A DNA stretch of 64,000 bases from an uncultured Actinomycetes bacterium. Lineage in GTDB: Bacteria; Actinomycetota; UBA4738; HRBIN12. The stretch spans positions 325,044 through 389,043 of the forward strand of contig CAWBVL010000007.1 of assembly GCA_963792215.1 (NCBI GenBank). Direction: 5' to 3'. The notes beneath the pieces are model-generated. The model made no database searches. It worked only from the letters and a program-made list of their open reading frames with translations, and had not been told where the DNA came from. This document shows, one piece after another, positions 1 through 64,000 of the stretch. Numbering within the stretch: the stretch's first letter is position 1; the number at the start of each line of letters is the position of its first letter. Both the position numbers and the translations under genes were made by a program.

Positions 1-529
1 GGACGGTCTGCCGCCTGATCAGGTCGGTGAAGGCGGCGCGCATGATCCCTGGGACGTCGACCCCGGGGTGGTTATAGAAGTCGTGGTCCTCGGTCGCGAT
101 CACCGCGTCCTGCAGGTGGGACGAGATCTGCGACAACGGCACGACGGTGCGATCGACGGACCCGTGCAGGGTCGTCAGCAGATGCCCGTTGCGGTCGTAG
201 AGATAGGTGGTCTGGATCGGCGGGAGCGCCTGCGGAAGCTTGATCCGGGCGTACGCGATGTAGAGGCCGATCCCCGCGAACAGTGCGAGCACGAACGGGG
301 TGGCGAGGACGAAGACCCACCATCGCCGGCGGAGGAACGACTTCTTCGTCGGCGCCGCGCCGCCTTTGGCCGGGTTGGTGCCCGCCGCGCCGGTTGGCTT
401 CGTCTTCGTCGTGGCGGTGCTCCCACGTGTGGATGCAGCGGCCTTCCCGGCTTTCCCTCTGGATGGCCTGGAGGCGTGCTTGGGGGTGTATCGGTCCCCG
501 GTGGAGGCCGACGAGCGGTCGCGCGACAC
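1..529 (-). CDS. Class A penicillin-binding protein / GT51 peptidoglycan glycosyltransferase, N-terminal part only (gene runs off left edge)
   Basis: This frame is absent from the ORF track because it has no stop inside the window. My translation from GTG at 529-527 gives a Lys/Thr/Ala-rich tail, the TM helix WWVFVLATPFVLALFAGIGLYIAY, then the GT51 motif VIATEDHDFYNHPGVD. Confidence 0.8.
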   Translation of the reverse strand, partial: MSRDRSSASTGDRYTPKHASRPSRGKAGKAAASTRGSTATTKTKPTGAAGTNPAKGGAAPTKKSFLRRRWWVFVLATPFVLALFAGIGLYIAYARIKLPQALPPIQTTYLYDRNGHLLTTLHGSVDRTVVPLSQISSHLQDAVIATEDHDFYNHPGVDVPGIMRAAFTDLIRRQTV

Positions 530-597
530 GGTCGCCCGATGCTAGCAAGGGGTTGCGCGGTCAGGGGTCTGGGGGTGTGACGAGTCGGTGCTGTTGG

Positions 598-1026
598 TCA
601 GCCCGCAGCGCGGCGGCGGGCCGTGAAGGCCTCTCGCAGGTGGTTCCACTGGCAGACCCGGCAGACCTCCACCACGTAGCAGCAGGAACCGGGGCTGGCC
701 GCGGCCATCCGCAAGCCGGTGTCGATCGACCAGACGCGGCCATTGTCGTGCTTGAGGTCGTCGCCGTAGACGTAGGCGAGGAGGACCAGCTTGTCCTTGC
801 CGCAGACCGGGCAGTCGACCCGTGTGGGCTCGCCGACGTACTTGGCGGCTCGCATCAGCTCCGGGTGTGCGTCGCAAAGGTCATTGACCGACTGCAGGCC
901 ACGCTGGGTGTCGCGCAGGATCGCACGCTTGGCCAACGTGTAGTCGATCACGTTGAGCTCGGCGCGCCGGGAGCGCCCCAGCGGTCGGCGTGCGGGCTTC
1001 TTCGCCATGGTTCGGCGATGGTACAC
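598..1026 (-). CDS. DUF5318-family protein (Rv0049-like, classically adjacent to ponA1)
   Basis: Carries CPVCGK...VVEVCRVCQWNHL zinc-ribbon-like motifs and sits next to the PBP gene. The start may be the second Met at 1008. Confidence 0.75.
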   Translation of the reverse strand: MYHRRTMAKKPARRPLGRSRRAELNVIDYTLAKRAILRDTQRGLQSVNDLCDAHPELMRAAKYVGEPTRVDCPVCGKDKLVLLAYVYGDDLKHDNGRVWSIDTGLRMAAASPGSCCYVVEVCRVCQWNHLREAFTARRRAAG

Positions 1027-1070
1027 CCGGGCCCGGACAGGGGGCAGGGACCGAACGTACCCTCCTTGCC

Positions 1071-1433
1071 ATGAGCGAGATTCGGGAGCAGACGGCCGAG
1101 ATCCAGGTGATCCAGGAGGGTGCGCGGGCCTGGGCGGACCTGCTGAACCCGCCGGGCACGCTGGGGACCGGCGGGGCCGAGACGGAGACCTTCACCAGCC
1201 CCGACGGGGTGTTCCAGACGGGCTTCTGGCGGCGCGAGCCCGACACGTGGTCGTTCGAGCGGCCCTACGACGAGGTCGCGCTGATCCTCGCCGGCGAGGC
1301 CGACATCGAGACCGACGGGCAGGTGCTCACCGTTCGCGCCGGCGACCTGCTGGTTACCCCCAAGGGGTCCACGGGTACCTGGCGCATCAAGGAAACGATC
1401 GTCAAGTTCTTCGCGATCTACGACCGCGGATAG
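1071..1433 (+). CDS. Cupin-fold protein (DUF861/EutQ-like)
   Basis: C-terminal cupin-like strands (LILAGEADIETDGQVLTVRAGDLLVTPKGSTGTW). I chose ATG at 1071 over the longer ORF start at 990. Confidence 0.7.
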   Translation: MSEIREQTAEIQVIQEGARAWADLLNPPGTLGTGGAETETFTSPDGVFQTGFWRREPDTWSFERPYDEVALILAGEADIETDGQVLTVRAGDLLVTPKGSTGTWRIKETIVKFFAIYDRG

Positions 1434-1476
1434 GAGCGACGCCACGAGCGATCCGTACGGTTCGCTGGATCCGCGG

Positions 1477-1917
1477 GTGGACCGCGGCGACGAGTCGCCG
1501 TTACTCATCGAGGCAGGGTCGGGTCGTGTGTTGCTCCGCGGTCTGCGGAAGCGCTGCCCACGCTGCGGCGCGCGCGGGATCTGGCTGACGTGGTTCAAGC
1601 CGAAGCCGCTGTGCCCGGTGTGCGATCTGCGGTTCGAGTCCGAGGAGGGCGGGTTCCTCGGCGCGATGGTGATCAACTACACGTTCGCGTGCTCGTTCTG
1701 GATCGCGGCGATGGTGATCACGATGATCTTGACGGTGCCGTTCATCCCCGTCGTGCCGGTGATCATGGGGAGCATCGTCATCCTCGGCGGCGCGCCGGTG
1801 TGGTTCTATCCGCGGTCGAAGATGCTCTGGGCGGCGGTGGAGTTCCTGACCGCGCGGAGCGAGCCGGGCTATCGGACGCCGACGGCGCGCGATCCGCGGG
1901 CGCGCGGCCTCGAGTAG
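1477..1917 (+). CDS. DUF983-type membrane protein with N-terminal zinc ribbon
   Basis: CPRCG...CPVCDL motif followed by two hydrophobic helices. GTG start. Confidence 0.7.
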   Translation: MDRGDESPLLIEAGSGRVLLRGLRKRCPRCGARGIWLTWFKPKPLCPVCDLRFESEEGGFLGAMVINYTFACSFWIAAMVITMILTVPFIPVVPVIMGSIVILGGAPVWFYPRSKMLWAAVEFLTARSEPGYRTPTARDPRARGLE

Positions 1918-1921
1918 CGGC

Positions 1922-2737
1922 TCAGGTGACGGCGAGCGGGATCCTTCGGATCCCCGTGAACGAGCCCGAACGCAGCGGCTCATCGTCGATCTCGGCGTCC
2001 GAGAAGCCGGCGGCTCTGACCGCCTCGAGGATCGAGGCGCTCCCTTCGGTGGCCCGTGCGCGCGCGAGGTCGTCGTCGCCCAGCTCGACCTTGCCGAGGT
2101 CGCCGAGGTGGCGCACGCGAAGATCGCGGTATCCGAGCGCCTTGATCGCGGTCTCGGCGCGATCGATCTGCGCGAGCGTCGCCGGTTCCACCCCGGTGCC
2201 GTATGGCAGACGCGAGGCGAGGCACGGCATCGCCGGCTTGTCCGCGCTCGGGATCTCGAGCTCGGCCGCCGTCCGGCGGACGTCTTGCTTGCGGAAGTTC
2301 GCCTCGACGAGCGGGTGACGGACATCGTGCTCCGCCGCCGCGCGGAGGCCGGGACGCCAGTCACCGAGGTCGTCGACGTTGGCGCCGGAGAAGGTGGCTG
2401 CGAAGCCTTCGGCCGCGGCGAGTTCGGCGAGCCGGTCGTAGAGCTCGGACTTGCAGTGGTAGCAACGGTCGGCTGCGTTGCGGCGGTAGCCCTCACGGGC
2501 GAGCTCGTCGGTCAAGATCGCGCGGTGGGCGATGCCGACGGCGGCGGCGACCGCCCGCGCGCCGTCCAGCTCACCGGTCGCGAGGGCGGGCGAGACGGCC
2601 GTGACCGCGAGCGCCCGCTCCCCCAGGACGCGGCCGGCGACGGCCGCGACCAGCGACGAGTCGACGCCGCCGGAGAACGCGACCAGCGCGCTCGGCGCGG
2701 TGGCGATCGTTCCTTCAAGCTCAGCGAGCGTGGGCAT
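1922..2737 (-). CDS. larE: LarE, ATP-dependent sacrificial sulfur transferase (nickel-pincer cofactor synthesis)
   Basis: PP-loop motif VAFSGGVDSS, conserved Cys in DKPAMPCLASR, about 270 aa, adjacent to larC and larB. Confidence 0.85.
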   Translation of the reverse strand: MPTLAELEGTIATAPSALVAFSGGVDSSLVAAVAGRVLGERALAVTAVSPALATGELDGARAVAAAVGIAHRAILTDELAREGYRRNAADRCYHCKSELYDRLAELAAAEGFAATFSGANVDDLGDWRPGLRAAAEHDVRHPLVEANFRKQDVRRTAAELEIPSADKPAMPCLASRLPYGTGVEPATLAQIDRAETAIKALGYRDLRVRHLGDLGKVELGDDDLARARATEGSASILEAVRAAGFSDAEIDDEPLRSGSFTGIRRIPLAVT

Positions 2738-3917
2738 CTTCGATGTCCTGCGTTGCGGTGGCCGCGGCGAGCGCCTCGGCCCAGATCTGCTTGACCGGTC
2801 GGCCGGTCACCGCGGCGACCGCGGCGCAGTCGTCGTGCTCTGGCGCGACGTTCACGACCCGGCCGTCGAGCAGACCGATCTTGACGCGGACGGTGTGGCC
2901 GTCGATGTCGACCTCGCGCATCGCGCGGTCGAGCTCGTAGCGCTCGAGCCGTTGCACCCGCACCCCCAGCGTCGACGAGTTCGTGAGAAGCGTCTCGGCG
3001 AGCGTCCGCTCCTGATCCGGCCTGGCGAGGACACTGAGCAGCACACCCGGGCGGGCTTTCTTCATCTGGATCGGGACGGTCCACGCGTCGATCGCACCCG
3101 CGGTCATGCAGGCGTCGAGCACGTCGGGCACGAGCTCCGGAACGAGGTCGTCGACGTTTGCCTGAAGCAGGACCACGGCCGTGGTGGTCTGCGGCTCGTC
3201 GATCGCGTCGCCGATCGCGACCCGAACGATGTTGGGTCGAGAGGGGTGTTCGCGGGTTCCGACGCCGGTGCCGGTCGCGCGCAGCACCATCGCGGGGAGC
3301 TCGCCCCACGCATCGGCTGCCGTGACCACGATCGCCGCGCCCGTAGGCGTAACGAGCTCGCCGGGCGTGTCGACGCCGACCACCGGAACGCCGGCCAGCA
3401 GCGCCATCGTCGCCGGCGCCGGAAGCGGCATCACGCCGTGATCCATCTGGCCGATCCCACGGCCGAGCGGGACGGGCGCGCAGACGAGCCGTTCGATCTC
3501 GAGCGCGTCGAGCAGCGCGAAGACGCCGCAGATGTCGATCAGGGTGTCGTCGTCACCGAGCTCGTGCAGCACGACCTCGTTCCGATCGACACCGTGGACC
3601 GCGGCCTCGGCTCCGATCAGGCGATCGAGCGCATCGAGGGAACGCGAGCGGACACGTGGCGCCAACCGCGAGCCCGCGATGACCGCGCGCATCGCCTCGC
3701 CGGTGCGCCCGTGAGGCTCGGCCGACCGGACGTCCACATGCGTCGCGCGAAGGCGGGCGCGCACCGGTTGTGAGACGTCGAGACCGACGCCGTCGAGGCC
3801 GAGCGCGGCGATCGCCTCGTCGAGCGCGGACCGCGGTGCGCCCGCGTCCAACAGCGCGGCGAGCAGCATGTCGCCCGCCAGGCCGCCGACGGGGTCGACG
3901 TGGGCGACGCGGGTCAC
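2721..3917 (-). CDS. larC: LarC, nickel insertion protein (DUF111 family), single unsplit ORF
   Basis: N-terminus VAHVDPVGGLAGDMLLAALLDAG is typical of LarC. About 398 aa. Overlaps both larE and larB. Confidence 0.85.
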   Translation of the reverse strand: MTRVAHVDPVGGLAGDMLLAALLDAGAPRSALDEAIAALGLDGVGLDVSQPVRARLRATHVDVRSAEPHGRTGEAMRAVIAGSRLAPRVRSRSLDALDRLIGAEAAVHGVDRNEVVLHELGDDDTLIDICGVFALLDALEIERLVCAPVPLGRGIGQMDHGVMPLPAPATMALLAGVPVVGVDTPGELVTPTGAAIVVTAADAWGELPAMVLRATGTGVGTREHPSRPNIVRVAIGDAIDEPQTTTAVVLLQANVDDLVPELVPDVLDACMTAGAIDAWTVPIQMKKARPGVLLSVLARPDQERTLAETLLTNSSTLGVRVQRLERYELDRAMREVDIDGHTVRVKIGLLDGRVVNVAPEHDDCAAVAAVTGRPVKQIWAEALAAATATQDIEDAHAR

Positions 3918-4681
3918 GGCGCGCGCACCTCAGCGCGGCGTGCGATCCGGGCGGCGACCGATCCTGCGCCGAGGCCGTCGTCGATCCCGACCACCGCGAG
4001 CCCATCCGCACACGAGACGAGCATCGCGTTGAGCGCTGTCTCGCCTCCGTGCGCCGAGCCGTAGCCCACGCTGGTCGGCACGCCGATCACGGGACACGGC
4101 GCCAGCCCGCCGATCACGCTGGCGAGCGCGCCGTCCATCCCGGCGACCACCACGACGACGTCCGCGCGATCGAGGTCCGGGATCACCGGCGCGAGGCGAT
4201 GCAGCCCCGCGACGCCAACGTCCTCGTGCACGGTGACGTTGGTGCCGAGCAGGTCGGCGCGGATCCGTGCCTCGTGCACGACCGGACCGTCGGACGTCCC
4301 CGCGGAGACGATCAAGACCTGCCCGCGCTTCTCGATCGGCTCGCGCTCGGCCCACACGGCGCGCGCACGTTCGTCTTCGAGCGCCTCGGGAAGGACCTCT
4401 CGCACCGCCGCTCGCATCGGCTCGTCGGCGCGCGTGACGAGCACGCTGGACGCGCCCGCCTCGGCGAGCGCCAACGCGATCCGCGCGACCTGATCCGGCG
4501 TCTTGCCCGATCCGAGGACCACCTCGGGGGCGCCCTGCCGGAGCTCGCGATGGGTATCCACCCGCGCGAAGCCGAGGTCCCGGTACGGCAACTGTGCGAG
4601 CCGGTCTGCCGCATCCTTCGGATCGACGCCATGGTCGGCGACGGCCTCGAGGAGTTCCTCCAGCTGGCGGCGCGAGGTCAT
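3914..4681 (-). CDS. larB: LarB, nicotinic acid adenine dinucleotide carboxylase/hydrolase (PurE-like)
   Basis: PurE/AIR-carboxylase-like core (LIVSAGTSDGPVVHEA...VVVAGMDGALASVIGG). I chose ATG at 4681 (MTSRRQLEEL). Confidence 0.85.
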   Translation of the reverse strand: MTSRRQLEELLEAVADHGVDPKDAADRLAQLPYRDLGFARVDTHRELRQGAPEVVLGSGKTPDQVARIALALAEAGASSVLVTRADEPMRAAVREVLPEALEDERARAVWAEREPIEKRGQVLIVSAGTSDGPVVHEARIRADLLGTNVTVHEDVGVAGLHRLAPVIPDLDRADVVVVVAGMDGALASVIGGLAPCPVIGVPTSVGYGSAHGGETALNAMLVSCADGLAVVGIDDGLGAGSVAARIARRAEVRAP

Positions 4682-4718
4682 GCGGTCGAGTCTACGCCGC
4701 AGGCGGCATCGGCTTCCC

Positions 4719-5084
4719 TTACGGCAGATCGACGACGGCGCGCGCTCGAGCTTGCAAGGCAAGCGAACCCGGGACGAGCAACAACCCCGAGAACGTTCTG
4801 CGCACCGTCACGACCGCTTCCGTGGCGCCGGTCGCGCACGAACAATCCACCAGCTCGGTGCCGTTGTCTTCCGCGAACCGCGTCGCATCCGCGGTGGGAT
4901 CCCCGCTTCCGAGCGCAAGGTCCTGCGCAGCGGCGAGGGCGGCCGCGTCCGCCGCCGCCTCGGCGTGCGACCGTTCCACCAGGACTCGACCGACGTCCGC
5001 CACGCCCATCGTGCAGACGAGGGCGATGCAGATCGCGGCGGCGCACACGACCGATACCGACCCCCGCTGCGAGGTCCCGCTCAC
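4719..5084 (-). CDS. TadE-like pilus minor protein (Rv3654c family)
   Basis: N-terminal hydrophobic segment GSVSVVCAAAICIALVC. Last gene of the Tad operon. Confidence 0.65.
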   Translation of the reverse strand: MSGTSQRGSVSVVCAAAICIALVCTMGVADVGRVLVERSHAEAAADAAALAAAQDLALGSGDPTADATRFAEDNGTELVDCSCATGATEAVVTVRRTFSGLLLVPGSLALQARARAVVDLP

Positions 5085-5473
5085 CCGTACTCCTGGCGCA
5101 TCACCGCGGACGCATGCAGCTGAACCGACGTGCCGACGAGCCAGCCGATGAACGGCACCCGCATCGGGTCGTCGTACGCGACGGACACCGTCACGGGAGC
5201 GCCCTGCGCGCCGACACGAACGATGCCCACCGTCATGGACGATGCGTCGAGACCCGCAGCTGCCGCGACCGCGGCGTCGTGGATCGCCGTCTCGTCCGGG
5301 TCGACGGCGGCGGCGCGCGCTCCCGCACGCGCCGCCGCCTCGACCAGCGCTCGATCCCGCGCGAGCACGCCAACCTGGACGAGACCCAAGGTCACCGCGA
5401 AGACCAGCGGCAGCACCAACGCGAACTCCACCGCCGCCGACCCGCGCGACGATCGCTCAGGCCGATGAAGCAT
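5081..5473 (-). CDS. TadE-family pseudopilin
   Basis: TadE signature GSAAVEFALVLPLVFAVTLGLVQ near the N-terminus. Confidence 0.75.
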   Translation of the reverse strand: MLHRPERSSRGSAAVEFALVLPLVFAVTLGLVQVGVLARDRALVEAAARAGARAAAVDPDETAIHDAAVAAAAGLDASSMTVGIVRVGAQGAPVTVSVAYDDPMRVPFIGWLVGTSVQLHASAVMRQEYG

Positions 5474-5663
5474 TCCCGATCACGGTGTCGATGACCTGGT
5501 CGAAGAACGCCGGGAGTTTGCCCGACGAGTGCGCCCACGTGATCAACACGACCGCCACAGCGGCGGCGGCCAAGATCACCAACGCGTACTCCGACGTGGT
5601 CTGGCCTTCTTCCCTTCGGATCGCTCCGAGGGTGCGCAGGTACAGACGAACGAGGTACGGCAT
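5457..5663 (-). CDS. flp: Flp-type pilin (DUF4244 class)
   Basis: Prepilin motif EEG/QTTSEYALV followed by a hydrophobic helix. ATG at 5663 lies 6 nt after GGAGGTG. Confidence 0.75.
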   Translation of the reverse strand: MPYLVRLYLRTLGAIRREEGQTTSEYALVILAAAAVAVVLITWAHSSGKLPAFFDQVIDTVIGNASSA

Positions 5664-5677
5664 CTGCTCACCTCCTC

Positions 5678-6286
5678 TCAATCGATGGAACGCACGGTGG
5701 TGATGAGGACGGGCACCACCGTGAGGAGGAGGAAGGCAGGGAGGATCAGGAACACCAACGGGAACAGCATCTTCACCGGTGCGGTGCGCGCTCGTTCGAG
5801 GGTGGCCGCCCGACGGGCGTCGCGCACCGTTGCCGCCAGCTCGCGCGTCGCGTCGCGCAACGGCACACCGAGCGCCTCGGTCCGCGCCAGCACGGCGACC
5901 GTACGCGCGAGGTCCGGGTCGCCCGTCCGCTCGACGTGTTCGGCGAGCGCCTCACGCCATGGGACGCCGAGATCGACCGATCGCATGACCTCGCCGAGGT
6001 CCTCACCGAGCGGACCGTGCAGGCAGGAGACCGCCTGCCGGAACGAGGCCTCAGCCGACAGGCCCGCCGTTGACCCCGCGGCCAGGAGGTCCAGCAGCTG
6101 CGGGACGTCGGCGTGCAACGCCTTGTTCCGTTCACGCCGGCTGCGCCGCGTGCTGCGGCGTGGCGCGCGCTCGGCCGCCGGCTCTGGAGGAAGGAGGTGC
6201 GGCGACCGGCCGGCGTTCGCCACTCCTGCGCACGCTGCAACGATCGAGGAGGCGGCGAGCAACCCGACGAGCGGCGCCGCGCTCAT
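5678..6286 (-). CDS. tadC: TadC-like type II secretion F-family membrane protein
   Basis: C-terminal T2SSF-like TM (KMLFPLVFLILPAFLLLTVVPVL). Its start forms an ATGA overlap with the tadB stop at 6283-6286. Confidence 0.75.
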   Translation of the reverse strand: MSAAPLVGLLAASSIVAACAGVANAGRSPHLLPPEPAAERAPRRSTRRSRRERNKALHADVPQLLDLLAAGSTAGLSAEASFRQAVSCLHGPLGEDLGEVMRSVDLGVPWREALAEHVERTGDPDLARTVAVLARTEALGVPLRDATRELAATVRDARRAATLERARTAPVKMLFPLVFLILPAFLLLTVVPVLITTVRSID

Positions 6287-7074
6287 TCGACCACCAGCAG
6301 CTTCCTGATCCACGCGAAGGCGCCGAGTTCGAGCAGAAGGCCGACGAGGACGCAGGCGATGCCGACGGGCGTGGACATCGCGCCCTCGATGTCTCGGCGT
6401 GAGGTCAGCCACAGGAACCCGAAGAAGCCGACCGGAAGCAAGCCCAGGATCCATGCCGACATCCGCGCCTGCGCCGTGAGCGACCGAACCTCGCGCGTGA
6501 TGCTCACGCGATCCCTGATCGTGCCGACGACCTGATCGAGCACCGCGGGCAGATCGCCCCCGCTGCGACGATGGAGCTCAAGCGAACCGACCACCAGCTC
6601 GACGTTCGCGCCCGGCCGCGCCGACGACCAGGAGCGGAGCGCCTGATCCAACGCGATGCCCGTGTCCAACCGCTCGACGACGAGCGCGAGGTCGTCGCGG
6701 ACCGGTGGCGCCGCCTCGGTCGAGGCGTAGCGGATCGCCTGCGTCAGTGAGGCGCCCGACCGCACCGCCGCGGCAAGCGCACCGACCGCGTCGGCGAACC
6801 GTTCCTCGATCATGACGGGCGTCACCGCGAGCGCACGGCGGCGCCTGACCGCACGCACGACGCCCGAGATCACCAGCCCGATCACGGCCCCCGGAACCCT
6901 CGCCACAGCCCATCCCACGAGTGCGGCCGGGCCGAACACGAGGAGGTCGTCTCGGCGCACAGACGGCGGTCCCGCGCCGGCAGACGTCTCCAGTTCCAGC
7001 CTGGCGCCGACGGCCGCCCGACGCGACAGGTGCGCGCCGACAGCCAAGCAACACGCCGCGAGCGGTATACCCAC
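6283..7074 (-). CDS. tadB: TadB-like type II secretion F-family membrane protein
   Basis: T2SSF-type TM segments. The start is uncertain: GTG at 7074, or CTG at 7092 abutting the tadA stop. I rejected the Arg-rich N-terminal extension to 7278. Confidence 0.7.
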   Translation of the reverse strand: MGIPLAACCLAVGAHLSRRAAVGARLELETSAGAGPPSVRRDDLLVFGPAALVGWAVARVPGAVIGLVISGVVRAVRRRRALAVTPVMIEERFADAVGALAAAVRSGASLTQAIRYASTEAAPPVRDDLALVVERLDTGIALDQALRSWSSARPGANVELVVGSLELHRRSGGDLPAVLDQVVGTIRDRVSITREVRSLTAQARMSAWILGLLPVGFFGFLWLTSRRDIEGAMSTPVGIACVLVGLLLELGAFAWIRKLLVVE

Positions 7075-7088
7075 GATGGCCAGCGGGT

Positions 7089-8351
<1,263 letters not shown>

Positions 8352-8387
8352 GCGCGCCTCCGATCGCCGACGCGACGCGCCCCGCCC

Positions 8388-8834
8388 TCAGGACGTGATC
8401 GGGCTGAACGACGGGTCGGTAGTGCGCACCGTTCCGTTCGCTTCGAACAGCACCAGGAACGTCCGCGCTCGATAGCGCATCCCCGCGTCGACCCACTGTG
8501 CGCCGGTGAGACACGAGCCTCCCGGGGAGGAGGACGGAACGTCGTTGAACCCACACGATCGGCTCGCGAGCGTGGTCCACGAGAAGCCGTCCGCCGAGGA
8601 TTGCAGCGACACCGAGATGCTCATCTGCACCAGCTTGGTCGAGCCGTCGTAGTAGCCGCGCCCCTTGGCGGCGACCTGCCAGTCCGCGCTCCGGACGTAA
8701 CACGCCGATTGATGCCCGCCCGTCTTGGTCGTCTTCCACGCGCTGCAGCCGGTCCCCACGTTCGCGTGTGCCGATGTCGCGATCGCCATCGACGCGACGA
8801 TCACGACGGCGGTTGCGATCTGCCGTATCCGCAC
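8388..8834 (-). CDS. Secreted 4-Cys protein of unknown function, inserted inside the Tad locus
   Basis: Signal peptide MRIRQIATAVVIVASMAIATSAHA. The mature part has four Cys. I verified the frame codon by codon. GTG start. Confidence 0.6.
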   Translation of the reverse strand: MRIRQIATAVVIVASMAIATSAHANVGTGCSAWKTTKTGGHQSACYVRSADWQVAAKGRGYYDGSTKLVQMSISVSLQSSADGFSWTTLASRSCGFNDVPSSSPGGSCLTGAQWVDAGMRYRARTFLVLFEANGTVRTTDPSFSPITS

Positions 8835-8933
8835 CTGCTCCCCCTTCCGGTCCGTGCGCCCGGGAGCGGAGGGGGCGCCGGAGTCCGGCGCGACCGAGCA
8901 CCTGATCGACGAGGGAGAGGACGTCGAGGGCCG

Positions 8934-10028
8934 TCACGCGGCACCTCGGAGTTCAGCGGTGGAGGCGAGCAGCTGGTGACTCAGCCTCGCGATGGCGCGA
9001 GCCGCTCGCGCGCGCGGTGGCAGCAGCCGGCCGTGATCCTGCAGGCGGGGCACGGAGGCATCGACCGGGAGCACCGCGACCGGCGCGCGGCCGAACACCC
9101 GCTCGACGTCGGCGGGCACGACCTCGCCGCGCGCCGCCCGATTGACGACGAACGACGTCCGGTCTTCGACACCGTCTGGCGCGATCCGCGCAAGCGTTCG
9201 GACCGTCGCACGGAACGAGGCGATGTCGAGCGCGAGCACCTCGACGACGGCATCGGCGGCGCGGAGGCTCGCGCGCGTGACGGGGTCGGTCCCGAGCCCC
9301 GTATGCAGGACGACCACGTCGGTGGATGCAGCCGCGAGGTCCACGACACGCGCGACCGAGCGCTCCTCGGGCGCGGGCGTATCCGGCGGCGCCGCGACGA
9401 TCACGCCGAACCCTTCGTGGTGCGGGAACACGGTCTCGGTGAACGAACCGGGTGTCATCTCATCGACGACGTCGCAGAGTTCCGACACGGGGTGCAGTCC
9501 CGCCGTGCCGTCGACGATCCCGAGCGCCGTCGCGACGTCGCCGCCGAATGGGTCGACGTCGACGAGCACGACCGACCGGTCGGCCGACACCGCGGCTCGG
9601 GCCAGGTGCGTCGCGACGAAGGTGCAGCCCGCGCCGCCACGCGAGGCGTGCACCGCGATCACCGTCGCGCGCCGCTCGAGATGCTTCGCGCCGACCGCGA
9701 ACCCTTCGACGTGGGCAATCAAGCGGTCGCGCTCCTCAGGCCACACGGTGAAGCCTCGGACCCCTGCTTCGATCGCCGCGCGAAGCGCGGCGATCGACTC
9801 CCGGCTCGCGATCGCGATGCACGGCGTCGGGCCAGAGACGGCGCCGGCGAACCGCGGCTCGGCGATCACCAGGTCCGGCTCGAGCTGCGTGACCGCGTCG
9901 GCGATCTGCCGCTCGCCGTCGGCCGTGGCCACCACGCGCACGGCGCCGCTGCGGTCGAGGAAGTGCAGCACCTCGTCGAGCACCTCCGGCGCCTCGATCG
10001 CGAGGACCACGCGCGTCGACCGTTCCAT
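8934..10028 (-). CDS. TadZ/CpaE/Ssd-like protein (receiver-like N domain plus ParA/MinD-like ATPase)
   Basis: N-terminal receiver-like fold (RVVLAIEAPEVLDEV...DLVIAEP). Deviant P-loop SRGGAGCTFVATHLA. First gene of the Tad operon. Confidence 0.75.
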   Translation of the reverse strand: MERSTRVVLAIEAPEVLDEVLHFLDRSGAVRVVATADGERQIADAVTQLEPDLVIAEPRFAGAVSGPTPCIAIASRESIAALRAAIEAGVRGFTVWPEERDRLIAHVEGFAVGAKHLERRATVIAVHASRGGAGCTFVATHLARAAVSADRSVVLVDVDPFGGDVATALGIVDGTAGLHPVSELCDVVDEMTPGSFTETVFPHHEGFGVIVAAPPDTPAPEERSVARVVDLAAASTDVVVLHTGLGTDPVTRASLRAADAVVEVLALDIASFRATVRTLARIAPDGVEDRTSFVVNRAARGEVVPADVERVFGRAPVAVLPVDASVPRLQDHGRLLPPRARAARAIARLSHQLLASTAELRGAA

Positions 10029-10250
10029 CCCCGTCCCTTCTTCACCGAACGCGCGCCGAAGCGCCGCGTTGCCGCTCGAGGAAGCTTCAGGGGGTGGCCG
10101 GTGCAGGAATGCGCGCCGACGGAACGAACGCTACCGGCGTGACGGTGCGCTGTTGATCCCCAGACCGACCCATCTCGCGTTCTTGTCGGGGGATGTGCGC
10201 GTGCGCTCCGTCACAGCCGACGGCGCGGTGGTTCGAGGGTCGCCGGAGGG

Positions 10251-10502
10251 CTAGTCCGAGTCGTGCCAGCGCTTCGACAACTCCGACTGCTCGAGACGAT
10301 GCGACCACTGCATCAAGACGGTCACGATCGTCGCGCCGAAGGTCGCGAGGGCGAACCCACCGGTGAAGGCCACCACACCGATCAGGTCGGGCGACGGCGT
10401 GATCTGGTCGCTGACCTGCCACTGCAGGATCGTCCTGAGCACGACCCAGACGAACGCCGACACGATGAACGCGCCACCGAACCGCTGTGCCCACGTATCC
10501 AT
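10251..10502 (-). CDS. Small two-TM membrane protein, unknown function
   Basis: ATG at 10502 lies 6 nt after GGAGG. Two hydrophobic helices. Confidence 0.5.
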   Translation of the reverse strand: MDTWAQRFGGAFIVSAFVWVVLRTILQWQVSDQITPSPDLIGVVAFTGGFALATFGATIVTVLMQWSHRLEQSELSKRWHDSD

Positions 10503-10628
10503 CGAGCCCCTCCGGACGCCGGCCGAGGTACGAACCGTACCGACCGGTCGCGATCGATACCACGACCCGCAACGCGCTGCGGCCCGGGGCCAAGCCCCGG
10601 GCCGCAGGTGGTACAACGTGGCGCTTAG

Positions 10629-12278
10629 CTAGGTGGTCTTCATGACCCCCTTCACGACATCCACCTTCGCACTGTCGCCGGCCGACCGAGCGATAAGCTT
10701 GAGCGAGCGCGATGCTCCATGGTGCGTCGTCTTGTTCGCCGAGATGGTGATCACGACGGTCCGCTGGCCGCCGGCCGGCACCGTCACCCAGTACGTTCCC
10801 GACGCGACGGTGGTCTTGATGCTATGGCCACCGGTCGCGTAGCTGATCGAGAAGCCGCCTCCAGAGGCGGACCCTCTCAGGAAGAACGAGTCGGTAACGT
10901 GGGCGTCGTTCTGCAGGTGGACGAAGAGGTGCTTCGTCCCGCCGGGCGCCATCTTGACGGTCCTGGCCTGGTTTGCCCCGGACATGTTGTAGATGCCATT
11001 GCCCGCGTAGCCGGCGCTCGCGTGCTTCGAGATCAGCAGGTCGGGCCGGTACTTAGGCGGGCTCCCTCCCGTCAGCGATTGCACCGTGATCGGGATGTGC
11101 CGATCGGTCTTGGTGCCGTCGCCGAGCTGCCCCCCGGTGCTGTCGATCGGCGCGAGGTTGTGCACACCGTGGTTCGCACCGAAGCACTTCACCGCGCCGG
11201 CGGTGGTCACCAGACAGGTCATGCCCGTCTTCTGGTAGCCACCGGCCGAGATCTGTTTGACGCCGGAGCCCGACCGGTACACGTGCACGGGCGAGCTACT
11301 GGCCTTGGTCTTCCCGTTCCCCAGCTCGCCGGATTCGTTCGCACCCCAGCACATAGCCGCACCGCCGGTCGTGACCGCGCAGGTGTGATTGAAGCCTGCG
11401 GAGATCGACTTCGCCGAAAGGCCGGTCACCGTCACCGGGTGGGTGCTGTCAATGGTCGTCCCATTACCGAGCTCGCCCGTGGTGTTGTTCCCCCAGCACT
11501 TCACCGCGCCGCCGGTCAACAGGGCGCAGGTGTGATCGAACCCGGCCGAGACGGCGGTCGCAGTGCCGCCGAGGCCGGTGACGTCGGTCGGGACCAGTCT
11601 GTCGCTCTTGGCGCCATCGCCGATCTCGCCGTGCTTCCCCTGGCCCCAGCACTTGACGCCACCGCCGGTCGTGACAGCACACGTGTGGTCCCAGCCGGCC
11701 GAGATCTGCGTGATGCCGCTCAGCCCGGTGTCAACCGGCGTCCGATGCGATTGCCTATCGCCGGTGCCGAGCTGTCCGTTGCCGTTATATCCCCAACACC
11801 AGACCGTGCCCGCGTTCTTGAGCGCGCAGCCGGAGTCGAAACCGAGGGAAACCTGCGCAACGCCGCTGGTCAGACCAACAACCTGGACAGGCGTCACCCG
11901 CTTGATCAGCGACCCGTCGCCGAGCTCGCCGTCGCCGTTGTGACCCCAGCACTTCACGGCGCCGCCGGTCGTCACGGCGCAGGAGTGATCCCAGACCGCC
12001 TGCACGTCCTTCACGCCAGCCTTCAGGCCCTTCACCGTGGTCGGCTTGAGCCGGTCGATCTTGGTGCCGTCGCCGACCATGCCGACGGCGTTGAAGCCCC
12101 AGCATCTCGCGACACCCGCCGTCGTGCGCACGCACGCGTGCACCGCTCCGGCAGAGACCGAGGAAACGTTGGTGGCTTGCGCGGCAGGCGCCGCGAAAAC
12201 AAGTGCGCCGGCTACCAAGCCGACGGCGGTGATGATGCGGGTCGTATGTGACCCGATCCGGGGGGTGGTGTGACGCAT
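10629..12278 (-). CDS. Secreted RCC1-repeat (7-blade beta-propeller) protein with C-terminal beta-sandwich-like domain
   Basis: Signal peptide ending AAQA. Seven C[WF]G[FHYQNA]N.G.LG repeats. ATG at 12278 follows GGAGGA. Confidence 0.8.
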   Translation of the reverse strand: MRHTTPRIGSHTTRIITAVGLVAGALVFAAPAAQATNVSSVSAGAVHACVRTTAGVARCWGFNAVGMVGDGTKIDRLKPTTVKGLKAGVKDVQAVWDHSCAVTTGGAVKCWGHNGDGELGDGSLIKRVTPVQVVGLTSGVAQVSLGFDSGCALKNAGTVWCWGYNGNGQLGTGDRQSHRTPVDTGLSGITQISAGWDHTCAVTTGGGVKCWGQGKHGEIGDGAKSDRLVPTDVTGLGGTATAVSAGFDHTCALLTGGAVKCWGNNTTGELGNGTTIDSTHPVTVTGLSAKSISAGFNHTCAVTTGGAAMCWGANESGELGNGKTKASSSPVHVYRSGSGVKQISAGGYQKTGMTCLVTTAGAVKCFGANHGVHNLAPIDSTGGQLGDGTKTDRHIPITVQSLTGGSPPKYRPDLLISKHASAGYAGNGIYNMSGANQARTVKMAPGGTKHLFVHLQNDAHVTDSFFLRGSASGGGFSISYATGGHSIKTTVASGTYWVTVPAGGQRTVVITISANKTTHHGASRSLKLIARSAGDSAKVDVVKGVMKTT

Positions 12279-12456
12279 GATGCGTGTTCCTCCTCTTCGT
12301 ATGTTCCGAGTCTGGCGACCCGAGGACTGCTGCTCCTGTACCCGCGTCGCGTGGAGCCACACCCTAGCTGCGAGATTCACGAAGGGACAAGGGCAGCCGA
12401 CTGGGTCGGGCCGGACGCCTTAGGACCAAAGCCGGGGTCGTCCTGCAGGGGAACCG

Positions 12457-13761
12457 ATGGACGCGCGGGGCGGTCACTCGCTCAGGCCCATGGCTAGCCT
12501 GACATCGATGACTGCGCGCGCGACGGTGCGACGGCGACCGCTCGCGTTCGGGGCGATGCTCGCGATCCTCGTCGTGGGCGGCGCGCTCGCGCTCGTCCGC
12601 ACGGATCGAGGCGAAGCCGCGCATCCCGCCTCGAGCGCGGCGCCCCCCTCGCTCGCCGCACCGAGCCAGCCCGCCGCGAGCACCGCCGACGAGTCGGCGC
12701 AGATGCCGGGCACATGGCTCGCGTGGATCACCGGCTCCTTACCGCCGGACGTCTCGACGAAGGCTGCGGCGACCTCGGCGCTGGGCACGACGGTGGTCGT
12801 CGCCGGCGATACCCGGTGGATGACCGCCTCGCACGACGACACGGGCTCGCTGGTGGACCGGCCGATGCCGCCGTACGAGATCCCGATCGACGCGTTCTCG
12901 GTCGACCCGCCGAGCTACGCGCCGTTCATCCCGCCGAACATGCGCGACGAGGTCACGTCCGCGCTCCGATCGGGTAAGGCGGTGCTCGGGACGTCGAGCG
13001 CGCAGCTCCGCCGCCTCGATGTCGGCGGCTCGATGACGTTCGGCTCGCGAACCGTGACGATCGGCGCGGTGGTGCCGGATGCCGTCGCCGGATGGAGCGA
13101 GATGCTGGTGTCGCGCGCGGTCGGGAAGTCGCTCGGGATCGTCGACGACCGCTACCTGCTCGCCCTGCCGCCGGGGCAGATGACGATGCAGCGGTTCGCC
13201 TCGACCATGCAGCGGATGATCCCGAACACGGCGATCCGCATGATGCCGCCGGGTGGGTCCACCTATATGCGGATCGCGTCGGGCGTGAACCCGCCCATCG
13301 TGATGAAGGAGATGTTCGGCGAGTTCTCCGCGTATCCGCAGAGCGCCGACCCCGCATACCTCAACGTCGATCCGGCCTGGTACGACGCGAACATCGCCAC
13401 GCGGACCGTCCCGATCCTCGGGCAGGTGACGTGCAACCGCCGCCTGTTCCCGATGCTGATCGGCGCGCTCACCGAGGTGGACCACGCCGGGCTCGGGAAC
13501 GAACTCCAGGTCTACTCTGGCTGCTACGCGGCGCGGACGGTGGCACGGAGCCCCACCGCACCCCCGTCGCAGCATGCGTACGGGGCCGCGATCGACATCA
13601 ACGCGCCCCAGAACCCGTACGGCGCACAGCCGACGATGGACCCGCGCATCGTGAAGATCTTCGAGCGCTGGGGCTTCATCTGGGGCGGGAAGTTCCTGAC
13701 GCCCGACGGGATGCACTTCGAGTACGGGTCCAGGCCGACGGCAAGCACAACCGGCGGATAG
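12457..13761 (+). CDS. Membrane-anchored M15-family (VanY/Peptidase_M15_4-like) zinc peptidase
   Basis: N-terminal TM. C-terminal SQHAYGAAID (H-x6-D) and WGGKFLTPDGMHFEY metal-ligand motifs. Start uncertain among Met codons at 12457-12510. Confidence 0.8.
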   Translation: MDARGGHSLRPMASLTSMTARATVRRRPLAFGAMLAILVVGGALALVRTDRGEAAHPASSAAPPSLAAPSQPAASTADESAQMPGTWLAWITGSLPPDVSTKAAATSALGTTVVVAGDTRWMTASHDDTGSLVDRPMPPYEIPIDAFSVDPPSYAPFIPPNMRDEVTSALRSGKAVLGTSSAQLRRLDVGGSMTFGSRTVTIGAVVPDAVAGWSEMLVSRAVGKSLGIVDDRYLLALPPGQMTMQRFASTMQRMIPNTAIRMMPPGGSTYMRIASGVNPPIVMKEMFGEFSAYPQSADPAYLNVDPAWYDANIATRTVPILGQVTCNRRLFPMLIGALTEVDHAGLGNELQVYSGCYAARTVARSPTAPPSQHAYGAAIDINAPQNPYGAQPTMDPRIVKIFERWGFIWGGKFLTPDGMHFEYGSRPTASTTGG

Positions 13762-13793
13762 CCCGTGTCCGAGGCTGGCGGTAGTCTCGCCCG

Positions 13794-14057
13794 ATGGCGG
13801 TGGTGACGCTCCGAGCCCCGTTGAAGGACCTCGCCGGGGGCAACCGCGACCTCGAGATCGCCGGCGACACGGTTGGCGACGTGCTCCGTACGCTCGAGTC
13901 GGCGTGGCCCAAGACCACCGGCTGGATCTTGGACGAGCACGGCGCCGTGCGTCGCCACGTGAACGTGTTCCGCAACGGTGAACGCGTCGACGCCGCGACC
14001 GCGCTCGACGCGAACGATCATCTCCAGGTGCTTCCGTCGATCACAGGGGGAACGTGA
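13794..14057 (+). CDS. MoaD/ThiS-family ubiquitin-like protein ending in GG-Thr
   Basis: 87 aa, beta-grasp-like pattern. C-terminus LPSITGGT, read directly from the codons. Confidence 0.8.
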   Translation: MAVVTLRAPLKDLAGGNRDLEIAGDTVGDVLRTLESAWPKTTGWILDEHGAVRRHVNVFRNGERVDAATALDANDHLQVLPSITGGT

Positions 14058-15118
14058 TGCCCGAACTGCTGGTGGGAACCAAGAAGGGTCTGTTCGTGTT
14101 GGCCGGCGACCGCCCCGACTCGTACCGGATCGCCACGCGCGCCTTCGCCGGCGACGTCGTCGAGTACGCGATCCGCGACCGGCGCACAAGGCGGTACTTC
14201 GCCTCGGTCACCTCCGGGTTCTACGGACCGCGGCTGATGTTCACCGACGACCCCGCGGGCGAGTGGCAGCAGGCGTCCGGCATCGCGTTCGCAGAGGGCG
14301 ACGACGTGTCGCTCGAGCGCATCTGGAAGGTCAAGGAGGGTGAGGCCGACGGCCAGTTGTGGGCCGGCACCGACCCCGCCGCGCTCTGGGAATCCCGCGA
14401 CGGCGGCGAGACATGGTCGCGCAACGAAGCGCTCTGGAAGGAGCGGATCGCGGGCGACTGGCAGCCCGGGCTCGGCGGCCTCGCGCTGCACTCGATCTGC
14501 CCGTGGCCCGGCGATCCGATGAAGCTCGCGATCGCGATCTCCGCCGCCGGCGTGTGGATCACCGACGACGGCGGCGAGTCCTGGCGCACCGGCTACACCG
14601 GGTTGGTGCCCGAGTACATGCCGGAAGAGTCCCGCGCCGATACGAACGTGCTCTGCGTCCACAACATGCATCGCGCGCCGGCGAAGCCCGAGCGGCTGTT
14701 CATGCAGTTCCACGGCGGCGTGTACCGCAGCGACGACCAAGGCGAAACGTGGAACGACATCCACGACGGGCTCCCTTCGCCATTCGGATTCCCGTTGGTG
14801 ACCGACCCTGCGGACCCCGACAGCGCGTTCCTGATCCCGATGACGGGGGCCGAAGATCGCGTCGTGCCGGGAGGGTCGCTCGGCGTATTCGGCACCCGCG
14901 ACGCGGGCACGACCTGGTCGCCACAGGGCGACGGCCTCCCGACCGACGCGTACGTGACGATCCTGCGTCAGGCGCTGGACCGGGACGGTGAGGGCGACGG
15001 GATGGGGCTGTTCTTCGGCGCCACGTCCGGCGAGGTCTTCGGCTCTGCCGACGCCGGGCGCTCCTGGTTCACGGTCGCGCCGCGGCTGGCGCCCGTGACG
15101 AGCGTGCGGGTCGCGTGA
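14054..15118 (+). CDS. Cytoplasmic BNR/Asp-box beta-propeller protein (sialidase-like fold, no signal peptide)
   Basis: Five Asp-boxes (SRDGGETW, TDDGGESW, SDDQGETW, TRDAGTTW, SADAGRSW). Its start overlaps the MoaD-like stop (GTGATG). Confidence 0.8.
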   Translation: MMPELLVGTKKGLFVLAGDRPDSYRIATRAFAGDVVEYAIRDRRTRRYFASVTSGFYGPRLMFTDDPAGEWQQASGIAFAEGDDVSLERIWKVKEGEADGQLWAGTDPAALWESRDGGETWSRNEALWKERIAGDWQPGLGGLALHSICPWPGDPMKLAIAISAAGVWITDDGGESWRTGYTGLVPEYMPEESRADTNVLCVHNMHRAPAKPERLFMQFHGGVYRSDDQGETWNDIHDGLPSPFGFPLVTDPADPDSAFLIPMTGAEDRVVPGGSLGVFGTRDAGTTWSPQGDGLPTDAYVTILRQALDRDGEGDGMGLFFGATSGEVFGSADAGRSWFTVAPRLAPVTSVRVA

Positions 15119-15168
15119 CCGCGAGGAGCGATTACCCCGTGTCAGACCACCGTCCTATGGTGGTCGGT

Positions 15169-15417
15169 ATGGGAGAAGTCGTCTCGCTGGAGAACTACCG
15201 CGACCAGGTGCTCGCGCCGCGCGAGATGCTCAGCCGCCTCGACGATGCGGTCGCGAAGCTCGATCCCCTCGTACGCGCACACGCCTCAGCCATCTCGCCG
15301 ACGGTAGAGCGTGAGCTCCGCGCGATCGCGATCGCGGTCAACGCCGGCCGTCCGCGCCAGGCGGCGCGCCGCGCCGAGCGGCTCGCCGGGCTCCTCCAGC
15401 ACCCCGCTTCGGGCTGA
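15169..15417 (+). CDS. Small helical hypothetical protein
   Basis: Strong G/C third-position bias in this frame. No recognisable motif. Confidence 0.45.
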   Translation: MGEVVSLENYRDQVLAPREMLSRLDDAVAKLDPLVRAHASAISPTVERELRAIAIAVNAGRPRQAARRAERLAGLLQHPASG

Positions 15418-15463
15418 TCGCTCCCGGCCGGAGCGCAGGGCCGCCGTAGACTCGCCGACTGAC

Positions 15464-16693
15464 ATGGATGCGCTGGAACGGCGCGCGCTCATCCGCGGCC
15501 TGGTGACGTTCGTCGCGGTGGCGTTGATCGGGTCGACCATCGTGTGGCTCGGCGGCCGCACCGACGCGGGCTCCTCGCCTCCATCCTCTTCCGCAGGCCC
15601 TTCGACCAGCGCATCGGTTCCCGTCCCGACGCCCGAGGCCTGGCTCGCCTGGGTGCCGGGTGGCCTGCCGGCGGGCTTCGGCGACCTCGTGAGCACCGTC
15701 CCCGACGTCACCCAGGCAACCACCGCGACCGCCGACATCGCGTGGATAACGGCCTCGCTCGACGCGAACGGCGACGGCGTGGATCAACCCCAGCCGCCGG
15801 ACATGATCCCGATGGACACGACGGGCGTGGATCCGACGTTCGCGGGGTTCCTGCCCGAGCCCGAGCGTCAGCTCGTGCAGAACCTCCAGCCCGGCCAAGG
15901 GATCTTGTCCGAGTCCGAAGCCAACCTCCGAGGCCTCGGGACCGGCGCGACGCTCCTGTTCCACGGCGACCAACAGGTGGACATCGTCGGCACCCTGCCC
16001 GACGCGCTGATGGGTGCCTACGAGCTGCTGGTTCCGCGTGCGACCGGCCTGAAGATCGGCGTCACGACCGAGCGCTACGTCCTGTTCCACGTCAAGCCCA
16101 ACGCGACGGTCACCGTGAACGATCTGATCCCGGCCTTCCGCGACCTGCTTCCCGTCCAGACGGCATTTCCAGCCGTCGAGGTCCGCGCGCCGGGTGACAC
16201 GCAGTATCTACGAGCCAACGACCGAGTGATGCCGCCCCTGTACCTCAAGGAGACGTTCGGCGAGTTCGAGGCGCACCCCGACAACAGCAAGCCCGGTCAC
16301 ATCGCCATCGAGCAGAGATGGATCCAGGACCACATCGTGTCGGCCACGATCCCCGTCCTCGGGACGATCGTCTGCAACGCCGACATCGTGCCCCTGTTGA
16401 AGCACGCCATGCATGCGATCTCCACGGCCGGCCAGGCGTCGTCGATCACCGACGTCGGAGAATGCTTCGACGCTGTGTCGACGCCACACGACCCCTCCGG
16501 TCCGCTCACACCGGCCGACTGGGGCGTCTCGATCCAACTGAACCCTTCATCCAACCCGCCGGGCGAGCAACCGACGATGCCGAAGTCGGTCATCCAAGAG
16601 ATGTACAAGGTCGGGTTCGGCTGGGCGGGCAACGATGCGTATCCGCAGGGATCGTTGTTCCGGTATCGGACCGTCAGCGCGGCGCGCGACTAG
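15464..16693 (+). CDS. Degenerate (catalytically dead) paralog of the M15 peptidase at 12457
   Basis: Same TM/linker/middle-domain/C-domain layout and many shared blocks (WLAW, ETFGEFEAHP vs EMFGEFSAYP, GEQPTM vs GAQPTM). All three metal-ligand positions are replaced. Confidence 0.75.
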   Translation: MDALERRALIRGLVTFVAVALIGSTIVWLGGRTDAGSSPPSSSAGPSTSASVPVPTPEAWLAWVPGGLPAGFGDLVSTVPDVTQATTATADIAWITASLDANGDGVDQPQPPDMIPMDTTGVDPTFAGFLPEPERQLVQNLQPGQGILSESEANLRGLGTGATLLFHGDQQVDIVGTLPDALMGAYELLVPRATGLKIGVTTERYVLFHVKPNATVTVNDLIPAFRDLLPVQTAFPAVEVRAPGDTQYLRANDRVMPPLYLKETFGEFEAHPDNSKPGHIAIEQRWIQDHIVSATIPVLGTIVCNADIVPLLKHAMHAISTAGQASSITDVGECFDAVSTPHDPSGPLTPADWGVSIQLNPSSNPPGEQPTMPKSVIQEMYKVGFGWAGNDAYPQGSLFRYRTVSAARD

Positions 16694-16734
16694 CGCGGCA
16701 CGTTCTGAACGCGTTGCCGGAGAACCGACACAGA

Positions 16735-16854
16735 GCGAGGGGAGCAGGTATCAAGCGCTGGTCCGCACGTGTCCCTGGAGCCGGGTTCGTACGCCCCGGG
16801 TCCTGGGACATGCCTCCCGCGGCATGACTCGCGCGTGGGTTCTGCTCCCCTCGC
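16735..16854. repeat. Nested inverted-repeat element in a convergent intergenic region
   Basis: Perfect 13-bp arms GCGAGGGGAGCAG (16735-16747) and CTGCTCCCCTCGC (16842-16854). They enclose a 15-bp imperfect hairpin (16771-16809) and a 5-6 bp hairpin (16809-16826). Confidence 0.4.
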
Positions 16855-16924
16855 GGGCGCCTCTCGGCATCCCACCCGACGCTACACCCGAACCGTCGGA
16901 CGCGCTACCCCTGCCGCGCGACGA

Positions 16925-17728
16925 TCACGCGACGGCGCGTCGTTCACGCGCGCGCAGCGACACCCACACAAGCACACCGGCGACCGCTGCGGCGCCGACC
17001 GCGGCCGCCGCGACACCCGCGCGCTTCGGCGGCACGGCGTCTGCGATGCGTGAGCGCAACCGCACGGGGTTGCGGAAGTTGCGGATCTCCCACTCGCGAG
17101 CCTCGGCGATGTGCCGGAGGTCGCGATCGGGATTGACCGCGACGGGATGGCCGACGGCCTTGAGCATCGGCACGTCGGTCACGGAGTCGGAGTACGCGAA
17201 CGACCCCTCGAGGTTGATGCGCTGACGGCGTGCGAGCGACCGGATCGCGTCGGCCTTCTGCTCGCCGTAGGCGTAGAACTCGAGCTCGCCCGTGTAGCGA
17301 TTGTCGGGACCGACCGCCGCGCGCGTCGCGATCACGCCCGACACGCCGAAGTGCGCCGCGAGTGGGCGCACGACCTCTTCGGGCGACGACGACACGATGT
17401 AGATGCGCCGCCCCGCCGCCTGATGCTCGGCGATGAGGTCGAGCGCCTCTTGGTACACGAACGGGTCGATCACCTCGAGTATCACGTCGTGGACGAGCCG
17501 CTCGACCTGCGTGCGATCCCAGCCCTTCGTCAGCTGGAGCATGCCCTCTTTGAGCTTCTCCATCCGCGACTCGTCGGCGCCGATCAGCAGGTAGACGAGC
17601 TGGGCGTAGGCGCCGCGCATGAGCTGGCCGCGCGAGACCATGCCGGCTCGGTACAACGGCCGCCCGAGGGCGAGCGAGGACGACCGGCTTATGATCGTCT
17701 TGTCGAGGTCGAAGAACGCGGCTTCCAT
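16925..17728 (-). CDS. HAD-IB family hydrolase (SerB-like) with C-terminal TM tail
   Basis: Motif I FFDLDKT, motif IVSSSP, motif YSDSVTDVPML. ATG at 17728 (alternative GTG at 17749). Confidence 0.8.
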   Translation of the reverse strand: MEAAFFDLDKTIISRSSSLALGRPLYRAGMVSRGQLMRGAYAQLVYLLIGADESRMEKLKEGMLQLTKGWDRTQVERLVHDVILEVIDPFVYQEALDLIAEHQAAGRRIYIVSSSPEEVVRPLAAHFGVSGVIATRAAVGPDNRYTGELEFYAYGEQKADAIRSLARRQRINLEGSFAYSDSVTDVPMLKAVGHPVAVNPDRDLRHIAEAREWEIRNFRNPVRLRSRIADAVPPKRAGVAAAAVGAAAVAGVLVWVSLRARERRAVA

Positions 17729-17845
17729 CGTCGTCCAATCGTAGGTCACGTATCCGACGGGACCGAGAACGTCATCGGTCGGTTCGGCCGCGACCCTGAC
17801 CCGGCGGTTCGGCCGCCTCCCCGGCGCCCCGGTAGCCTTGGCGCC

Positions 17846-17938
17846 GGAGGCGTCAGGGTTCCTGGTGGGCCTCGCGGTCTTCAAAACCGTTGAGGGGGCG
17901 ACGAGCTCCCTGGCGGGTTCGATTCCCGTCCGCCTCCG
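17846..17938 (+). tRNA. selC: tRNA-Sec (anticodon UCA)
   Basis: Hand-folded. Acceptor GGAGGCG/CGCCTCC, 6-bp D stem, anticodon loop CTTCAAA (TCA at 17881-17883). Long variable arm (7-bp stem, 5-nt loop), T loop TTCGATT, discriminator G. CCA is not encoded. Confidence 0.85.
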
Positions 17939-17999
17939 CTCTCGCGTGGTCCGCTCCAGGGGCTGCGCGCTCGCCTGGAACGACCTACGCTTCGGGCCG

Positions 18000-18803
18000 A
18001 TGTCGACTGCCGAAGAAGAGTGGAAGGCCCTCCTGAGCGGGGAATTCGGGGAGACTCGCCACAAGAGTCCCTTGCGCCTCATCCCGTCGAACCCCCGCTG
18101 CAAACTCTGCAAAGCGCCGTTCCGCGCGCCGGGGAACCTGCTCCTGCGGCCGTTCGGCTTCAAGCCCTGGCCGAAGAACCCCAACATCTGCGGCCGCTGC
18201 TTCACGGAGATGGACAGGCACGCGAAGCGGTGCCCCTCGCCGCTCGACGATAAGGCGGTCGCGGGTGCCGAGGTCGAACTCTCGATGTTGTTCGCTGACG
18301 TGCGCGGCTCGAGCAAGATCGCGCGACAGATGTCCGTCACGGAGTTCACGCGCTTGATGAGCCGCTTCTATGACGTCTCCAAGAGGGTGCTCTTCGAGGC
18401 CGATGCGATCCTGGAGAAGTTCGTCGGCGACGAGGTCGTCGCACTCTTCCTGCCGTTCTTGACCGGCCCCGACCACGCGGGCGTCGCGCTGCAGGCGGCG
18501 CAGGACCTGCTCCGCGCGACCGGACACGGCGATCCGAACGGACCGTGGGCGCCGCTCGGCGCCGCGGTCCACACCGGCACAGCGTTCGTCGGGATCGTCG
18601 GCTCGAGAGGCTCGAGCGATTTCACCGCCTTGGGCGACCCGATGAACTTGACCGCTCACCTCGCGTCGCAGGCGGCGATCGGCGAGATCTTGGTGACCGA
18701 GGCGGCGATGCGTTCCGCGGGACAACCCCTCGACCGCCTGGAGCACCGGCACCTGTCGCTGAAGGGGTATCCGACGGACGCGGTCGTCTACCAGGTGTCG
18801 TGA
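18000..18803 (+). CDS. Class III adenylate/guanylate cyclase with N-terminal zinc-ribbon
   Basis: CKLCK...CGRC ribbon, then the cyclase core LSMLFADVRGSS...KFVGDEVVALF...GDPMNLTAHL. I chose ATG at 18000 because the upstream ORF part overlaps tRNA-Sec. Confidence 0.8.
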   Translation: MSTAEEEWKALLSGEFGETRHKSPLRLIPSNPRCKLCKAPFRAPGNLLLRPFGFKPWPKNPNICGRCFTEMDRHAKRCPSPLDDKAVAGAEVELSMLFADVRGSSKIARQMSVTEFTRLMSRFYDVSKRVLFEADAILEKFVGDEVVALFLPFLTGPDHAGVALQAAQDLLRATGHGDPNGPWAPLGAAVHTGTAFVGIVGSRGSSDFTALGDPMNLTAHLASQAAIGEILVTEAAMRSAGQPLDRLEHRHLSLKGYPTDAVVYQVS

Positions 18804-21568
18804 GCGCGGTCGCGCGAGCCCTCAAGATCCACGCCGGTGAACGCCGGGTCGCCGTGTCCTTGATCGCGCTGTCGTTCATCGTGATGGCCGGCCAGGTGAT
18901 CGGGCAGAGCGCCGCGACCGCGCTGTTCTTCGACCGCGTCGGTACGGACGCGTTGCCCACCGTCTATCTGTTGCAAGGCGCGAGCTGCCTCGTGCTGATG
19001 CTGGTGATGACGGGCGCGCTGGGGCGAACCGATCAACGCCGCGCCTTCTTGGTGATGGGCGCTGGTCTCACCGTCGTCGTGTTCGCGGAACGGGTCGCAC
19101 TGATCGGCGGCGCGAGGTGGACCTACTGGGTGTTGTGGCTGACGGTCGCGCTCGCCGTATTGGTCCAGACGGTGTTCCTGTGGGGGATCGCCGGGATGGT
19201 GACCGACACCCGACAGGCAAAGCGGCTGTTCCCGTTGTTCGCGGCCGGCGGGATCCTCGGGTCGGTCCTGGGCGGGCTCGTGACCGCCCCGCTCGTACAC
19301 CTGGTCGGCGCGGCGAACCTGCTGTTGGCCTGGGGCATCACCCTGGTCGCGGCGTTGGCGCTCGCTCGATGGATCCTGCCGCCCGCGGCGCACCGCACGA
19401 TCCGGCGACCATCGCGCGCGGGACCCGTTGCGGACCTCGTGTCGGCGCTTCGGTACGTGATGCGGTCACGACTGCTCGTCTGGATGACCTTGGCCGCCGT
19501 GCTGTTCTCGGTGCTCTTCTACTCCTTGTTCCTGCCGTGGGCCGCGGCGGCCGCAGCCCATTACCCAACCACCGACGGGGTGGCCGCATTCATCGGGTTG
19601 TTCTCGGCCGTGACGACCGCCGCCGCGTTCCTCATATCCGCCGGCCTGACGAACCGGCTGTTCGTCCGGTTCGGGATCGCGCTGGCCGTCCTGGTCCTGC
19701 CGCTGTTGTACGTCGGCTCTTTCGGCATCCTCCTGGTGACCTCGACGTTCGCGGTGCTGGTCGGCGTGCGCGCGGCGACCGGGATCTGGCTGCAAGGGGT
19801 CGCGTCCCCTGCGTGGGAGACGCTCACCAACGTCGTTCCCTCCGACCGCCGCGACCAGGTGCGCACGTTCTTGAACGGTGGACCGTCGCAGGCCGGCACC
19901 GCGATCGCGGGCGTGATCGCGCTGGTCGGCACCAACGTGCTGACACCGCGGCAGCTGACCATGGTCGGGTTGGTCACCGCGATCCTGACGCTCGCGGTCA
20001 CCTGGGCGATCAAGCGCTCGTACGCGACGGCCTTGGTCGACGCCCTCCGGGCAGGGCGGCCGGTGTTCACAGACGAAGCGAGCCGCGTGGCGCCGTTCGC
20101 GCTGGACGGCGACGCCCAGGCGATCGACACGGTGCTGGCTGCTGCGGAGGACCCGAGCGCGTCGGTTCGCCGGCTGGCGGTGCAGATGCTCGCCGGGCTC
20201 GACGACGAGCGAGCACGCGACCGGCTTCGCGCGGCCCTCGACGATGCGGATCCAGGTGTGGTCGCCCTCGCCGCTGCATCGCTCGCCGGAACCGACACGG
20301 CGGTCGCCGAGCGACTTCGCGCGCTCGCGACGGACGCCGATCCCGGTGTGCGCGCCTCGACGTTGGCCGCACTCACGGTCGCGCCTGCGAACGTCGGCGG
20401 GCCCATCGCTTCGGGCGCGATCGCCGACCCGGAGCCTATGGTCCGTGCCGCCGCGCTGCGCGCGCTGGCCGGCCTCGATCCAGAGCTCGCGCGCGCGCCC
20501 GCGATCGCGCTGATGCAGGATCCGAGCGCGGTTGTCCGCCATGCGGCAGCGCGCGCGGCGGCCGGCGTCGCCGACGGAATGGTGCCCGCGCTGCTCGACG
20601 CCCTCCACGAGCCGCTCGCTCAAGATGCCGCGCTCGACGCGCTCTCGCATCTCACCATCGGTGACCACACCGCTGAGGTGGACGACTTCGCGACCGGGCT
20701 GCTCGCCGACGCGGCGCGAGATCGTGATCTGGCCGACGCGCTGACCGACGACGACGACGCCACCGTCTTGCTCCGCGACGCGGTCCTCGCACGCGGCCGG
20801 GCCACCGGACGCACGGCGTTCCGCGCCCTATCGCTGACGCATGAGGACGGCGCCTCGCTTCGCGCCGCGATCGAGAACCTCGACTCCGCGGACGGCGCGC
20901 AGGCGGCGACCGCGCTCGAGACCCTCGAGTCGACAAGCGCGCAGACATCGATCCGGCCGTTGATCCCGCTGTGGGACCGATCCGAGGCCGGGCACCACGA
21001 CGGTGCGGCCGATGCGGTCGAGCGCGCGGCCCACGACCCCGACCCGTTCATCGCGATGTGCGGCGAGCTGGTCCTACGCAACGGTGCCACCACACGAACG
21101 GAAGGAACCTCGATGGACGTCCACACCACGATGCCGGCGATGGAACGTGTGCTCTTCCTCCGGAAGGTGCCGTTGTTCGACGAGCTCGCACCCGCCGACC
21201 TGTTGCCGATCGCCGAGGTCGCCGACGAGCAGCGCTTCGCCGACGGGGACCGCCTCGGCGACGAAGGCGAGATGGGCGACGGCATGCACGTCATCGTCGC
21301 CGGCTCCGTGCACGTGCGGAGCGGCGACGAGACGATCGCCGAACGCGGGCCCGGCGACGTCGTCGGCGAGCTCTCGCTGATCACCGCCCGCCCGCGGATG
21401 GCCGACCTGATCGCCGACGGCGACGTCCGCACGATCTGGATCACGCGCCGCGCGTTCGAAGGGATGGTGCACGATCGCCCCGACGTCGCGATCGGCGTGA
21501 TGCGGGTGCTCGCGACGCGTCTGGGCGAACACGCGCGCGACCGGGCCACGCAGCACCCTCGCGCCTGA
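18800..21568 (+). CDS. Polytopic membrane (MFS-like) domain fused to HEAT repeats and a C-terminal cyclic-nucleotide-binding domain
   Basis: About 12 hydrophobic helices. Repeated D.D..VR..A..AL HEAT units. cNMP-binding core FLRKVPLFDEL...GDVVGELSLI...RMADL. GTG at 18800 overlaps the cyclase stop (GTGA). Confidence 0.75.
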   Translation: MSAVARALKIHAGERRVAVSLIALSFIVMAGQVIGQSAATALFFDRVGTDALPTVYLLQGASCLVLMLVMTGALGRTDQRRAFLVMGAGLTVVVFAERVALIGGARWTYWVLWLTVALAVLVQTVFLWGIAGMVTDTRQAKRLFPLFAAGGILGSVLGGLVTAPLVHLVGAANLLLAWGITLVAALALARWILPPAAHRTIRRPSRAGPVADLVSALRYVMRSRLLVWMTLAAVLFSVLFYSLFLPWAAAAAAHYPTTDGVAAFIGLFSAVTTAAAFLISAGLTNRLFVRFGIALAVLVLPLLYVGSFGILLVTSTFAVLVGVRAATGIWLQGVASPAWETLTNVVPSDRRDQVRTFLNGGPSQAGTAIAGVIALVGTNVLTPRQLTMVGLVTAILTLAVTWAIKRSYATALVDALRAGRPVFTDEASRVAPFALDGDAQAIDTVLAAAEDPSASVRRLAVQMLAGLDDERARDRLRAALDDADPGVVALAAASLAGTDTAVAERLRALATDADPGVRASTLAALTVAPANVGGPIASGAIADPEPMVRAAALRALAGLDPELARAPAIALMQDPSAVVRHAAARAAAGVADGMVPALLDALHEPLAQDAALDALSHLTIGDHTAEVDDFATGLLADAARDRDLADALTDDDDATVLLRDAVLARGRATGRTAFRALSLTHEDGASLRAAIENLDSADGAQAATALETLESTSAQTSIRPLIPLWDRSEAGHHDGAADAVERAAHDPDPFIAMCGELVLRNGATTRTEGTSMDVHTTMPAMERVLFLRKVPLFDELAPADLLPIAEVADEQRFADGDRLGDEGEMGDGMHVIVAGSVHVRSGDETIAERGPGDVVGELSLITARPRMADLIADGDVRTIWITRRAFEGMVHDRPDVAIGVMRVLATRLGEHARDRATQHPRA

Positions 21569-21720
21569 ACGCGATGCAAGCCGCGCTTCGTGACGGTCGT
21601 CGTTGGCGCGACGCAGGCGGACGCGAGGAGACAGAGCAGGAGCGCGAGAGGGGCACGCACGTTGCGAGCATGCCACGCGCTCTGACATCCCGAGGAACCG
21701 GCACGGTACCCTTGGCCGCC

Positions 21721-22566
21721 ATGACGATCCGGATCTTCATCTCCGTGGACATGGAGGGCATCGGCGGGATCACGACGGTGCGCCAGACCACGCGCGGCAC
21801 CGACGACTACGCCTGGGCGCGTCAGCTGATGACCCAGGAGGCGAACGCGGCGATCGCCGGCGCGGCCGACGTCGGTGCGCTCAAGATCGTCGTGTCCGAT
21901 TCCCACGGCGACATGGGGAACATCCTGCCGCTCGAACTCGACCCTCGCGCAGAGCTCGTCCAGGGAACGCCCAAGCTCCCATGGAGCATGATGACCGGCA
22001 TCGAGGAGGGCTTCACCGGCTGCGTCTTCATCGGGTATCACGCGGGCGCGGGCACGGCGAGCGCGATCCTCGACCACACGTTCACCGGCTGGTTCGCCGA
22101 CATCCGCGTGAACGGTCTGTCCTGGAACGAAACCCACCTGAACGCCGCCCTCGCAGGCACGTTCAACGTGCCGCTGCTATTCGTGTCGGGCGATGAGGAA
22201 TGTTGCAACCAAGCCACGGCCGCGCTTCCCTGGGTCCGCGCGTTCGCGACCAAGACCGGCTTCGCGGCGATGTCGGGCCGGTCGAAGTCACCGAAGACCG
22301 TGCAGGACGCCACACGGCGGCTCGTCGCCGAGTCGGTGAAGAACGCCGACAAGGCGCAGGTGTGGAAGCCGGACGGACCGTTCGCGCTGGAAGCGTTGCT
22401 CACCTCGAGCGCGCTCGGCGACATGCTCGCGATCGTTCCCGGAACCGAGCGCACGAGCCCGCGATCCGTGAAGTTCGAATGTCCTGACATCCGCACGATG
22501 TACCGGATGCTGCTGACCTGGCTGAACCTCGGGCGCCGCGTCGGCCCTCGCACGCCGGTCGAGTAG
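21721..22566 (+). CDS. M55-family D-aminopeptidase (DppA-like)
   Basis: N-terminus MTIRIFISVDMEGIGGIT and SDSHGDMGN are typical of Peptidase_M55. Confidence 0.8.
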   Translation: MTIRIFISVDMEGIGGITTVRQTTRGTDDYAWARQLMTQEANAAIAGAADVGALKIVVSDSHGDMGNILPLELDPRAELVQGTPKLPWSMMTGIEEGFTGCVFIGYHAGAGTASAILDHTFTGWFADIRVNGLSWNETHLNAALAGTFNVPLLFVSGDEECCNQATAALPWVRAFATKTGFAAMSGRSKSPKTVQDATRRLVAESVKNADKAQVWKPDGPFALEALLTSSALGDMLAIVPGTERTSPRSVKFECPDIRTMYRMLLTWLNLGRRVGPRTPVE

Positions 22567-22569
22567 AAG

Positions 22570-24657
22570 CTAGATCCCGACCGTACGGATCTCGGCCACA
22601 CCCAGATCCACGGAGTCGTTCCCGATCATCACGCTGGTCGGGTGGGGATGGGCGTTCCACACGCGGACCTCCGTCCGACCGTCACGCCTTCGAACGTTCG
22701 AAAGCTGCGCCGCTTGGAGGTCGACCGAGAGCAGCGACCCTGCGCGGGGGATATCGCCGCCACCGGCCGCCGGCGCTTCCGTGATCGGCAACGCGAACCG
22801 CTCCCATCCATGCAGGAGCGCACCGCCGACAGGCGCGCCCGGCCACACCGCGAGCGAGAACGGTGTTTCGCCGATCATCTGCGCATCCGGCGTCGGCGTG
22901 CGGGGTCCCGCATCCCAGGGACGCGTCGCGAGGCTGCCGCTGATCCGGCCGACACACCGCAGCAGCGTGACGGCGAGCGCATCCCCATCGACTTCGTACT
23001 CGAAGACGCCCTCGTGGAGCACGGCGACGTCACCCGCGACGACGACGTGACGGGCCGGCCACGTGGCCGAGGCCGACTCGAGCCCGCTGCCCTCCCCGAC
23101 CAAGGGCCGCGAGACCAGCTCGAACGGTGCACCGGCGAGCGAACGCTCGACCGCCGACGGAAGCGTCACGACGAGACGGAGCCGATGGTCGGGACGATCG
23201 TTGCGGATCCGCCCTTCCAGACGGATGAACGGCTCGCCCTCGCGACGGCGCACGCGAGCCCGCACGACAAGGCCAACCCATCCGGCCACGACCTCGTCAT
23301 CACGCACCTCGATCATCGCGGGTGGTGACGCCACCTGGTCCGGTTCGTCGTAACAGAAGTTGTATAGGTCGCCGACGTCCGGCTCGTCGAGCAATCGCAC
23401 CTCGAGTCCGTCGATCACGATCGCGTCGTCCCGTACTTCGATCTCGACCGGCACCTCCTTCGGCCGCACGGCAGCGTCGACCACCGAATAGCCGAGCGGA
23501 AGGACGCCCTCGCGCTCGAACGGCGAGGGGTTGAACCGCAGGATGCCAGGCGGACCCTCGACGCGAGATCCCAACGAGGTCAGCGCGCGCTCCACGATGT
23601 CCTCACAGATCGCACGCGCCTCCGCGAAGCGGCCGTCGACGTCGATCGCGACCTGGTCATGGGAGCACCCGCACGCGGAGTCGTGCGCTCCGTTCCACAG
23701 CAGCAACCTCCATGCTCGCCGCAGCTCCTCCTCGGGCCAGTCGAACCCCGGTACAAGCGACGCGAGCGGCTCGGCGTACCGCTCGAGCAACGCCTCCACT
23801 AGCCCTCGTTCCTGCTTCTGATGGACGCGCGCGGAGTACACGTTCGGCAGGAGGTGCGCTCGGGCAGACGAGCGAAGTTCGCCGGTCCACACGGGAAGGT
23901 CGTCGGGCACCGTTCGCCCATCGACGTAGGAAGCCAGGCCGGCGATCCGTATGCCAGGCTCGCGCAGCCGGTCTGGCAGCGCCGCGTCCGGGCCCGCGTG
24001 GTCGTACCCGACCATCACCACGGCGCGCTCGTCCACCGAGAACGACCGGAGCGCATCGACGCTGGCGCCGATCGCCGTGGCGAGCGACGCCTCGTCTTCG
24101 GTCTGCTCGAAGAACGATCCGTTCGAGTAGCCATACGGCATGTATTCGGCCACGACCTCGCTCCCGTCCGGCGAACGCCACCGGAAGCTCGAGCGTTCGA
24201 TCGACGCCGGGACACCGCGCCACACCATCGCTCGATCGAGACCGGCAATCCGCAGCAGCTGCGGCATCTGCCCGATGTGCCCGAACTGGTCGGGCATGTA
24301 GCCGAGCCGCAGGGCGCCACCGAGCTCGTCCGCGCGGGCGAGCCCCATCTCGAGATTGCGGATGTGCGACTCCCCGCTCGTCAGGAACTCGTCCATCTGC
24401 GTCACCCACGGCCCCGCCGATAGTTGCCCGGAGCGGACGAGCGCCACGAGCTCGTCCGCGCGCTCCGGCCGACGCTCGAGGTAGTCGTCGATCATCGCGG
24501 TTTGCCCGTCCAGGTGGAAATGCGGAAAGCCGGCCGCGCCCAGATCCAGGAGTGTGTCCATCATGGTGACGAGCCGCTCGCTGAACACCGCGAACGGCTC
24601 GTACCACTCGCGGTCCCAGTGGGTATGCGGCACGAGCCACACCCGGGTGGAACTCAC
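22570..24657 (-). CDS. GH38-family alpha-mannosidase / mannosylglycerate hydrolase-like
   Basis: N-terminal VPHTHWDREWY motif, 695 aa. Confidence 0.85.
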   Translation of the reverse strand: MSSTRVWLVPHTHWDREWYEPFAVFSERLVTMMDTLLDLGAAGFPHFHLDGQTAMIDDYLERRPERADELVALVRSGQLSAGPWVTQMDEFLTSGESHIRNLEMGLARADELGGALRLGYMPDQFGHIGQMPQLLRIAGLDRAMVWRGVPASIERSSFRWRSPDGSEVVAEYMPYGYSNGSFFEQTEDEASLATAIGASVDALRSFSVDERAVVMVGYDHAGPDAALPDRLREPGIRIAGLASYVDGRTVPDDLPVWTGELRSSARAHLLPNVYSARVHQKQERGLVEALLERYAEPLASLVPGFDWPEEELRRAWRLLLWNGAHDSACGCSHDQVAIDVDGRFAEARAICEDIVERALTSLGSRVEGPPGILRFNPSPFEREGVLPLGYSVVDAAVRPKEVPVEIEVRDDAIVIDGLEVRLLDEPDVGDLYNFCYDEPDQVASPPAMIEVRDDEVVAGWVGLVVRARVRRREGEPFIRLEGRIRNDRPDHRLRLVVTLPSAVERSLAGAPFELVSRPLVGEGSGLESASATWPARHVVVAGDVAVLHEGVFEYEVDGDALAVTLLRCVGRISGSLATRPWDAGPRTPTPDAQMIGETPFSLAVWPGAPVGGALLHGWERFALPITEAPAAGGGDIPRAGSLLSVDLQAAQLSNVRRRDGRTEVRVWNAHPHPTSVMIGNDSVDLGVAEIRTVGI

Positions 24658-25658
24658 GACGCCGGCACGCCCCAGAAATGCGCCGTGACTTCATCGCGCA
24701 CACGCGACGACGCGTTCGAGGTGATGGGCTCCTGCGCGAGCTCGAGCGCCATCAGCGCGGCCCCGACCACCGGCGGCGCGGTGAGCTCCCGGACCTCCGC
24801 TCGCGGGGCGGTCCGCCGAACACCGAGCTCGAGCTCGTCGAGCAGATAACGATTCGGCGTTCGGAACAGGCCGCCGGCGAGCACGACCTCGACCGGCAGG
24901 TTCGTCAGGTCGAGCCGCCGCGCCACAACGCCTGCAGCCTCGCCGAGCGCCTGCCCGATCCGCTCGAGCACGGTCCGTGCGACCAGGTCGCCCGCCTCGG
25001 TCGCCGCGAGCACCATCGGCGTCAGGTTCTGCAACGCGGGCTGGCGCAGCCTCGGGTCGGACCGCGCGAGCTTCTCCAGCATCGCCTCGACCGACGGATC
25101 TCCGAGCCGCTCGCATAGCATCTCGGTGAGGATCGTGGCGGGACCGCGACCGGTGAAGTGATCGGCGACGGCGCGCACGGCGAGCTCCGACACGTCGAAC
25201 TCATCCCCGAAGTCGCCGAACACCCGGCCCTCGCCGATCGTGCGGAACTCGGTGCCGACGGGGTCGCGGCCAACCGCGATCGTGCCGGTGCCGGCGATCA
25301 CCGCGATCCCCCACGACTCCGACGTACCGGCTCGCAAGGCGATGAAGGCGTCGTTCACCACGCGATGCGGAACGCCCGGCGCCGCCTTCTCGGCTACGGC
25401 CCCGAGCCGTGGTTCGTCCGACGGCCAGTCCAACCCCGCGAGTCCGAACGCGGACGCAGCGAGCGAGTCGACCCCGATGCCGGCAGCGTCCAGCGCGCCG
25501 TGCACTGCGGTGTCGATGGCGCCTTCGGCGCCATCGGCACCGGCGATCTCCCAGTTCGAGGCGCCGGCTTCGCCGGCGCCGATCACGGCTCCCACCTCGT
25601 CGACGACGACCGCGTACGTCTTGCGGCCGCCGCCGTCGACCCCGAGGACGCGCGTCAC
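24654..25658 (-). CDS. BadF/BadG/BcrA/BcrD-type ATPase (N-acetylglucosamine kinase-like)
   Basis: VLGVDGGGRKT phosphate-1 motif and ASKHA-fold pattern. Confidence 0.75.
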   Translation of the reverse strand: MTRVLGVDGGGRKTYAVVVDEVGAVIGAGEAGASNWEIAGADGAEGAIDTAVHGALDAAGIGVDSLAASAFGLAGLDWPSDEPRLGAVAEKAAPGVPHRVVNDAFIALRAGTSESWGIAVIAGTGTIAVGRDPVGTEFRTIGEGRVFGDFGDEFDVSELAVRAVADHFTGRGPATILTEMLCERLGDPSVEAMLEKLARSDPRLRQPALQNLTPMVLAATEAGDLVARTVLERIGQALGEAAGVVARRLDLTNLPVEVVLAGGLFRTPNRYLLDELELGVRRTAPRAEVRELTAPPVVGAALMALELAQEPITSNASSRVRDEVTAHFWGVPAS

Positions 25659-26593
25659 GCGAGCGCCTCCGCCGACGCATACGCAGCCTCGACGATCTCG
25701 ATCACCGCTCGGCCGTCCTCACCGCTCGGCCTCGGTTGCCGACCCTCCCCGATCGCACCGAGGAACTCTCGCATCTGCGCCGTGTACATCGGCTGCGTGC
25801 AGTGCTCATAGTCCACGCTCGGTTCCTCGCGCGGGAAGATACGGGCGTAGCCGCCCGTCCCGTACACCTCGGTCTCGGCCTCGAGCCCTTCCTTGTGCGG
25901 CTGCCACCAGCCCGACTCGACGACGGAGTTCGTTCCCTGCGACCACGAGATCAACAGGATCCCGTCATCGTCGACGTCATAGTCGCCGTACCGCGTGCCG
26001 ATCGCCGCGCACACCCGCACGGGCGACGGATCGCTCAGCAGGAACCGCGCGGTGTCGATCGCATGCACGCCCATGTCGGGGAGCGCTCCCCCACCTGCGA
26101 GCGCACGATCGACGAACCACCCGGACGGTCCGTCCCCGGCATGGACCCCGTAGCCACGCGTCTTGACGATCTCCCCAAGCTCGCCCGCGGCGATCCTGTC
26201 ACGCATCGACTGCACATCCGGATGGAACCGCCAGCAGTGGGCCACCATCAGCGATGCGCCGGAGTTGCGAGCCGCCTCGATCATCGCGTCGCACTCGGAT
26301 ATCGAAACGGCCATCGGCTTCTCCACGAGCACGTGCTTCCCGGCCGCGAGCGCCGCGATCGATTGCGGCGCGTGGAGGGCGTTCGGCGTCGCGACGACCA
26401 CGGCGTCGATCGTCGGATCGGCGGCCACCGCCTCCCAATCGGTCGTGACCTCCGAGATCCCGTGCCGCTCCGCGAACGCGCGCGCCGTCTCCTTCCGATG
26501 GTTGGCCACGATGGCCACCTCATGCCCGGACGCGACGACGCCGCGCGCGTGGAAGCCCTGGATCCAGCCGCAGCCGAAGAGCGCCACCCTCAT
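25655..26593 (-). CDS. Gfo/Idh/MocA-family NAD(P) oxidoreductase
   Basis: Rossmann MRVALFGCGWIQGFH and the EKP motif HVLVEKPMA. I rejected the longer ORF N-terminus. Confidence 0.8.
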   Translation of the reverse strand: MRVALFGCGWIQGFHARGVVASGHEVAIVANHRKETARAFAERHGISEVTTDWEAVAADPTIDAVVVATPNALHAPQSIAALAAGKHVLVEKPMAVSISECDAMIEAARNSGASLMVAHCWRFHPDVQSMRDRIAAGELGEIVKTRGYGVHAGDGPSGWFVDRALAGGGALPDMGVHAIDTARFLLSDPSPVRVCAAIGTRYGDYDVDDDGILLISWSQGTNSVVESGWWQPHKEGLEAETEVYGTGGYARIFPREEPSVDYEHCTQPMYTAQMREFLGAIGEGRQPRPSGEDGRAVIEIVEAAYASAEALA

Positions 26594-26604
26594 GGCGCGC
26601 GACA

Positions 26605-27447
26605 CTACCCCTTGACGCCGGTGACCGTGATGCCCTCGATGAAGACCTTCTGCATCAGGAAGAAGAGGATCACCACCGGAATCATAAACTCCAGCGACGC
26701 CGCCATCGTGAGGTTCCACTGGACGTGGTGCAGCGCCTTGAACTCGGACAGGCCGATCGCGAGGGTCCAGCTCTTGCTGTCCTCCCCCACGTAGAGCAAC
26801 GGCGCGAAGAAGTCGTTCCACGCGTAGAGGAAGTTGAAGAGCGCGACCGCGAGGATCGCGGGCTTGGCCAACGGCACGATCACCCGCGTCAAGATCTGCC
26901 AGTCGTTGGCCCCGTCGACCCGTGCCGCATCCGCGAGCTCGTCGGGGATCGATCGGAAGAACTGGCGCAAGAGGAAGATCGAGAATGCATCGCCGAAGAA
27001 ACTCGGCACGATCAACGGCTTCAACGACGGCACCCAATGGAACACCTTCACGAACACGATGTAGAGGGGCAGCGCGGTCACCTGGTACGGGAGCATCAGG
27101 GTTGCGAGGACCAGCACGAACACGACCTGTCGCCCGCGCCACCGCATCCGAGACAATGCGTACGCCACCGGGATCGACGACAGCACCACACCTGTGGTCG
27201 ACAGGAACGCGACGAGCAACGTGTTGAAGACGTATCGCCAGAACGGGATCGCGCCGAATACAGCGGTGTAGTTGCTCCATACGAATGGGTGCGGCCACAG
27301 ATCCTTCGTGTTGGCCTGCTGATCGGTCATGAGCGACGTCAGAACGACGAACACGAGCGGCCCCATGAACAAGACCGAAACGAGGATCAAACCCGCGTGG
27401 CTCCGGACCGTCTCGAACAGCCGGCGTCGCCGCACCGCAGCCGGCAC
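26605..27447 (-). CDS. Carbohydrate ABC transporter permease (MalG-like)
   Basis: EAA-like loop DELADAARVDGANDWQILTRVIVP. Start uncertain (GTG at 27447 or 27435). Confidence 0.8.
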   Translation of the reverse strand: MPAAVRRRRLFETVRSHAGLILVSVLFMGPLVFVVLTSLMTDQQANTKDLWPHPFVWSNYTAVFGAIPFWRYVFNTLLVAFLSTTGVVLSSIPVAYALSRMRWRGRQVVFVLVLATLMLPYQVTALPLYIVFVKVFHWVPSLKPLIVPSFFGDAFSIFLLRQFFRSIPDELADAARVDGANDWQILTRVIVPLAKPAILAVALFNFLYAWNDFFAPLLYVGEDSKSWTLAIGLSEFKALHHVQWNLTMAASLEFMIPVVILFFLMQKVFIEGITVTGVKG

Positions 27448-27506
27448 GTCGCGCTCAGGGACAACAGTGTTGACGGTGGGCGCCGGACGGAGGCGTTCCT
27501 TGAGTG

Positions 27507-28403
27507 CTATCGGTTCTCGCCTCCCTGGTAGAACACCCACCGACTCGAGGTCTTCAAGATAATCAATGTGCAGATCAATGTGATCACGAGCAACAGCCAC
27601 GCGAGCGCCGATGCGTAGCCCATCTGGTAATTCAGCCACCCGACCTGATAGAGCCTCGTCGTGAAGAACAGGAGCGACTGCAGCGGGCTCCCGAGCGCGT
27701 TGACGTCACCACCGCTCGCGGTGACGTTGGCGACGTAGGCCTCGGTGAATGTCTGGAACCCCTCGATCACGCCGATCACGAGCGTGAAGAAGATCACCGG
27801 CGAGATCATCGGCAGCGTCACGTGCCGCCATCGCTGATACCGCGACGCTCCCTCGATGTCCGCAGCCTCGTACAGCTGCCGCGGCACGTCGAGCAACCCC
27901 GCCAGGAAGATCACCATCGCGTCGCCGATGCCCCACAGCCCGATGATCAAGATCGCAGGCTTGGACCACGTCGGGCTCTGGAACCACAGCGGAGTGTTCT
28001 TCATGCCGAAACCGGAGAGGATCTGGTTGATCGGCCCGATCGTCGGATTGAACAGGAACACGAAGGCAAGCGCAGCGGCGACCGCGGGGGCAAGCGTCGG
28101 CAAGAAGAAGAATGTTCTGTAGGCGCTCACACCGCGCCGCGGTCGAACCAGGAGCGACGCGGTTGCAACCGCGACGATGATCCGCAGCGGCACGCCCCAG
28201 AAGATGATCCACACGGTGTTCCGAACGGCCGTCCAGAAGAACGGATCCTTCGTGAACATGAACGTGTAGTTCGCCGGCCCGATCCACCGCGGCGTGGACA
28301 ACAGGTCGTAGTGGGTGAACGAGTAGTACAGGCTCGCGACGACCGGATAGAGCGTGAAGACGAAGAACCCGATCAGCCACGGCGACAGGAACAGCAGCAC
28401 CAT
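27507..28403 (-). CDS. Carbohydrate ABC transporter permease (MalF/UgpA-like)
   Basis: LFLSPWLIGFFVFTLYP N-terminal TM and EAA loop YEAADIEGASRYQRWRHVTLP. See the finding on its N-terminus. Confidence 0.8.
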   Translation of the reverse strand: MVLLFLSPWLIGFFVFTLYPVVASLYYSFTHYDLLSTPRWIGPANYTFMFTKDPFFWTAVRNTVWIIFWGVPLRIIVAVATASLLVRPRRGVSAYRTFFFLPTLAPAVAAALAFVFLFNPTIGPINQILSGFGMKNTPLWFQSPTWSKPAILIIGLWGIGDAMVIFLAGLLDVPRQLYEAADIEGASRYQRWRHVTLPMISPVIFFTLVIGVIEGFQTFTEAYVANVTASGGDVNALGSPLQSLLFFTTRLYQVGWLNYQMGYASALAWLLLVITLICTLIILKTSSRWVFYQGGENR

Positions 28404-28516
28404 GAGGATGTTCTTGCGGGCGCGCTTGCGCTGCGCGGCCGAGCGCGGGCGAGGCTGAAGGGTCGGCCTCGCCCGCGCAACGGTGTCGCTCCTCGTCGTC
28501 GCGATCGGTCATCCTC

Positions 28517-29890
28517 CTACGGCGCGTTCTGCGACTGCTGCATCTCAGTCTCCGTCTGGTCCGTGGCCGTTTGCAAGCCGCCCTGCAGGTCCGTGCTCTT
28601 GCCCGTCTGCCACTCGTCGCCGAAGTTGTCCAGGTACGTCCCGAGCCTGTCCCCGATCGGCGTGGTCGGTCGGTACTCGGAGTACTGGTTCTGGAACGCG
28701 TCCAGGAACACCTGGAACTGCGGGACGAAGTTCAGGTCGGGCGACTTCAGCGCCGCGGTGGTCGTCGGCACGTTGTACGCGTTGTTCGCCATGTAGACGA
28801 GGGTGTTCGTATCGGTTGCCATGTACTTCATCAGCAGCCACGCCTCGGCCTCATGCGCAGATCCCTTCGGGATCCCGATCACGGTCCCACCGGCGACGCC
28901 CGAGCCGTACGCCGCCGTGTTATCCGGCGACGTCGGCAGCGGCGCGGTGTCGTAGTTCAGGTTCGGCGCATCTAGTCCGATGAAGTTCGGCCCGGCACGC
29001 CATTCCCCGTCGAGCGTGATCGCCACACGGCCGATCTCGAAGTCGTTCTCCGATGAGAACTCGTCGGACGTCCCCGCGATGAACCGCTGCAGCTTGTCGG
29101 CGCCGGTCTGGAAGTCGCCACCGCCGTAGACGTCGGTGATGAACTTCTTCTGCCACGTGAACATCTCGGCCCACTTCGGGTCGGATGCGAACGCAGGGTT
29201 GCCCTGATCATCCAGCCACTTCGCGCCGAACATATGCCCGAAGCTGAGCGAGGTGTTGCCGCAACAGTTGTAGCCGAGCCACGGCACGAACCCGGCGACC
29301 TTGATCGAGCCGTCCGAGTTGAACTGGGTGAGCTTCTTCGCGTCGTTCAGCAGCTCGTCGGTGGTCTTCGGCGGACCGGAGATCCCCGCCGACTTGAACA
29401 TGTCGAGGTTGTAGTACATCCCCGTCACGTCGGTCAGGAACGGCAGCGAGCACTGGTTACCGTTGTAGCTCGTGTAGGTCAGGGCGGACGGCGGGAACGT
29501 CGCGTGCAGGTCGAACCCGTCGGGTCCGTTGATGTACGGCATCATGTCGATCCAGGCGCCGGTGCTGCACCACAGGCCGACGTTGTCGACGCCGAACGAC
29601 AGGACCGAGTCCGGCGGCTGGCCGGCGTTGATCGCCGCGGTGATCTTGTTGTCGGTGAGCCCGGTTCGGCTATCGACCGTGATCCACGGGTACTGCTTCT
29701 GGAAGCCGTCGAAGATCTTGTTGAACACCTTCGTTTCGGCCGCCGACGTCCATTCACTCCACATCGACAGCGTCACGGGTGCGTGCGATTCGCTCGGGTT
29801 GATCGTCTGCGGCGAGGAGCTGTTGCCTCCCGAGCTACAGGCGATCGCGACCAGCGCGACCCCCACAAGAACCGGAGCCCACCGTTTCAT
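28517..29890 (-). CDS. Sugar ABC transporter substrate-binding lipoprotein (family 1)
   Basis: Lipobox VALVAIACSSGG, 457 aa, family-1 SBP pattern. Confidence 0.85.
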   Translation of the reverse strand: MKRWAPVLVGVALVAIACSSGGNSSSPQTINPSESHAPVTLSMWSEWTSAAETKVFNKIFDGFQKQYPWITVDSRTGLTDNKITAAINAGQPPDSVLSFGVDNVGLWCSTGAWIDMMPYINGPDGFDLHATFPPSALTYTSYNGNQCSLPFLTDVTGMYYNLDMFKSAGISGPPKTTDELLNDAKKLTQFNSDGSIKVAGFVPWLGYNCCGNTSLSFGHMFGAKWLDDQGNPAFASDPKWAEMFTWQKKFITDVYGGGDFQTGADKLQRFIAGTSDEFSSENDFEIGRVAITLDGEWRAGPNFIGLDAPNLNYDTAPLPTSPDNTAAYGSGVAGGTVIGIPKGSAHEAEAWLLMKYMATDTNTLVYMANNAYNVPTTTAALKSPDLNFVPQFQVFLDAFQNQYSEYRPTTPIGDRLGTYLDNFGDEWQTGKSTDLQGGLQTATDQTETEMQQSQNAP

Positions 29891-29963
29891 CGTTGCCTCC
29901 TCCCCCGGGCTCGGCCCGGTGTCTCCCTCTTCGAGACGTACGTGACGGACGGTGCCAAAGGGT

Positions 29964-31172
29964 TCACGCCGTTGCCGATCGGTCGAACAGTTGAGCGTGT
30001 GCGGCCTGGAGGGCCATCGAGACCGAGCCGTAGAGGGTGGCCTCCTCGCGGAGCTCCGACGCCTCGATCGCCGGGCGGAACGGGGAGAGTTCGAGGACGC
30101 GCGAGCGGACGGGCTCGAGGAGGGCGGGGTTCGCGCCCATCCCGCCGCCCAGGATCACGAGGGCCGGATCGAGGACGGCGGCCACGGCGGCGATCGTCAT
30201 CGCGATCCGGTCGGCCTCCTGCGCAACGACCTTCTTCGCGACGCGGTCGCCCTTCGCGGCGGCGGCGAAGATGCGCTCGCCCGTGAGCGGCCCGGTCATC
30301 CCGGCACGCTTGGCCGCCTCGACCACCCCGCCTGCGCTGGCGGCTCGGTCGAGCGCGCCGCGCGTGCGGCTCTCAGGCGCGCGGATGTCGGTGCCCGACA
30401 GCGGCAGATAGCCGACCTCACCGGCGGCACCGCCCGCGCCCCGATACAGCTCCCCGTGCACGACGATCCCCAGACCGACGCCCGTGCCGATGTGCAGGTA
30501 CACGAACTCGTTGACGTCGCGGCCGAGGCCGTGCGAACGCTCGCCCAGGGCGGCGAGGTTCACGTCGTTCTCGAAGATCGTGTTCGTGCCGAGCTCTCGG
30601 TGCACGAGCTCCACCAGGCCTTGGCGTCCCCATCCCGGGAGGCTGTGCGCGAGCTCGACCTCCTCGCGCCCGGGATGCACGACCCCGGGGCTCCCGACGG
30701 CGGCGACCGTGACCTGGCGCCACTTGATGCCGGCGTCGGAGGCGAGGCCATGGGCGATCTCGCCGATCTGCGAGATCAAGGTTTCGGCGCTGCGGACCTT
30801 GGCCCGTTCATCGCGGCGGGCCACGAAGGCACCGGTGACGTCGGCGATCGCGGCGCGCACCCAGTTGCGCCCGACGTCGATGCCGACGACCCAGCCGGCG
30901 CGCGGATTGAGCTGATACAGGATCGCGGTCGGGCCCTTGCCGCCCTTGGAGCGTCCGGCCTCACGCACGAGGCCCGCCTCCTGGAGTCCGGCGAGCGCCT
31001 GGGAGACCGTCGGCTTGGACAACGCCGTCTCTCGCGCGAGCTGGGCCCGAGAGATCGGGCCGATCCGTCGCACACACTCGAGCACGGTGCGCTCGTTGAT
31101 CGCGCGCAACAGGCTCGGTGTGCCCGTGACGGTCGTCGCCTCGATCGACGTGGACCCCCCGCGATAGCTCAA
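29964..31172 (-). CDS. ROK-family transcriptional repressor (NagC/Mlc-like)
   Basis: N-terminal wHTH LLRAINERTVLECVRRIGPISRAQLARETALSKPTVSQAL plus ROK sugar-kinase-like body. TTG start. Confidence 0.85.
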   Translation of the reverse strand: MSYRGGSTSIEATTVTGTPSLLRAINERTVLECVRRIGPISRAQLARETALSKPTVSQALAGLQEAGLVREAGRSKGGKGPTAILYQLNPRAGWVVGIDVGRNWVRAAIADVTGAFVARRDERAKVRSAETLISQIGEIAHGLASDAGIKWRQVTVAAVGSPGVVHPGREEVELAHSLPGWGRQGLVELVHRELGTNTIFENDVNLAALGERSHGLGRDVNEFVYLHIGTGVGLGIVVHGELYRGAGGAAGEVGYLPLSGTDIRAPESRTRGALDRAASAGGVVEAAKRAGMTGPLTGERIFAAAAKGDRVAKKVVAQEADRIAMTIAAVAAVLDPALVILGGGMGANPALLEPVRSRVLELSPFRPAIEASELREEATLYGSVSMALQAAHAQLFDRSATA

Positions 31173-31185
31173 AGGAAACTTTCCT
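31173..31185. promoter_or_regulatory. Palindromic operator candidate AGGAAACTTTCCT (site 1)
   Basis: Abuts the ROK gene start in the divergent ROK/eda intergenic region. 16 nt (GTTAGGAAAGTTTCCT on the minus strand) are identical to site 2 at 36963-36978. Confidence 0.45.
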
Positions 31186-31281
31186 AACTATTCTGGGGGA
31201 TGCTAGTCTCCCGCCCCGACGGCAGTCAAGACAGCGAGCGGCGACGGCGGGTCGCCCGGTCCGACGGCCGTGGAGGCGCCG

Positions 31282-31896
31282 ATGACGATCCTCGAGCAAG
31301 GTCCGGTGCTCGCGATCGTGCGCTATCGCCAGGGAGGCAACGTCTGGGCGGCGCTCGAGGTGCTCGCCGACGCAGGCATCCCCCTGCTGGAGGTCACGGT
31401 CGACACGCCCGGCGCGCTCGACGCGGTGCGGACCGCCGCCGACGCGGGCAGGACGATCGGCGTCGGCACCGTGATGACGCCTGACCAGGTGCGCGCGAGC
31501 CGCGACGCCGGCGCGTCGTTCGTCGTCTCTCCCGCGTGCCTGCCCGACGTGATCGAGACCGCACTCGATGTGGGCGTCGAGCCGATCCCCGGCACCCTCA
31601 GCCCGACCGAGCTCGTGACGGCGCTCCGGGCCGGCGCGACGGCGGTCAAGGTGTTCCCGGCGGCGCCGGTCGGCGGGCCCAGCTACGTCCGGGCGCTGCG
31701 GGGACCGTTCCCCGACGTGCCCTTGCTGCCGACCGGCGGCATCGATCCGGAGGACGTGCCCGGATATCTCGATGCGGGCGCGACCTGTGTGGGTCTTGGG
31801 TCGGTCCTGGTCGGCGGCACGCCCCCCGCGTCGGCCGCCGACCTCGAGGGCATCGCGACGCGGGCCGCTGCCGTGATGAACGTGGTGCGAGGATGA
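31282..31896 (+). CDS. eda: KDPG / 4-hydroxy-2-oxoglutarate aldolase
   Basis: LLEVTVDTPGAL...GVGTV...KVFPA...PTGGI motifs. ATG at 31282 lies 5 nt after GGAGG. Confidence 0.8.
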   Translation: MTILEQGPVLAIVRYRQGGNVWAALEVLADAGIPLLEVTVDTPGALDAVRTAADAGRTIGVGTVMTPDQVRASRDAGASFVVSPACLPDVIETALDVGVEPIPGTLSPTELVTALRAGATAVKVFPAAPVGGPSYVRALRGPFPDVPLLPTGGIDPEDVPGYLDAGATCVGLGSVLVGGTPPASAADLEGIATRAAAVMNVVRG

Positions 31897-32777
31897 GCGA
31901 ACGCTTCGACGTGATCGCGCTCGGCGAGACGATGTTGTCGCTCGTCGCCGAGGACGGACCACTCGCGACGGCCACGTTGTTCCACGCGACGCACGGCGGC
32001 GCGGAGTCAAACGCGTGCGTGGCGCTCGCTCGCGCCGGGCTGCGCGTCGCGTGGGTCAGCAGGCTCGGCGCCGACCACGCCGGCGATCGGATCCGCGAGG
32101 CCCTCACGCACGAAGGCGTCGACCTGCGGTGGGTGGTCACCGACGACGCACGCCCGACCGGCGCGATGTTCCGCGACCGCCAGGGCGGACTTGCGTATCT
32201 GCGCACCGGATCTGCTGCCAGTGGGCTGGATGCGCAGGATCTCGACGACGTGCCGGTCGAAGCGGCGCGTGCCGTGCTCGTCACCGGCATCACCGCGATG
32301 CTCGGACCCGGACCGCAGCGCGCAGCGATCGAGCTGCTGGACCGGGCGACCGGGATCCGGATGGTGGACCCGAACCTGCGCGCCGGCCTGTGGGGATCCG
32401 AACGGGCGGCCGACATGATCCGCCCGCTCGTGCGGCGATGCGACGCGTTGATCGGCGGCCAGCACGAGCTCGCCGTGATCGCCGATGGCGCCGACACCGA
32501 GGAGATCGCGCGAGCGTGCGCGGCGCTCGGACCGACCGAGGTCGTGGTCAAGCGCGGCGCCGGCGGGATCGCGGCGCTCGGACCCGACGGCGTCTGGCGG
32601 GAGCAGCCGCCCGTCCCCGTCGTCGAGCACGACCCGGTGGGCGCGGGCGACGCGTGCAACGCGGCGTACCTGGGCGCCCGGCTCGACGGCTGCGATATCG
32701 AGGCCTCGCTCAAAGCGGGCGCGGTCGCCGGCGCCGCGGCGGCGGGCGTGCTCGGCGACACCGGGCTCTCACCATGA
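31893..32777 (+). CDS. kdgK: PfkB-family sugar kinase (2-dehydro-3-deoxygluconokinase-like)
   Basis: C-terminal VEHDPVGAGDACNAAYL motif. ATGA overlap with eda. Confidence 0.8.
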   Translation: MSERFDVIALGETMLSLVAEDGPLATATLFHATHGGAESNACVALARAGLRVAWVSRLGADHAGDRIREALTHEGVDLRWVVTDDARPTGAMFRDRQGGLAYLRTGSAASGLDAQDLDDVPVEAARAVLVTGITAMLGPGPQRAAIELLDRATGIRMVDPNLRAGLWGSERAADMIRPLVRRCDALIGGQHELAVIADGADTEEIARACAALGPTEVVVKRGAGGIAALGPDGVWREQPPVPVVEHDPVGAGDACNAAYLGARLDGCDIEASLKAGAVAGAAAAGVLGDTGLSP

Positions 32778-33157
32778 CACGCGAGGCGATCCAGCCCGAC
32801 GACGTATCGGTTCCGGCGCCGCCATATAGCCCGGTCGTGATGGCCGGCGACCTCGTGTTCACGGCGGGCCAGGTCGCGATGGATCGCTCGGGCGCCGTCG
32901 TCGACGGCGGCGTCGCGGAGCAGACCGACCAGGTGCTTCGAAACGTCGCCGCGTGCCTCGCTGCCACCGGCTGCAGCATGGACGACGTCGTGAAGACGAC
33001 GGTGTTCCTCACCGACCTGGCCGACTTCCCGGCGTTCAACGAGGTCTACGCGCGGCACTTCTCCCGGCCGTACCCTGCGCGCTCGACGGTGCAGGTGGGT
33101 CTGGCGCCGGGCCTGCTCGTCGAGATCGAAGCCGTCGCGCGACGACCGGCGAGTTAG
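32774..33157 (+). CDS. ridA: RidA-family enamine/imine deaminase
   Basis: YSPVVMAGDLVFTAGQV...PARSTVQV...VEIEAVA. ATGA overlap with kdgK. Confidence 0.85.
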   Translation: MTREAIQPDDVSVPAPPYSPVVMAGDLVFTAGQVAMDRSGAVVDGGVAEQTDQVLRNVAACLAATGCSMDDVVKTTVFLTDLADFPAFNEVYARHFSRPYPARSTVQVGLAPGLLVEIEAVARRPAS

Positions 33158-34377
33158 AAGAGCGTCGCGATCGCGCCGACGACGCCGTCGTCGTCATCCA
33201 GCTCGAACAGCACACGCCGCCGGTCGAACGCGGCGCACGGGTGCGAGATCCCGAACGTGACGACCTCGCCGACCGCGAGCCGCAACGACGCCCGCACGCG
33301 GCAGATCGCATGTTGATCCATCAGCCGCTCGACCGCCATGCCGTCGAGCGAACGGTCGTCGTCGCGCATCCGCAGCGGGATCGGCGCGTCGGTGTCGAAG
33401 GGAACATCTCGCTTCCCGATCCCGATCACCACCACCTCCGGCTCCGGTCGTGACAGCACGCTCCCCCACGCCTCGATCGCGGGACGGAATCCAGGCCCCG
33501 GCCCGTTCGCGAACGGAGACCCACGCTCGTAGACGCCGTGATCGTGCGTGATCGTGCAGCCGGACCGAAGCACAACGCGAGCTCGGTCGGCGAGCGTCGC
33601 GACCCGGTCGAAGAACAGGCTGCCCCCCGCGCTGACGATCGGCGTTCCGTCGACGAGCCCGGAAGAAACGAGGCGCTTCGAAACGTCGGCGAGCACACCC
33701 ACGAATGCATCCACGTCGGCGAGCACCGACGGTGTGCGCTCATGGCCGATCGTGCCCTCGTAGCCGGCGACCCCAACGAGGGCGAGTTCATTCCGGCGCG
33801 CGGCCGTTTCCGCAACAGCCACCGCAGCTTCGAACGACCGCGCGCCCGTGCGACCGCCGGCGTGTCCGACTTCGACGAGCACCCGAAGCGGCGCCGAAGC
33901 GGCCGACGCCCCCCACGCATCGGCGAGCAGCGTCACGCCGTCGGTCGAGTCGACCCAGCAAGCGAACTCCATGGTGTCCACGGTTCCCGCGATCGACTCG
34001 ATCGCGGCCGGATCCACGAGCTCGTTGGCAAGGAGCGCGCGCGGCATCCCGACGCCGTGCATCACGCGGATCTGTGCGGGCGTCGCACCGGTGATCCCGC
34101 CCGCACCGGCATCGAGCTGCCGCTCCCAGAGCTGCGGCGCCATCGTGGTCTTACCGTGCGGGAACAGCTCGACGCCATGCTCGGCGGTCCAGGCCTGCAT
34201 CAGCGCCAGGTTGTGCGCGATCGCCGACGCGCGCAGGGTGACCACGGGCGGCGACAGGTCCCGGAGCGACCAGCCCTCGGTGCCGACGGCGCCCACCGTC
34301 GTGGCGACGCCGGGCGGCGCGCCCACCGTGTCGCCCGCGACGGGAGTTGCGAGGATACGGTCGAGCTGCAGCGGCAC
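33154..34377 (-). CDS. PLP enzyme with alanine-racemase-like N domain (D-serine dehydratase / D-amino-acid aldolase-like, DSD1 family)
   Basis: LFPHGKTTMAPQL (PLP-Lys region) and about 400 aa. Family call made from pattern only. Confidence 0.65.
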   Translation of the reverse strand: MPLQLDRILATPVAGDTVGAPPGVATTVGAVGTEGWSLRDLSPPVVTLRASAIAHNLALMQAWTAEHGVELFPHGKTTMAPQLWERQLDAGAGGITGATPAQIRVMHGVGMPRALLANELVDPAAIESIAGTVDTMEFACWVDSTDGVTLLADAWGASAASAPLRVLVEVGHAGGRTGARSFEAAVAVAETAARRNELALVGVAGYEGTIGHERTPSVLADVDAFVGVLADVSKRLVSSGLVDGTPIVSAGGSLFFDRVATLADRARVVLRSGCTITHDHGVYERGSPFANGPGPGFRPAIEAWGSVLSRPEPEVVVIGIGKRDVPFDTDAPIPLRMRDDDRSLDGMAVERLMDQHAICRVRASLRLAVGEVVTFGISHPCAAFDRRRVLFELDDDDGVVGAIATLF

Positions 34378-34407
34378 CGCCGCACGCTACCAACGGAAGG
34401 AGCACCG

Positions 34408-35646
34408 ATGGCGACCCTGGCGATCAACGGCGGCACCCCGGTCCGGTCCGCGCCCTATCCGTCCTGGCCCGAAGCGAACGACGACGGGTACGTGGCCGCG
34501 GTCGAGACGGTCGTCCGCAGCGGCGGGTGGGGCGGGTTCCCAGAGCCGGGCGTCCACGCCGCGGCGTTCGAGTCAGCCTTCGCCGCGTACCAGGGGGCGG
34601 CGTACGGCGCGCTGATGATGAACGGCACGATCACGATGGAGGTCGCCTGCAAAGCGCTCGGCATCGGCTGGGGTGACGAGGTGATCGTCCCGGCGCTCAC
34701 GTTCGCCGCGACCCCCTACGCGCCGATGGCGGCGGGCGCGCTCCCCGTGTTCGTGGACATCACGCCCGACACCTGGACGATCGACCCCGAGCTCGTCGAG
34801 GCGGCGATCACCGAGCAGACCCGCGCGATCATCCCGGTGCACCTCGGTCACCACATGGCCGACATGGACCGGATCATGGATATCGCGCGCCGGCATGGGC
34901 TGGCGGTGATCGAGGACTGCGCGCATGCGCACGGCCAACGCTGGCGCGATCAGGGCGCCGGCTGCATCGGCGACTTCGGCTCGTTCAGCCATCAGTCCTC
35001 GAAGATCCTGACGTCGGGCGAGGGCGGGTCGTTGCTGACCAACGACGAGCTGCTCGGGCAGCGCGCCCACTCGATCGTCGACTGCGGCCGCGCGAAGGAC
35101 CCGGACGAGAAGGACTACACGTTCGGCGCCAACTACCGCTTGTCGGAGCTCAACGCCGCGCTGCTCGAGGTCGCGATGCAGCGGTTCCCCGCGCAACAGG
35201 AGGCGCGCGCCATCGCCGGCAAGCGGTTCGAGGAACTGGTCGTGGACATCCCCGGCATCACGGTGATGCCGGCGGACAACCGGATCACGCGCTGGAGCTT
35301 CTACAACTACCTGCTGAAGATGGATCCCGATGCGTTCGCCGGCCGGCCGAACGAGGTCGTGTGCGCCGCCATGGACGCGGAGGGCATCAAGGCCGAGGTG
35401 CAGTACCCGCCGATGAACCACTACGAGTTGTTCCAGCCCTCGTTGTCGCGGCTGCCGGTCGCGGTCGAGTACGCGGACCGTCTGGACCCCTCGCGGATGT
35501 CCTTCCCGGTCGCCGAGGCAGCGGGCTTGCGCGAGTCGATCTACTTCATGGAGACGACGTTCCGCGACGGGGAGCAGGGCGTGCAGGACGCGGCCGACGC
35601 GCTCGCGAAGATCCAGGCGAACGCCGCGGAGCTGCCGGAGGTCTAA
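34408..35646 (+). CDS. DegT/DnrJ/EryC1/StrS-family PLP aminotransferase
   Basis: SFSHQSSKILTSGEGG (PLP-Lys) and VIVPALTFAAT. ATG follows GGAAGGAG. Confidence 0.8.
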   Translation: MATLAINGGTPVRSAPYPSWPEANDDGYVAAVETVVRSGGWGGFPEPGVHAAAFESAFAAYQGAAYGALMMNGTITMEVACKALGIGWGDEVIVPALTFAATPYAPMAAGALPVFVDITPDTWTIDPELVEAAITEQTRAIIPVHLGHHMADMDRIMDIARRHGLAVIEDCAHAHGQRWRDQGAGCIGDFGSFSHQSSKILTSGEGGSLLTNDELLGQRAHSIVDCGRAKDPDEKDYTFGANYRLSELNAALLEVAMQRFPAQQEARAIAGKRFEELVVDIPGITVMPADNRITRWSFYNYLLKMDPDAFAGRPNEVVCAAMDAEGIKAEVQYPPMNHYELFQPSLSRLPVAVEYADRLDPSRMSFPVAEAAGLRESIYFMETTFRDGEQGVQDAADALAKIQANAAELPEV

Positions 35647-36929
35647 CCCTCGGGCCAGAACCGCGGGAGGTAGCGGCGGTTCACCTCGAGCAGCGCGTCC
35701 AGCAACGGCTGGGCGGTGTCGAGGTCGGGGACCAACGGGTTCGCGAGCAGCGCCTGGAGTGCATCGCTCCGCGATCCCGACAGCGCGGCGGCGATCGTCA
35801 GCCGCTCGTAGTCCTTCACGTGCGCAACGAGCGCGTGCATCTCGGGCGGCAACGGGTCGACCGACAGCGGATGCGCGCCGTCGCGGTCGACCGTGCACGA
35901 GACCTCGACCACGTCGTCGGCGGCGAGGTTCGCGATCGCGCCGTCGTTGCGGACGTTGACCACCTGGACGTCTCCGGTGCCGGCCTGCAGCGACGCGATC
36001 AGCGCGGCCGCCGCGTCCGAGTAATACGCGCCGCCGCGTTGCTCGAGCAACGCGGGCTTGGTGTCGAGCGACGGGTCCTTGTACATCTCGAGCAGGCCCG
36101 CCTCGATCTCCATGACCTGCTCCGCGCGCGTCGGGCCCTCGCGCTGCTCCGCGAGCACCGCCGACGTCCGGTAGTAGTAGTGCAGGTAATAGCTCGGGAT
36201 CGCGCCGAGAGCGCGGACGAAGTCGATCGGCACCCAGTCGATCTCGTCGAACGGATGGTTCGGCGCGTCTGGCGACAGCGCAAGGAGCTCCGGCAGCCGG
36301 TCCACACCGTCGACCAACACCTTGCGCTCCCAACTGAGGTGGTTGAGCCCGACGTGCTCGAGCTGCACGCGGTCGGGCGTCACGTCGAAGTACTCCGCGA
36401 AGCTACGCTGGAATCCGATCGCGACGTTGCAGAGACCGAGCGCGTGGTGGCCGGCGTCGAGCAGCGCCTGCGTCACGAGCCCGGTCGGATTGGTGAAGTC
36501 CACGAACCAGGCGTTCGGTGCTCCGATCTCCGCGGTGAGCTCCGCGAGACCGAGCACGACCGGCACGGTGCGAAGCGCCTTCGCGAACCCGCCGGGACCC
36601 GTCGTCTCCTGCCCGATGACGTCGAACTCGAGCGGGATCGTCTCGTCCGTGTACCGCGCCTTGTTTCCGCCGACCCGCAGCTGCACGACGACGAAATCGG
36701 CGCCCTCGAGCGCCTCGCGCGCATCTCCGGTGAGCGCCAGCGTGCCGCCCCATCCCGCCCGCTGCATCATCCGCTCGGCGAGCGCGCCGACGATCGCCAG
36801 CCGCTCCGGATCGATGTCGAGGAGCGCAAGCTCGTCGACCGGAAGCCGGTCCGTGCGGGTGACGAAGCCCTCGACCAACTCGGGCGTGTAGGTGCTCCCG
36901 GCACCCACGACAGCCACCTTCACACCCAT
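35643..36929 (-). CDS. GH4-family NAD/Mn-dependent glycosidase (6-phospho-glucosidase-like)
   Basis: N-terminal KVAVVGAGSTYTPELV Rossmann and CNVAIG region. Confidence 0.8.
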   Translation of the reverse strand: MGVKVAVVGAGSTYTPELVEGFVTRTDRLPVDELALLDIDPERLAIVGALAERMMQRAGWGGTLALTGDAREALEGADFVVVQLRVGGNKARYTDETIPLEFDVIGQETTGPGGFAKALRTVPVVLGLAELTAEIGAPNAWFVDFTNPTGLVTQALLDAGHHALGLCNVAIGFQRSFAEYFDVTPDRVQLEHVGLNHLSWERKVLVDGVDRLPELLALSPDAPNHPFDEIDWVPIDFVRALGAIPSYYLHYYYRTSAVLAEQREGPTRAEQVMEIEAGLLEMYKDPSLDTKPALLEQRGGAYYSDAAAALIASLQAGTGDVQVVNVRNDGAIANLAADDVVEVSCTVDRDGAHPLSVDPLPPEMHALVAHVKDYERLTIAAALSGSRSDALQALLANPLVPDLDTAQPLLDALLEVNRRYLPRFWPEG

Positions 36930-36954
36930 GACCCGCGCATCGTACACTCCGCCC

Positions 36955-38013
36955 GTGAAATCGTTAGGAAAGTTTCCTGACCCATTCATCGCCGAGATCG
37001 CCGGCCAGCCGGACGCCCTCCGCCGGGCCGCCGCCGGACTCGCCGGACACGTCGACGGCCTCGAGGCGCTGCGCGCCCGACAGGGCGGATCCCTCGTCTT
37101 CGCCGGCATGGGGAGCTCCTACGACGCCTGCTACCCCGCCGTGACGGCGCTCGCGCGCACGGGCGTCGCTGCCTCGATGGTCGACACCGCGGAGCTCCTG
37201 CATTTCCGGCTGCCGACGCTCGGCCCGGACGACGACCTCATCCTCGTGAGCCAGTCCGGCGAGAGCGCGGAGACGGTCGGCGCCGCCCGCGCCTTGCGCG
37301 ACCGAGGGAACGCGCCGCGGATCCTCGCCGTGACGAACGAGCCCGCGAGCTCGCTCGCCACGCTCGCGGATCACACGCTCGGCACGAACGCCGGCGAGGA
37401 GACGGGCCCGAGCACGATGACGTTCGCCGCGGCGCTCGTCGTCCTCGGCGCGCTCGCGCACACGATCGAGGGGCACCGCCCGACGGAGGTCCTCGCCGCG
37501 CTCACCCTCGAGGCCGAGGTCGCCGCGGTCGCGATCGACGACCTCCTGGCGCGGGACACGCTCCCGGAGGATCTCGTGACCTGGCACGGCGGCCGCGCGA
37601 CAACGGTCATCCTGGCGCGAGGTGGTGCGCGCGCGGCCGCCGAGATGGGCGCGCTCACGCTGAAGGAAGCCGTCGGCCTTCCGGTCGAATCGCTCCAGGC
37701 CGCGCAGTTCCGCCACGGTCCATTGGAGCTCGCCGGCCCGCACATGGCCGCGATGGTGATCGCGACGGAGCCCGAAACCCGCGAGCTCGACCTCGCGATG
37801 GGCGATGAGCTGCGTGCGCTCGGCACGGCGGTCTGGACGATCACCGCGGGGGTCGAGGCGGCGGGCGCCACCGACATCGGACCGATCGATCGGCTGCTCT
37901 CGCCCGCCGCCGCCATCGTTCCCTCACAGCTCCTGGCATGGAGGCTCGCCGTCCTCGCCGGACGCGAGCCAGGCACGTACGTCCACGCCGCGAAGGTGAC
38001 GACGCGTGAGTGA
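36955..38013 (+). CDS. SIS-domain sugar-phosphate isomerase/deaminase (GlmS C-domain / FrlB-like)
   Basis: EIAGQPDAL N-terminus, GMGSSYDA and VSQSGESAE SIS motifs. Start uncertain (GTG at 36955 or ATG at 36925). Confidence 0.7.
   Translation: MKSLGKFPDPFIAEIAGQPDALRRAAAGLAGHVDGLEALRARQGGSLVFAGMGSSYDACYPAVTALARTGVAASMVDTAELLHFRLPTLGPDDDLILVSQSGESAETVGAARALRDRGNAPRILAVTNEPASSLATLADHTLGTNAGEETGPSTMTFAAALVVLGALAHTIEGHRPTEVLAALTLEAEVAAVAIDDLLARDTLPEDLVTWHGGRATTVILARGGARAAAEMGALTLKEAVGLPVESLQAAQFRHGPLELAGPHMAAMVIATEPETRELDLAMGDELRALGTAVWTITAGVEAAGATDIGPIDRLLSPAAAIVPSQLLAWRLAVLAGREPGTYVHAAKVTTRE
36966..36978. promoter_or_regulatory. Palindromic operator candidate AGGAAAGTTTCCT (site 2)
   Basis: Lies in the divergent GH4/SIS start region. 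Same core as site 1 at 31173. Confidence 0.45.
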
Positions 38014-38617
38014 GCTTCGGGTCGCTTTGACGCTGGACGCCGAACACCCCGACCGCCGCTGGTGTCCGCCGGGCAACGCCGACGCGGTCCTCGACACGCT
38101 CAGCGAACGCGACGTCACGGCGACGTTCTTCGTCCAGGGCCGCTGGGCCGAGGCGTATCCCGAGACGGCGGCGCGTATCCCCGCCGCCCGCCACCTCGTC
38201 GGACACCACTCGCACTACCACGCGCGCATGCCGCTGCTGCTCGGCGGCGGCTTCGACGACGACCTGAACGACGGCGCCGCGGCGATCGAGGCCGCGACCG
38301 GCGTCGATCCGCACCCCTGGTTCCGGTGCCCGTTCGGTGCCGGCGCCGACGATCCGCGCGTGATCGCCGAGATCGAACGCCTCGGCTACCGCAACGTCGG
38401 CTGGCACGTCGCGCTCGAGGACTGGGAGCCGTGGCGGACCGGCGAGGCGATCGCCACCGACGCGATCGCCGCCGTCCAGGCCCATGGCGACGGGACCGTC
38501 GTGCTGCTCCACACCTGGCCGGGAGGCACCGCTGAGGGCCTGCCGCAGATGATCGACGGGCTCCGCGAGCTCGGCGCCACGTTCGTGACGATCGACGCGC
38601 TCGAGGAGGTGCCGTGA
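38006..38617 (+). CDS. Polysaccharide/chitooligosaccharide deacetylase (CE4, NodB homology)
   Basis: LTLDAE...TFFVQG...GHHSHYH motifs. Confidence 0.75.
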   Translation: MSELRVALTLDAEHPDRRWCPPGNADAVLDTLSERDVTATFFVQGRWAEAYPETAARIPAARHLVGHHSHYHARMPLLLGGGFDDDLNDGAAAIEAATGVDPHPWFRCPFGAGADDPRVIAEIERLGYRNVGWHVALEDWEPWRTGEAIATDAIAAVQAHGDGTVVLLHTWPGGTAEGLPQMIDGLRELGATFVTIDALEEVP

Positions 38618-39653
38618 GGCGAGCGGCCCTGCTGGCCGTCGACGGCGGCGGGTCGAAGACCGACGTGGCCCTGCTCACGCGCGACGGTACCGTCCTCGGC
38701 GCCGCCAGGGTCTCCGGACAGGTCGACGGCTTCACCTGGGCGACGTGGGGACACATCGAGGACGAGCAGCTCATGCGGGTGCACGCCGCGATCGACAAGG
38801 CAGCCGAGCGCGCCGGGCTCGACCCGGAGGCCGGCCCCGTCGCGGAGGTGGGCTGCTTCTGCCTCGCCGGCGCCGATCTTCCGGCCGACGACCGCCGCCT
38901 CCTGCGATGGATGCGCTCGAACAACTGGGTCGACGAGCCGATCCTGCGCAACGACACGTTCGCCGTGCTCCGCGCGGGAACGGACCGGGCCTGGGGGGTG
39001 GCGGTGGTCTGCGGCTTCGGGACGAACTGCGCCGGGGTGTCACCCGACGGCCGGGTCGCGCGCTTCCCGGCGATCGGCCCGATCTCCGGCGACTGGGGCG
39101 GCGCGAACGAGCTGGGCGCACTTGCAGCGTGGCATGCGTTCCGCTCGCAGGACGGCCGGGGTCCGAAGACGGCGTTCCAGCGCTCCGTGCCCGCTTACTT
39201 CGGGCTCCGCACGCCGCGGCAGCTGATGGAGGCGGTCTACTTCGACCGGATCCCCGAGGTGCGGCTCGCGGAGCTGGCGCCGGTGGTGTTCGCCGAGGCG
39301 AAACAGGGCGACGCCGTCGCACGCGCCCTGCTGGACCGGCAGGCCGACGAGATCGTCCTGATGGCGACCACCGCGATGCGTCGGCTCCACATGCGCGACC
39401 TCGACGTGGAGGTCGTGCTCGGCGGCGGCATCTTCCGCAGCCGCGACGCACGGTTCTTCGCGCGGATCCGCGAGGGGCTCGTCGCGTTCGCGCCGAAGGC
39501 AACCGTCCACCGCTTGACCGACCCGCCGATCATCGGCGCAGCCCTGATCGGCCTCGATGCCTTGCACGCGACCAAGGCTGCGCATGCAGCCGCACGAGCG
39601 AGCTTGACCCACGGTCGATTGACCCGGCACACTCGCGCCCGGAGGGAGGCCTG

Positions 39654-39654
<1 letters not shown>
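38614..39654 (+). CDS. BadF/BadG/BcrA/BcrD-type ATPase (second GlcNAc-kinase-like gene)
   Basis: LLAVDGGGSKTD motif. Paralogous in type to 24654..25658. Confidence 0.75.
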
Positions 39655-40819
<1,165 letters not shown>

Positions 40820-40823
<4 letters not shown>

Positions 40824-41959
40824 CTCGTCGCGTCCGCGGGGTCCGCGAGCTGGGGATCGGCCGCCGCGATGTCGGTGGGCAACCAACACTCGACCGTGGT
40901 GCCCTGCCCAGGCTTGCTCAACACACGGACCCAGCCGCCGGCAAGCTCCGCACGTTCGACCATCGTCGTGAGGCCGAGGTGGCCGGGCTCGGGCCCCGAG
41001 GTCAGATCGGGCGTGAACCCAGCGCCGTCGTCGATCACGCGGACGATGGCGCCGTCCGCGGCGCTCACCGCCTCGACCCGCACGGTCGCCGCCTCCGCGT
41101 GCTTGCGGATGTTGACGATGGCTTCTTGGGCGATGCGATAGAGCAGCGCGGCCATGTCGGGGTCCGGTTCGTCGTGGAGCTCATCGAGCATCTCGACGTG
41201 CCATCCCGCGGCCTTCGCGGAGTGCTCGGCGTAGAGCCGAAGCGCCGGCACCAACCCGTCACGGTCCAGGGCGGTCGGCCGCAGTTCGAACAACAGCGAC
41301 CGCAGCCGTTCGATCGCCTCGGCGACCTCCTGCTCGACATCGGTGATCGACTCCACCGTGATCGACTCGGGGAACCCGGCGAGCATCTGCAGCCGCATGT
41401 CGACCGCGCTCATCACCTGGATCGGGTCGTCGTGGATGTCGGCGGCGATCTGCCGGCGCTCGGCCTCCTGCGCATGCTGCAGCCGCTGGGCGAGCTCGCG
41501 GCGTTGCTGCAACGTGCGACGCAGCACCTCGAGGCTCCAGCGGAGCTTGTCCTCCGCCTCCCGCCGGTCGGTGATGTCGAGCATCACCCCGCGCCAGAAC
41601 AGGATCGAGCCGTCCTCCGCCAGGACCGGCCACGCTTCATCGTGGATCCAGAGCGTGCGGCCGTCCTTCGTCCGGATCCGATACTCGTCGAGGTACTGGC
41701 TCGCGGTGGAGTTCGAGAGCCGGTGCGTCTCGAGCGCACGGTCGACATCGTCGGGATGCAGCTGCTTGGCCCAGAGCTCAGGATCGGCGCGCCACTCCTC
41801 AACCGTGAACCCGAGGATCGGCTCGACCTGCGGGCTCGTGTAGAGGTTCGTCGAGGGCTCGTCGGGCCGATCGATGTACAGCACCGCGGGCACGCCCTCG
41901 ACCAGCGTGCGATACGCCTCCGGATGCAGGTCGTCGAGCCAGTGATCGCGCGCCGTCAC
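40820..41959 (-). CDS. Cytoplasmic PAS sensor histidine kinase (HisKA_3 / NarL-partner type)
   Basis: PAS block, H-box ERRQIAADIHDDPIQ, HATPase N and G boxes (EAIVNIRKHA, DDGAGF). GTG at 41959 overlaps the M20 stop. I rejected the upstream 340 aa of the ORF. Confidence 0.75.
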
Positions 41960-43110
41960 GGCAACCCGATCAACCCGGCGAGCACCGCGATCCGCGGCAC
42001 GATCGACTCGACGTCGATCCACTCCCCGGGCGCGTGGTCGTCGCCGCCGACCGGCCCGAGCGCGTCGAGCACCGGCGTCCCCGCCGCGGCGATCGTGTTG
42101 GCGTCGGACGCGCCGCCGGTGGCGGCGTCGTGCATCTCGACCCCGAGCGCTGCGGCAAGCTCGCCCGCTCGCGCGGCGAGCGCCGCGATCGCGTCGGTTC
42201 GTTCCATCGGCCGATGCCAGCTCGCGCGCTCGACCTCGACCGTGACGTCGGGTACGGACGGCGCAGCGCAGATCCGCTCGATCTCGCGCTCGGCCTCCTC
42301 GAGCGTGTCGGTCACCGGCGAGCGGAGATCGAGCTCCAGCACGCATCGCTCGGGCACGACGTTCGTACGGGTACCGCCTTGGATCGTGCCCACGTTGAGC
42401 GTCACGCCGGTCCAGCGCCCGTTGAGCGCGTGCAGGCGAGCGGTCAGGTCCGCCGCGGCGACGATCGCACTCCGGCCCCGCTCCGGCTCCACGCCCGCGT
42501 GCGCGGCCCGCCCGTGCACGGTCAACGTGTAGTCGGTGATCCCGTTGCGGGACGACACGATGTCGCCGTTCTCGCGGCCGCCCTCGAGCACGAACGCCAC
42601 ATCGTGCTCGACGGCCAGCTCGCGGATCACCGACCCCGAGAAGGGCGAACCGATCTCCTCGTCCGGGTTGCAGACGTACGTGATGTGCCCGAACGTGTCG
42701 ATCCCCGCGTCGCGGAGCGCCTGCACCGCGAACATGCCGGTTAACAACCCGCTCTTCATGTCCGACACGCCGGGACCTTTCGCGATCGATCCTTCGATCG
42801 CGAACGGCCGTTCTCGAACGGTCCCCGGGTCGAAGACCGTGTCGGTGTGTCCGACCAGCAGGATCCGTCGCCCGCCCGAACCCTCGGTACGCGCGATCAG
42901 GAGGTCGCCGAGACGCTGGTCGCCGTCGTGCGCGGGCCGCCGGTCGACGGTCCATCCCCACTCGCGGAATCGGCGCTCGCATCGGTCGACGACCTCGTTG
43001 ACGCCGTCGGGCGTGTAGGAGCCGGAATCGACGTTCACCATGGCTTCGAGCTCGGCGAGGAACTCGTCCCTGCGCGGCACGACCAGGTCGCGGAGGCCCA
43101 CGACGTCCAT
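41956..43110 (-). CDS. M20-family metallopeptidase (carboxypeptidase G2 / ArgE-like)
   Basis: LLVGHTDTV, SDMKSG, NPDEEIGS metal-site motifs. Confidence 0.8.
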   Translation of the reverse strand: MDVVGLRDLVVPRRDEFLAELEAMVNVDSGSYTPDGVNEVVDRCERRFREWGWTVDRRPAHDGDQRLGDLLIARTEGSGGRRILLVGHTDTVFDPGTVRERPFAIEGSIAKGPGVSDMKSGLLTGMFAVQALRDAGIDTFGHITYVCNPDEEIGSPFSGSVIRELAVEHDVAFVLEGGRENGDIVSSRNGITDYTLTVHGRAAHAGVEPERGRSAIVAAADLTARLHALNGRWTGVTLNVGTIQGGTRTNVVPERCVLELDLRSPVTDTLEEAEREIERICAAPSVPDVTVEVERASWHRPMERTDAIAALAARAGELAAALGVEMHDAATGGASDANTIAAAGTPVLDALGPVGGDDHAPGEWIDVESIVPRIAVLAGLIGLP

Positions 43111-43187
43111 CGGCCGGACGCTAGCATGCGCGTCGGCTGCGAACCACGGTCGCACGGCCCAACACCGACGGACGAGGACGACGAACG

Positions 43188-44321
43188 ATGCGAGATGCGC
43201 GCGGCGTGGTGATCGGCGGACGCGGCGCGCCCGCGCGGATCCAACCGATCACGCTCGATGAGCCCGAAGGCGGCGAGGTGCTCGTGCGGATCGTCGCGAA
43301 CGGTGTGTGCCACTCCGACCTGTGGGCGATCCAGAACGGGAACTGGGGATCGCCGTTCCCGATGCTGCTCGGACACGAGGGCGCCGGCGTCGTCGAGGCC
43401 GTCGGTCCCGACGTCGCGCACGTCGCGCCCGGCGACCGCGTGCTGCTCGTGTGGGCGATGCCCTGCGGCACGTGCGCCGCGTGCGTGCGCGGCCGGCCCC
43501 GTCGCTGCGCGCATGTGTGGGACCAGCCCGCGCGGATCCACGCGCAGGACGGGAGCCGGCTGATCGGCACGCTCTCAGTGGGCTCGATGGCGACGCACAC
43601 CGTCGTGCACGGCGCGCAGACGGTGCGGATCCCCGACCGCGTCGACCTGGTCGAAGCCTGCCTGCTCGGCTGCGGCGCGTCGACCGGCATCGGCGCCGCC
43701 GTGAACACCGCCGGAGTCACCGCGGGCGACACGGTGGCGGTGATCGGGCTCGGCGGTATCGGCCTGTCGGCGTTGATCGGATCGGTCCTCGCCGGCGCGA
43801 CGCGGATCATCGCTGTCGATCGCATCGCGGCCAAGCTCGACACCGCGCTCGCCCTCGGCGCGACCGACGTGATCGATGCCGGTGTCGACGACGCGGTCAC
43901 GGCCGTTCGCTCCCTCACCGACACCGGCGTCGACGTCGCGTTCGAGGCGACGGGCAACGCCGCGGTCGTTGCGCAGGCGACCGGGATGCTCACCCGCGGC
44001 GGCACCGCGGTCGCGATCGGCGTCCCCGCGCCGGACAGCACGGTCATGATCCCGTGGGGCGAGGCCTCCGTCGGCGCCGCCTACCCGAACAAGGCGACGC
44101 TCAAGATCACCGACGGCGGCGACCCCATCGCCGAGGACTTCGTCGGCTGGCTCGATGCCCTGGCCGACCGGCGGCTCGACCTACGGCCCCTCGTGAGCGT
44201 GGTCGCCCCGTTCACCGACGACGCCCTTGCCGACGCGTTCCGCGCGATGCTCGCGGGCGAGGTGATCCGGACGGTCATCGCGATCGACCAACCGCCCCCG
44301 GCCGAGGGCGGCGGAGCGTAG
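43188..44321 (+). CDS. Zinc-dependent alcohol dehydrogenase family protein
   Basis: GVCHSDL, GHEGAGVV, CGTCAACVRG zinc motifs and GLGGIGLS Rossmann. Confidence 0.8.
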   Translation: MRDARGVVIGGRGAPARIQPITLDEPEGGEVLVRIVANGVCHSDLWAIQNGNWGSPFPMLLGHEGAGVVEAVGPDVAHVAPGDRVLLVWAMPCGTCAACVRGRPRRCAHVWDQPARIHAQDGSRLIGTLSVGSMATHTVVHGAQTVRIPDRVDLVEACLLGCGASTGIGAAVNTAGVTAGDTVAVIGLGGIGLSALIGSVLAGATRIIAVDRIAAKLDTALALGATDVIDAGVDDAVTAVRSLTDTGVDVAFEATGNAAVVAQATGMLTRGGTAVAIGVPAPDSTVMIPWGEASVGAAYPNKATLKITDGGDPIAEDFVGWLDALADRRLDLRPLVSVVAPFTDDALADAFRAMLAGEVIRTVIAIDQPPPAEGGGA

Positions 44322-44330
44322 CATCGCCCC

Positions 44331-44996
44331 GTGGCCTCCGGCGAGCTCAACCCGTGGTGGCGGTACGGGATCCGCGTTGCCTCACCGCTGCTCCGAGTGC
44401 TGTTCCGCGTGCGCGTGACCGGCCTCGAGCACGTCCCGGCGCGCGGGACGACGCTCCTCGCCTTCAACCATGTGAGCCCCTTGGACGGCCCCGCATTCGC
44501 GATCGCGTTCACCGGTCGCACCAAACGACCCGTGCGCTTCCTCGTCGCGGCCGAATTCTTCCGCCGGCGTTTCCACGGGTGGGTGCTGCGCACGTTCGAG
44601 CAGATCCCGATCCGTCGCGGAGAGGGTGACGGCGCCGCCCTGGACGCCGCGCTCGACGCGTTGCACGAGGGTTCGGTGATCGCGATCGCGCCCGAGGGCG
44701 CCGTGAACGCCGACCCGGAGCATCTCCAACGGATCCGGAGCGGCATCGCGCGGCTGGCGCTCCCGACCGGTGCGCCGATCGTCCCGGTGGGCATCTGGGG
44801 AACGCAGGCGCGATGGCCACGAGGCGGCATCCGCTGGTCACGCCCGTGGCGGCCGACCTTCGTGATCGCGTTCGGGCCGCCGATCCTTCCCGAGGGCGAC
44901 GTCACGTCGGAGGAGGACATCGACATGCTCCGCGACCGGGTGCGTGACCGGCTCGAGGATCAAGTCGCGATCGCGCGATCTCGCGCCTCGCGATGA
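44331..44996 (+). CDS. 1-acyl-sn-glycerol-3-phosphate acyltransferase family
   Basis: HX4D motif FNHVSPLDG and the IAPEG block. Confidence 0.8.
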   Translation: MASGELNPWWRYGIRVASPLLRVLFRVRVTGLEHVPARGTTLLAFNHVSPLDGPAFAIAFTGRTKRPVRFLVAAEFFRRRFHGWVLRTFEQIPIRRGEGDGAALDAALDALHEGSVIAIAPEGAVNADPEHLQRIRSGIARLALPTGAPIVPVGIWGTQARWPRGGIRWSRPWRPTFVIAFGPPILPEGDVTSEEDIDMLRDRVRDRLEDQVAIARSRASR

Positions 44997-45164
44997 CCGA
45001 CGGCGATCGATTTCGCCGCAACCGCTGTTCCCGCTGTCCCCGGCGACGTTCTTCGAGGGCCTACGAGACGTTCGTCCTCGCGTTCGTGCTGGCGCTCATC
45101 CTGTAGGTGTGCTCATACTGGTTCGGCGATCGGCAACTGCAAGCGGATAACCGGCCGGGAACGA

Positions 45165-45194
45165 GGAAGGGCCGGCGCGATGGCCGGCCCTTCC
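45165..45194. terminator. GC-rich 12-bp hairpin in the plsC/anti-sigma convergent spacer
   Basis: GGAAGGGCCGGC-GCGATG-GCCGGCCCTTCC. No clear U-tract on either strand. Confidence 0.4.
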
Positions 45195-45338
45195 TATGAA
45201 GCCAGGTCCGTGGCGCGGGCGCGAGGGGTTGGAGACCAGCTCCCGTCGCCGAGGGGGATGGGGTATGTCCTGGCGTTGTACCCGTCCCATCGGGGGAACG
45301 GGGCCAGATGTACGCGGGATCTCGAAAAAGTTCGGGGA

Positions 45339-46112
45339 TCAGCCGTGGGAGCCCCGACCCTGACCGCCACCCTGGCCCTGCCCGTTGGAGCCGTGACCGC
45401 CGTCCGTGCCGTCGCCGCCGCCGGCGTGTTCGCCGCCACCCGTGGCGTGCGTACCCCGGTTGCCCGATCCCTGGCCGCCTCCCGATCCCTGGTCGCCCCC
45501 GGACCCGCCGGTCGAGCCATCGCTCTGCGTGTCTTGCCCCTGGGCGTTGTTCCCCTGGGTGTTGTTCCCGTGTCCGTTGTCGCCGTGGACATCGTTGCCC
45601 GTGCCGTGGTCGGTGTCGTTCGGCGAGTCGTGATGGAAGGAGTGCGTGCCGCCGTTGGCATCCGAGGACCCCGACGTCGGGCCGCCGGATCCGTCGTTCG
45701 ACGATGTCGACCCGCCGGTCGGCCCCGTTGTGCCACGGTGGTGCCCATCCGTGGATCCGGGCGAACGTCCGTGGTTGGCCCACCGCGGTCCCGAGAACCG
45801 TGGATGGGTGTGCGGGCCCTGGACGAGGTGGCCCCGCGCGACCGCCGGGGGATGGACGGCTTGTTGGCCGTCGTTCGCGCCGTGTCGGACCATCGCGAGC
45901 GCGCTCCCGCCGATCAAGATCGCGGCCGCAACCCCCAGGATGATCGCCCGGCGTGGGCGTGGGCGACGCCGCAACGGGACGACCGGCGCCACCGGCGGCT
46001 CGAGCTGCGCGACGAGCGCGGCCCAGCCGGCCTCGATGTCCGGCTCGGGCATCGTGGCGGTGAGTGACTCGAGCCGCTCGTGAACCGCTTGCGCGGCAAC
46101 ATCGCGCGTCAT
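45339..46112 (-). CDS. Putative anti-sigma factor with His/Gly/Asn/Asp-rich extracytoplasmic tail
   Basis: ATGA overlap with the sigma gene stop. Single TM AIILGVAAAILIGGSALAMV. About 150-aa low-complexity C-terminus. Confidence 0.6.
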   Translation of the reverse strand: MTRDVAAQAVHERLESLTATMPEPDIEAGWAALVAQLEPPVAPVVPLRRRPRPRRAIILGVAAAILIGGSALAMVRHGANDGQQAVHPPAVARGHLVQGPHTHPRFSGPRWANHGRSPGSTDGHHRGTTGPTGGSTSSNDGSGGPTSGSSDANGGTHSFHHDSPNDTDHGTGNDVHGDNGHGNNTQGNNAQGQDTQSDGSTGGSGGDQGSGGGQGSGNRGTHATGGGEHAGGGDGTDGGHGSNGQGQGGGQGRGSHG

Positions 46113-46696
46113 GCCCGCTCCTCCAGCACCTCTGCGAGCGACTTGAGCGCTCGCCATTGTTTCGCGTTGATCGCACCCGTCGAGGTGTCCATCGCGGCTG
46201 CGACCTCAGCGTTGGACATCCCGACCAGGTACTTGAGCTCGATCACCTGACGCTGCTCGGTCGGCAGCTGCTCGATCGCGTCGTGCAGCGTAAGCAGTTC
46301 CGCGGTCATCGGGTCCACCTCGATGTCGGGAAGCTCGGCGCGGGGCTCGATCCGGACCGACGCCCGCAAGACGTCGACCGCGACGTGCCGGGCGATCCCG
46401 TAGAGCCATGCGGCGAACGGCACCCCGGTGTCCCGGTAGGTCGCGAGCCCGCGCCATGCGCGTAGGAACACCTCGGAGACGGCGTCCTCGTCTTCACGCC
46501 CAAGCCGGAACCGCACGACGCGCGACACCGCCGTGGCGTGCTGGCGGTAGAGCGTTCCGAACGCATCCTGATCACCGTCCTTGGCCCGAGCGACCAAGGC
46601 ACGTTCGTGCTCCCGCCCGTCGGGCTCTCCCCTGTTCCCATCGGACGAGACAGCCGAGATGTTCGCGGCAGATGGCTGGAACGCGGAAACCTCCAT
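46109..46696 (-). CDS. ECF (sigma-70 group 4) RNA polymerase sigma factor
   Basis: Region 2 (DAFGTLYRQH...VFLRAWR) and region 4 HTH (VIELKYLVGMSNAEVAAAMDTSTGAINAKQWRAL). Confidence 0.8.
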   Translation of the reverse strand: MEVSAFQPSAANISAVSSDGNRGEPDGREHERALVARAKDGDQDAFGTLYRQHATAVSRVVRFRLGREDEDAVSEVFLRAWRGLATYRDTGVPFAAWLYGIARHVAVDVLRASVRIEPRAELPDIEVDPMTAELLTLHDAIEQLPTEQRQVIELKYLVGMSNAEVAAAMDTSTGAINAKQWRALKSLAEVLEERA

Positions 46697-46728
46697 CCCG
46701 CGTAGGTCATCGGCAGGACGCTATGTCC

Positions 46729-46752
46729 GACTGAAAGGGGGTTTGGCGTTCC
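46729..46752 (-). promoter_or_regulatory. Possible ECF-type promoter (GGAAC-N16-GTC)
   Basis: The minus strand reads GGAAC GCCAAACCCCCTTTCA GTC, about 33 nt upstream of the sigma ATG. This is a pattern match only. Confidence 0.25.
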
Positions 46753-46856
46753 GAGGGCGACGCGTGGGCATTCCGACGTCAGGGAGGCCCGTCGTCCCCA
46801 TCGTTCCGGTCCTCGACGCCGCCCGGCGCCTCGGCACGGGTATGCATCGCTTGCTC

Positions 46857-47041
46857 CTAAGGCGCCAGGTCGTGGTCGTCCTCCGTCGACTCGGCGACCA
46901 GCTCGTCCTCATCGTCCGGGACGTCGTGATCGACCAACCGGTCGGCATGGCGGCAGCATCCATCCCGGAGATCTGCCGCTCGAGGACATCCTCGGCGTAG
47001 TCGGCTTCCTCGGGATCGAGCCGGTCGTACGGATCGGGCAC
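46857..47041 (-). pseudogene. Small acidic protein gene that needs a +1 frame change near 46935 (frameshift or assembly error)
   Basis: The acidic N-part MPDPYDRLDPEEADYAEDVLERQISGMDAAAMPTG continues sensibly only in the other frame as LVDHDVPDDEDELVAESTEDDHDLAP. Both alternative continuations are Arg/Thr-rich nonsense. Confidence 0.4.
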
Positions 47042-47170
47042 CGTCGCTTGGTCGGACGGGCATTACCCGCAACGGATGGGCACCCTCCGTGTTTCCGCGC
47101 CCACGAAGCGGGCATCTCCGCTCTGCAGAGCGCCCGCGCACAGGCGACGCCCAGCGAGGAGGAGAACGAC

Positions 47171-47467
47171 ATGAACACCACCGGAGCCAACACGGTGAAC
47201 CTGGATGCCGTCCGGCTCGAGATCCGCAAGATCAAGGAGACGGCCGAGCGGATGGCTAACGGCGACTATCCGGACGAGGCAGACCAGCTGCGCTCGGTCG
47301 CGGGGCTGGTACACCACCTCGCCGAGCAGACCGAGCGGCTGGTGCCGCTGATGCCCACGCCGCTCATCTCGGCGCCCGAAGACGCGCACGACAAAGAGGT
47401 CGCCCTCGAAGAGGACCGCTCACCCGAACGGGGACCGGCGGCGCCTCTCGATGACCCCACACGGTGA
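47171..47467 (+). CDS. Small hypothetical protein
   Basis: ATG follows GAGGAGGAG. Good G/C third-position bias. No recognisable motif. Confidence 0.5.
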   Translation: MNTTGANTVNLDAVRLEIRKIKETAERMANGDYPDEADQLRSVAGLVHHLAEQTERLVPLMPTPLISAPEDAHDKEVALEEDRSPERGPAAPLDDPTR

Positions 47468-47506
47468 ATCCCCGGGAGATCCTCATCTCAGAAGGCGGGG
47501 CATGAA

Positions 47507-47533
47507 GAAGGGCGGCCCTTCGGGCCGCCCTTC
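47507..47533. terminator. Bidirectional intrinsic terminator hairpin between convergent genes
   Basis: GAAGGGCGGCCC-TTC-GGGCCGCCCTTC, a perfect 12-bp stem. Confidence 0.6.
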
Positions 47534-47556
47534 CGATGCTTCGGGTGTCGCCGGGC

Positions 47557-48492
47557 TTAGTTGCCCAGCGCCACCGCGTTGATCAGGTTCGAGTCACGGA
47601 GCTTCCGCAGCGCCTCACGCTCGATCAGGCGAACGCGCTCGCCGGACAGGCCGAGCACCTTCCCCGTCTCACGCAGGCTGAGCGGCTGCCCGTTCTCGAG
47701 CCCATAGCGCAGGGCCACGACGTGGCGCTCGCGGTCGTCGAGCACCTGGTCGACCGCGCCGCCGATCTCCTCACGGAGCAACTGGTCCTCGACCTCGTTG
47801 AACCCAGCGTCGGAGTCGATCTCCTCGATCAGGTCGCCGAGCTCGGTGTCCTCGCCCACGGGCGACTGCAAGGACAGCGGCTCGCGGCGGCCCATCTCGG
47901 TGAGGTCGTCGATCTCGTCGACCGTGGTGTCGAGGGCCTTGGCCAGCTCCTCGCGGGTGGGCTCACGGCCCACGGACTGCGCGAACTGGAACCGGGTGCG
48001 GTTCAGCTTGCGCAGGCGGTCGTGGATGTGCACCGGCAGACGGATCGAGCGCGAGCGATCGGCGATCGCGCGCGTGATCCCCTGACGGATCCACCATGTC
48101 GCGTACGTGGAGAACTTGAACCCGCGGCGCCAGTCAAACAGCTCGACTGCGCGCATCAAGCCGATGTTGCCCTCTTGGATCAGGTCCAGGAGCGGGAGGC
48201 CCTGGCCCTGGTACTTGCGGGCAACGGACACGACCAGCCGGAGGTTCGCCATGATGAACCGCTGGCGGGCTGCCTCGGCCTTGCGCACCTCGGCGCGGGC
48301 CTTGGCGATGGATTTCTCTGAACGCAGACGGCCGGCGCGGAGACGCTCTTCGCCTTCCTTGCCGCCCTCGATGGTCATGGCAAGCTCAACCTCTTCCTCC
48401 TTGGTCAGCAGCGGCTCACGAGCCGCGGCCTCCAGGTAGAGGCGAAGGTCATCTGCGTCGTCGGTCCCTAGGGGACGAGCCGGATCCGGCAC
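47557..48492 (-). CDS. RpoD-like (group 1/2) sigma-70 factor
   Basis: Regions 1.2-4.2: [35 protein letters not shown], and the [29 protein letters not shown]. Confidence 0.9.
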
Positions 48493-48690
48493 TTCGTATC
48501 AGCCTCCTCCTCGAAGCCGCTCCGCTGCAGCGCGCAGCGTCGCCAGTCTTCGGGAACTCGGGGTGGTCCCTAGATTCGTCACGAACCGGGCGGAGGTTCG
48601 CGGATCTCCGTGCGCAAACGCACCCGCGGTTCGAAAGCCATGGTAGGGGGAGGGGTCGAAAAAGTAAAGCTCAGAGGGTATGGAGGTCTT

Positions 48691-49644
48691 GTGAAGCGGT
48701 TCACGAAGGGTGCCAAACAGCCCTCCCCCGGCCGACGGATAGGCTGGCCGACCATGGTCCTGGACCTTCCGCCGCTTGGCACCGTCGATCTCGACGGGCC
48801 GGTCGCCTTTCGGGAGTGGGAAGGACCCAGCGACACGACCTTCGTGCTCCTTCATGGGCTGGGTGGTTCCCATCTCAGCTGGATCCAAGCGGCGCCGGGG
48901 TTGGCCGGTCTCGGGCGTGTCCTGGCCCTCGACATGCCCGGGTTCGGACGTTCGCCGCGGGCGGGTCGGCCGACGGGGCTCGTGGACCAGCAGCGGTTGC
49001 TCCACGGGTTCCTCGAGTCGCGCACGGAAGGGCCTGTGGTGCTGGCCGGCAACTCGATGGGTGGCGTCGTTGCGATCCTCGAGGCGACGATGCAGCCCGA
49101 CCGTGTCGCGGGGGTCATCCTCACCTCGTCGGTGTACCCGATGCTCCGCGGGCCGATACCGAACCCGCTCGTGCTCGGGGCGTTCGCGGCCTACGACGTC
49201 CCGAAACTGGGCGAGCTGGTGGTCAAGACCCGCAGCGTTGCGCTCGACCCCGAGAGCTTCGTGCGCGTGGGTCTCCGGATCTTGACGAGCGACCCGTCAA
49301 CGATCCCCGACGACGTGATCTCGCTGCACGCCGAGATGATCGCGGACCTCCGCGCCGACCCCGAGGCCGAGGCCGCGTTTCTCGATGCAGCCCGTTCCAT
49401 CACCTCCTATGTGAAGAGCCGCGACGCTGGACGGCGAGCGATGAGCAACGTACGCGCGCCGGTCCTGGCGATCCACGGCCGAAGCGACCGATTCGTGCCG
49501 GTCGGGTACGCGGAGGCCGCCCTCGCCGCGTACCCGGCGTGGCGCGGCCGGATCTTCGCCCGCGTCGGGCACGTGCCGCACATGGAAGCGCCCGCGCGCT
49601 GGCTCACCGAAGTCGCCGACTGGTACGCCTCGGTCCTGCGCTGA
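48691..49644 (+). CDS. Alpha/beta-fold hydrolase
   Basis: HG motif VLLHGLGGS and nucleophile elbow GNSMGG. GTG at 48691 lies 4 nt after GGAGG (alternative ATG at 48754). Confidence 0.8.
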   Translation: MKRFTKGAKQPSPGRRIGWPTMVLDLPPLGTVDLDGPVAFREWEGPSDTTFVLLHGLGGSHLSWIQAAPGLAGLGRVLALDMPGFGRSPRAGRPTGLVDQQRLLHGFLESRTEGPVVLAGNSMGGVVAILEATMQPDRVAGVILTSSVYPMLRGPIPNPLVLGAFAAYDVPKLGELVVKTRSVALDPESFVRVGLRILTSDPSTIPDDVISLHAEMIADLRADPEAEAAFLDAARSITSYVKSRDAGRRAMSNVRAPVLAIHGRSDRFVPVGYAEAALAAYPAWRGRIFARVGHVPHMEAPARWLTEVADWYASVLR

Positions 49645-49648
49645 CCCC

Positions 49649-51589
49649 GTGCTAGCGTCCGCGCGGATGGGTCGGCGCGCGGCGGTGCTGGTGCTCGCAG
49701 CGGCCATCGGCCTCCTCCTTCCGGGTGTCGCGCATGCGGATGCCGAGCCCGCAGCCGACGTGTCCGCGCTCGACGACGTGTTCGCATCCCAGGTCGTTCG
49801 CATCCAGCCGGGCCAGGCGGTCGAGTGGACCAACGACGGCGCGACGGTGCACACGGTGACCGCGAACGACGGCTCATGGGATTCGGGCACCCTCGACCCG
49901 GGAGCGGCCTTCATGCACACGTTCGACACCGCAGGCGTCTACCCCTACTACTGCCGCTACCACGGGGCCCCGAACCACGGGATGACGGGAACCGTCGTGG
50001 TCGGCGACGTGCCGCTGCCCGGCGCTCCGGCCGACGTCGGTCCCGGGACCGAACACGCGCCGCAGACGTTCGCGCCGACGCTGCACGTGCCGGCCGACTA
50101 TCCGACGATCCAGCAGGCGGTCGACCACGTGAAGCCGGGCGGCATGGTGTTGATCGCACCCGGCGTCTATCGCGAACAGGTCACGGTCACGACGCCGTTC
50201 ATCACGATCCGCGGCGAGGACCGCAACCGGACGATCATCGACGGCGAGTTCCAGCGGGCTTACGGGATCCAGGTGCTCGAGGCCGACGGCGTGGTGATCC
50301 AGAACCTCACGGCGCGACACGCGTTGCTCGATGGCTTCGAATGGAACGACGTGCACGGCTATCAGGGCTCCTACCTGACCGCGTACGACGACGGCGACTA
50401 CGGGATCTTCGCCTACGGCTCGGACTACGGGGAGATCGACCACTCGTACGCGAGTGGGCACCCGGACTCCGGGTTCTACATCGGGCAATGCTATCCGTGC
50501 CATGCGGTGATCACCGACGTCGAGGCGGTCGACAATGCCGCGGGCTTCTCGGGGACGAACGCGGGCGGCGACCTGGCCATCATCAACAGCGACTGGCACG
50601 ACAACCTCGCGGGGATCGTGCCGAACACGCTCGACAGCGAGCTCGGGCCGCCGCAGCGCGACGCGGTGATCGCAGGCAACTACGTCCACGACAACGGCAA
50701 CCCGGACGCACCCACGAAGGCGCTCACGTACCCGGCGTTCGGGATGGGCATCGCGGTCACCGGTGGGCGAGACAACCTGATCGCGGAGAACGTCGTGGAG
50801 GACTCCGCGACCTACGGGGTCATCGTGATGCCGATCGTCGACACGAACCTGTGGGTGACGTCGGACAACGTCGTCCGGGACAACATCGTGCGCCGAAGCG
50901 GACAGGCTGACCTCGCGCTCGGCGCGCCGACACAAGGCGGCGACTGCTTCGCCGGCAACGACGCGTCGACGAGCCAGCCGCCCGCGATCGAGAGCCTCTT
51001 TCCGTGCACCGGCGTGCAGCCGTTCCCGGCCGGCGGCGGCTCGATGGCGCCAACGATGTCCGCGTTGGCGCGCTACCTGGCGGTGCTCGGCGACACCGCC
51101 CCGGGCGGCGACTGGCGCACACAGCCGGCGCCGCCGCCGCAACCACAGATGGAGGGCGACCCCACCAAGGCGCCGCCCATCATATTGGTCGGCGGCCAGA
51201 ACGTGCCGCAGCCCTACACCATCCGCCCGACGAGCCAGGTCGTGCTCGCGGCCGGTCCAACCGTGTCCAAGGAGATCGCGATCATGGGGATGCCGCTGGC
51301 AACGTCGTGGGGAGGATTGCTCGTCGGGCTCTACGGCTACATCCTGCCGTTCGTGCTGTACGCGACGTGGGTCGCGGTCGCGATGTGGGACCTGATCCGG
51401 CAAGAATCGGCGCCGCTGCCGCACCGCACGCGGTGGATGCTGGTGGTGCTGGTCGTGCCGTTCCTCGGACCGCTGTTGTACTTCGCCTTCGGGCGGTCAC
51501 CGATCCCACGGCAGCTACGACTTGTTCTCACTGCCGGCGGGATCGTGGTGTACCTGCTGTTCCTCGGGCTGGGCGTGTTGATCAGCTAG
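49649..51589 (+). CDS. Secreted cupredoxin domain fused to a parallel beta-helix (NosD-like) domain and a C-terminal PLDc_N-type membrane anchor
   Basis: Signal peptide. Type-1 Cu ligand pattern H...YYCRYH...GM. Asn/Gly-rich beta-helix repeats. C-terminal WVAVAMWDLIR...VPFLGPLLYFAFGR. Alternative start at 49667. Confidence 0.75.
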   Translation: MLASARMGRRAAVLVLAAAIGLLLPGVAHADAEPAADVSALDDVFASQVVRIQPGQAVEWTNDGATVHTVTANDGSWDSGTLDPGAAFMHTFDTAGVYPYYCRYHGAPNHGMTGTVVVGDVPLPGAPADVGPGTEHAPQTFAPTLHVPADYPTIQQAVDHVKPGGMVLIAPGVYREQVTVTTPFITIRGEDRNRTIIDGEFQRAYGIQVLEADGVVIQNLTARHALLDGFEWNDVHGYQGSYLTAYDDGDYGIFAYGSDYGEIDHSYASGHPDSGFYIGQCYPCHAVITDVEAVDNAAGFSGTNAGGDLAIINSDWHDNLAGIVPNTLDSELGPPQRDAVIAGNYVHDNGNPDAPTKALTYPAFGMGIAVTGGRDNLIAENVVEDSATYGVIVMPIVDTNLWVTSDNVVRDNIVRRSGQADLALGAPTQGGDCFAGNDASTSQPPAIESLFPCTGVQPFPAGGGSMAPTMSALARYLAVLGDTAPGGDWRTQPAPPPQPQMEGDPTKAPPIILVGGQNVPQPYTIRPTSQVVLAAGPTVSKEIAIMGMPLATSWGGLLVGLYGYILPFVLYATWVAVAMWDLIRQESAPLPHRTRWMLVVLVVPFLGPLLYFAFGRSPIPRQLRLVLTAGGIVVYLLFLGLGVLIS

Positions 51590-51634
51590 TCCACCAGGTG
51601 TCCAGGTACGCGTCGGTCGCGTAGAGCTTGTCGG

Positions 51635-52516
51635 TCATCCCGACAGCATGCGCTCGAGCTCGACGTAGAGCCCGCTGTGGTCGAGGTCTCCGTCGCCGGC
51701 GTCAAGCGCCCGCTGAAGCTGCGCGGCGACAACCTCGAAAGACGGGATCGGTGTCCCCGTGGCGTCCGCCGTTTCCTCCACGATCCGAGCGTCCTTACGG
51801 TGCAATCGGATACGGAAACCCGGGTCGAACGTCCGGTCGAGCATCCGCTGGCCGTGCACCTCGAGGATCTTGGAGCCCGCGAAGCCACCCAGCAGCGCCT
51901 CGCGCACCTTCGCCGGGTCGACGCCTGAACGCTCGGCGAGCAACAACGCCTCGGCCACCGCCTCGATCGTCGCGGCCACCACCAACTGGTTGCACGCCTT
52001 CGTCACCTGGCCCGCGCCCGACGGACCGACGTGGACGATGATCTTGCCGAGCACCTCGAAGATCGGCATCGCACGTGCGACGGCGTCAGCGTCGCCGCCG
52101 ACCATGATCGACAGGGTTCCATCGATCGCGCCGCGTTCGCCACCGCTCACCGGCGCGTCGAGCATCGCGACCCCACGCTTGGCGAAGGCTGCCGCCATCT
52201 CGCGGGTTGGCGCGGGGTCGATCGAGCTCATGTCGATCACGAGGGCGCCGGCCGCCACACCGTCGAGCACCCCACCCTCACCGGTGAGGACGAGTTCGAC
52301 ATCGCTCGTGTCGGGCAGCATCGTGATCGTCACGTCGCTCGCTGCGGCGACCTCGGCGGTGCTCGACGCCCGCGTCGCACCCCCGGCGACCACCTCATCG
52401 ACGGGCCCCGCGCTCCGCGAATGGACGGTGAGGGCCCGGCCGGCAGCGAGCAGGTTCATCGCCATCGGCTTGCCCATGATGCCGAGGCCGATGAACCCGA
52501 TGCGATCGTCGGCCAC
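51635..52516 (-). CDS. Beta-hydroxyacid dehydrogenase (tartronate semialdehyde / 3-hydroxyisobutyrate reductase family)
   Basis: IGFIGLGIMGKPMAMNL Rossmann, DAPVSGG, GAGQVTKACNQ. Confidence 0.85.
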   Translation of the reverse strand: MADDRIGFIGLGIMGKPMAMNLLAAGRALTVHSRSAGPVDEVVAGGATRASSTAEVAAASDVTITMLPDTSDVELVLTGEGGVLDGVAAGALVIDMSSIDPAPTREMAAAFAKRGVAMLDAPVSGGERGAIDGTLSIMVGGDADAVARAMPIFEVLGKIIVHVGPSGAGQVTKACNQLVVAATIEAVAEALLLAERSGVDPAKVREALLGGFAGSKILEVHGQRMLDRTFDPGFRIRLHRKDARIVEETADATGTPIPSFEVVAAQLQRALDAGDGDLDHSGLYVELERMLSG

Positions 52517-52520
52517 GACC

Positions 52521-53855
52521 TCAGTCCTCCATCGCGGCGTCGGCGATCGCGAGCGAGTGGTCGATGATCTCGAAGCCGTCGGCGAGCTGCTCCTCGGTGA
52601 TGCACAGCGGCGGGTTGGTCATCACGTTCCACCACCGGATGAACGTCGCGAGACCGTTGTCGAGCAGCGATCGGTTGAGCGCCTGCATGGTCTCGTTCAT
52701 CGAGTTGAACGGCGACAGCGGCTCCATCGTCTCGCGGTTCTTGACCAGCTCGATGATGCCGAACAGGCCGATGTTGCGGACGCGGCCGACGCTCGGGTGC
52801 TTGGCGGCGAGTTCCTCGTGGTGGCGCGCCATCACCGGCTCGAGGCGCTTCGCGTTGCCGACCAGGTCGTCCTGCTCGATCACGTCGATCGCGGCGATCG
52901 CGGCGGCAACGCCGAGCGGGTGCGTGTTGTACGTGAGACCGCCCCAGAACATGTGGTCGTCGAAGTAGTCGGCGATGTGCGGCGCGAGCGCGACGGCCCC
53001 GAGCGGCGCGTAGGAGGAGGTGAGCCCCTTCGCCGTGGTGAGCAGGTCGGGCACCACGCCCCAGTTGTCGACCGCGAACCACGCGCCGGTCCGGCCCCAG
53101 CCGCACATCACTTCGTCGGCGATCATCTGGATGCCGTAGTGGGTGCAGAGCTCGCGGACGCCCTGGAGGTAGCCGTCCGGCGGGATCAAGATCCCGTTCG
53201 TTCCGGTGACCGGCTCGAGGATGAACGCCGCGATCGTCTCGGGGCCCTCGAGCTCGATCGTCTCTTCCAACAGCGCGAGCGCGGTGTCGGCTTCTTCGAA
53301 CCCGCGCTTCGTGCCGTGGTACGGATCGAGCACATGCACGACGCCGGGCATCGGGGGCGCCTCGTTCGGCCACCGGCGTGGGTCGCCGGTGAGCGCCATC
53401 GTCGCGTAGGTCGAGCCGTGGTAGCTGCGGTACCGCGCGAGGATCTTCTGCCGGCCGGTGAACGCCTTGGCCATCTTCACCGCGTTCTCGTTCGCCTCCG
53501 CGCCGGCCAGCGTGAAGAAGGTCTTCTCGAGGTCGCCGGGCCACAGGCCGGCGAGCCGCTTGCCGAGCACCGCGCGGCCCTCGAAGGCGTGGAACGGCGA
53601 GATGTACGGCAGCTTCTCCGCTTGGCGGGCGATCGCCTCGGTCACGCGCTTGTCGCCGTGGCCGATGTTCACGCCCATCAGCTGCGAGCTGAAGTCGAGC
53701 CACCGGCGGCCGTCGACGCCATACATGTAGACGCCCTCGGCGCGGTCGATCGCGAGCGGCGACGCCTTGGACTGGATGTGCCAGTCGTAGAGCGTGTACC
53801 GCGTCGCGTCCGCGATGATCTGTTCGGCCGTCATAGCGCCGGTCTCGGTGCTCAT
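52521..53855 (-). CDS. Class III (omega) PLP aminotransferase
   Basis: LAGAEANE, ILEPV, ADEVMCGWGRTG, TTAKGLTS (PLP-Lys). ATGA overlap with the upstream ATPase gene. Confidence 0.85.
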   Translation of the reverse strand: MSTETGAMTAEQIIADATRYTLYDWHIQSKASPLAIDRAEGVYMYGVDGRRWLDFSSQLMGVNIGHGDKRVTEAIARQAEKLPYISPFHAFEGRAVLGKRLAGLWPGDLEKTFFTLAGAEANENAVKMAKAFTGRQKILARYRSYHGSTYATMALTGDPRRWPNEAPPMPGVVHVLDPYHGTKRGFEEADTALALLEETIELEGPETIAAFILEPVTGTNGILIPPDGYLQGVRELCTHYGIQMIADEVMCGWGRTGAWFAVDNWGVVPDLLTTAKGLTSSYAPLGAVALAPHIADYFDDHMFWGGLTYNTHPLGVAAAIAAIDVIEQDDLVGNAKRLEPVMARHHEELAAKHPSVGRVRNIGLFGIIELVKNRETMEPLSPFNSMNETMQALNRSLLDNGLATFIRWWNVMTNPPLCITEEQLADGFEIIDHSLAIADAAMED

Positions 53856-55030
53856 GCCTGCCCCTCTCCTGCGTCGTCGCCCTCGTCCGTCGCCGGCGCG
53901 GGACCCGACCCGACGATGTAGCTGTGCTCGGCCGCCCAGCGGAGCATCACGCTCTCGCCCGGATGCGGATCGACCGCGCCGACCTCGTCGTTCAGGCGAT
54001 GGACGGTGAGGCGCTCGCCGGTGCGCAGCAACACGATCAGCTGCGTGATCGACCCGAGATACACGACGTCGATCACCGTGCCGCCCACGTACGAGGCGCG
54101 GTCTTCGGCCGTGCCGTTCGCGAGCTTGATCCACTCCGGCCTGACGGTGATCTGCGCCCGCCCGTCGTCGTGACCCGACCCGGGATCGACCGCGAGGATG
54201 CGCTGTCCGTCGCCGAGATCCATCGCGAGCAGGCCGGCGTCAGTCCGGTCGACCCGCAGGTCGATCAGGTTCGACGTGCCGATGAACCCCGCGACGAAGG
54301 CGCTTGCCGGTCGCTGATACAGCTCGCGCGGCGTCGCCAGCTGCTCGACGACCCCCAGGTTCATCACCGCGATGCGATCGCTCATCGTCATCGCCTCCTC
54401 CTGGTCGTGCGTCACGTAGACGAACGTCGTCTCGGTGCGCTGCTGAAGCTCCTTCAGCTCGAGCTGCATCTCCTTTCGGAGCTTCAGGTCCAGGGCGCCG
54501 AGGGGTTCGTCGAGGAGCAGCGCCGCGGGACGGTTGATCAACGCCCGCGCGAGCGCGACCCGCTGTTGCTGCCCGCCGGACAGCTGCGTGGGCCGCCGGT
54601 CCTCAAGGCCGTCGAGCCGCACCGTGTGGATCACGTCGGTCATCCGCTCGGTGATGTCGGACTTCGAGAGCTTCTTGATCTTCGGGCCGAACGCGATGTT
54701 CTCCGCGACCGTCATGTGCGGGAACAGCCCGTAGGCCTGGAAGACCATGTTCACGTTGCGCTTCGCGGGCGGGACCGACGTGACGTCGCGGCCCTGCAGC
54801 ACGATCCGGCCCTCGTCCGGCATCTCGAAGCCCGCGATCATCCGCAGCGTCGTCGTCTTGCCACAGCCGCTCGGACCGAGCATCGAGAAGAACTCGCCGC
54901 CCGGGATCTGGATCGAGACGGCGTCGACCGCGGTGACGTCGTCGAAGTGCTTCGTGACGGCGTCGACGAAGATCTCGCCTTCGTGGCTCGTCGCGGTGGG
55001 CTCGGTGTCCGTGTCGGATGTCGCGCTCAT
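53852..55030 (-). CDS. PotA-like polyamine/amine ABC transporter ATP-binding protein
   Basis: GPSGCGKTT, LSGGQQQRVALARAL, LLLDEPLGALD. ATGA overlap with the permease gene. Confidence 0.85.
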   Translation of the reverse strand: MSATSDTDTEPTATSHEGEIFVDAVTKHFDDVTAVDAVSIQIPGGEFFSMLGPSGCGKTTTLRMIAGFEMPDEGRIVLQGRDVTSVPPAKRNVNMVFQAYGLFPHMTVAENIAFGPKIKKLSKSDITERMTDVIHTVRLDGLEDRRPTQLSGGQQQRVALARALINRPAALLLDEPLGALDLKLRKEMQLELKELQQRTETTFVYVTHDQEEAMTMSDRIAVMNLGVVEQLATPRELYQRPASAFVAGFIGTSNLIDLRVDRTDAGLLAMDLGDGQRILAVDPGSGHDDGRAQITVRPEWIKLANGTAEDRASYVGGTVIDVVYLGSITQLIVLLRTGERLTVHRLNDEVGAVDPHPGESVMLRWAAEHSYIVGSGPAPATDEGDDAGEGQA

Positions 55031-55905
55031 GTCTGGATCCTGTTCAGTCGGGCGAGCTTGTACGCCAGCAGGGAGAAGACGATCGACACGACCAGCATCA
55101 CGAGGTTCAGCGCCGAGCCGGCGCCCCAGTCGCCCGACCCGAGGATCAGGTCGCGAACGCGCTGGCCCATCATGTAGCTGCCCGTACCGCCGACGATGTC
55201 GGCGGTGACGAAGTCGGTGAGCATCGGGATGTAGACGAGGATCATCGCGATGAAGATGCCGGGCGCCGCGAGCGGGATCAGCAGGCGCTTGGACTGCACC
55301 CACCACCCGGCGCCGAGGTCGACGGCCGACTCGAACATCGACGCGTCGATCGCCTTCATCGCGGCATAGATGGGGATCGTCGTATACGTGATGTAGCTCG
55401 CGGCGAGCGTCACGATCACCGCGAACGGACTGAAGAGCAGCCACGTGATCGGCGGCCCAGGGATCATCCAGTTGACGATGCCGTTGCGGCCGAGGATCAC
55501 CTGCCAGGCGTAGATCTTGACGACGGGCGCGAGCTCGTCGGCGAGGACCAACGACAACAGCAGGAACAGCTCCCACCGCCCCGCTCGGAACACCATGTAG
55601 TACGCGAGCGGGATCCCGATCGCGAGCATGATGATCATCGCGGTCGTGCTCATCCACAGCGTCGTCCAGGCGATCTTCCAGTTGAGCGGGTCCGTCAGGA
55701 CGTCGGTGTAGTGCGAGAGCGTCCGGCCGCTCGAGGTGTTCGGCGGGAACTTCAGGATGCTCATGAACGCCATGATCACCATCGGTCCGAGGAACAGGAC
55801 GATCAGCAGGGTGACCGGCGCGAACAGGATCCCGAACGCGCCGCGCCCGCTCCCTTTTCGCCGTGAAGGCTTGGCCGGCGCGATCGCGACGTCTGCCGTG
55901 GCCAT
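55027..55905 (-). CDS. ABC transporter permease (PotB/PotC type)
   Basis: Six hydrophobic helices and the EAA-like loop MFESAVDLGAGWWVQSKRLLIPLAAP. Confidence 0.8.
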   Translation of the reverse strand: MATADVAIAPAKPSRRKGSGRGAFGILFAPVTLLIVLFLGPMVIMAFMSILKFPPNTSSGRTLSHYTDVLTDPLNWKIAWTTLWMSTTAMIIMLAIGIPLAYYMVFRAGRWELFLLLSLVLADELAPVVKIYAWQVILGRNGIVNWMIPGPPITWLLFSPFAVIVTLAASYITYTTIPIYAAMKAIDASMFESAVDLGAGWWVQSKRLLIPLAAPGIFIAMILVYIPMLTDFVTADIVGGTGSYMMGQRVRDLILGSGDWGAGSALNLVMLVVSIVFSLLAYKLARLNRIQT

Positions 55906-56823
55906 CTAGGTCTCGGCCGACGCGACCACGGCCTCACCTCCCGCGATGATGCCGCGTGTGGCGTCCTCGCCGCTGCGCGCCCGGAGGAACAACAGCGCGA
56001 CCGTGAGCAGGACCACCTGGATGATCGAGATCACCGTCGAGATCGCGTTGACGATCGCGGTGTGATCCGGGTTGCGGACGCTCGAGTAGACCCAGACGGG
56101 GAACGTCTGCTGGAAGCCGAGCGTGAACGCGCTGATCTCGTAGTTGTTGAACGACCAGGTGAACGCGAAGATCGCGCTCGCCGCCAACGCGGGCGCGATG
56201 TGGGGCAGGATGATGTAGCGGAGCACCTGCATCCGCGAGCAGCCGAGGTCGATCGCAGCCTCCTCCTGCACACGCTGGAACCGAAAGAGCTGCGCGCCGA
56301 CGATGGCCGTCACCAGCGGGAACGTGCAGACGACCTGGGTCGCGATCACGGTGTTGAGCGACAGATCGATCTTGAACCGCACGTAGAACATCAGCGCCGC
56401 GATCCCGATGATCAACCAGGGCAGGATCAACGGGGCGCCCACCAGCCCGGCCACCGCCGGGCGCGCGCGGAACCGGAACCGGGTCAGGCCGAACGCGGTC
56501 AGCGTGCCGAGCACGAGACAGATCGGCGCGACGATGCACGCCACGACGATCGAGTTCACGAGCGCGGCGTGCAGGAGCTGGTCGTGGAACGCGTCGGTGT
56601 ACCAGTGGACCGTGACGCCCTCGAGCGGGAACGCGAGCACGTTCGAGTCGTTGATGCTGAACAGCATCAGGATCACGAGCGGGCCGAACAGCACGAGGTA
56701 GACGACGAACAGGAACGCGCGCCACGACCAGGTGACCGCGTGCGAGCGGAACCGCACCCCCGCGGTCGGCGGGATGGCGGTCACCACACGGGCGGTCGCG
56801 CGCTCCGCGACGTTGGTCGCCAT
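55906..56823 (-). CDS. ABC transporter permease (PotB/PotC type)
   Basis: EAA-like loop QEEAAIDLGCSRMQVLRYIILPHIAP. Its stop abuts the next ATG. Confidence 0.8.
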   Translation of the reverse strand: MATNVAERATARVVTAIPPTAGVRFRSHAVTWSWRAFLFVVYLVLFGPLVILMLFSINDSNVLAFPLEGVTVHWYTDAFHDQLLHAALVNSIVVACIVAPICLVLGTLTAFGLTRFRFRARPAVAGLVGAPLILPWLIIGIAALMFYVRFKIDLSLNTVIATQVVCTFPLVTAIVGAQLFRFQRVQEEAAIDLGCSRMQVLRYIILPHIAPALAASAIFAFTWSFNNYEISAFTLGFQQTFPVWVYSSVRNPDHTAIVNAISTVISIIQVVLLTVALLFLRARSGEDATRGIIAGGEAVVASAET

Positions 56824-56835
56824 GGCCTCCCGGAC

Positions 56836-57942
56836 CTAGCTCGCCTTCACTTCGGTCCAGGCCGCGACCCACGCATCACGGTTCTCCGGGGGGCTCGCGG
56901 GGATCGCGTTCTGCAGGTGGAACGGCGCGTCGAGCGAGGCCTCCTGGATCAGCTGCGGCGACGCGAGCTTGAGCGTCTTCTCGTTCGCGATCTGGTAGTT
57001 CCAATGCTGCGCTTCGTACAGCTCCGCCTCGGGGCTCGAGTAGTAGTTCAACAGCGCGTAGACCGCGTCGAGGTTCTCGGGCGCGACGTTCGGCGTCATC
57101 CCGTACCCGCAGGCCCACAGGAACTGGCCTTCCTTCGCGACCGCGAACTTCGCGTTGACGCCCTCTTGTTGCAGGGCCTTGGCGGTGTCCGGGTAGCCGG
57201 AGCTGATCACGATCTCGCCGGACTTGAACAGCGACTTCACCTCGGCGTCGCCCTTCCAGAAGGTGCGGAACTGCGACTTGTGGTCGATCAGGTACTGCTT
57301 GACCTGATCGATCTGGTCCTGGTTCATGTTGATCGGGTCTTGGATCCCGAGCGTGAGGGCGCCGATCATGAACGCGGTGACGGCGATATCCTCCATCCCG
57401 GCGCGGCCCTGCCACTGCGGATCGAAGAGGTCGGCCCACGAGGTCGGCGGGGTGGTGACGACGTCGGCGTTGTAGACGATGCCTGATGTGCCCGCGTCGA
57501 CGGGCACCATGTAGATCCCGCCGTTGTACTGCACGCCCGGCAGCTGCTGCATCGACGGGAACAGATCGTTCCAGTTCGTCAGGCGGCTCTGGTCGAGCGG
57601 GGCGTAGATCCCCTTCTCGTCCATTTGGAGGGTCGCCTCGTCGACGCAGCTGTTCACGACGTCGGCGTCGAAGCCTGCCTGGATCTTGGCGATGGCCTCT
57701 TCGTTCGATCCCATCGACGACGTCTCGAGGTGGATGTTGGGGTACTGCTGTTCGAAGGCGGCGAGGTAGCCGGGGTCGAATCCGTCGGAATAGCTCAGCA
57801 GGCGGATCGTGCCGGTGATCGACGACGGATCGACCGAGCCGTGCGGTCCCGCGCTCGGCGGCGCCGAGGACCCGCCGCCACACGCCACACCCACGAGGGC
57901 GATCGCGATCGCAGCCGCACCCGCACGGACCCACCGTCCCAT
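56836..57942 (-). CDS. PotD/PotF-type periplasmic substrate-binding lipoprotein
   Basis: Lipobox ALVGVACGGGS, 368 aa, PotD-like pattern. Confidence 0.8.
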   Translation of the reverse strand: MGRWVRAGAAAIAIALVGVACGGGSSAPPSAGPHGSVDPSSITGTIRLLSYSDGFDPGYLAAFEQQYPNIHLETSSMGSNEEAIAKIQAGFDADVVNSCVDEATLQMDEKGIYAPLDQSRLTNWNDLFPSMQQLPGVQYNGGIYMVPVDAGTSGIVYNADVVTTPPTSWADLFDPQWQGRAGMEDIAVTAFMIGALTLGIQDPINMNQDQIDQVKQYLIDHKSQFRTFWKGDAEVKSLFKSGEIVISSGYPDTAKALQQEGVNAKFAVAKEGQFLWACGYGMTPNVAPENLDAVYALLNYYSSPEAELYEAQHWNYQIANEKTLKLASPQLIQEASLDAPFHLQNAIPASPPENRDAWVAAWTEVKAS

Positions 57943-58026
57943 CGCAGACCCCTCCTCGTGAACCGTTCGCCGTCGCGCATCGCAGGGCGTCCGCGACCGG
58001 GGCGAACCTAGGTCAGGCGGGGTAGA

Positions 58027-58043
58027 TTGTCAACGGTTGACAA
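58027..58043. promoter_or_regulatory. Perfect 8-1-8 palindrome TTGTCAAC-G-GTTGACAA (candidate GntR/FadR-type operator)
   Basis: Lies between the gntR stop (58058) and the transporter operon start (57942). Contains the GT-n-AC cores typical of GntR-family sites. Confidence 0.45.
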
Positions 58044-58057
58044 GAGTGGCGGTGCGG

Positions 58058-58741
58058 TCAGCCGGCGTCCGCGGACGAAACGACGCCGGCGATCAGATCC
58101 CCCGCCTCCTCCGCATGCTCCGCGAACAGGCGAGCAGCCTTGTCCTCGTCGCCGGACGCGATGGCGTCGACCAAGGGCCGGTGCTGGCGGGACACCTCAT
58201 CAAGCGAACCCAACACGTCGCCGTCGAGGCGGAGCAGGGCGCGCAGGGTCGGGACGTATCGATCGAAGACCTCGACGATCCGGGCATTGCCCGAGAGTTC
58301 ACACAGGCCCTGATGGAACGCGAGGTCGGCGCGCGAGACCGCGGCCGCATCACCGGTGGCGACCGCGGCGTCGATGCTGTCCGCGAGCGCGCCGAGCTTC
58401 TCGAGCGCGCCCGGGTCGGGATCGCGCGCAAGTGTGCGGGCGGCGCGGCTCTCGAGCGCCGCGCGGAGCCCATAGATGTCGCGCACGTCGTCCGCGGACA
58501 TGCTGACGACGAACGTGCCGCGGCGCGGTTCCTCCTTGAGCAGCCCTTCGGAGCGCAGCAGCTTGAACGCCTCGCGCACCGGGCCTCGGCTGATCGCGAG
58601 TTGCTCGGCGATCTTCGCCTCGACGAGGTGCTCGCCCTGGCTGAACCCGCCGGACAAGATCTGTTCGCGGATCCTGTCGGCCGCGTCCTCGGCGAGCGAG
58701 CGCGGCGCGGTCAGTGGCTCGAGGGTCGTGTGGTCGTCCAT
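58058..58741 (-). CDS. GntR-family (FadR/FCD subfamily) transcriptional regulator
   Basis: wHTH GEHLVEAKIAEQLAISRGPVREAFKLLRSEGLL plus helical FCD-like C domain. Confidence 0.85.
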   Translation of the reverse strand: MDDHTTLEPLTAPRSLAEDAADRIREQILSGGFSQGEHLVEAKIAEQLAISRGPVREAFKLLRSEGLLKEEPRRGTFVVSMSADDVRDIYGLRAALESRAARTLARDPDPGALEKLGALADSIDAAVATGDAAAVSRADLAFHQGLCELSGNARIVEVFDRYVPTLRALLRLDGDVLGSLDEVSRQHRPLVDAIASGDEDKAARLFAEHAEEAGDLIAGVVSSADAG

Positions 58742-58799
58742 CTCGCGCGCAGCATAGCGCGATGTCGACAGTCGACCGACGACCAGGCCTGCTCGGCGC

Positions 58800-59258
58800 T
58801 CAGCCCTCTCCGCGGGCGCGCTTCATAGCCGCGTTGACCTCGTCCACGTCCAGGGTCATCGCGAAGAACCCGATCTCGGCCTCGTACACGGCCGGGTCGG
58901 CCTGCGCCTTCACCTCGTCCTCGAACACGTGCAGCACCGGGAGTCCCAACTGAACCCCCGCCAACGGACCCACCCAGGCCGGATCGCCGTCGCGGACCGT
59001 TTCGGCGGCCACCTCGACCGCTTCCGCGTCGGCCGCCCCGAGGATCACGACGATGCCGTCGGCACCGCACTCCTCGACGATCCGCTTGATCAACGCCTGG
59101 TTATCCGGATCCATGGCGCCCGAGGCCGTTCAGACGAAGCACTCGGTGCGCGTCTCGATCACCTCGGCGCCCGCGCTGCGCGCCACCGCGGCGATCGCCT
59201 CACCGGGAACGCTGTCACGCTCGCCGAGCGCGATCACCCATCTGCCTTCGAGCTGCAT
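58800..59258 (-). CDS. grdA: GrdA, selenoprotein A of a glycine/sarcosine/betaine-type reductase; in-frame TGA (59130-59132) read as Sec
   Basis: Joining ORFs 59130..59351 and 58800..59114 gives ...AGAEVIETRTECFV-U-TASGAMDPDNQ...AAETVRDGDPAWVGPLAGVQLGL..., matching the GrdA CFVUTAAGAMD and AGPLAGV blocks. ATG at 59258 follows GGAGGTG. Confidence 0.9.
59092..59120 (-). promoter_or_regulatory. Candidate SECIS hairpin for grdA
   Basis: Imperfect stem GGCGCC.UGGAU/AU..CCAGGCGUU with apical CCGG, starting 10 nt after the UGA. Hand-folded. Confidence 0.3.
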
Positions 59259-59661
59259 CCGTCGTCTCACCTCCTTCGGGTCGTGTTGCGTGAGTCTCCG
59301 TTGCTTGTCGCAGGTGCTCGGGGATCGGCGGGCCGACCGCCGGCGCGCCATCGAGTAGCCGCTCGATCGCTCGTTCGATCTGATCGGGCGTCGTGCCGTT
59401 GCTGGTGAGCCGCTCCACCTCGACGCCGTCGCGCATCGTCAGATACGCGGGCAACCCGGCGACGCGGAGGTCGCGGCACACCGTGCGGTTGTCGGGCGCG
59501 TTGACGGAGATGAAGCGCACGCGGTCGCCGTAGCGTTCGGCGAGCGTCTCGACCGCAGGCATCAGCGCGAGGCACGGCTGGCACTGCGGTCCCCAGATGT
59601 CGACGAGCACGTCGCCGCTGGACGCGAGCGCCTCGAACGTGTCGACGGTCGCTTCGATCAT
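59215..59661 (-). CDS. trxA: Thioredoxin with atypical CQPC active site and C-terminal extension
   Basis: VLVDIWGPQCQPCLALMP. ATG at 59661 follows GAGGAG. Its 3' end overlaps the grdA start by 44 nt. Confidence 0.8.
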   Translation of the reverse strand: MIEATVDTFEALASSGDVLVDIWGPQCQPCLALMPAVETLAERYGDRVRFISVNAPDNRTVCRDLRVAGLPAYLTMRDGVEVERLTSNGTTPDQIERAIERLLDGAPAVGPPIPEHLRQATETHATRPEGGETTDAARRQMGDRARRA

Positions 59662-59677
59662 GTCTCGGTGTCTCCTC

Positions 59678-60991
59678 TCAGGTTTCCAACGTGACGGACG
59701 CGCCATCCCACAGACGGGTAAGCCTGCCGAGGAACAGGGAGCCCTTCGCGATGAGCATGGTTCGGTGCAAGTCGCCGGCGGCCATGCGCACGAGCGCGTG
59801 CGGGAGCCAGGGGACCGCGCTCGCGATGTGCCCCTGCGTCGGCGCGAACCCGGGCATGCCGTGGTCACGCGCAAATGTCGGGATGGCGCTCTTGTCGAGC
59901 TCTCCGCGCACGACGCCGAGGCCCGCGAGCATCCGGTAGTTGCGGTTGGCAACGTCGCCGCCGCCCTGCGGCTCGGTGATCTCGGGGTTATGGATCTCGG
60001 TCGCGTAGGTGCCGACGTCGGTGATGGCGATGCCGAGCGAATCGAGCGGATCGCCGACGAGCGCCGTGAGCTGAGCCTGCGGCGCGACGCCCGCGCCCAC
60101 GGGCATCGTGCCGATCGCGTCGGCACGGACGACGGGCCCGTTCGACCCGTCGGCGGGCTCGAGCAAGATCGCGATGCCCGCGAGCACGTCCTCGAGGATC
60201 GGATAGCCGGCCGACAGCGCGCCCTCGAACTTCATGCCGAGCTTCGCGAGGGAACCGCCCGCCACGACGACCACCCGCTGCTCGATCCCAGCTTCGATCA
60301 GCGCGGCCGCCACGATGATCGCATGCACCGGAGCCGCGCAGAACGACTTGACGTCGATCGCGCTTGCCGCCGTGAGGTCGCACGACTCGGCGATCGCCTT
60401 CGCGACGTTGCCGCCGCCTCGCTGATAGCGATCGCCGACGGCTTCCTCACCGCAGCCGATCGCGTGGGTGATCGTGGCCGGATCGACGCCCGTGCGCCGG
60501 AGAAGATCGCGGAGCGCGCGCACGCCGCTGGCCTTGATGGCGAGGTTCTCGAGCAGCACGTCGGCTGCGAGCGACGGGTCAGCCTCGTGATCAGCGCGGA
60601 TCCAGCCCGCCTCGCTGTCGCGGTCGGTGAGCCGCAGCGCGCCCTCGGGCATGGCGTCGCCGTCGTCGATGAGGTCGAACTGGTCCGCTTGCCTCATGGC
60701 TTCGTAGAAGTCGGTCTGCCTGCCGATGTCACCGAACGCGCCGTCAGCGGACGCGTCCTCGACGGGCTGCTTCCACCACGGGCGCTCGCGATCCCACAGG
60801 TCCTCGGGTCGGAGGTTGCCGATCACGACCTGGTTGGGCGGATAAGCGACGGCGTCGTCGAAGGTCCGGAGCGATGTGGCGATCTCGGACCACCGGTGCG
60901 TCTCGCGGCGCGGCTTGGATCCGTAGCGCACGAGGTCGGGCACGTGATCGAGCACGAGCGATGTCGCGACGACGGCGGCGCGCGGGCTCAT
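59678..60991 (-). CDS. grdC: GrdC-like (reductase complex component C, beta subunit; thiolase/KAS-like)
   Basis: YQRGGGNVAKAIAE, KSFCAAPVHAI, HGMPGFAPTQGHIASAVP, IAKGSLFLGRLT match GrdC blocks as I recall them. ATGA overlap with the grdB stop. Only the last 437 aa of the 817-aa ORF are used. Confidence 0.8.
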   Translation of the reverse strand: MSPRAAVVATSLVLDHVPDLVRYGSKPRRETHRWSEIATSLRTFDDAVAYPPNQVVIGNLRPEDLWDRERPWWKQPVEDASADGAFGDIGRQTDFYEAMRQADQFDLIDDGDAMPEGALRLTDRDSEAGWIRADHEADPSLAADVLLENLAIKASGVRALRDLLRRTGVDPATITHAIGCGEEAVGDRYQRGGGNVAKAIAESCDLTAASAIDVKSFCAAPVHAIIVAAALIEAGIEQRVVVVAGGSLAKLGMKFEGALSAGYPILEDVLAGIAILLEPADGSNGPVVRADAIGTMPVGAGVAPQAQLTALVGDPLDSLGIAITDVGTYATEIHNPEITEPQGGGDVANRNYRMLAGLGVVRGELDKSAIPTFARDHGMPGFAPTQGHIASAVPWLPHALVRMAAGDLHRTMLIAKGSLFLGRLTRLWDGASVTLET

Positions 60992-62277
60992 CCGTCGATC
61001 TCCCACATGGTGCGAGGCGCGACGTCGGTCGCGAGCATGTCGACCGCGCGATCGAGGATGCGCACGCGGAGCGCCAGCTCGTCGCCGGCGGCGAGGGAGG
61101 GATCGCCGGTGGGGTACGTGATGGCGACGCCGCGCACGATCCGGTTCGCCCCGACCATCTGCGCGATCGTGGGGAGCGCCGTGATGAACACGGTCGGGAT
61201 CCCCATCCGCTCCAACTCCTTCGTCAGCGTTGCCCCGCAACGCGTTCCTGTGCCTCAGGTGCCGGTCAAGATGACCGCGTCGACCCCCGCGTTGCGGAGC
61301 TCGGCGCCGATCTCCTGGCCCATCCGGGTCGAAACCGCCACCGGCGTGTCGACCCCAGTCGTGGTGAAGAACTCGTCGTGGATCCGCCCGATCCGTCCCG
61401 CGGTGACGAGCGCGCGAGCGGCGTCCAACGGCACGAGACGGTCCGGGTCGCGGTTCGCCTGGGTCGTGTCGAAGCCCGCGTGGACCGAGAGGTAATCCTC
61501 GGGCGCGAGCTCGGCGCGATCGCCGATCGGATACCGCAGCCAGACGTTCGCATGGCGCGTCGGCAAGCGGTCCGGGTTCCCCTGCGGGACGCAGCCCGCT
61601 TCGGTCACGAGGGCGACGAGCGCCGTCGACGGATCGGCCAGGGGATCGGGCGGCGCAACGCGATCGGTCGGCGGCACGATCTCGGTGCGCACGTCGCCCG
61701 CGAGCTTGGCGAGCACCAGGCCGATCGCGCGCTCGGCCCCGAGCGCGCCCGAGCGCACGTTCACCCGGAGGCCCCGCGGCAGGTAACCCTCTTCGGTAGG
61801 CGAACCGACCGCCGCGCCCGACGCGAGCCTCGAGGCGAGCGAGGCGACGAGCGGCACAGCGTCGCGCATCCCGGACACGTTGGCGGTGGTGGGCACGATG
61901 TACGCGGCGCCTTCGCTCGCGAGCACACCGGGCGAGTCGGGTGTCATCGCGGCGACGACCGCGGTGCCGCGACGACCGAGCTCGCGTGCGAGGACGCCGC
62001 ACGCGTAGCCATACCGCCCCGAGCCAAACGATGGACCACAGACCACGACGTCCGCGCCGGCCTCCTCGATCCACGCGAGCAGCGTCGCGAGACAGTCGGC
62101 CTCGTGCAGCGCGAACCGGTCGTCCCCGCACGCGACCGTGAGATCGATCTTCAATCCCGCGGCGACGAACGCCCGGCCCGGGCCCTGCGGACCTTCGAGC
62201 CGCACCGGCTCATGGTCGGCGGCCTCTTCACCGCCGAGCCCGGCGAAGAACTGGTTCACGTAATGCACGACGGTCAT
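60988..62277 (-). CDS. grdB: GrdB-family selenoprotein B subunit; in-frame TGA (61255-61257) read as Sec
   Basis: N-terminus MTVVHYVNQFFAGLGGEE. Joining ORFs 61255..62439 and 60988..61215 gives AVILTGT-U-GTGTRCGATLTKELERMGIPTVFI...VGANRIV. ATGA overlap with the grdE stop. Confidence 0.85.
61227..61243 (-). promoter_or_regulatory. Candidate SECIS hairpin for grdB
   Basis: GCGUUGC-GGG-GCAACGC, a perfect 7-bp stem starting 12 nt after the UGA. Confidence 0.5.
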
Positions 62278-63527
62278 GCCGGCACCGCCGTCCACGGTCC
62301 GTCGCCCGTCTCCACACAGCTGCCCAGGTAGTGGACCATCGCGATCGCGCGCCCGGCCTCGCCGTCGCCACCACCGACGATGCGGTCCGGCGTCCACGCG
62401 GGGACGAGCTCGTCCTCGTTCCCGGTGCTGACGAGGCAATCCGCCTCGGCGACGTGATCGGTCAGGCCCCCGTTCGTTTCGCAGATCAACGCCGTCGTCG
62501 CGATGCCGCGCGACTCCAGCGCGTGCACGGTCAGCATCGTGTCCGTGTGCGAGTTGCCCGACGAGAACGTCGTGCAGATGGCACCGGCCGCGTCGAGCTC
62601 GGCCGCGAGGACCGCCGATGCCTCGGCGCCGCGCCGCTTCGCCTCAGCCGTGTCGAGATACCCGGGCGCGAGGATCAGGCCGGCGAACCGCAGCGTGTCA
62701 CCGTGTGCTCGCTCGAGCGCGCGCACGAGCGCGAGGTCTTGATAGTTGGCCGTCGTGTTGCGGACGCCCGGCCAGTCGTAGGCGCCGTTCGTCAGTCGGC
62801 CGGCGTTGAGCCAGACAGGATCGATCACCCTCGGCATCAGGTCGCGCAGATCGTCGCCGTCGAAGAACGTGTCGGTGAGCGGGCCCTCTGACGCGACCTG
62901 CAGGACCGCGCACACGGCGGGAAGGTCCGGGTCTGCATCCTCACGTACGCCGACGTGCCACACGTCGTCCGCCACCGCATCGAGCGTGGTGGCGGCGAGG
63001 GTCCGCGCGATGTCGAGCGCTGTCCGTCGGATCGCGGCGTCCGCATCCGCGATGGACGCGCCTCGCGCCGGCACACAGCGCAGCACCACGTTCGCGGTCG
63101 AGCCCCACGGGGTCCGGTCCTGACCGGGTCCCGACATATCCACGTATGACGGCGGGAACTCCTCGGGCCCGACGAGACCCGCCGCTTTCCAATCGCAGAC
63201 GGGCAGCACGGCGACGCCGGCGATCCGATGGATCCGCGCGTGCGAGGTGTCGTCCCATGTTCCGCCGAGCACGCCGGGGAAGGTCGCAGCGGGATCGTCG
63301 GCCCGGACATCGGGCACGACGGCGTCGAGCACGTTCGTGATTCGGACGCGATCGCCGGGACGGACGACCTCGACCGTGGCCTCCGCCAGTGCCGGTTCTC
63401 CGGCTCCGACCGCGAGCTGCGGTGACGCCACAAGCAACGTTGCGCCGTCCCGCCCTGTCAGGGTCCCCTCGACGACCTCGTCGATCGCGAACGCCGCGAT
63501 CTCGAGATCAGCGCGGGTATGTGACAA
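62274..63527 (-). CDS. grdE: GrdE/GrdG/GrdI-like substrate-specific proprotein of component B
   Basis: 417 aa, placed immediately upstream of and overlapping grdB. Overall Gly_reductase-family pattern (call is partly by position). TTG start, uncertain. Confidence 0.7.
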   Translation of the reverse strand: MSHTRADLEIAAFAIDEVVEGTLTGRDGATLLVASPQLAVGAGEPALAEATVEVVRPGDRVRITNVLDAVVPDVRADDPAATFPGVLGGTWDDTSHARIHRIAGVAVLPVCDWKAAGLVGPEEFPPSYVDMSGPGQDRTPWGSTANVVLRCVPARGASIADADAAIRRTALDIARTLAATTLDAVADDVWHVGVREDADPDLPAVCAVLQVASEGPLTDTFFDGDDLRDLMPRVIDPVWLNAGRLTNGAYDWPGVRNTTANYQDLALVRALERAHGDTLRFAGLILAPGYLDTAEAKRRGAEASAVLAAELDAAGAICTTFSSGNSHTDTMLTVHALESRGIATTALICETNGGLTDHVAEADCLVSTGNEDELVPAWTPDRIVGGGDGEAGRAIAMVHYLGSCVETGDGPWTAVPA

Positions 63528-63538
63528 GCTCTGAGAGC

Positions 63539-64000
63539 TTACGCTCCGCCGGCCTCGTCCGGAAGAGGCGGCGCCGCGGAGCGGTCGTACCAGTCGCCAC
63601 CGCCGAGCTCACCTCCGTCGACGATGATCGTCTGACCCGTGATCCACGCGGCGTCGTCGGACGCGAGGAACAGCACGGCCATCGCTTGATCGCGGGGCGA
63701 ACCTGCACGGCGAAGCGGGATCTTGCGCAGGTACTCGCGTTGCAAGCGCGCCTCGTCGGGATCGGCGGCCATCTCGGCGGCGCCCTCCGGCGTCACGGTC
63801 TGTCCCGGCGCGACGGAGTTCACACGGATGCCGAGATGCCCCCACTCGTGTGCGGCCGCTTTCGTGAGCGCGACGAGCGCGGCCTTCGACGCGTTGTACG
63901 CGGCCTCGGGCGATTCGTTCTTGAAGGCGTTCGCGGACGTGATGTTCACGATCGCGCCACCGCCGTGTTCCGCGAGATGCGGCGCGATCGACTGCATCGT
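63539..64000 (-). CDS. SDR-family oxidoreductase, C-terminal part (gene runs off right edge)
   Basis: YNASKAAL catalytic Tyr/Lys motif, NSVAPG, ITGQTIIVDGG. Its stop lies 11 nt upstream of grdE. Confidence 0.8.
   Translation of the reverse strand, partial: TMQSIAPHLAEHGGGAIVNITSANAFKNESPEAAYNASKAALVALTKAAAHEWGHLGIRVNSVAPGQTVTPEGAAEMAADPDEARLQREYLRKIPLRRAGSPRDQAMAVLFLASDDAAWITGQTIIVDGGELGGGDWYDRSAAPPLPDEAGGA

Follow-up and report, generated by a model that had tools for sequence, protein, structure and literature searches.

A membrane-anchored M15-type peptidase and its catalytically degenerate paralog flank a cytoplasmic gene cassette in an uncultured actinobacterium

An uncultured actinobacterium encodes two neighboring membrane-anchored proteins, here referred to as A and B, that are paralogs (32% identity over 347 residues, BLASTP E 1e-64, far above chance) and that share one N-terminal membrane helix, a disordered Pro/Ala/Ser linker, a middle domain of ~205 residues and a C-terminal M15 domain. 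The peptidase site is intact in A and lost in B, and B, which is kept by selection, probably serves as a non-enzymatic partner or sensor. We tentatively suggest a tethered wall peptidase in A and its non-catalytic partner or regulator in B. The preliminary description of this locus as a pair of active and dead M15 paralogs with a common domain layout is borne out by the BLASTP comparison, the ligand columns and the shared architecture, and the motifs quoted for the two proteins are found at their positions in both ORFs. Both ORFs were confirmed on the + strand. Coordinates below are those of the window, i.e. the whole stretch of 64,000 nucleotides analyzed.

12457..13761, + strand, copy A, membrane-anchored, MacB_PCD-like domain plus active-type M15 peptidase domain, 434 aa
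12541..12597, + strand, A transmembrane helix, aa 29-47, RRR motif just before it (Kyte-Doolittle 19-residue maximum 2.56)
12706..13326, + strand, A middle domain, MacB-type periplasmic core fold, aa ~84-290 (Foldseek; Pfam MacB_PCD in relatives)
13327..13731, + strand, A M15/LAS zinc peptidase domain, aa ~291-425 (Pfam; H/D/H conservation; Ply500 alignment)
13573-13575, 13594-13596 and 13714-13716, + strand, A ligand codons H373, D380 and H420
13794..14057, + strand, ThiS/MoaD/SAMP1-like beta-grasp protein, cytoplasmic, 87 aa, C-terminus ITGGT (PF02597)
14054..15118, + strand, BNR/Sortilin-like beta-propeller, cytoplasmic, 354 aa (PF15902 and PF02012)
15115..15417, + strand, conserved 100-aa ORF, cytoplasmic, function not assigned by family (tblastn conservation)
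15464..16693, + strand, copy B, catalytically degenerate paralog, 409 aa (start by identity to P0121)
15488..15544, + strand, B transmembrane helix, aa 9-27 (hydrophobicity scan)
15635..16267, + strand, B MacB_PCD-like middle domain, aa ~58-268 (Foldseek; B-specific invariants)
16268..16672, + strand, B degenerate M15 domain, aa ~269-403 (alignment to A; LAS fold kept)
16514-16516, 16535-16537 and 16655-16657, + strand, B ligand-equivalent codons A351, Q358 and L398

The C-terminal domain of A matches Peptidase_M15_4 (PF13539) with 57.2 bits (cutoff 25) and carries the motif PSQHAYGAAIDIN...PDGMHFEY, in which D417 is the catalytic residue. The H/D/H triad is invariant across 105 A orthologues in a joint alignment with 111 B orthologues, and in the A-family profile H373, D380 and H420 align with SNH..D..PHFE of the Ply500 L-Ala-D-Glu peptidase (2vo9), confirming that the ligand columns had been assigned correctly; the nearest solved relatives are remote (E 0.017). 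The AlphaFold model has a pLDDT of 82.4, and omega over the peptidase domain is 0.10-0.21. The positive-inside rule implies a predicted N-in, C-out topology, and from family membership A would be active and have peptidoglycan stem peptides as its substrate. Judging from orthologues, A may start at 12490 or 12508 (M12 or M18); its 576 homologues are mostly 410-423 aa.

B has no Pfam match. Its longest ORF spans 15311-16693, and the true start is most likely the ATG at 15464 because the database protein P0121 is identical to B from that Met and the stretch upstream is filled by the 100-aa ORF. In the joint alignment the ligand columns of A are replaced His to Ala, Asp to Gln and His to Leu, as had been proposed, the catalytic Asp417 is replaced by Gln (Q395), and none of the 111 B orthologues has a His at either His column. 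The A-invariant blocks YSGCYAARTVAR and SxHxxGxAxD are gone, the B motif reading LTPADWGVSIQLN...PQGSLFRY, and near the lost site there is no conserved His, Asp or Cys that could take over. B lacks all three zinc ligands, the catalytic Asp and the substrate-site residues that are invariant in A, and hence cannot be a metallopeptidase. The loss of the substrate-site residues also argues against plain binding of stem peptides and favors a role in protein contact.

The ligand columns vary among B orthologues (A/R/K/S; Q/E/L/D; L/F/R), as expected once the catalytic constraint is gone, and with omega at 0.14-0.39 the dead domain changes somewhat faster than its counterpart in A (0.10-0.21). Both observations would fit B being a decaying pseudogene, or an enzyme that uses other residues. 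We consider this highly improbable: more than 100 full-length orthologues, down to 47% identity, keep an intact reading frame of 403-415 aa, the AlphaFold model of B is of high confidence (pLDDT 87.9) and retains the LAS fold (Foldseek; LysB4 6akv, E 0.015; Ply500 2vo9, E 0.049), and B retains no metal ligand and no catalytic Asp, nor any conserved substitute nearby. Moreover, dN/dS in B is 0.07-0.39 over its domains, with 0.07-0.23 in the middle domain, and thus well below 1 in every region, indicating that B is under purifying selection and not decaying. The middle domain, with many B-specific invariant motifs, is under tighter constraint than the rest of B.

The middle domains of both AlphaFold models match the periplasmic domains of MacB, LolC/LolE, YknZ, YbbP, HrtB and BceB over 205-220 columns (Foldseek; E 1.6e-5 to 6.6e-8, TM ~0.5). 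For A the matches include LolE 5udf, MacB 3ftj and LolCDE (E 1.6e-5 to 1e-3, target TM 0.50-0.54), and for B MacB 3ftj (E 6.6e-8) and YknZ 5f9q (target TM 0.56). MacB_PCD is the commonest weak Pfam match in close members (8/43) and is matched significantly in 15/88 distant family members (best E 4e-11); in the relative P0271 the match has an E of 1.2e-4. FtsX periplasmic domains are absent from the best 50 Foldseek matches. Of the earlier tentative assignment to a MacB/FtsX type, the MacB part is therefore retained and the FtsX part is not. It is likewise not established that the usual role of this domain is to regulate a hydrolase, because the domain is of the MacB/Lol type, with the match running through the entire periplasmic domain of ~200 residues, and the X-lobe needed for activator binding is unique to FtsX, where it takes the place of the Sabre subdomain (PMC7668044). 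A profile of the middle domain retrieved 564 clusters among 1.84 billion representatives, and the matches listed are mostly of the same size and layout, so that the domain is a separate, compact family. MacB-like force transmission in A or B is implausible given the disordered linker, the single helix and the lack of a permease or ABC ATPase gene among the scanned neighbors of the locus.

The relatives of A and B use the module in two ways. On the one hand, P0025, P0026 and P0080 are single polypeptides in which two complete modules share one TM helix, and tandem module copies are adjacent in L026, L032 and L035, suggesting that modules work in pairs; the fused proteins pair A with a different, still active paralog clade and not with B. 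On the other hand, 9/88 family representatives carry an N-terminal zf-HC2 domain in the layout of an ECF anti-sigma factor, with the module as the extracytoplasmic part. Among the relatives, P0282 directly follows an ECF sigma gene, as does P0332, in which the ligand triad is degenerate; ligands have been lost independently several times (P0306, P0333, P0332). These anti-sigma relatives, one of them catalytically dead, show that the module can function by itself as a receptor or outside sensor. Accordingly, B could be an autonomous non-catalytic receptor or scaffold that binds a wall-derived ligand or another protein, its closeness to A being inherited synteny. The invariant motifs and high constraint of its middle domain, the lack of rate covariation with A (see below) and the separation of A and B on different contigs in some genomes fit this alternative. 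However, B has no cytoplasmic signaling domain, only ~8 residues preceding its TM helix, no sigma factor or other signaling gene lies among the scanned neighbors, A is found in every scanned genome with a dead B, and muropeptide binding in the old groove is unlikely after loss of the substrate-site residues of A. We therefore regard a lone receptor as possible but rather doubtful.

About 20 genomes, among which the identity of A falls to about 50%, keep the order A, ThiS, BNR, 100-aa ORF, B. Every scanned genome with a dead B has an A-type gene; in four of them this gene lies on a different contig (L062/L010, L067/L008, L072/L033, L073/L027). A-type genes without B are common (L006, L015, L016, L028 and others), and B is thus dispensable for A in many lineages. 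A and B are not adjacent in L072 and L073. In a mirror-tree analysis of 13 non-independent genomes, the A-B rate covariation (partial r 0.18) is no higher than for unrelated neighbors, whereas pairwise distances of the 100-aa ORF track B best in the same number of non-independent genomes (raw r 0.89, partial r 0.62).

A, B and the genes between them form a tight, operon-like arrangement with gaps of 32 and 46 nt and two 4-nt overlaps (BNR start with ThiS stop, 100-aa ORF start with BNR stop). The ThiS-like protein matches PF02597 with E 2.6e-8 and scores 58.6 bits for NCBIfam SAMP1, the cutoff being 60; its orthologues end in I[ST]GG plus 0-3 residues. The 100-aa ORF is a third intervening gene not listed previously; it has no match in Pfam or NCBIfam and follows BNR in about 45 loci, some without B (tblastn). 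The BNR gene adjoins the ThiS-like gene in most related loci. Instead of the MoaD-like/BNR insert into a tandem pair described initially, these genes rather constitute a conserved three-gene cytoplasmic cassette, which is widespread also where A is kilobases away and B is absent or swapped for an unrelated gene (L006, L015, L016, L028, L029). It is conceivable that A, B and the cassette are one system in which, for instance, the output of a cytoplasmic pathway is relayed to wall remodeling via the short conserved cytoplasmic tail of B (family consensus MDxLxRRALxRG); the tight layout, the conserved order and the distances of the 100-aa ORF are consistent with this. Still, we find a single system improbable, because of the wide distribution of the cassette apart from the pair, because a TM scan gave neither a membrane helix nor a signal sequence for its proteins whereas the domains of A and B lie outside the cell, and because the covariation comes from 13 non-independent genomes. 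Probably the cassette shares only a transcript with A and B and not a mechanism.

Combining these data, in the model that we tentatively favor A would be an extracytoplasmic zinc peptidase of the LAS/M15 class, akin to VanY and Ply500, that is tethered to the membrane in type-II orientation and acts on peptidoglycan stem peptides. Its catalytic domain would pack against a periplasmic core domain of the MacB type that is no longer part of an ABC transporter. B, an old non-catalytic paralog of the same fold, would join A at the outer side of the membrane by means of the transporter-type and/or degenerate peptidase domains, and would set the timing, place or strength of wall cutting by A. We infer this putative contact and regulation from (i) conserved synteny and the presence of A in every scanned dead-B genome, (ii) the two-module polypeptides and tandem copies, (iii) the normally dimeric state of the MacB-type fold, and (iv) the precedent of Csd1 and Csd2. 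The A-B rate covariation no higher than for unrelated neighbors, the fusions with the active clade instead of B, the frequent occurrence of A without B, the non-adjacency in L072 and L073 and the lone-receptor use of the module in anti-sigma relatives speak against it.

A resembles the M15/LAS peptidases, which include the VanY D-Ala-D-Ala carboxypeptidases and the phage L-Ala-D-Glu endopeptidases Ply500 and LysB4, in its SxHxxGxAxD ... DxxH signature, its PF13539 match above cutoff and the alignment of its family profile with the Ply500 ligands, and the B model superposes on LysB4 and Ply500. The kinship is distant (nearest solved structure, E 0.017) and does not tell which bond is cleaved, and A differs from these enzymes in carrying a membrane anchor and the MacB-type domain ahead of the catalytic domain. 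To our knowledge, this combination is not found among characterized M15 enzymes in the literature searched.

The whole middle-domain fold is that of the periplasmic core domains (PF12704) of type VII ABC transporters (MacB, LolC/LolE, YknZ, YbbP, BceB, HrtB), with sequence support through relatives. These domains usually act in pairs, as in MacB dimers and LolC/LolE, and MacB-type domains function as homo- or heterodimers (PMC7668044). In A and B, however, the domain is not flanked by TM1 and TM2 of an FtsX-type permease with four helices and instead follows a single N-terminal helix and a disordered linker. As in FtsEX with EnvC, PcsB, RipC or CwlO, one functional unit comprises a peptidoglycan hydrolase together with a periplasmic domain of transporter type. 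The FtsEX link to the hydrolase is non-covalent, ATP-driven and made through the FtsX-specific X-lobe that replaces Sabre (PMC7668044), whereas the link in A is covalent without an ATPase, and the middle domains of A and B match Sabre-containing folds. Membrane-spanning ECF anti-sigma factors such as RsiV are paralleled by the zf-HC2 relatives encoded directly after ECF sigma genes, and A and B themselves differ in having neither zf-HC2 nor another cytoplasmic domain.

The closest parallels to the pair as a whole are Csd1-Csd2 of Helicobacter pylori and the degenerate LytM factors EnvC, NlpD and DipM, in which a LAS metallopeptidase likewise occurs beside a ligand-incomplete paralog or relative that is kept for a non-catalytic role; the domains are M23/LytM there and M15 in A and B. 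EnvC and NlpD are activators of amidases and not of their own paralogs. Csd1, which is active, and Csd2, which has incomplete ligands and no metal, are LAS paralogs that form a heterodimer via their non-catalytic domains (PMC5053510). By analogy with the degenerate LytM-type activators, an activator role for B would be reasonable.

Copies A and B, the two M15 paralogs of the window (GC ~70%; nearest relatives soil MAGs labelled Actinomycetota or uncultured Actinomycetes), are the first and the final of five plus-strand genes that lie head to tail at 12.4-16.7 kb.

Genes of the row at 12.4-16.7 kb
12457-13761, plus strand: copy A, 434 aa; gap of 32 nt before the ThiS/MoaD-like gene
13794-14057, plus strand: ThiS/MoaD-like protein, 87 aa; overlaps the BNR gene by 4 nt
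14054-15118, plus strand: BNR/Sortilin-like propeller, 354 aa; overlaps the 100-aa ORF by 4 nt
15115-15417, plus strand: unannotated ORF, 100 aa; gap of 46 nt before copy B
15464-16693, plus strand: copy B, 409 aa; final gene in the row

The preliminary description had begun copy B at 15311, the start of the longest ORF; we place the start at the ATG at 15464, from which the database protein P0121 is identical, and the 100-aa ORF fills the upstream part.

A and B are 32% identical across 347 residues (E 1e-64) and differ at the zinc site. A matches Peptidase_M15_4 (Pfam PF13539, aa 370-423; 57.2 bits against a cutoff of 25) and carries the zinc ligands H373, D380 and H420 together with the catalytic D417 (H-x6-D ... 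H, with the acid before the last His), whereas B has no Pfam match at E <= 0.1 and has A351, Q358 and L398 at the ligand positions and Q395 at that of the catalytic Asp. In a joint alignment of 105 A orthologues and 111 B orthologues, the A residues are invariant in 105/105, whereas the B columns hold A, R, S, K and others at the first position, Q, E, L, D and others at the second and mostly L at the third; His occurs at either His column in 0/111 B orthologues, and more than 90% of them have Gln at the position of D417. B has lost the blocks that surround the site and are invariant in A (YSGCYAARTVAR, APPSxHAYGAAIDINAP); a Gly/Pro/Trp/Cys skeleton is all that remains. The earlier proposal of an active and a dead M15 paralog is therefore borne out, and so is the underlying assignment of the ligand columns, which had been named as a point on which the proposal could fail: the assignment is no alignment artefact because the A-family profile places these columns on the zinc motif SNH..D...PHFE of the L-Ala-D-Glu peptidase Ply500 (2vo9, E 0.017). 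When the AlphaFold models were compared with the PDB by Foldseek, the C-terminal domain of B matched LysB4 (6akv, E 0.015, target TM 0.34) and Ply500 (2vo9, E 0.049, target TM 0.44); the A model had no M15 match among its top 50 PDB matches, although it matched two unnamed viral proteins (E ~1e-6), and phmmer with the C-terminal domain of A gave no match among PDB sequences. At the locus of one close relative (L025, 4373-5626), the neighbouring genes of which are 82-96% identical to those of the window, the A gene contains two out-of-frame stretches including the zinc-site region, which may be due either to misassembly or to genuine decay of A next to a B that is intact.

Near its N-terminus each of A and B has a single, strongly hydrophobic helix, and the three genes between them have none, a pattern from which it follows that A and B are membrane-anchored with their domains outside and that the cassette proteins are cytoplasmic. 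The basic residues preceding each helix suggest that both proteins are oriented N-in, C-out.

Judged from predicted structures and profile comparisons, the middle domain of A and B is a predicted MacB-type periplasmic core domain. The model of A (pLDDT 82.4) matches the periplasmic domains of LolE, LolC, MacB, HrtB and BceB with E-values of 1.6e-5 to 1e-3, probability 1.0 and target TM of 0.50-0.54 over 204-223 aligned columns, LolE 5udf and MacB 3ftj being matched at 1.6e-5 to 7e-5 over 204-218 columns. The model of B (pLDDT 87.9) matches MacB 3ftj (E 6.6e-8) and YknZ 5f9q (target TM 0.56) as well as YbbP and LolCDE, and for both models at least the top 17 PDB matches belong to the MacB-type superfamily. 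The Pfam family MacB_PCD (PF12704) does not match A or B of the window itself, and the middle-domain profile gave only noise against PDB sequences; MacB_PCD is the commonest weak match in close members (8/43, best E 0.0077) and is significant in distant representatives (15/88, best E 4e-11; P0271, E 1.2e-4). Because the middle-domain profile of the window matches 88/88 of these distant representatives at E <= 3e-31 and 15 of them match PF12704, the domain is probably homologous to MacB_PCD by transitivity. The MacB-type part of the earlier call, offered tentatively, is in this way upheld by whole-domain fold matches for both models and by MacB_PCD matches in relatives. Below the MacB-family matches, the A model (middle domain, window 12706-13326) weakly matches double-psi beta-barrel domains, including the VCP/p97 N domain and designed DPBB proteins (E 0.15-1, 70-85 columns), which may reflect a small barrel-like subdomain or noise.

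The alternative FtsX type, which had been offered alongside, is not supported. For activator binding FtsX relies on an X-lobe, which only FtsX has and which takes the place of the Sabre subdomain (PMC7668044). In the match lists, both models align with MacB and LolC/E over the complete domain of ~200 residues, Sabre included, and the top 50 PDB matches of each contain no periplasmic domain of FtsX; neither A nor B matches FtsX (PF02687). The suggestion that a hydrolase is fused to a domain that normally regulates one is therefore not supported. In type VII ABC permeases (MacB/LolC/FtsX) the periplasmic domain lies between TM1 and TM2 and has an ABC ATPase partner, a feature absent from A and B; every characterised MacB-type member has a four-helix permease context, whereas A and B have a single helix and a Pro/Ala/Ser linker that is disordered (pLDDT < 50). 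No permease or ABC ATPase family matches were found among the neighbouring genes scanned (1.9-25.7 kb), and transmission of force through the floppy linker is implausible.

Searched against 1.84 billion representative proteins, the middle-domain profile retrieved only 564 clusters (50% identity), and the family is limited to poorly studied, mostly uncultured Actinomycetota; the 150 matches listed are mostly ~400 aa with the domain at the same position, and with the listed proteins mostly family-sized these clusters offer no direct bridge to true MacB/FtsX permeases. M15_4 is present in 78/88 full-length representatives and an N-terminal zf-HC2 anti-sigma zinc finger in 9/88. Two of the zf-HC2 relatives, P0282 (intact ligands) and P0332 (ligands H/A/R), found at L078 188-2208 and L079 1374-3258, are encoded directly after ECF sigma genes and overlap the stops of these, from which we conclude that these are sigma/anti-sigma pairs with the MacB_PCD-M15 module as the outside domain. 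ECF anti-sigma factors of the ZAS type share the zf-HC2 finger and the adjoining sigma gene with these relatives, whereas A and B lack zf-HC2 and no sigma factor gene is present among their neighbours scanned. Further independent ligand losses are seen in P0306 and P0333. Three database proteins contain two complete, active-type modules in one chain. For P0025 (locus L080), one of the three, extending the reading frame upstream reveals a single TM helix ahead of both modules that the called start misses; its gene (L080 ~600-2951) has a Pro/Ala/Glu linker joining the modules and is followed, 3.4 kb downstream, by a ThiS-BNR pair. The fused modules fall into the A clade and a third clade, and the same two are adjacent separate genes in other genomes. 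Modules occurring in pairs, and modules used as sensors, are thus directly documented.

Turning to the dead copy, full-length B orthologues reach down to 47% identity and none has a Pfam domain. Motifs invariant in B include TTATADIAW, ILSESEA, GTLPDxLMGxYELLV and LRANDR. We determined dN/dS (omega) by the Nei-Gojobori method for nine orthologue pairs; for the more distant pairs, whose dS is close to 1, the values are less reliable, but close pairs agree.

Ranges of omega for seven of nine orthologue pairs; left out of every cell are the two window comparisons of highest omega
Middle domain: copy B 0.07-0.23; copy A 0.15-0.32
M15 domain (dead in B): copy B 0.14-0.39; copy A 0.10-0.21

The omitted pairs are window/L007 (0.27-0.48) throughout, window/L002 for both middle-domain cells and window/L005 for both M15 cells. 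B is a conserved pseudoenzyme: we reject a pseudogene on dN/dS together with conservation, and neither ongoing decay of B nor cryptic catalytic activity is likely.

In a scan of one genome per species we found 388 relatives, the best 77 loci of which were analysed. The order A - ThiS - BNR - 100-aa ORF - B - HAD (minus strand) is kept in ~20 MAGs with A identity down to ~50%, and every dead-B genome in the scanned set has an A-type gene, in four cases on another contig. At 23 loci the gene at B's place has degenerate and variable ligand triplets (AEL, ALL, AQL, KEL, RAL, RVL, RDR, QEL, VEL and others), and at five others (L019, L024, L048, L052, L060) it has an intact HDH triad. A neighbor-joining tree separates three clades: the dead copies, to which the intact L060 copy is sister, the A copies, and tandem upstream copies; all five intact copies at B's place fall outside the dead-B clade. 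We read this topology, which is only indicative, as a probable old duplication followed by a single loss of catalysis.

The ThiS-BNR-100-aa cassette between the paralogs is a conserved unit of its own. It occurs elsewhere with A several kb off and with either no B or an unrelated gene in its place (L006, L015, L016, L028, L029). The idea of an insert splitting a tandem pair, which the preliminary description had implied for the MoaD-like and BNR genes, is rejected: the cassette is more widely kept than the flanking pair, and active copies stand at B's place in five loci. The ThiS/MoaD-like protein scores 58.6 against NCBIfam SAMP1, just below the cutoff of 60, and is always accompanied by the cytoplasmic BNR propeller, a pairing on which the literature searched held nothing relevant. 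It terminates in ITGGT and its orthologues in I[ST]GG plus 0-3 residues, and shares this diglycine tail, sometimes capped, with ubiquitin-like carriers that need processing. The 100-aa ORF (15115-15417, plus strand) has no family match, is cytoplasmic and translationally coupled to the BNR gene, and follows BNR in ~45 related loci, B-less ones included. A functional tie of A and B to this cytoplasmic cassette is possible and weakly supported; the best hint is that no two other genes have pairwise distances that agree as closely as those of the 100-aa ORF and B (partial r 0.62, 13 genomes).

The row is flanked by an RCC1-repeat protein gene on the minus strand upstream of A and by a convergent HAD-IB hydrolase gene downstream of B. 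The former (10629-12380, minus strand, 583 aa; RCC1-like domain E 1.5e-95) is directly upstream of and divergent from A, encodes a hydrophobic N-terminal stretch and an additional C-terminal region, and is kept at that place only in the closest relatives (L001-L004, L013, L025). A selenocysteine tRNA at 17846-17937 (plus strand; Rfam RF01852, 73.8 bits against a gathering score of 47) lies within the 5' extension of the minus-strand ORF 16925-18349, and the real HAD-IB gene is therefore shorter (~16925-17800). This tRNA is the sole match in an Rfam scan of 10-19 kb, which gave no regulatory RNA; promoter and terminator scans of 12.2-17 kb gave no sites and are uninformative for a 70% GC actinobacterium. 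The wider context (1922-4807 and 7089-10028, minus strand; 18545-21568, plus strand) holds nickel-pincer cofactor genes (for a LarC-type Ni insertion protein, an AIR-carboxylase-like LarB and an ATP-pyrophosphatase-like LarE), Tad-type secretion genes (for a CpaF-like ATPase and a TadZ/ParA-like protein) and a gene for a 1007-aa protein with a TLC-type transporter region, HEAT repeats and a cyclic-nucleotide-binding domain.

What the data establish directly is two externally displayed, paralogous two-domain modules, one with a full zinc site and the other with none, with selection on both and long-standing co-occurrence. Combining synteny, co-occurrence and the module fusions, we suggest, at somewhat less than an even chance, that B may be a non-catalytic partner of A that acts via protein contacts. 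In this model, A would trim or cleave peptidoglycan stem peptides, and B, unable to bind zinc and without the substrate-site residues of A, would act through protein contacts, most likely with A. The model is supported by two analogies: MacB-type periplasmic domains work as dimers (PMC7668044), and in the LAS family Csd2, a paralog of the active Csd1 that has incomplete ligands and no metal, heterodimerises with Csd1 via their non-catalytic domains (PMC5053510). The main alternative, in which B acts on its own as a receptor or scaffold, seems less likely to us; the anti-sigma relatives favor it, as does the finding that rates of A and B do not covary (partial r 0.18, no better than controls), although this mirror-tree result is no evidence either way because it is based on 13 related genomes.

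How bacteria control their peptidoglycan hydrolases is a central question of growth, and most of what is known comes from FtsEX-type transporters and degenerate LytM factors of model organisms. That degenerate LAS domains serve as regulators and that periplasmic domains of transporters control hydrolases are already known principles; the limited literature search turned up neither a MacB_PCD-M15 fusion nor a pair of active and dead M15 proteins. In a wider scenario that we offer as speculation and consider doubtful, a MacB-type core would have left ABC transporters and been built into M15 wall peptidases as their pairing or regulatory module, giving an undescribed actinobacterial family, with modules paired as active-active, fused or active-dead and used also for wall sensing in ECF anti-sigma factors, and the dead B would gate the live A without an ATPase. 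The family would then present a transporter-type periplasmic domain without a transporter, fused straight to a hydrolase, and the relatives wired to ECF sigma factors suggest that the module can report the state of the wall; the architecture and these relatives would somewhat surprise a cell-wall specialist. As in dLytM factors and Csd2-type partners, the catalytic metal ligands of B have been lost while the domain stays under selection. The dLytM factors have an M23/LytM domain, whereas B, with no Peptidase_M23 match, is of the M15 type, and the solution of keeping a dead paralog as partner would here occur in M15 instead of M23.

Follow-up and report, generated by a model that had tools for sequence, protein, structure and literature searches.

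Within the analysed window, a 64-kb stretch of Actinomycetota DNA of ~70% GC, five genes on the minus strand (grdE-like, grdB-like, grdC, trx and grdA) span positions 63527..58800 and make up a selenoprotein operon of the Grd type, here in an actinobacterial host. The grdE-like gene (62274..63527, minus strand) has a TTG start and encodes an alpha-type subunit of protein B of 417 residues, assigned here to a non-pyruvoyl ‘Tyr type’ (PF09338, 192 bits); public data hold a protein, P0001, that is 100% identical to it. The grdB-like gene (60988..62277, minus strand) encodes a selenoprotein B of 429 residues, with selenocysteine (Sec) at residue 341 in the motif GT-U-GTGTRC. It is followed by grdC (59678..60991, minus strand), which encodes a short form (437 residues) of the component C beta subunit (NF040746, 504 bits against an equivalog cutoff of 450, with DUF5940), by trx (59215..59661, minus strand), encoding a thioredoxin with a CQPC motif (PF00085, 52 bits), and by grdA (58800..59258, minus strand), encoding selenoprotein A (152 residues; NF040748, 190 bits with the cutoff at 130, together with PF04723), in which the CxxU redox motif reads C-F-V-U.

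A preceding sequence-only reading had described a five-gene minus-strand operon of Grd type with two ATGA junctions. This description is borne out by the coordinates, by the sequence itself, in which ATGA overlaps join grdE-like to grdB-like (62277..62274) and grdB-like to grdC (60991..60988), and by the profile searches that it had proposed, which also returned PF07355 (337 bits) and Thioredoxin. An AGGAGG ribosome-binding site lies upstream of grdA. The conserved part of the thioredoxin comprises 121 residues; the window copy lacks the stop codon and consequently gains 27 residues that overlap the start of grdA. Among NCBIfam models, that for the clostridial TrxA of Grd type comes nearest to this thioredoxin (88 bits, cutoff 140).

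Selenocysteine codons

Mechanical ORF calling splits both grdA and grdB-like at a TGA (59130..59132 and 61255..61257, respectively, minus strand). As anticipated in the sequence-only reading, each of the two codons falls at the Sec codon when aligned with annotated GrdA or with GrdB, GrdF and GrdH proteins of Acetoanaerobium noterae, Peptoclostridium acidaminophilum and Enterococcus gilvus. All 63 related grdA sequences carry TGA at this codon, as do 73 related grdB-like sequences at theirs; the relative L037 instead has TGC (Cys) in grdB-like and so forms a Sec/Cys pair with the window protein. A SECIS-like hairpin, GCGUUGC-GGG-GCAACGC (61227..61243, minus strand), begins 11 nt past the grdB UGA and was identified by single-sequence folding and covariation. 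Among 71 distinct sequences, six of its pairs are 100% paired, and pair 18-28 is U-A in 49, C-G in 19 and U-G in 3, which constitutes a compensatory change. The hairpin past the codon is weakened in the Cys-containing relative. We also looked for a conserved SECIS helix in relatives of grdA, and none was demonstrated.

The window contains a gene for tRNA-Sec as well (selC, anticodon UCA; 17846..17937, plus strand), detected by Rfam (RF01852, 73.8 bits; gathering score 47) and by ARAGORN. Its presence in the same 64 kb as the operon had been overlooked in the sequence-only reading. The ORFs beside selC in the window include no obvious sel genes. Because the TGAs recur in relatives, one relative has Cys in place of the grdB-like Sec, the hairpin covaries and a tRNA-Sec gene lies within the window, we conclude from sequence comparison that both TGAs are Sec codons and not errors.

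The subunits of protein B

Glycine and sarcosine are bound by Grd enzymes as a Schiff base, which requires a pyruvoyl group formed from a cysteine of the alpha subunit. In GrdE of A. noterae this residue is Cys242 (SGN-C-VSAC). Tyr250 of the GrdE-like subunit (TNGA-Y-DW) aligns with it and with the equivalent cysteine of P. acidaminophilum GrdG, and tyrosine is invariant at this column in 20 clade members; betaine-type GrdI has phenylalanine. The subunit scores 121 bits with the GrdG model NF040793 (cutoff 780) and 49.8 bits with the FarE model NF053623 (cutoff 675). The earlier view of this subunit as a proprotein is not sustained, since the residue of pyruvoyl-forming cleavage is replaced by an invariant tyrosine. 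We infer that the subunit stays unprocessed and carries no pyruvoyl group; processing at another residue is conceivable. FarE and GrdI also have no processing cysteines and are not proproteins (PMC10838667).

The GrdB-like subunit passes the subfamily model TIGR01918 with 380 bits (cutoff 65), but falls below the models for glycine (TIGR01917, 350 against 602), sarcosine (GrdF, NF040794, 374 against 800) and betaine (GrdH, NF040795, 345 against 775). GrdB, GrdF and GrdH share the sequence U-G-T-C-T-R-C, a UxxCxxC motif that is said to protect the Sec. In contrast, the window protein and all 73 clade sequences have U-G-T-G-T-R-C, hence UxxGxxC in place of the motif named in earlier work (PMC13188914). 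Both published sequence motifs, for GrdB and for GrdF (PMC9751293), fail on the GrdB-like subunit, which shares HAGFD with GrdH of E. gilvus, where GrdB and GrdF have HGGYD. Neither the altered Sec motif nor the failure of every substrate-specific model had been remarked on in the sequence-only reading. D-proline reductase (PrdAB) was considered and rejected: the PrdB model TIGR04483 scores 84 bits against a cutoff of 300 and covers residues 258-393 only, and the presence of GrdA and GrdC is also contrary to it.

Component C

GrdD, the PlsX-like alpha subunit of component C, forms acetyl phosphate. Searches with tblastn and profiles confirmed that the window, over its full length, encodes neither GrdD nor TrxB. 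The lack of trxB, to which the sequence-only reading had attached importance, is uninformative, as thioredoxin reductase is a housekeeping gene; and since the operon lies at the window edge, absence from the window alone is weak evidence. A GrdD profile matched nothing in the 64 kb of the window or in 80 related loci (within 10 kb of each operon), even with the threshold relaxed to E<=10. Its positive controls scored 453-780 bits in three reference loci, and a GrdC profile of the same construction matched 70 of the window and 80 related loci at E<1e-130. At ~70 operons, grdC, trx and grdA are all retained with no adjoining grdD. Aligned with canonical GrdC, the window protein is missing an internal insert of ~36 residues and a C-terminal tail of ~30 residues.

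Two explanations had been offered, namely that component C works differently here or that its partners are encoded elsewhere. The former is the better supported, because grdD is missing from ~70 homologous operons and the GrdC tail is lost; the latter has gained less support. In one Tyr-type operon beyond the clade (L089), a gene resembling ADP-forming acyl-CoA synthetases adjoins grdC. A homologue of this enzyme was looked for near the actinobacterial operons, and none was found.

Genomic neighbourhood and distribution

The 3' part of an SDR gene, glucose-1-dehydrogenase-like (63539..64000, minus strand), lies 12 nt upstream of grdE-like and runs past the window end. Of 30 loci with complete flanks, 25 retain this gene; in relatives it comes after genes for an FAD oxidoreductase resembling CrtI, an aminotransferase of class III and an NHL beta-propeller, and the junctions overlap. 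Directly downstream of grdA is a GntR/FCD-family regulator (58058..58741, minus strand; nearest model phnR_burk, 152 bits against 271), which is conserved in 22 of the 30 loci. Further along the minus strand lie a PotD/PotF-type ABC transporter (53852..57942), consisting of a binding protein (57942..56836), two permeases (56823..55906 and 55905..55027) and an ATPase (55030..53852), and, ATGA-coupled to the ATPase gene, a class-III aminotransferase (52521..53855). The L002 orthologue of the latter, 97% identical to the window gene, scores 519 bits with NF004718 (cutoff 472), and the best solved relative of the aminotransferase is 6JIX, taurine:2-oxoglutarate aminotransferase (360 bits). The last gene of this series encodes a beta-hydroxyacid dehydrogenase resembling tartronate-semialdehyde reductase (51635..52516, minus strand; TIGR01505, 342.4 bits against 340.75; PDB 1YB4, 260 bits).

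This conserved catabolic neighbourhood had also gone unnoticed in the sequence-only reading. It is best read as an amine-catabolism cluster in which the operon is embedded, and the catabolic genes around the operon (FAD oxidoreductase, aminotransferases, SDR, beta-propeller and PotD-type ABC transporter) may be those that the enzyme serves. The hints that these genes give about the substrate are weak and mutually inconsistent.

This version of the operon occurs in at least 80 species-level soil Actinomycetota genomes, in addition to hundreds of metagenome protein clusters; all relatives compared here are metagenome-assembled genomes. Public annotations name the relatives ‘glycine reductase’ or ‘glycine/sarcosine/betaine reductase component B subunit’.

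Proposed function and alternatives

GrdA and GrdC do not stand out within their families and would be compatible with the classical reaction. The substrate of the enzyme is probably neither glycine nor sarcosine. We consider it likely, on the sequence evidence, that the operon encodes a functional Sec-dependent reductase of the Grd superfamily that belongs to a distinct non-pyruvoyl, probably GrdD-independent subtype and is not a classical glycine reductase. No description of such a subtype was found in the literature searched.

By homology with Grd systems, we hypothesize that protein B, formed by the GrdE-like and GrdB-like subunits, binds X-CH2-COO- or a closely analogous compound as its substrate. 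Because protein B would have no pyruvoyl group, the substrate would not be activated as a Schiff base, and the leaving group X would have to depart unaided, as do trimethylamine in betaine reductase and fluoride in fluoroacetate reductase. The carboxymethyl group would pass as a selenoether first to the Sec of selenoprotein B and next to that of GrdA. Electrons would come from the operon thioredoxin, itself reduced by the housekeeping thioredoxin reductase, and GrdC would capture the two-carbon unit as a thioester. The final step probably differs from the classical one, because no relative encodes GrdD with the operon; CoA transfer, hydrolysis or an unrelated partner could take its place.

Several other readings of the locus were weighed. 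If grdA and grdB-like were pseudogenes or assembly errors, the operon would be non-functional, and both the split ORFs and the missing stop codon of trx would be accounted for. This is scarcely credible: the TGA stands at the same codon in 63 (grdA) and 73 (grdB-like) independent assemblies, with coding conserved on either side, and the cysteine codon of L037, the hairpin covariation and the tRNA-Sec gene argue against it too. Nor do we expect an ordinary glycine or sarcosine reductase whose GrdD and thioredoxin reductase are encoded elsewhere and whose differences reflect lineage drift. Such an enzyme would agree with the scores of GrdA and GrdC, which exceed their equivalog cutoffs, and with the public annotations, and the scope of the GrdD search (the window, and 10 kb from each operon) leaves room for a gene at another site. 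Yet the cysteine that forms the pyruvoyl group is an invariant tyrosine, the B selenoprotein matches neither published motif and scores far below the cutoffs for GrdB and GrdF, and grdD is missing beside ~70 operons that keep grdC, trx and grdA, so that this reading appears very improbable.

A betaine reductase of the GrdHI type, which would convert glycine betaine to trimethylamine and an acetyl unit, is unlikely, even though two features point towards it: an alpha subunit with no processing cysteine, as in GrdI (PMC10838667), and the HAGFD motif of E. gilvus GrdH. The GrdH model fits the window protein no better than the GrdF or GrdB models, and GrdH keeps the UxxCxxC motif that the window protein does not have. 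Furthermore, the linked transporter is PotD/PotF-like, and betaine transporters of the BCCT or ProX type are lacking; the reference betaine operon contains grdD; and the conserved companions (aminotransferases, FAD oxidoreductase, SDR) play no part in betaine cleavage.

We thus favour a distinct, non-pyruvoyl Grd-type reductase. A bolder version of this proposal, which we put forward tentatively and hold to be possible but doubtful, is that the operon represents a class of selenocysteine reductases that had gone unrecognised, is widespread among soil Actinomycetota and has sister forms in other phyla. These enzymes would act on a carboxymethyl-type compound and reductively remove from it a leaving group that is either not an amine or permanently charged, and GrdC alone would release the two-carbon unit, be it as free acid or as CoA thioester, with no GrdD-made acetyl phosphate. 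Candidate substrates would then be sulfoacetate that stems from taurine-like amines, an acetate with a sulfonium or quaternary group, or a carboxymethyl compound of sugar origin.

Grd enzymes are seen as rare selenoenzymes that strict anaerobes use to conserve energy through acetyl phosphate. The operon described here is devoid of the cofactor residue that defines the glycine and sarcosine enzymes, of part of the Sec-protecting motif and of the subunit that makes acetyl phosphate. Automatic labels such as ‘glycine reductase’ or ‘sarcosine reductase’ are probably misleading for such genes. If active, the enzyme would bring selenium-dependent reductive chemistry to abundant uncultured soil bacteria, and if the bolder proposal is true, these organisms would have a new reaction in carbon, nitrogen or sulfur turnover. 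The operon also provides a natural test of what GrdC is capable of without GrdD.

Comparison with known systems

The operon resembles glycine reductase GrdABCDE (Acetoanaerobium sticklandii/noterae and Peptoclostridium acidaminophilum; Peptostreptococcales) in the Sec-containing CxxU of GrdA, the Sec column of selenoprotein B, a GrdE-family partner, GrdC and a dedicated thioredoxin. It differs in having tyrosine for Cys242, UxxGxxC for UxxCxxC and a shorter GrdC, and it has no grdD, trxB or grdX; the gene order is E-B-C-trx-A, compared with X-trxB-trxA-E-A-B-C-D in glycine reductase.

Betaine reductase GrdHI has been characterised in P. acidaminophilum. The E. gilvus form (L085) is similar in the absence of a processing cysteine from the alpha subunit, in the HAGFD motif and in a nearby GntR regulator, whereas the window protein is only 36% identical to GrdH, stays below the NF040795 cutoff and is devoid of UxxCxxC. 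Moreover, the betaine operon carries grdD, trxB and a BCCT transporter, which the window operon does not. Fluoroacetate reductase FarBE of Cloacibacillus likewise has an alpha subunit that is not a proprotein and a selenoprotein without a full CxxC, and it demonstrates that leaving groups other than amines are within reach of the Grd scaffold (PMC10838667). In contrast to the window operon, which has its own GrdA, GrdC and thioredoxin, the far operon encodes protein B only and draws on GrdA, GrdC and GrdD from elsewhere, and the FarE model scores only 50 bits here against 675.

The remaining counterparts are the Tyr-type operons beyond Actinomycetota, L091/L092 (GCA_023382375.1) and L089. Their proteins are 33-36% identical to the window protein, and their neighbours differ, with LacI and sugar genes at L091 and an oligopeptide-type ABC transporter and the acyl-CoA synthetase-like gene at L089. 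The GrdB of L091 has UxxGxxS where the window protein has UxxGxxC. They nevertheless share with the window operon the tyrosine at the Cys242 column, the order E-B-C-trx-A with no GrdD, the short GrdC tail and the glycine after Sec+2.

Organisation of the operon

The five genes of the operon are densely packed on the minus strand, in a window with a GC content of ~70%. A grdE-like gene (63527..62274, 417 aa, TTG start) is followed by a grdB-like gene (62277..60988, 429 aa on readthrough of an in-frame TGA at 61257..61255), grdC (60991..59678, 437 aa), the thioredoxin gene trx (59661..59215) and grdA (59258..58800, 152 aa, with an in-frame TGA at 59132..59130). ATGA overlaps, read in the sequence, join the first gene to the second and the second to the third, and the ribosome-binding site of grdA is AGGAGG. 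A scan for promoters and terminators gave no signal over background. The stop codon after ...QAT, which ends the 121-aa form of trx in relatives, is lost in the window (59215..59300, minus strand); trx here runs 27 residues past its usual end and overlaps the start of grdA by 44 nt.

The sequence-only reading had described a Grd-type selenoprotein operon, and its coordinates, overlaps and peptide contexts, as well as the lengths it gave for the products, were all right on re-reading. Profile searches upheld its family assignments, with PF09338 for the grdE-like product, PF07355/TIGR01918 for the grdB-like product, Thioredoxin for trx, and above-cutoff matches to NF040746 (GrdC) and NF040748 (GrdA). 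At the superfamily level the operon tests positive for GrdA, GrdC and selenoprotein B; it is negative in all substrate-specific tests and in the test for GrdD.

Selenocysteine decoding

The TGA codons of grdA and the grdB-like gene are predicted to encode selenocysteine. Both align with the selenocysteine codons of proteins from reference operons, which were drawn from a plasmid collection and comprise Acetoanaerobium noterae (grdX-trxB-trxA-grdE-grdA-grdB-grdC-grdD), Peptoclostridium acidaminophilum (grdG, grdF and grdA) and Enterococcus gilvus (trxB-trx-grdA-grdC-grdD-grdI-grdH). For comparison with relatives we used 80 loci, found by scanning a single genome of each species and all from metagenome-assembled genomes (MAGs) of Actinomycetota (Actinomycetes, Thermoleophilia, Gaiellales and Streptosporangiaceae). 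These loci, taken together with the window and an additional contig from a relative, have TGA as the codon in every case in which the region is covered (63 GrdA and 73 GrdB-like sequences), with the exception of the GrdB of locus L037 (MAG MFD09206.bin.3.351). There, TGC (Cys) at 12238-12240 replaces TGA, and the SECIS stem is disrupted by a U-to-G change (GCGGTGC); grdA of the same locus retains its TGA. Such pairing of selenocysteine with cysteine is typical of true selenoproteins.

The grdB-like UGA is followed, 11 nt downstream, by a hairpin (GCGUUGC-GGG-GCAACGC, window 61243..61227) with complete pairing in 71 distinct sequences, and in 19 of these one U-A pair is exchanged for C-G. No consistent structure was detected after the UGA of grdA by RNAalifold, a search for conserved helices or single-sequence folds; a candidate stem (+11..+14/+25..+28) is weak, its variable pair being paired in 31 of 55 sequences versus 24.7 in shuffles. 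Single-sequence fold energies of the post-UGA regions of both genes were no better than those of shuffles. The alternative that the TGAs reflect pseudogenes or sequencing errors is rejected, on sequence grounds, in view of their recurrence, the covariation in the hairpin and the Cys codon of L037.

A gene for tRNA-Sec (selC) lies on the plus strand at 17846..17937, ~41 kb from the operon. The sequence-only reading had listed a genome without genes for selenocysteine insertion as refuting it, and this objection is removed as far as selC goes. The ORFs flanking selC (a HAD-like and an adenylate-cyclase-like gene) do not resemble selA, selB or selD.

Departures from the canonical enzymes

Judged by its encoded proteins, the operon does not appear to be a classical glycine reductase, with four departures occurring together. 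The GrdE-like protein, to which a public protein (P0001) is 100% identical, scores 121 bits against a GrdG cutoff of 780, and 50 bits against a FarE cutoff of 675. In A. noterae GrdE, the pyruvoyl group is reported to arise from Cys242 (SGN-C-VSAC; Bednarski et al., 2001, as cited in PMC10838667), and the equivalent Cys is also conserved in GrdG. Tyr250 (TNGA-Y-DW) of the window protein aligns with both residues and is invariant in 20 diverse members of the clade of related actinobacterial operons; betaine-type GrdI has Phe in this column. Because the column of the cleavage Cys is occupied by an invariant Tyr, the earlier label of 'proprotein' is unsupported. Of the 110 full-length representatives of 50%-identity clusters nearest to the query, 65 have Tyr in this column, against 16 with Phe and only 8 with Cys, which would make the Tyr type a large, uncharacterised share of the GrdE family.

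The GrdB-like protein passes only the generic subfamily model and lies far under the equivalogs for glycine (350 against 602), sarcosine (374 against 800) and betaine (345 against 775). It also fails both sequence motifs by which Nobu et al. recognised GrdB and GrdF (PMC9751293), and shares HAGFD with GrdH. The redox motif UxxCxxC (PMC13188914) is replaced by UxxGxxC in every member of the clade. No sequence match to the GrdB-like protein was found among the solved structures in the PDB. The GrdC of the window is short; two parts of canonical GrdC, an internal insert of ~36 aa and a tail of ~30 aa at the C-terminus, are missing from it.

Local absence of GrdD

A GrdD profile built from two GrdD sequences recovered the protein with 453-780 bits in three reference loci, including that of the distant Photobacterium. 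In the window and the 80 related loci, each reaching at most 10 kb to either side, this profile gave not a single match, even at E<=10, while a GrdC profile of like construction matched 70 of the same set at E<1e-130; tblastn likewise did not find GrdD in the window. The absence of grdD from the window, noticed before, extends to 80 related loci within these flanks. GrdD reportedly carries the active-site thiol responsible for acetyl phosphate formation, a finding attributed to Kohlstock et al. in 2001, and for this reason the steady absence of GrdD from operons that keep grdC, trx and grdA is probably functionally meaningful. The lack of trxB had been pointed out together with that of grdD, and a TrxB profile returned nothing better than weak FAD-motif matches; since thioredoxin reductase is encoded by a housekeeping gene, this lack is not a noteworthy trait.

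Genomic neighbourhood

Upstream, the window ends within the gene of an SDR, whose 3' end occupies 63539..64000, and genes beyond the edge are known from close relatives only. These have, with overlapping junctions, genes for a CrtI-like FAD oxidoreductase, a class-III aminotransferase, an NHL-type beta-propeller and the SDR. Downstream of the operon, a GntR regulator precedes a PotD/PotF-like ABC transporter, after which come another class-III aminotransferase and a tartronate-semialdehyde-reductase-like dehydrogenase. The closest solved relative of the downstream aminotransferase is the taurine:2-oxoglutarate aminotransferase 6JIX (360 bits; next match 256). In this stretch (52521..55030, minus strand) the stop codon of the ABC ATPase overlaps the aminotransferase start as ATGA, and the beta-hydroxyacid dehydrogenase starts 4 nt past the aminotransferase. 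Of 30 loci from the closer subclades with both flanks complete, 26 keep the propeller, 25 the SDR, and 22 each the FAD enzyme and GntR; the Thermoleophilia/Gaiellales subclade has the five-gene core only. The neighbouring genes and their conservation suggest a role of the reductase in breaking down an amine-type compound that the cell imports. We do not commit to a substrate from the neighbours, whose hints are weak and mutually conflicting (a phosphonate-type GntR, matched under threshold, and genes of the PotD-like, taurine-aminotransferase-like, tartronate-semialdehyde-reductase-like, CrtI-like FAD-enzyme and NHL-propeller kinds).

Elsewhere in the window, minus-strand genes encode a LarC-type nickel-insertion protein (2724..3917), a type II/IV secretion ATPase (7092..8351) and a ParA/CpaE-like ATPase (8937..10028), the latter two in keeping with the Tad pilus remarked on earlier. 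In a 646-aa protein (49649..51589, plus strand), a cupredoxin-like N-terminus is combined with a right-handed beta-helix and with a PLDc_N membrane segment at the C-terminus.

Relatives outside the clade and E/B-like pairs

On gene content, the arrangement is not restricted to Actinomycetota. Among Tyr-type relatives that are 33-36% identical, the loci L091 and L092 (GCA_023382375.1; 55% GC, sporulation genes) share with the window the order E-B-C-trx-A, the lack of GrdD and a short GrdC tail. Their selenoprotein B differs in reading T-U-GTGTRS, with both Cys of CxxC lost. L091 (8966-14964) also has LacI, with genes for phosphodiesterase-family, amidohydrolase and SIS-domain proteins nearby.

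On a metagenome contig of 69% GC (L089:1626-10894), an oligopeptide-type ABC transporter is followed by a pair of Tyr-type GrdE-like genes and a selenoprotein B with UxxGxxC; next in the row come a 709-aa gene product resembling ADP-forming acyl-CoA synthetases and a GrdC-like gene, and there is no GrdD. This row is the sole hint that GrdC may deliver acyl-CoA, and no ADP-forming acyl-CoA synthetase was found near the actinobacterial operons.

Some loci (L032, L036 and L056, grdE-like gene at 10001 in each) have an E/B-like pair where grdC, trx and grdA are all missing within 10 kb. Such pairs may supply additional substrate-specific B components to an A/C system used in common, an arrangement known from clostridia and Synergistota.

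Proposed mechanism and relation to known systems

By homology, protein B would bind a substrate of the X-CH2-COO- type with a leaving group that does not need Schiff-base activation, for which betaine and fluoroacetate are precedents (PMC10838667). The carboxymethyl group would then move via selenocysteine to GrdA, with electrons from the thioredoxin of the operon, and the acyl unit would be taken up by GrdC and released by a route other than GrdD. We found no description of an actinobacterial or GrdD-less Grd system in the searchable literature; the closest known systems to the window operon are GrdABCDE, GrdHI and FarBE.

Follow-up and report, generated by a model that had tools for sequence, protein, structure and literature searches.

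Reductases of the glycine reductase (Grd) type are known from textbooks as selenium enzymes that strict anaerobes use for energy. A grdB-like gene on the minus strand of the 64,000-nt stretch of uncultured Actinomycetes DNA analysed here (the window) contains an in-frame UGA with a hairpin directly behind it. The locus raises the question of whether this UGA is read as selenocysteine (Sec) and, if so, what kind of reductase subunit results. We consider it probable (roughly three in four) that the UGA is recoded by a GrdB-type SECIS and that the product is the Grd-type B subunit of a divergent, pyruvoyl-free clade.

When the TGA is taken as Sec, a single frame of 429 residues is obtained, which carries the motif ILTGT-U341-G-T-G344-T-R-C347-G and shares an ATGA overlap with the adjoining gene on either side. 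Were the UGA instead a true stop, the gene would be split or decaying and its 89 codons 3' of the UGA untranslated; the majority of database gene calls for grdB-like homologues do indeed stop at residue 340. The window locus was compared with its 80 nearest species-level relatives (81 sequences in total, 57-94% identity), and in 81/81 loci the frame 3' of the UGA is open and conserved at the amino acid level with synonymous variation, which argues against a stop. Furthermore, four grdB-like homologues possess a true Cys codon (TGC or TGT) at the UGA position, and in these the frame continues straight on without a break. The genome also encodes full Sec machinery (SelA, SelB, SelD and tRNA-Sec) together with a second Sec gene, grdA, which supports the Sec reading of the preliminary description. 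A true stop is so improbable that it can be set aside; as judged by sequence comparison, the UGA is a genuine selenocysteine codon.

Table 1 Features of the grd-like locus and the tRNA-Sec gene, in window positions.
Feature	Position	Strand	Evidence or remark
tRNA-Sec, anticodon UCA	17846-17939	+	ARAGORN, whole genome; C7:342889-342982
grdA, selenoprotein A	58800-59252	-	Sec UGA 59132-59130, motif CFVU; PF04723 186 bits; 48% identical to canonical GrdA
Thioredoxin, active site WGPQCQPC	59215-59661	-	PF00085; read from sequence
grdC, component C beta subunit, 437 aa	59678-60991	-	NF040746 504 bits (cut-off 450); 39% identical to canonical GrdC
grdB-like selenoprotein B gene, 429 aa + stop	60988-62277	-	PF07355 337 bits; TIGR01918 380 bits
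SECIS hairpin	61227-61243	-	5' arm GCGUUGC 61243-61237, loop GGG 61236-61234, 3' arm GCAACGC 61233-61227
Cys347 codon UGC, in hairpin 5' arm	61239-61237	-	
11-nt spacer GGCACAGGAAC, UGA to stem	61244-61254	-	encodes G-T-G(+3) and first two bases of the Thr(+4) codon
Gly344 codon GGA, inside spacer	61248-61246	-	
UGA selenocysteine codon, residue 341	61255-61257	-	in frame; TGA in 80/80 related loci
grdE-like partner subunit (PF09338)	62274-63527	-	Tyr250 codon 62780-62778

The preliminary description reported a perfect 7-bp stem with a G-rich loop after the UGA, and this is what the sequence holds: an 11-nt spacer, a 7-bp stem and a GGG loop, matching the form of a bacterial SECIS, a stem-loop shortly 3' of the UGA with an apical G. 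The minimum-free-energy structure given by RNAfold likewise includes this 7-bp/3-nt hairpin. The folding energy of the region is nonetheless ordinary for a composition of 70% GC (z = -0.96), and the GC-rich window contains 26 perfect hairpins of this size where Markov-1 simulations predict about 14. Since similar hairpins are common, the hairpin alone does not exceed chance, and neither its folding energy nor the fact that it exists was retained as evidence for a SECIS. Its significance derives from its placement directly after a conserved in-frame UGA and from comparative evidence. At the UGA of grdA, no Rfam match was found in the region that follows, and the fold there is no better than that of shuffled sequences.

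The unexceptional z-score and the abundance of similar hairpins would also fit a hairpin that is a mere by-product of coding for T-R-C-G-A-T, devoid of RNA function, and the stem does consist of the codons for this peptide. The entanglement of stem conservation with that of the T-R-C-G-A-T peptide places the weight of the comparison on synonymous sites. In the 80 relatives, UGA and hairpin are both kept without exception. Across the 77 distinct sequences the cells that form hairpin pairs are paired in 97.2% of cases, a level reached by 0/500 shuffles, and pairing falls to 24-61% when the partner is slid by one to three columns. One stem pair covaries, being U-A in 41 and C-G in 35 of these 77 sequences. 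In codon terms, Arg CGU always accompanies Thr ACG and CGC always accompanies Val GUG (U-A versus C-G, 44 versus 35 sequences), and the switch has at least three independent origins on the protein tree. A synonymous choice that follows its partner base perfectly and repeatedly argues against a by-product of coding.

The same conclusion is indicated by the codons that do not change. Within the hairpin, ACG at +4 and UGC at +6 are frozen in 81/81 sequences, GGG at +7 (the loop) in 76/81 and ACG at +9 in 44/44, whilst the four-fold sites flanking the hairpin vary freely. Synonymous freezing is therefore limited to the stem-loop, and it is confined to genes bearing the UGA: in the four homologues that encode a genuine Cys instead, the frozen sites have been lost stepwise, Cys-codon genes with an intact T-R-C-G peptide already drifting at stem sites to UGU, ACU, GGA and UCG, and in one of the four, L083, no hairpin is left. 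A hairpin without RNA function is accordingly very improbable. The structure is conserved with compensatory change and is tied to the UGA, so that the lack of conservation or covariation which would have spoken against the SECIS reading of the preliminary description is not what the orthologues display; all 81 Sec-type sequences carry the hairpin. SelB loaded with Sec-tRNASec would be expected, by analogy, to bind the G-rich apical loop and bring Sec to the ribosome paused at the UGA.

The RNA element can be related to Rfam SECIS_4 (RF01990). A search at the gathering threshold returned no match; in E-value mode SECIS_4 was found at 61217-61254 with 22.7 bits, below its gathering score of 38 (E = 0.0037 in a 151-nt search, 0.15 in 6 kb). 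The alignment is gap-free over all 38 model positions, starts at the first base after the UGA and recovers the same CGUUGC-GGN-GCAACG stem-loop and spacing. In contrast to the model, the outer 2-bp helix does not form in the window, the spacer has GGA (Gly) in place of UGU (Cys) and the stem is lengthened to seven G+C-rich pairs. SECIS_4 is the canonical SECIS of GrdB, and since the hairpin shares its stem and spacing, the RNA side of the system is already known: by this comparison the hairpin is the standard SECIS of the family, in part encoding T-R-C-G-A-T, and is not special to the window gene.

The protein is a clear member of the GrdB superfamily, with scores far above the cut-offs of PF07355 (22 bits) and TIGR01918 (65 bits), UGA or Cys at the active-site position and a conserved C-terminal domain. 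It shares fold family, length and Sec position with canonical GrdB, GrdF and GrdH of Clostridia and relatives, is approximately 40-43% identical to GrdB and GrdF, and draws the same SECIS stem as GrdB from its T-R-C-G-A-T codons. The equivalog cut-offs, however, are missed by a wide margin (GrdB TIGR01917, 350 against 602; GrdF NF040794, 374 against 800; GrdH NF040795, 345 against 775). On the protein tree the window sequence belongs to a monophyletic clade on a long branch apart from the canonical forms. The clade accounts for 386 hits in species genomes as well as for metagenome proteins numbering in the hundreds, and in databases most of its genes are cut off at the Sec codon. A literature search returned no paper joining glycine reductase with Thermoleophilia and none on Grd genes in Actinomycetota; in our assessment, drawn from these sequences, the clade represents a large set of glycine-reductase-like enzymes in soil Actinomycetota that has so far gone undescribed.

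The motif next to Sec sets the clade apart. A U-x-x-C-x-x-C motif has been stated for selenoprotein B (PMC6778437, PMC13188914), in agreement with the preliminary description. Full-length canonical homologues read TSTUGTCTRCG, and of 61 sequences compared 53 have Cys at U+3, among them the Paraclostridium sordellii GrdB cluster. The canonical sample consists of GrdB/GrdF-type sequences, no GrdH having been obtained at E below 1e-200; retention of the motif in GrdH is taken from the literature. In the window protein the first Cys is replaced by Gly. The residues G-T-G-T-R-C given earlier for the positions after Sec recur throughout, U-G-T-G-T-R-C-G being present in 81/81 sequences, and Gly at U+3 is thus common to all orthologues, whereas it was not found there in canonical GrdB/GrdF. 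The Ser at -2 of the canonical loop is likewise Gly, so that G-T-U-G-T-G-T-R-C stands against S-T-U-G-T-C-T-R-C, and the second Cys (C347) is retained. Among 401 sampled Actinomycetota genomes, the U-G-T-G-T-R-C coding pattern was present in 15, from 10 genera, and the canonical U-G-T-C-T-R-C in none. Since the residue at +3 is invariant and its codon varies, with synonymous sites of the spacer reaching an entropy of 1.5-1.8 bits, Gly at this position is selected at the protein and not the RNA level. GC-bias drift as a cause of the Cys to Gly change was ruled out by the same invariance. Uncharacterised homologue subfamilies besides the clade have Ser, Gly or Ala at U+3; when short or divergent homologues of this kind were classified, none reached the PrdB cut-off. 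In one genome paper, a copy lacking UxxCxxC was taken for a likely pseudogene (PMC6778437).

An AlphaFold model (mean pLDDT 89) places Sec341 in a loop between a beta-strand (334-338) and the N-terminus of a helix (342-357). A PDB sequence search with the grdB-like protein gave no match and Foldseek of the model against the PDB gave generic alpha/beta matches only (TM ≤0.26); hence no solved relative is available from which the arrangement of Sec, +3 and +6 might be read.

A second departure lies in the partner subunit. Tyr250 of the GrdE-like protein aligns, by BLASTP and by MAFFT, to Cys242 of canonical GrdE, the pyruvoyl precursor. Tyr occupies this column in 61/64 members of the clade, and the protein has no conserved Cys at any position. 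The partner therefore differs from the Asn-Cys self-cleaving proproteins GrdE and GrdG of glycine and sarcosine reductase, and because Tyr has replaced the Cys at which self-cleavage occurs, no pyruvoyl group could form at the canonical site. The clade enzymes thus probably work without the usual pyruvoyl cofactor. The suggestion in the preliminary description of a divergent B subunit is upheld at this level by the clade-wide Gly, the missed equivalog cut-offs and a partner lacking the pyruvoyl Cys.

GrdA, with its CxxU motif, and GrdC are encoded alongside, and 69-77 of 80 loci share the order grdE-grdB-grdC-(trx)-grdA; the thioredoxin gene is likewise present in L083 and L066. The clade thereby shares the canonical partners GrdE-like, GrdA, GrdC and thioredoxin, arranged as E-B-C-trx-A and not in the canonical order trxB-trxA-E-A-B-C-D. 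A GrdD gene adjoins grdC in the canonical operon, whereas the acetyl-phosphate-forming GrdD (component C alpha, NF040747) had no match either in the genome of the window itself or in 40 relatives, a set of 41 genomes of which 12 contain a grdB-like gene. GrdD could sit in the unassembled part of the window's genome, which is 82.5% complete, but its absence from the 40 relatives speaks against this. Unlike those of canonical Grd systems, the hosts belong to the Actinomycetota of soil and possess oxidase genes, and cytochrome-oxidase assembly genes adjoin the operon.

These data bear on whether the window gene might nevertheless encode the B subunit of an ordinary reductase of glycine, sarcosine or, as the most plausible case, betaine, in which Gly at U+3 is tolerated and has no bearing on substrate or mechanism. 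An operon with GrdA (CxxU), GrdC and thioredoxin fits an ordinary reductase, the second Cys of the motif is retained, and automated JGI annotation names close homologues 'betaine reductase' or 'glycine reductase'. Moreover, GrdI of betaine reductase is likewise reported to be unprocessed (PMC10838667), and betaine reductase is reported to retain UxxCxxC. Strict coupling of Cys at U+3 to the pyruvoyl site of the E subunit was rejected on account of this counter-example. Conversely, the absence of the pyruvoyl Cys argues against glycine or sarcosine, the GrdE-like protein scores only 121 bits on the GrdG model with GrdI not among the matches listed, and the B subunit falls far under all three equivalog cut-offs. 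Gly(+3) and Gly(-2) are both invariant while their codons vary, which indicates selection on both residues. The lack of a detectable GrdD, and an operon beside cytochrome-oxidase assembly genes where strict anaerobes use Grd for energy, likewise speak against an ordinary reductase, and we regard this assignment as unlikely.

We therefore return to a pyruvoyl-free, divergent B subunit, for which precedent exists. FarB of fluoroacetate reductase lacks the CxxC, and the cysteines for processing are missing from FarE, as they are from GrdI (PMC10838667), from which it follows that the FarB/FarE substrate needs no Schiff base. As a Grd protein-B homologue pair from Cloacibacillus (Synergistota) with loss of CxxC and an E-type subunit devoid of pyruvoyl-forming cysteines, FarB/FarE is the closest published precedent, and FarB provides one for the loss of a CxxC cysteine. 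The window protein differs in having lost only the first motif Cys, and phylum and habitat are different. The FarE model NF053623 gives the GrdE-like protein 49.8 bits against a cut-off of 675, and no far-type operon genes (oxalate/formate-type antiporter, radical-SAM) are among the annotated neighbours in the window. PrdB of D-proline reductase (TIGR04483) is homologous over the C-terminal half with the Sec motif, at 84 bits; the window protein is far under the cut-off of 300, PrdB has approximately 240 aa and is paired with the pyruvoyl-bearing PrdA, and the window locus contains no prd genes.

The product would be the selenoprotein B subunit of a Grd-type reductase made up of the products of the grdE-like, grdB-like, grdC, trx and grdA genes. 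In such an enzyme the substrate would most likely not be held as a Schiff base, and would carry its own good leaving group on a carboxymethyl carbon, for example a betaine-type quaternary ammonium or another group. The selenolate of Sec341 would attack this carbon, the carboxymethyl group would pass to the Sec of GrdA (CxxU) and on to GrdC, and GrdA would be re-reduced by the CQPC thioredoxin. Since no GrdD was detected, the step to acetyl phosphate with which canonical glycine reductase ends is probably either missing or performed in another way. In the window, an SDR, a GntR regulator and a Pot-type ABC importer make up the annotated neighbours. Some sub-clades have such an importer next to the operon, along with an aminotransferase and an FAD oxidase, and in Gaiellaceae none of the three adjoins it; a conserved transporter or pathway neighbour was sought across sub-clades and not found. 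As the neighbours differ between sub-clades, they do not point firmly to any substrate.

A more specific proposal can be put forward tentatively, namely that the clade provides oxygen-respiring soil Actinomycetota (Thermoleophilia, Gaiellaceae and relatives) with a distinct, pyruvoyl-independent, selenium-dependent reductase. Its substrate might be neither glycine, sarcosine nor betaine, its G-T-U-G-T-G loop might face the conserved Tyr of an uncleaved E subunit, and, GrdD being missing, there might be no coupling to acetyl phosphate. Were this true, the Grd family would gain a new class of reaction, and selenium a new role in aerobic soil bacteria.

The clade has consequences for the family as a whole. 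UxxCxxC serves as an annotation rule, and here a large, conserved and selected clade lacks its first Cys. The natural variants U/C, C/G and C/S offer material for probing the roles of the motif cysteines, and the pairs of Sec and Cys forms show in nature, and unusually cleanly, that SECIS constraints mould the choice of codons and even the conservation of the peptide 3' of a UGA. An E subunit unable to make pyruvoyl, together with the missing GrdD, points to a further selenium-dependent reaction in common soil bacteria.

The grdB-like protein matched PF07355 with 337 bits and TIGR01918 with 380 bits (cut-off 65), and lay far under the equivalog cut-offs for GrdB (350 vs 602), GrdF (374 vs 800) and GrdH (345 vs 775). 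It is encoded by the single GrdB-family gene of the genome (2.97 Mb, 8 contigs, 82.5% complete), within a tight minus-strand operon comprising grdE-like, grdB-like, grdC, thioredoxin and grdA genes. The operon is preceded by an SDR gene and followed by genes for a GntR/FCD regulator and a Pot-type ABC importer. Besides tRNA-Sec, the genome has selA, selB and selD. The selD match (G000:C1:239082-240014, outside the window) is split into three, and its best piece contains an in-frame TGA; the gene may itself encode a selenoprotein or carry frame changes. ARAGORN also reported a tRNA of undetermined identity with the four-base anticodon gtgg (G000:C1:436679-436755, likewise outside).

Table. Coordinates of the grd-like operon, its Sec elements and associated genes.
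Feature	Position	Strand	Basis
tRNA-Sec, inside window	17846-17939		
Co-directional neighbour genes	53852-57942; past right end, C7:389391-393306	minus (window part)	
grdA, second Sec codon in CFVU (UGA 59132-59130)	58800-59252	minus	
Thioredoxin, active site WGPQCQPC	59215-59661	minus	
grdC	59678-60991	minus	
Hairpin 3' arm GCAACGC	61233-27	minus	sequence
Hairpin loop GGG	61236-34	minus	sequence
Hairpin 5' arm GCGUUGC	61243-37	minus	sequence
Spacer, TGA to stem, 11 nt		minus	sequence
Sec codon TGA of grdB-like	61257-61255	minus	sequence
grdE-like	62274-63527	minus	
Tyr250 codon of grdE-like, in place of pyruvoyl-forming Cys242 of canonical GrdE	62778-62780	minus	

With the TGA read as Sec, two separately called ORFs become a single 429-aa frame (62277-60988) whose motif is ILTGT-U341-G-T-G344-T-R-C347-G. 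The surrounding minus-strand sequence, ACC TGA GGC ACA GGA ACG CGT TGC GGG GCA ACG CTG, agrees in coordinates and letters with the preliminary description of a UGA followed by a perfect hairpin. The minimum-free-energy structure from RNAfold contains the 7-bp hairpin, and its energy is ordinary for 70% G+C sequence (z = -0.96). Perfect 7-bp hairpins with 3-nt loops numbered 26 in the window vs ~14 expected from Markov simulations; the presence of this one is by itself not beyond chance. In an AlphaFold model (mean pLDDT 89), Sec341 occupies the loop that joins strand 334-338 to helix 342-357, with residue 344 on the first turn of the helix and Cys347 on the second. Such a loop between strand and helix is the usual site of a CxxC-type redox motif. 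PDB sequence search and Foldseek yielded no sufficiently close solved structure.

A scan of species-representative genomes returned 386 relatives, the best 80 of which (57-94% identity; all soil-type Actinomycetota MAGs, some labelled Thermoleophilia or Gaiellaceae) were compared. All 80 carried TGA at the corresponding codon, together with the same hairpin. In the 81-sequence alignment 97.2% of stem pair cells were paired, a value reached by 0/500 shuffles, and sliding the partner by 1-3 columns lowered pairing to 24-61%. At one stem position, 41 distinct sequences pair U with A and 35 pair C with G, because the synonymous choice of Arg codon is matched to the Thr/Val codon: CGU always occurs with Thr ACG, and CGC always with Val GUG. 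This double change has at least three origins on the protein tree (a Gaiellaceae-type clade, locus L044 and a clade of six tips lying within the U-A forms); another stem pair switches between G-C and G-U. Conservation and covariation, proposed earlier as the test of the hairpin, were thus both observed. At four-fold codons in the spacer (+1 to +3) entropy is 1.5-1.8 bits, hairpin codons are held at +4 (ACG, 81/81), +6 (UGC, 81/81), +7 (GGG, 76/81), +8 (GCA, 63/65) and +9 (ACG, 44/44), and synonymous variation resumes at +10.

Four homologues, natural Cys versions of this enzyme, have a true Cys codon (TGC/TGT) at the Sec site. The hairpin is still present in L085; L086 has UGU at +6; L087 has ACU, GGA and UCG in the hairpin region; and L083 (6001-7290), where the peptide now reads S-R-S-G-A-I, has lost the hairpin. 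Together, these loci make up a graded series of SECIS decay without UGA. L083 carries the motif C-G-T-G-S-R-S-G, yet its grdA keeps UGA.

Rfam SECIS_4 aligned gap-free over all 38 positions, beginning with the base immediately 3' of UGA (22.7 bits, below the gathering score of 38; local E = 0.0037). Its consensus, GGuACcUGUACUCGUUGCGGUGCAACGAUgGUuAAAGA, codes for G-T-C-T-R-C-G-A-T-M-V-K, the canonical GrdB peptide, and a canonical grd operon has the same stem. The grdB-like hairpin is therefore the family's standard SECIS, functional-looking and well supported here. The earlier reading as a bacterial SECIS therefore stands, given retention in 81/81, compensatory changes and SECIS_4; as an RNA element it is already known and nothing new. 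The fold after the grdA UGA (59070-59132, minus; CGCC.UGG...CCAGGCG) did not outperform shuffled sequences (z = 0.09), and none of the Rfam SECIS models matched that region.

UxxCxxC is given for GrdB, GrdF and GrdH, its cysteines being regarded as Sec protection or GrdA contact (PMC6778437, PMC13188914, PMC10838667). The motif named in the preliminary description was the usual one: full-length homologues recovered with the C-terminal region read TST[U]GTCTRCGATMVKEIE, and 53 of the 61, which include the Paraclostridium sordellii GrdB cluster and are mostly GrdB/GrdF at E < 1e-200, have Cys at U+3. In the window clade the Sec loop is [TS]-G-T-U-G-T-G-T-R-C-G in 81/81, the Gly at U+3 being shared by these orthologs. 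Relative to the canonical loop, Ser(-2) and Cys(+3) are both Gly; their codons vary freely, so it is protein-level selection that maintains the residues. The clade is monophyletic, with a branch of 0.78 substitutions per site to the canonical group in the protein tree. Of 401 evenly drawn Actinomycetota genomes, 15 (10 genera) had the UGTGTRCG coding pattern and none the canonical UGTCTRCG; the reversed control gave one match. One Cys-form sub-lineage of the clade also lacks the second cysteine (C-G-T-G-S-R-S-G). In the superfamily as a whole, represented at 50% identity, other uncharacterised groups have S, G or A at U+3, with no confirmed PrdB among them. Characterised GrdB/GrdF therefore lack Gly at U+3, but it also occurs elsewhere in the superfamily.

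The partner subunit is also altered. By BLASTP and MAFFT alike, DGAIISGN-C242-VSSCDKN of canonical GrdE aligns with AGRLTNGA-Y250-DWPGVRN. The Cys242 column is Tyr in 61/64 clade members (context G-[AE]-Y-[DH]-W); across these 64 the protein has no conserved cysteine, and Ser326 and Ser367 are its only conserved Cys/Ser residues. A second, distant lineage (P0301, 34% identity, C-G-T-G-T-R-C-G) likewise has an E subunit without a Cys242 equivalent, and SGNCVS is kept in two canonical-motif operons.

Neither the window's genome nor any of 40 relatives had an identifiable GrdD (NF040747); 12 of these 41, the window's own included, carry the grdB-like gene. NF040747 also matches PlsX (6/14 control genomes); 40/41 genomes had no PlsX-type match, and the single match was weak (30.9 bits, G003). 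In a canonical operon grdD lies directly 3' of grdC. L091 (6523-12663), a Cys form of the canonical motif (C-G-T-C-T-R-C-G), has the operon grdA-grdB-grdC-trxB-like-trx with grdE on the opposite strand and no adjacent grdD, so GrdD-less arrangements also occur outside the Gly clade.

The order grdE-grdB-grdC-(trx)-grdA is retained in 69-77/80 loci. The window thioredoxin gene, between grdC and grdA, overlaps the grdA start with its C-terminal tail; its active site is WGPQCQPC instead of WCGPC. A canonical operon has WGPTCEPC. L083 has the same gene and motif (DIWGPDCQPC). A cytochrome-oxidase assembly gene adjoins grdA in Gaiellaceae-type loci, which fits oxygen-respiring hosts. In the closest relatives a Pot-type ABC importer, a GntR/FCD regulator, an SMP-30/gluconolactonase-like protein, a class III aminotransferase and an FAD amine-oxidase-like protein are co-directional with the operon; this set is missing in more distant clade members. 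Choline/ethanolamine kinase and GMC oxidoreductase genes, the latter of the choline-dehydrogenase family, flank the operon in L075 (3888-4988 and 10121-12100, both minus), a weak hint of choline or betaine metabolism not seen in the other loci examined. Overall, neighbours vary widely between loci and point to no one substrate.

Lacking a pyruvoyl group, the enzyme would not form a Schiff base with an amine substrate, which makes attack on a carboxymethyl compound with a ready-made good leaving group more likely. From that compound the carboxymethyl group would pass to GrdA and GrdC along the canonical route, and thioredoxin would complete the cycle; a betaine-type substrate is possible. In fluoroacetate reductase, FarB is without CxxC and FarE, like GrdI, is without processing cysteines (PMC10838667), a published parallel to the window clade. 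With 49.8 bits on the FarE model against 675, the window proteins are not Far orthologues. The suggested divergence of the B subunit is thus favoured by the clade-wide Gly(+3) and altered E partner, but loss of the motif Cys has partial precedent.

Most window-clade genes end at the Sec codon in databases, and the literature searched held no description of the clade. What is new is a large, unannotated Actinomycetota clade of predicted Grd-like selenoenzymes; it combines a G-T-U-G-T-G Sec loop with a cysteine-free E subunit, and GrdD was not found.
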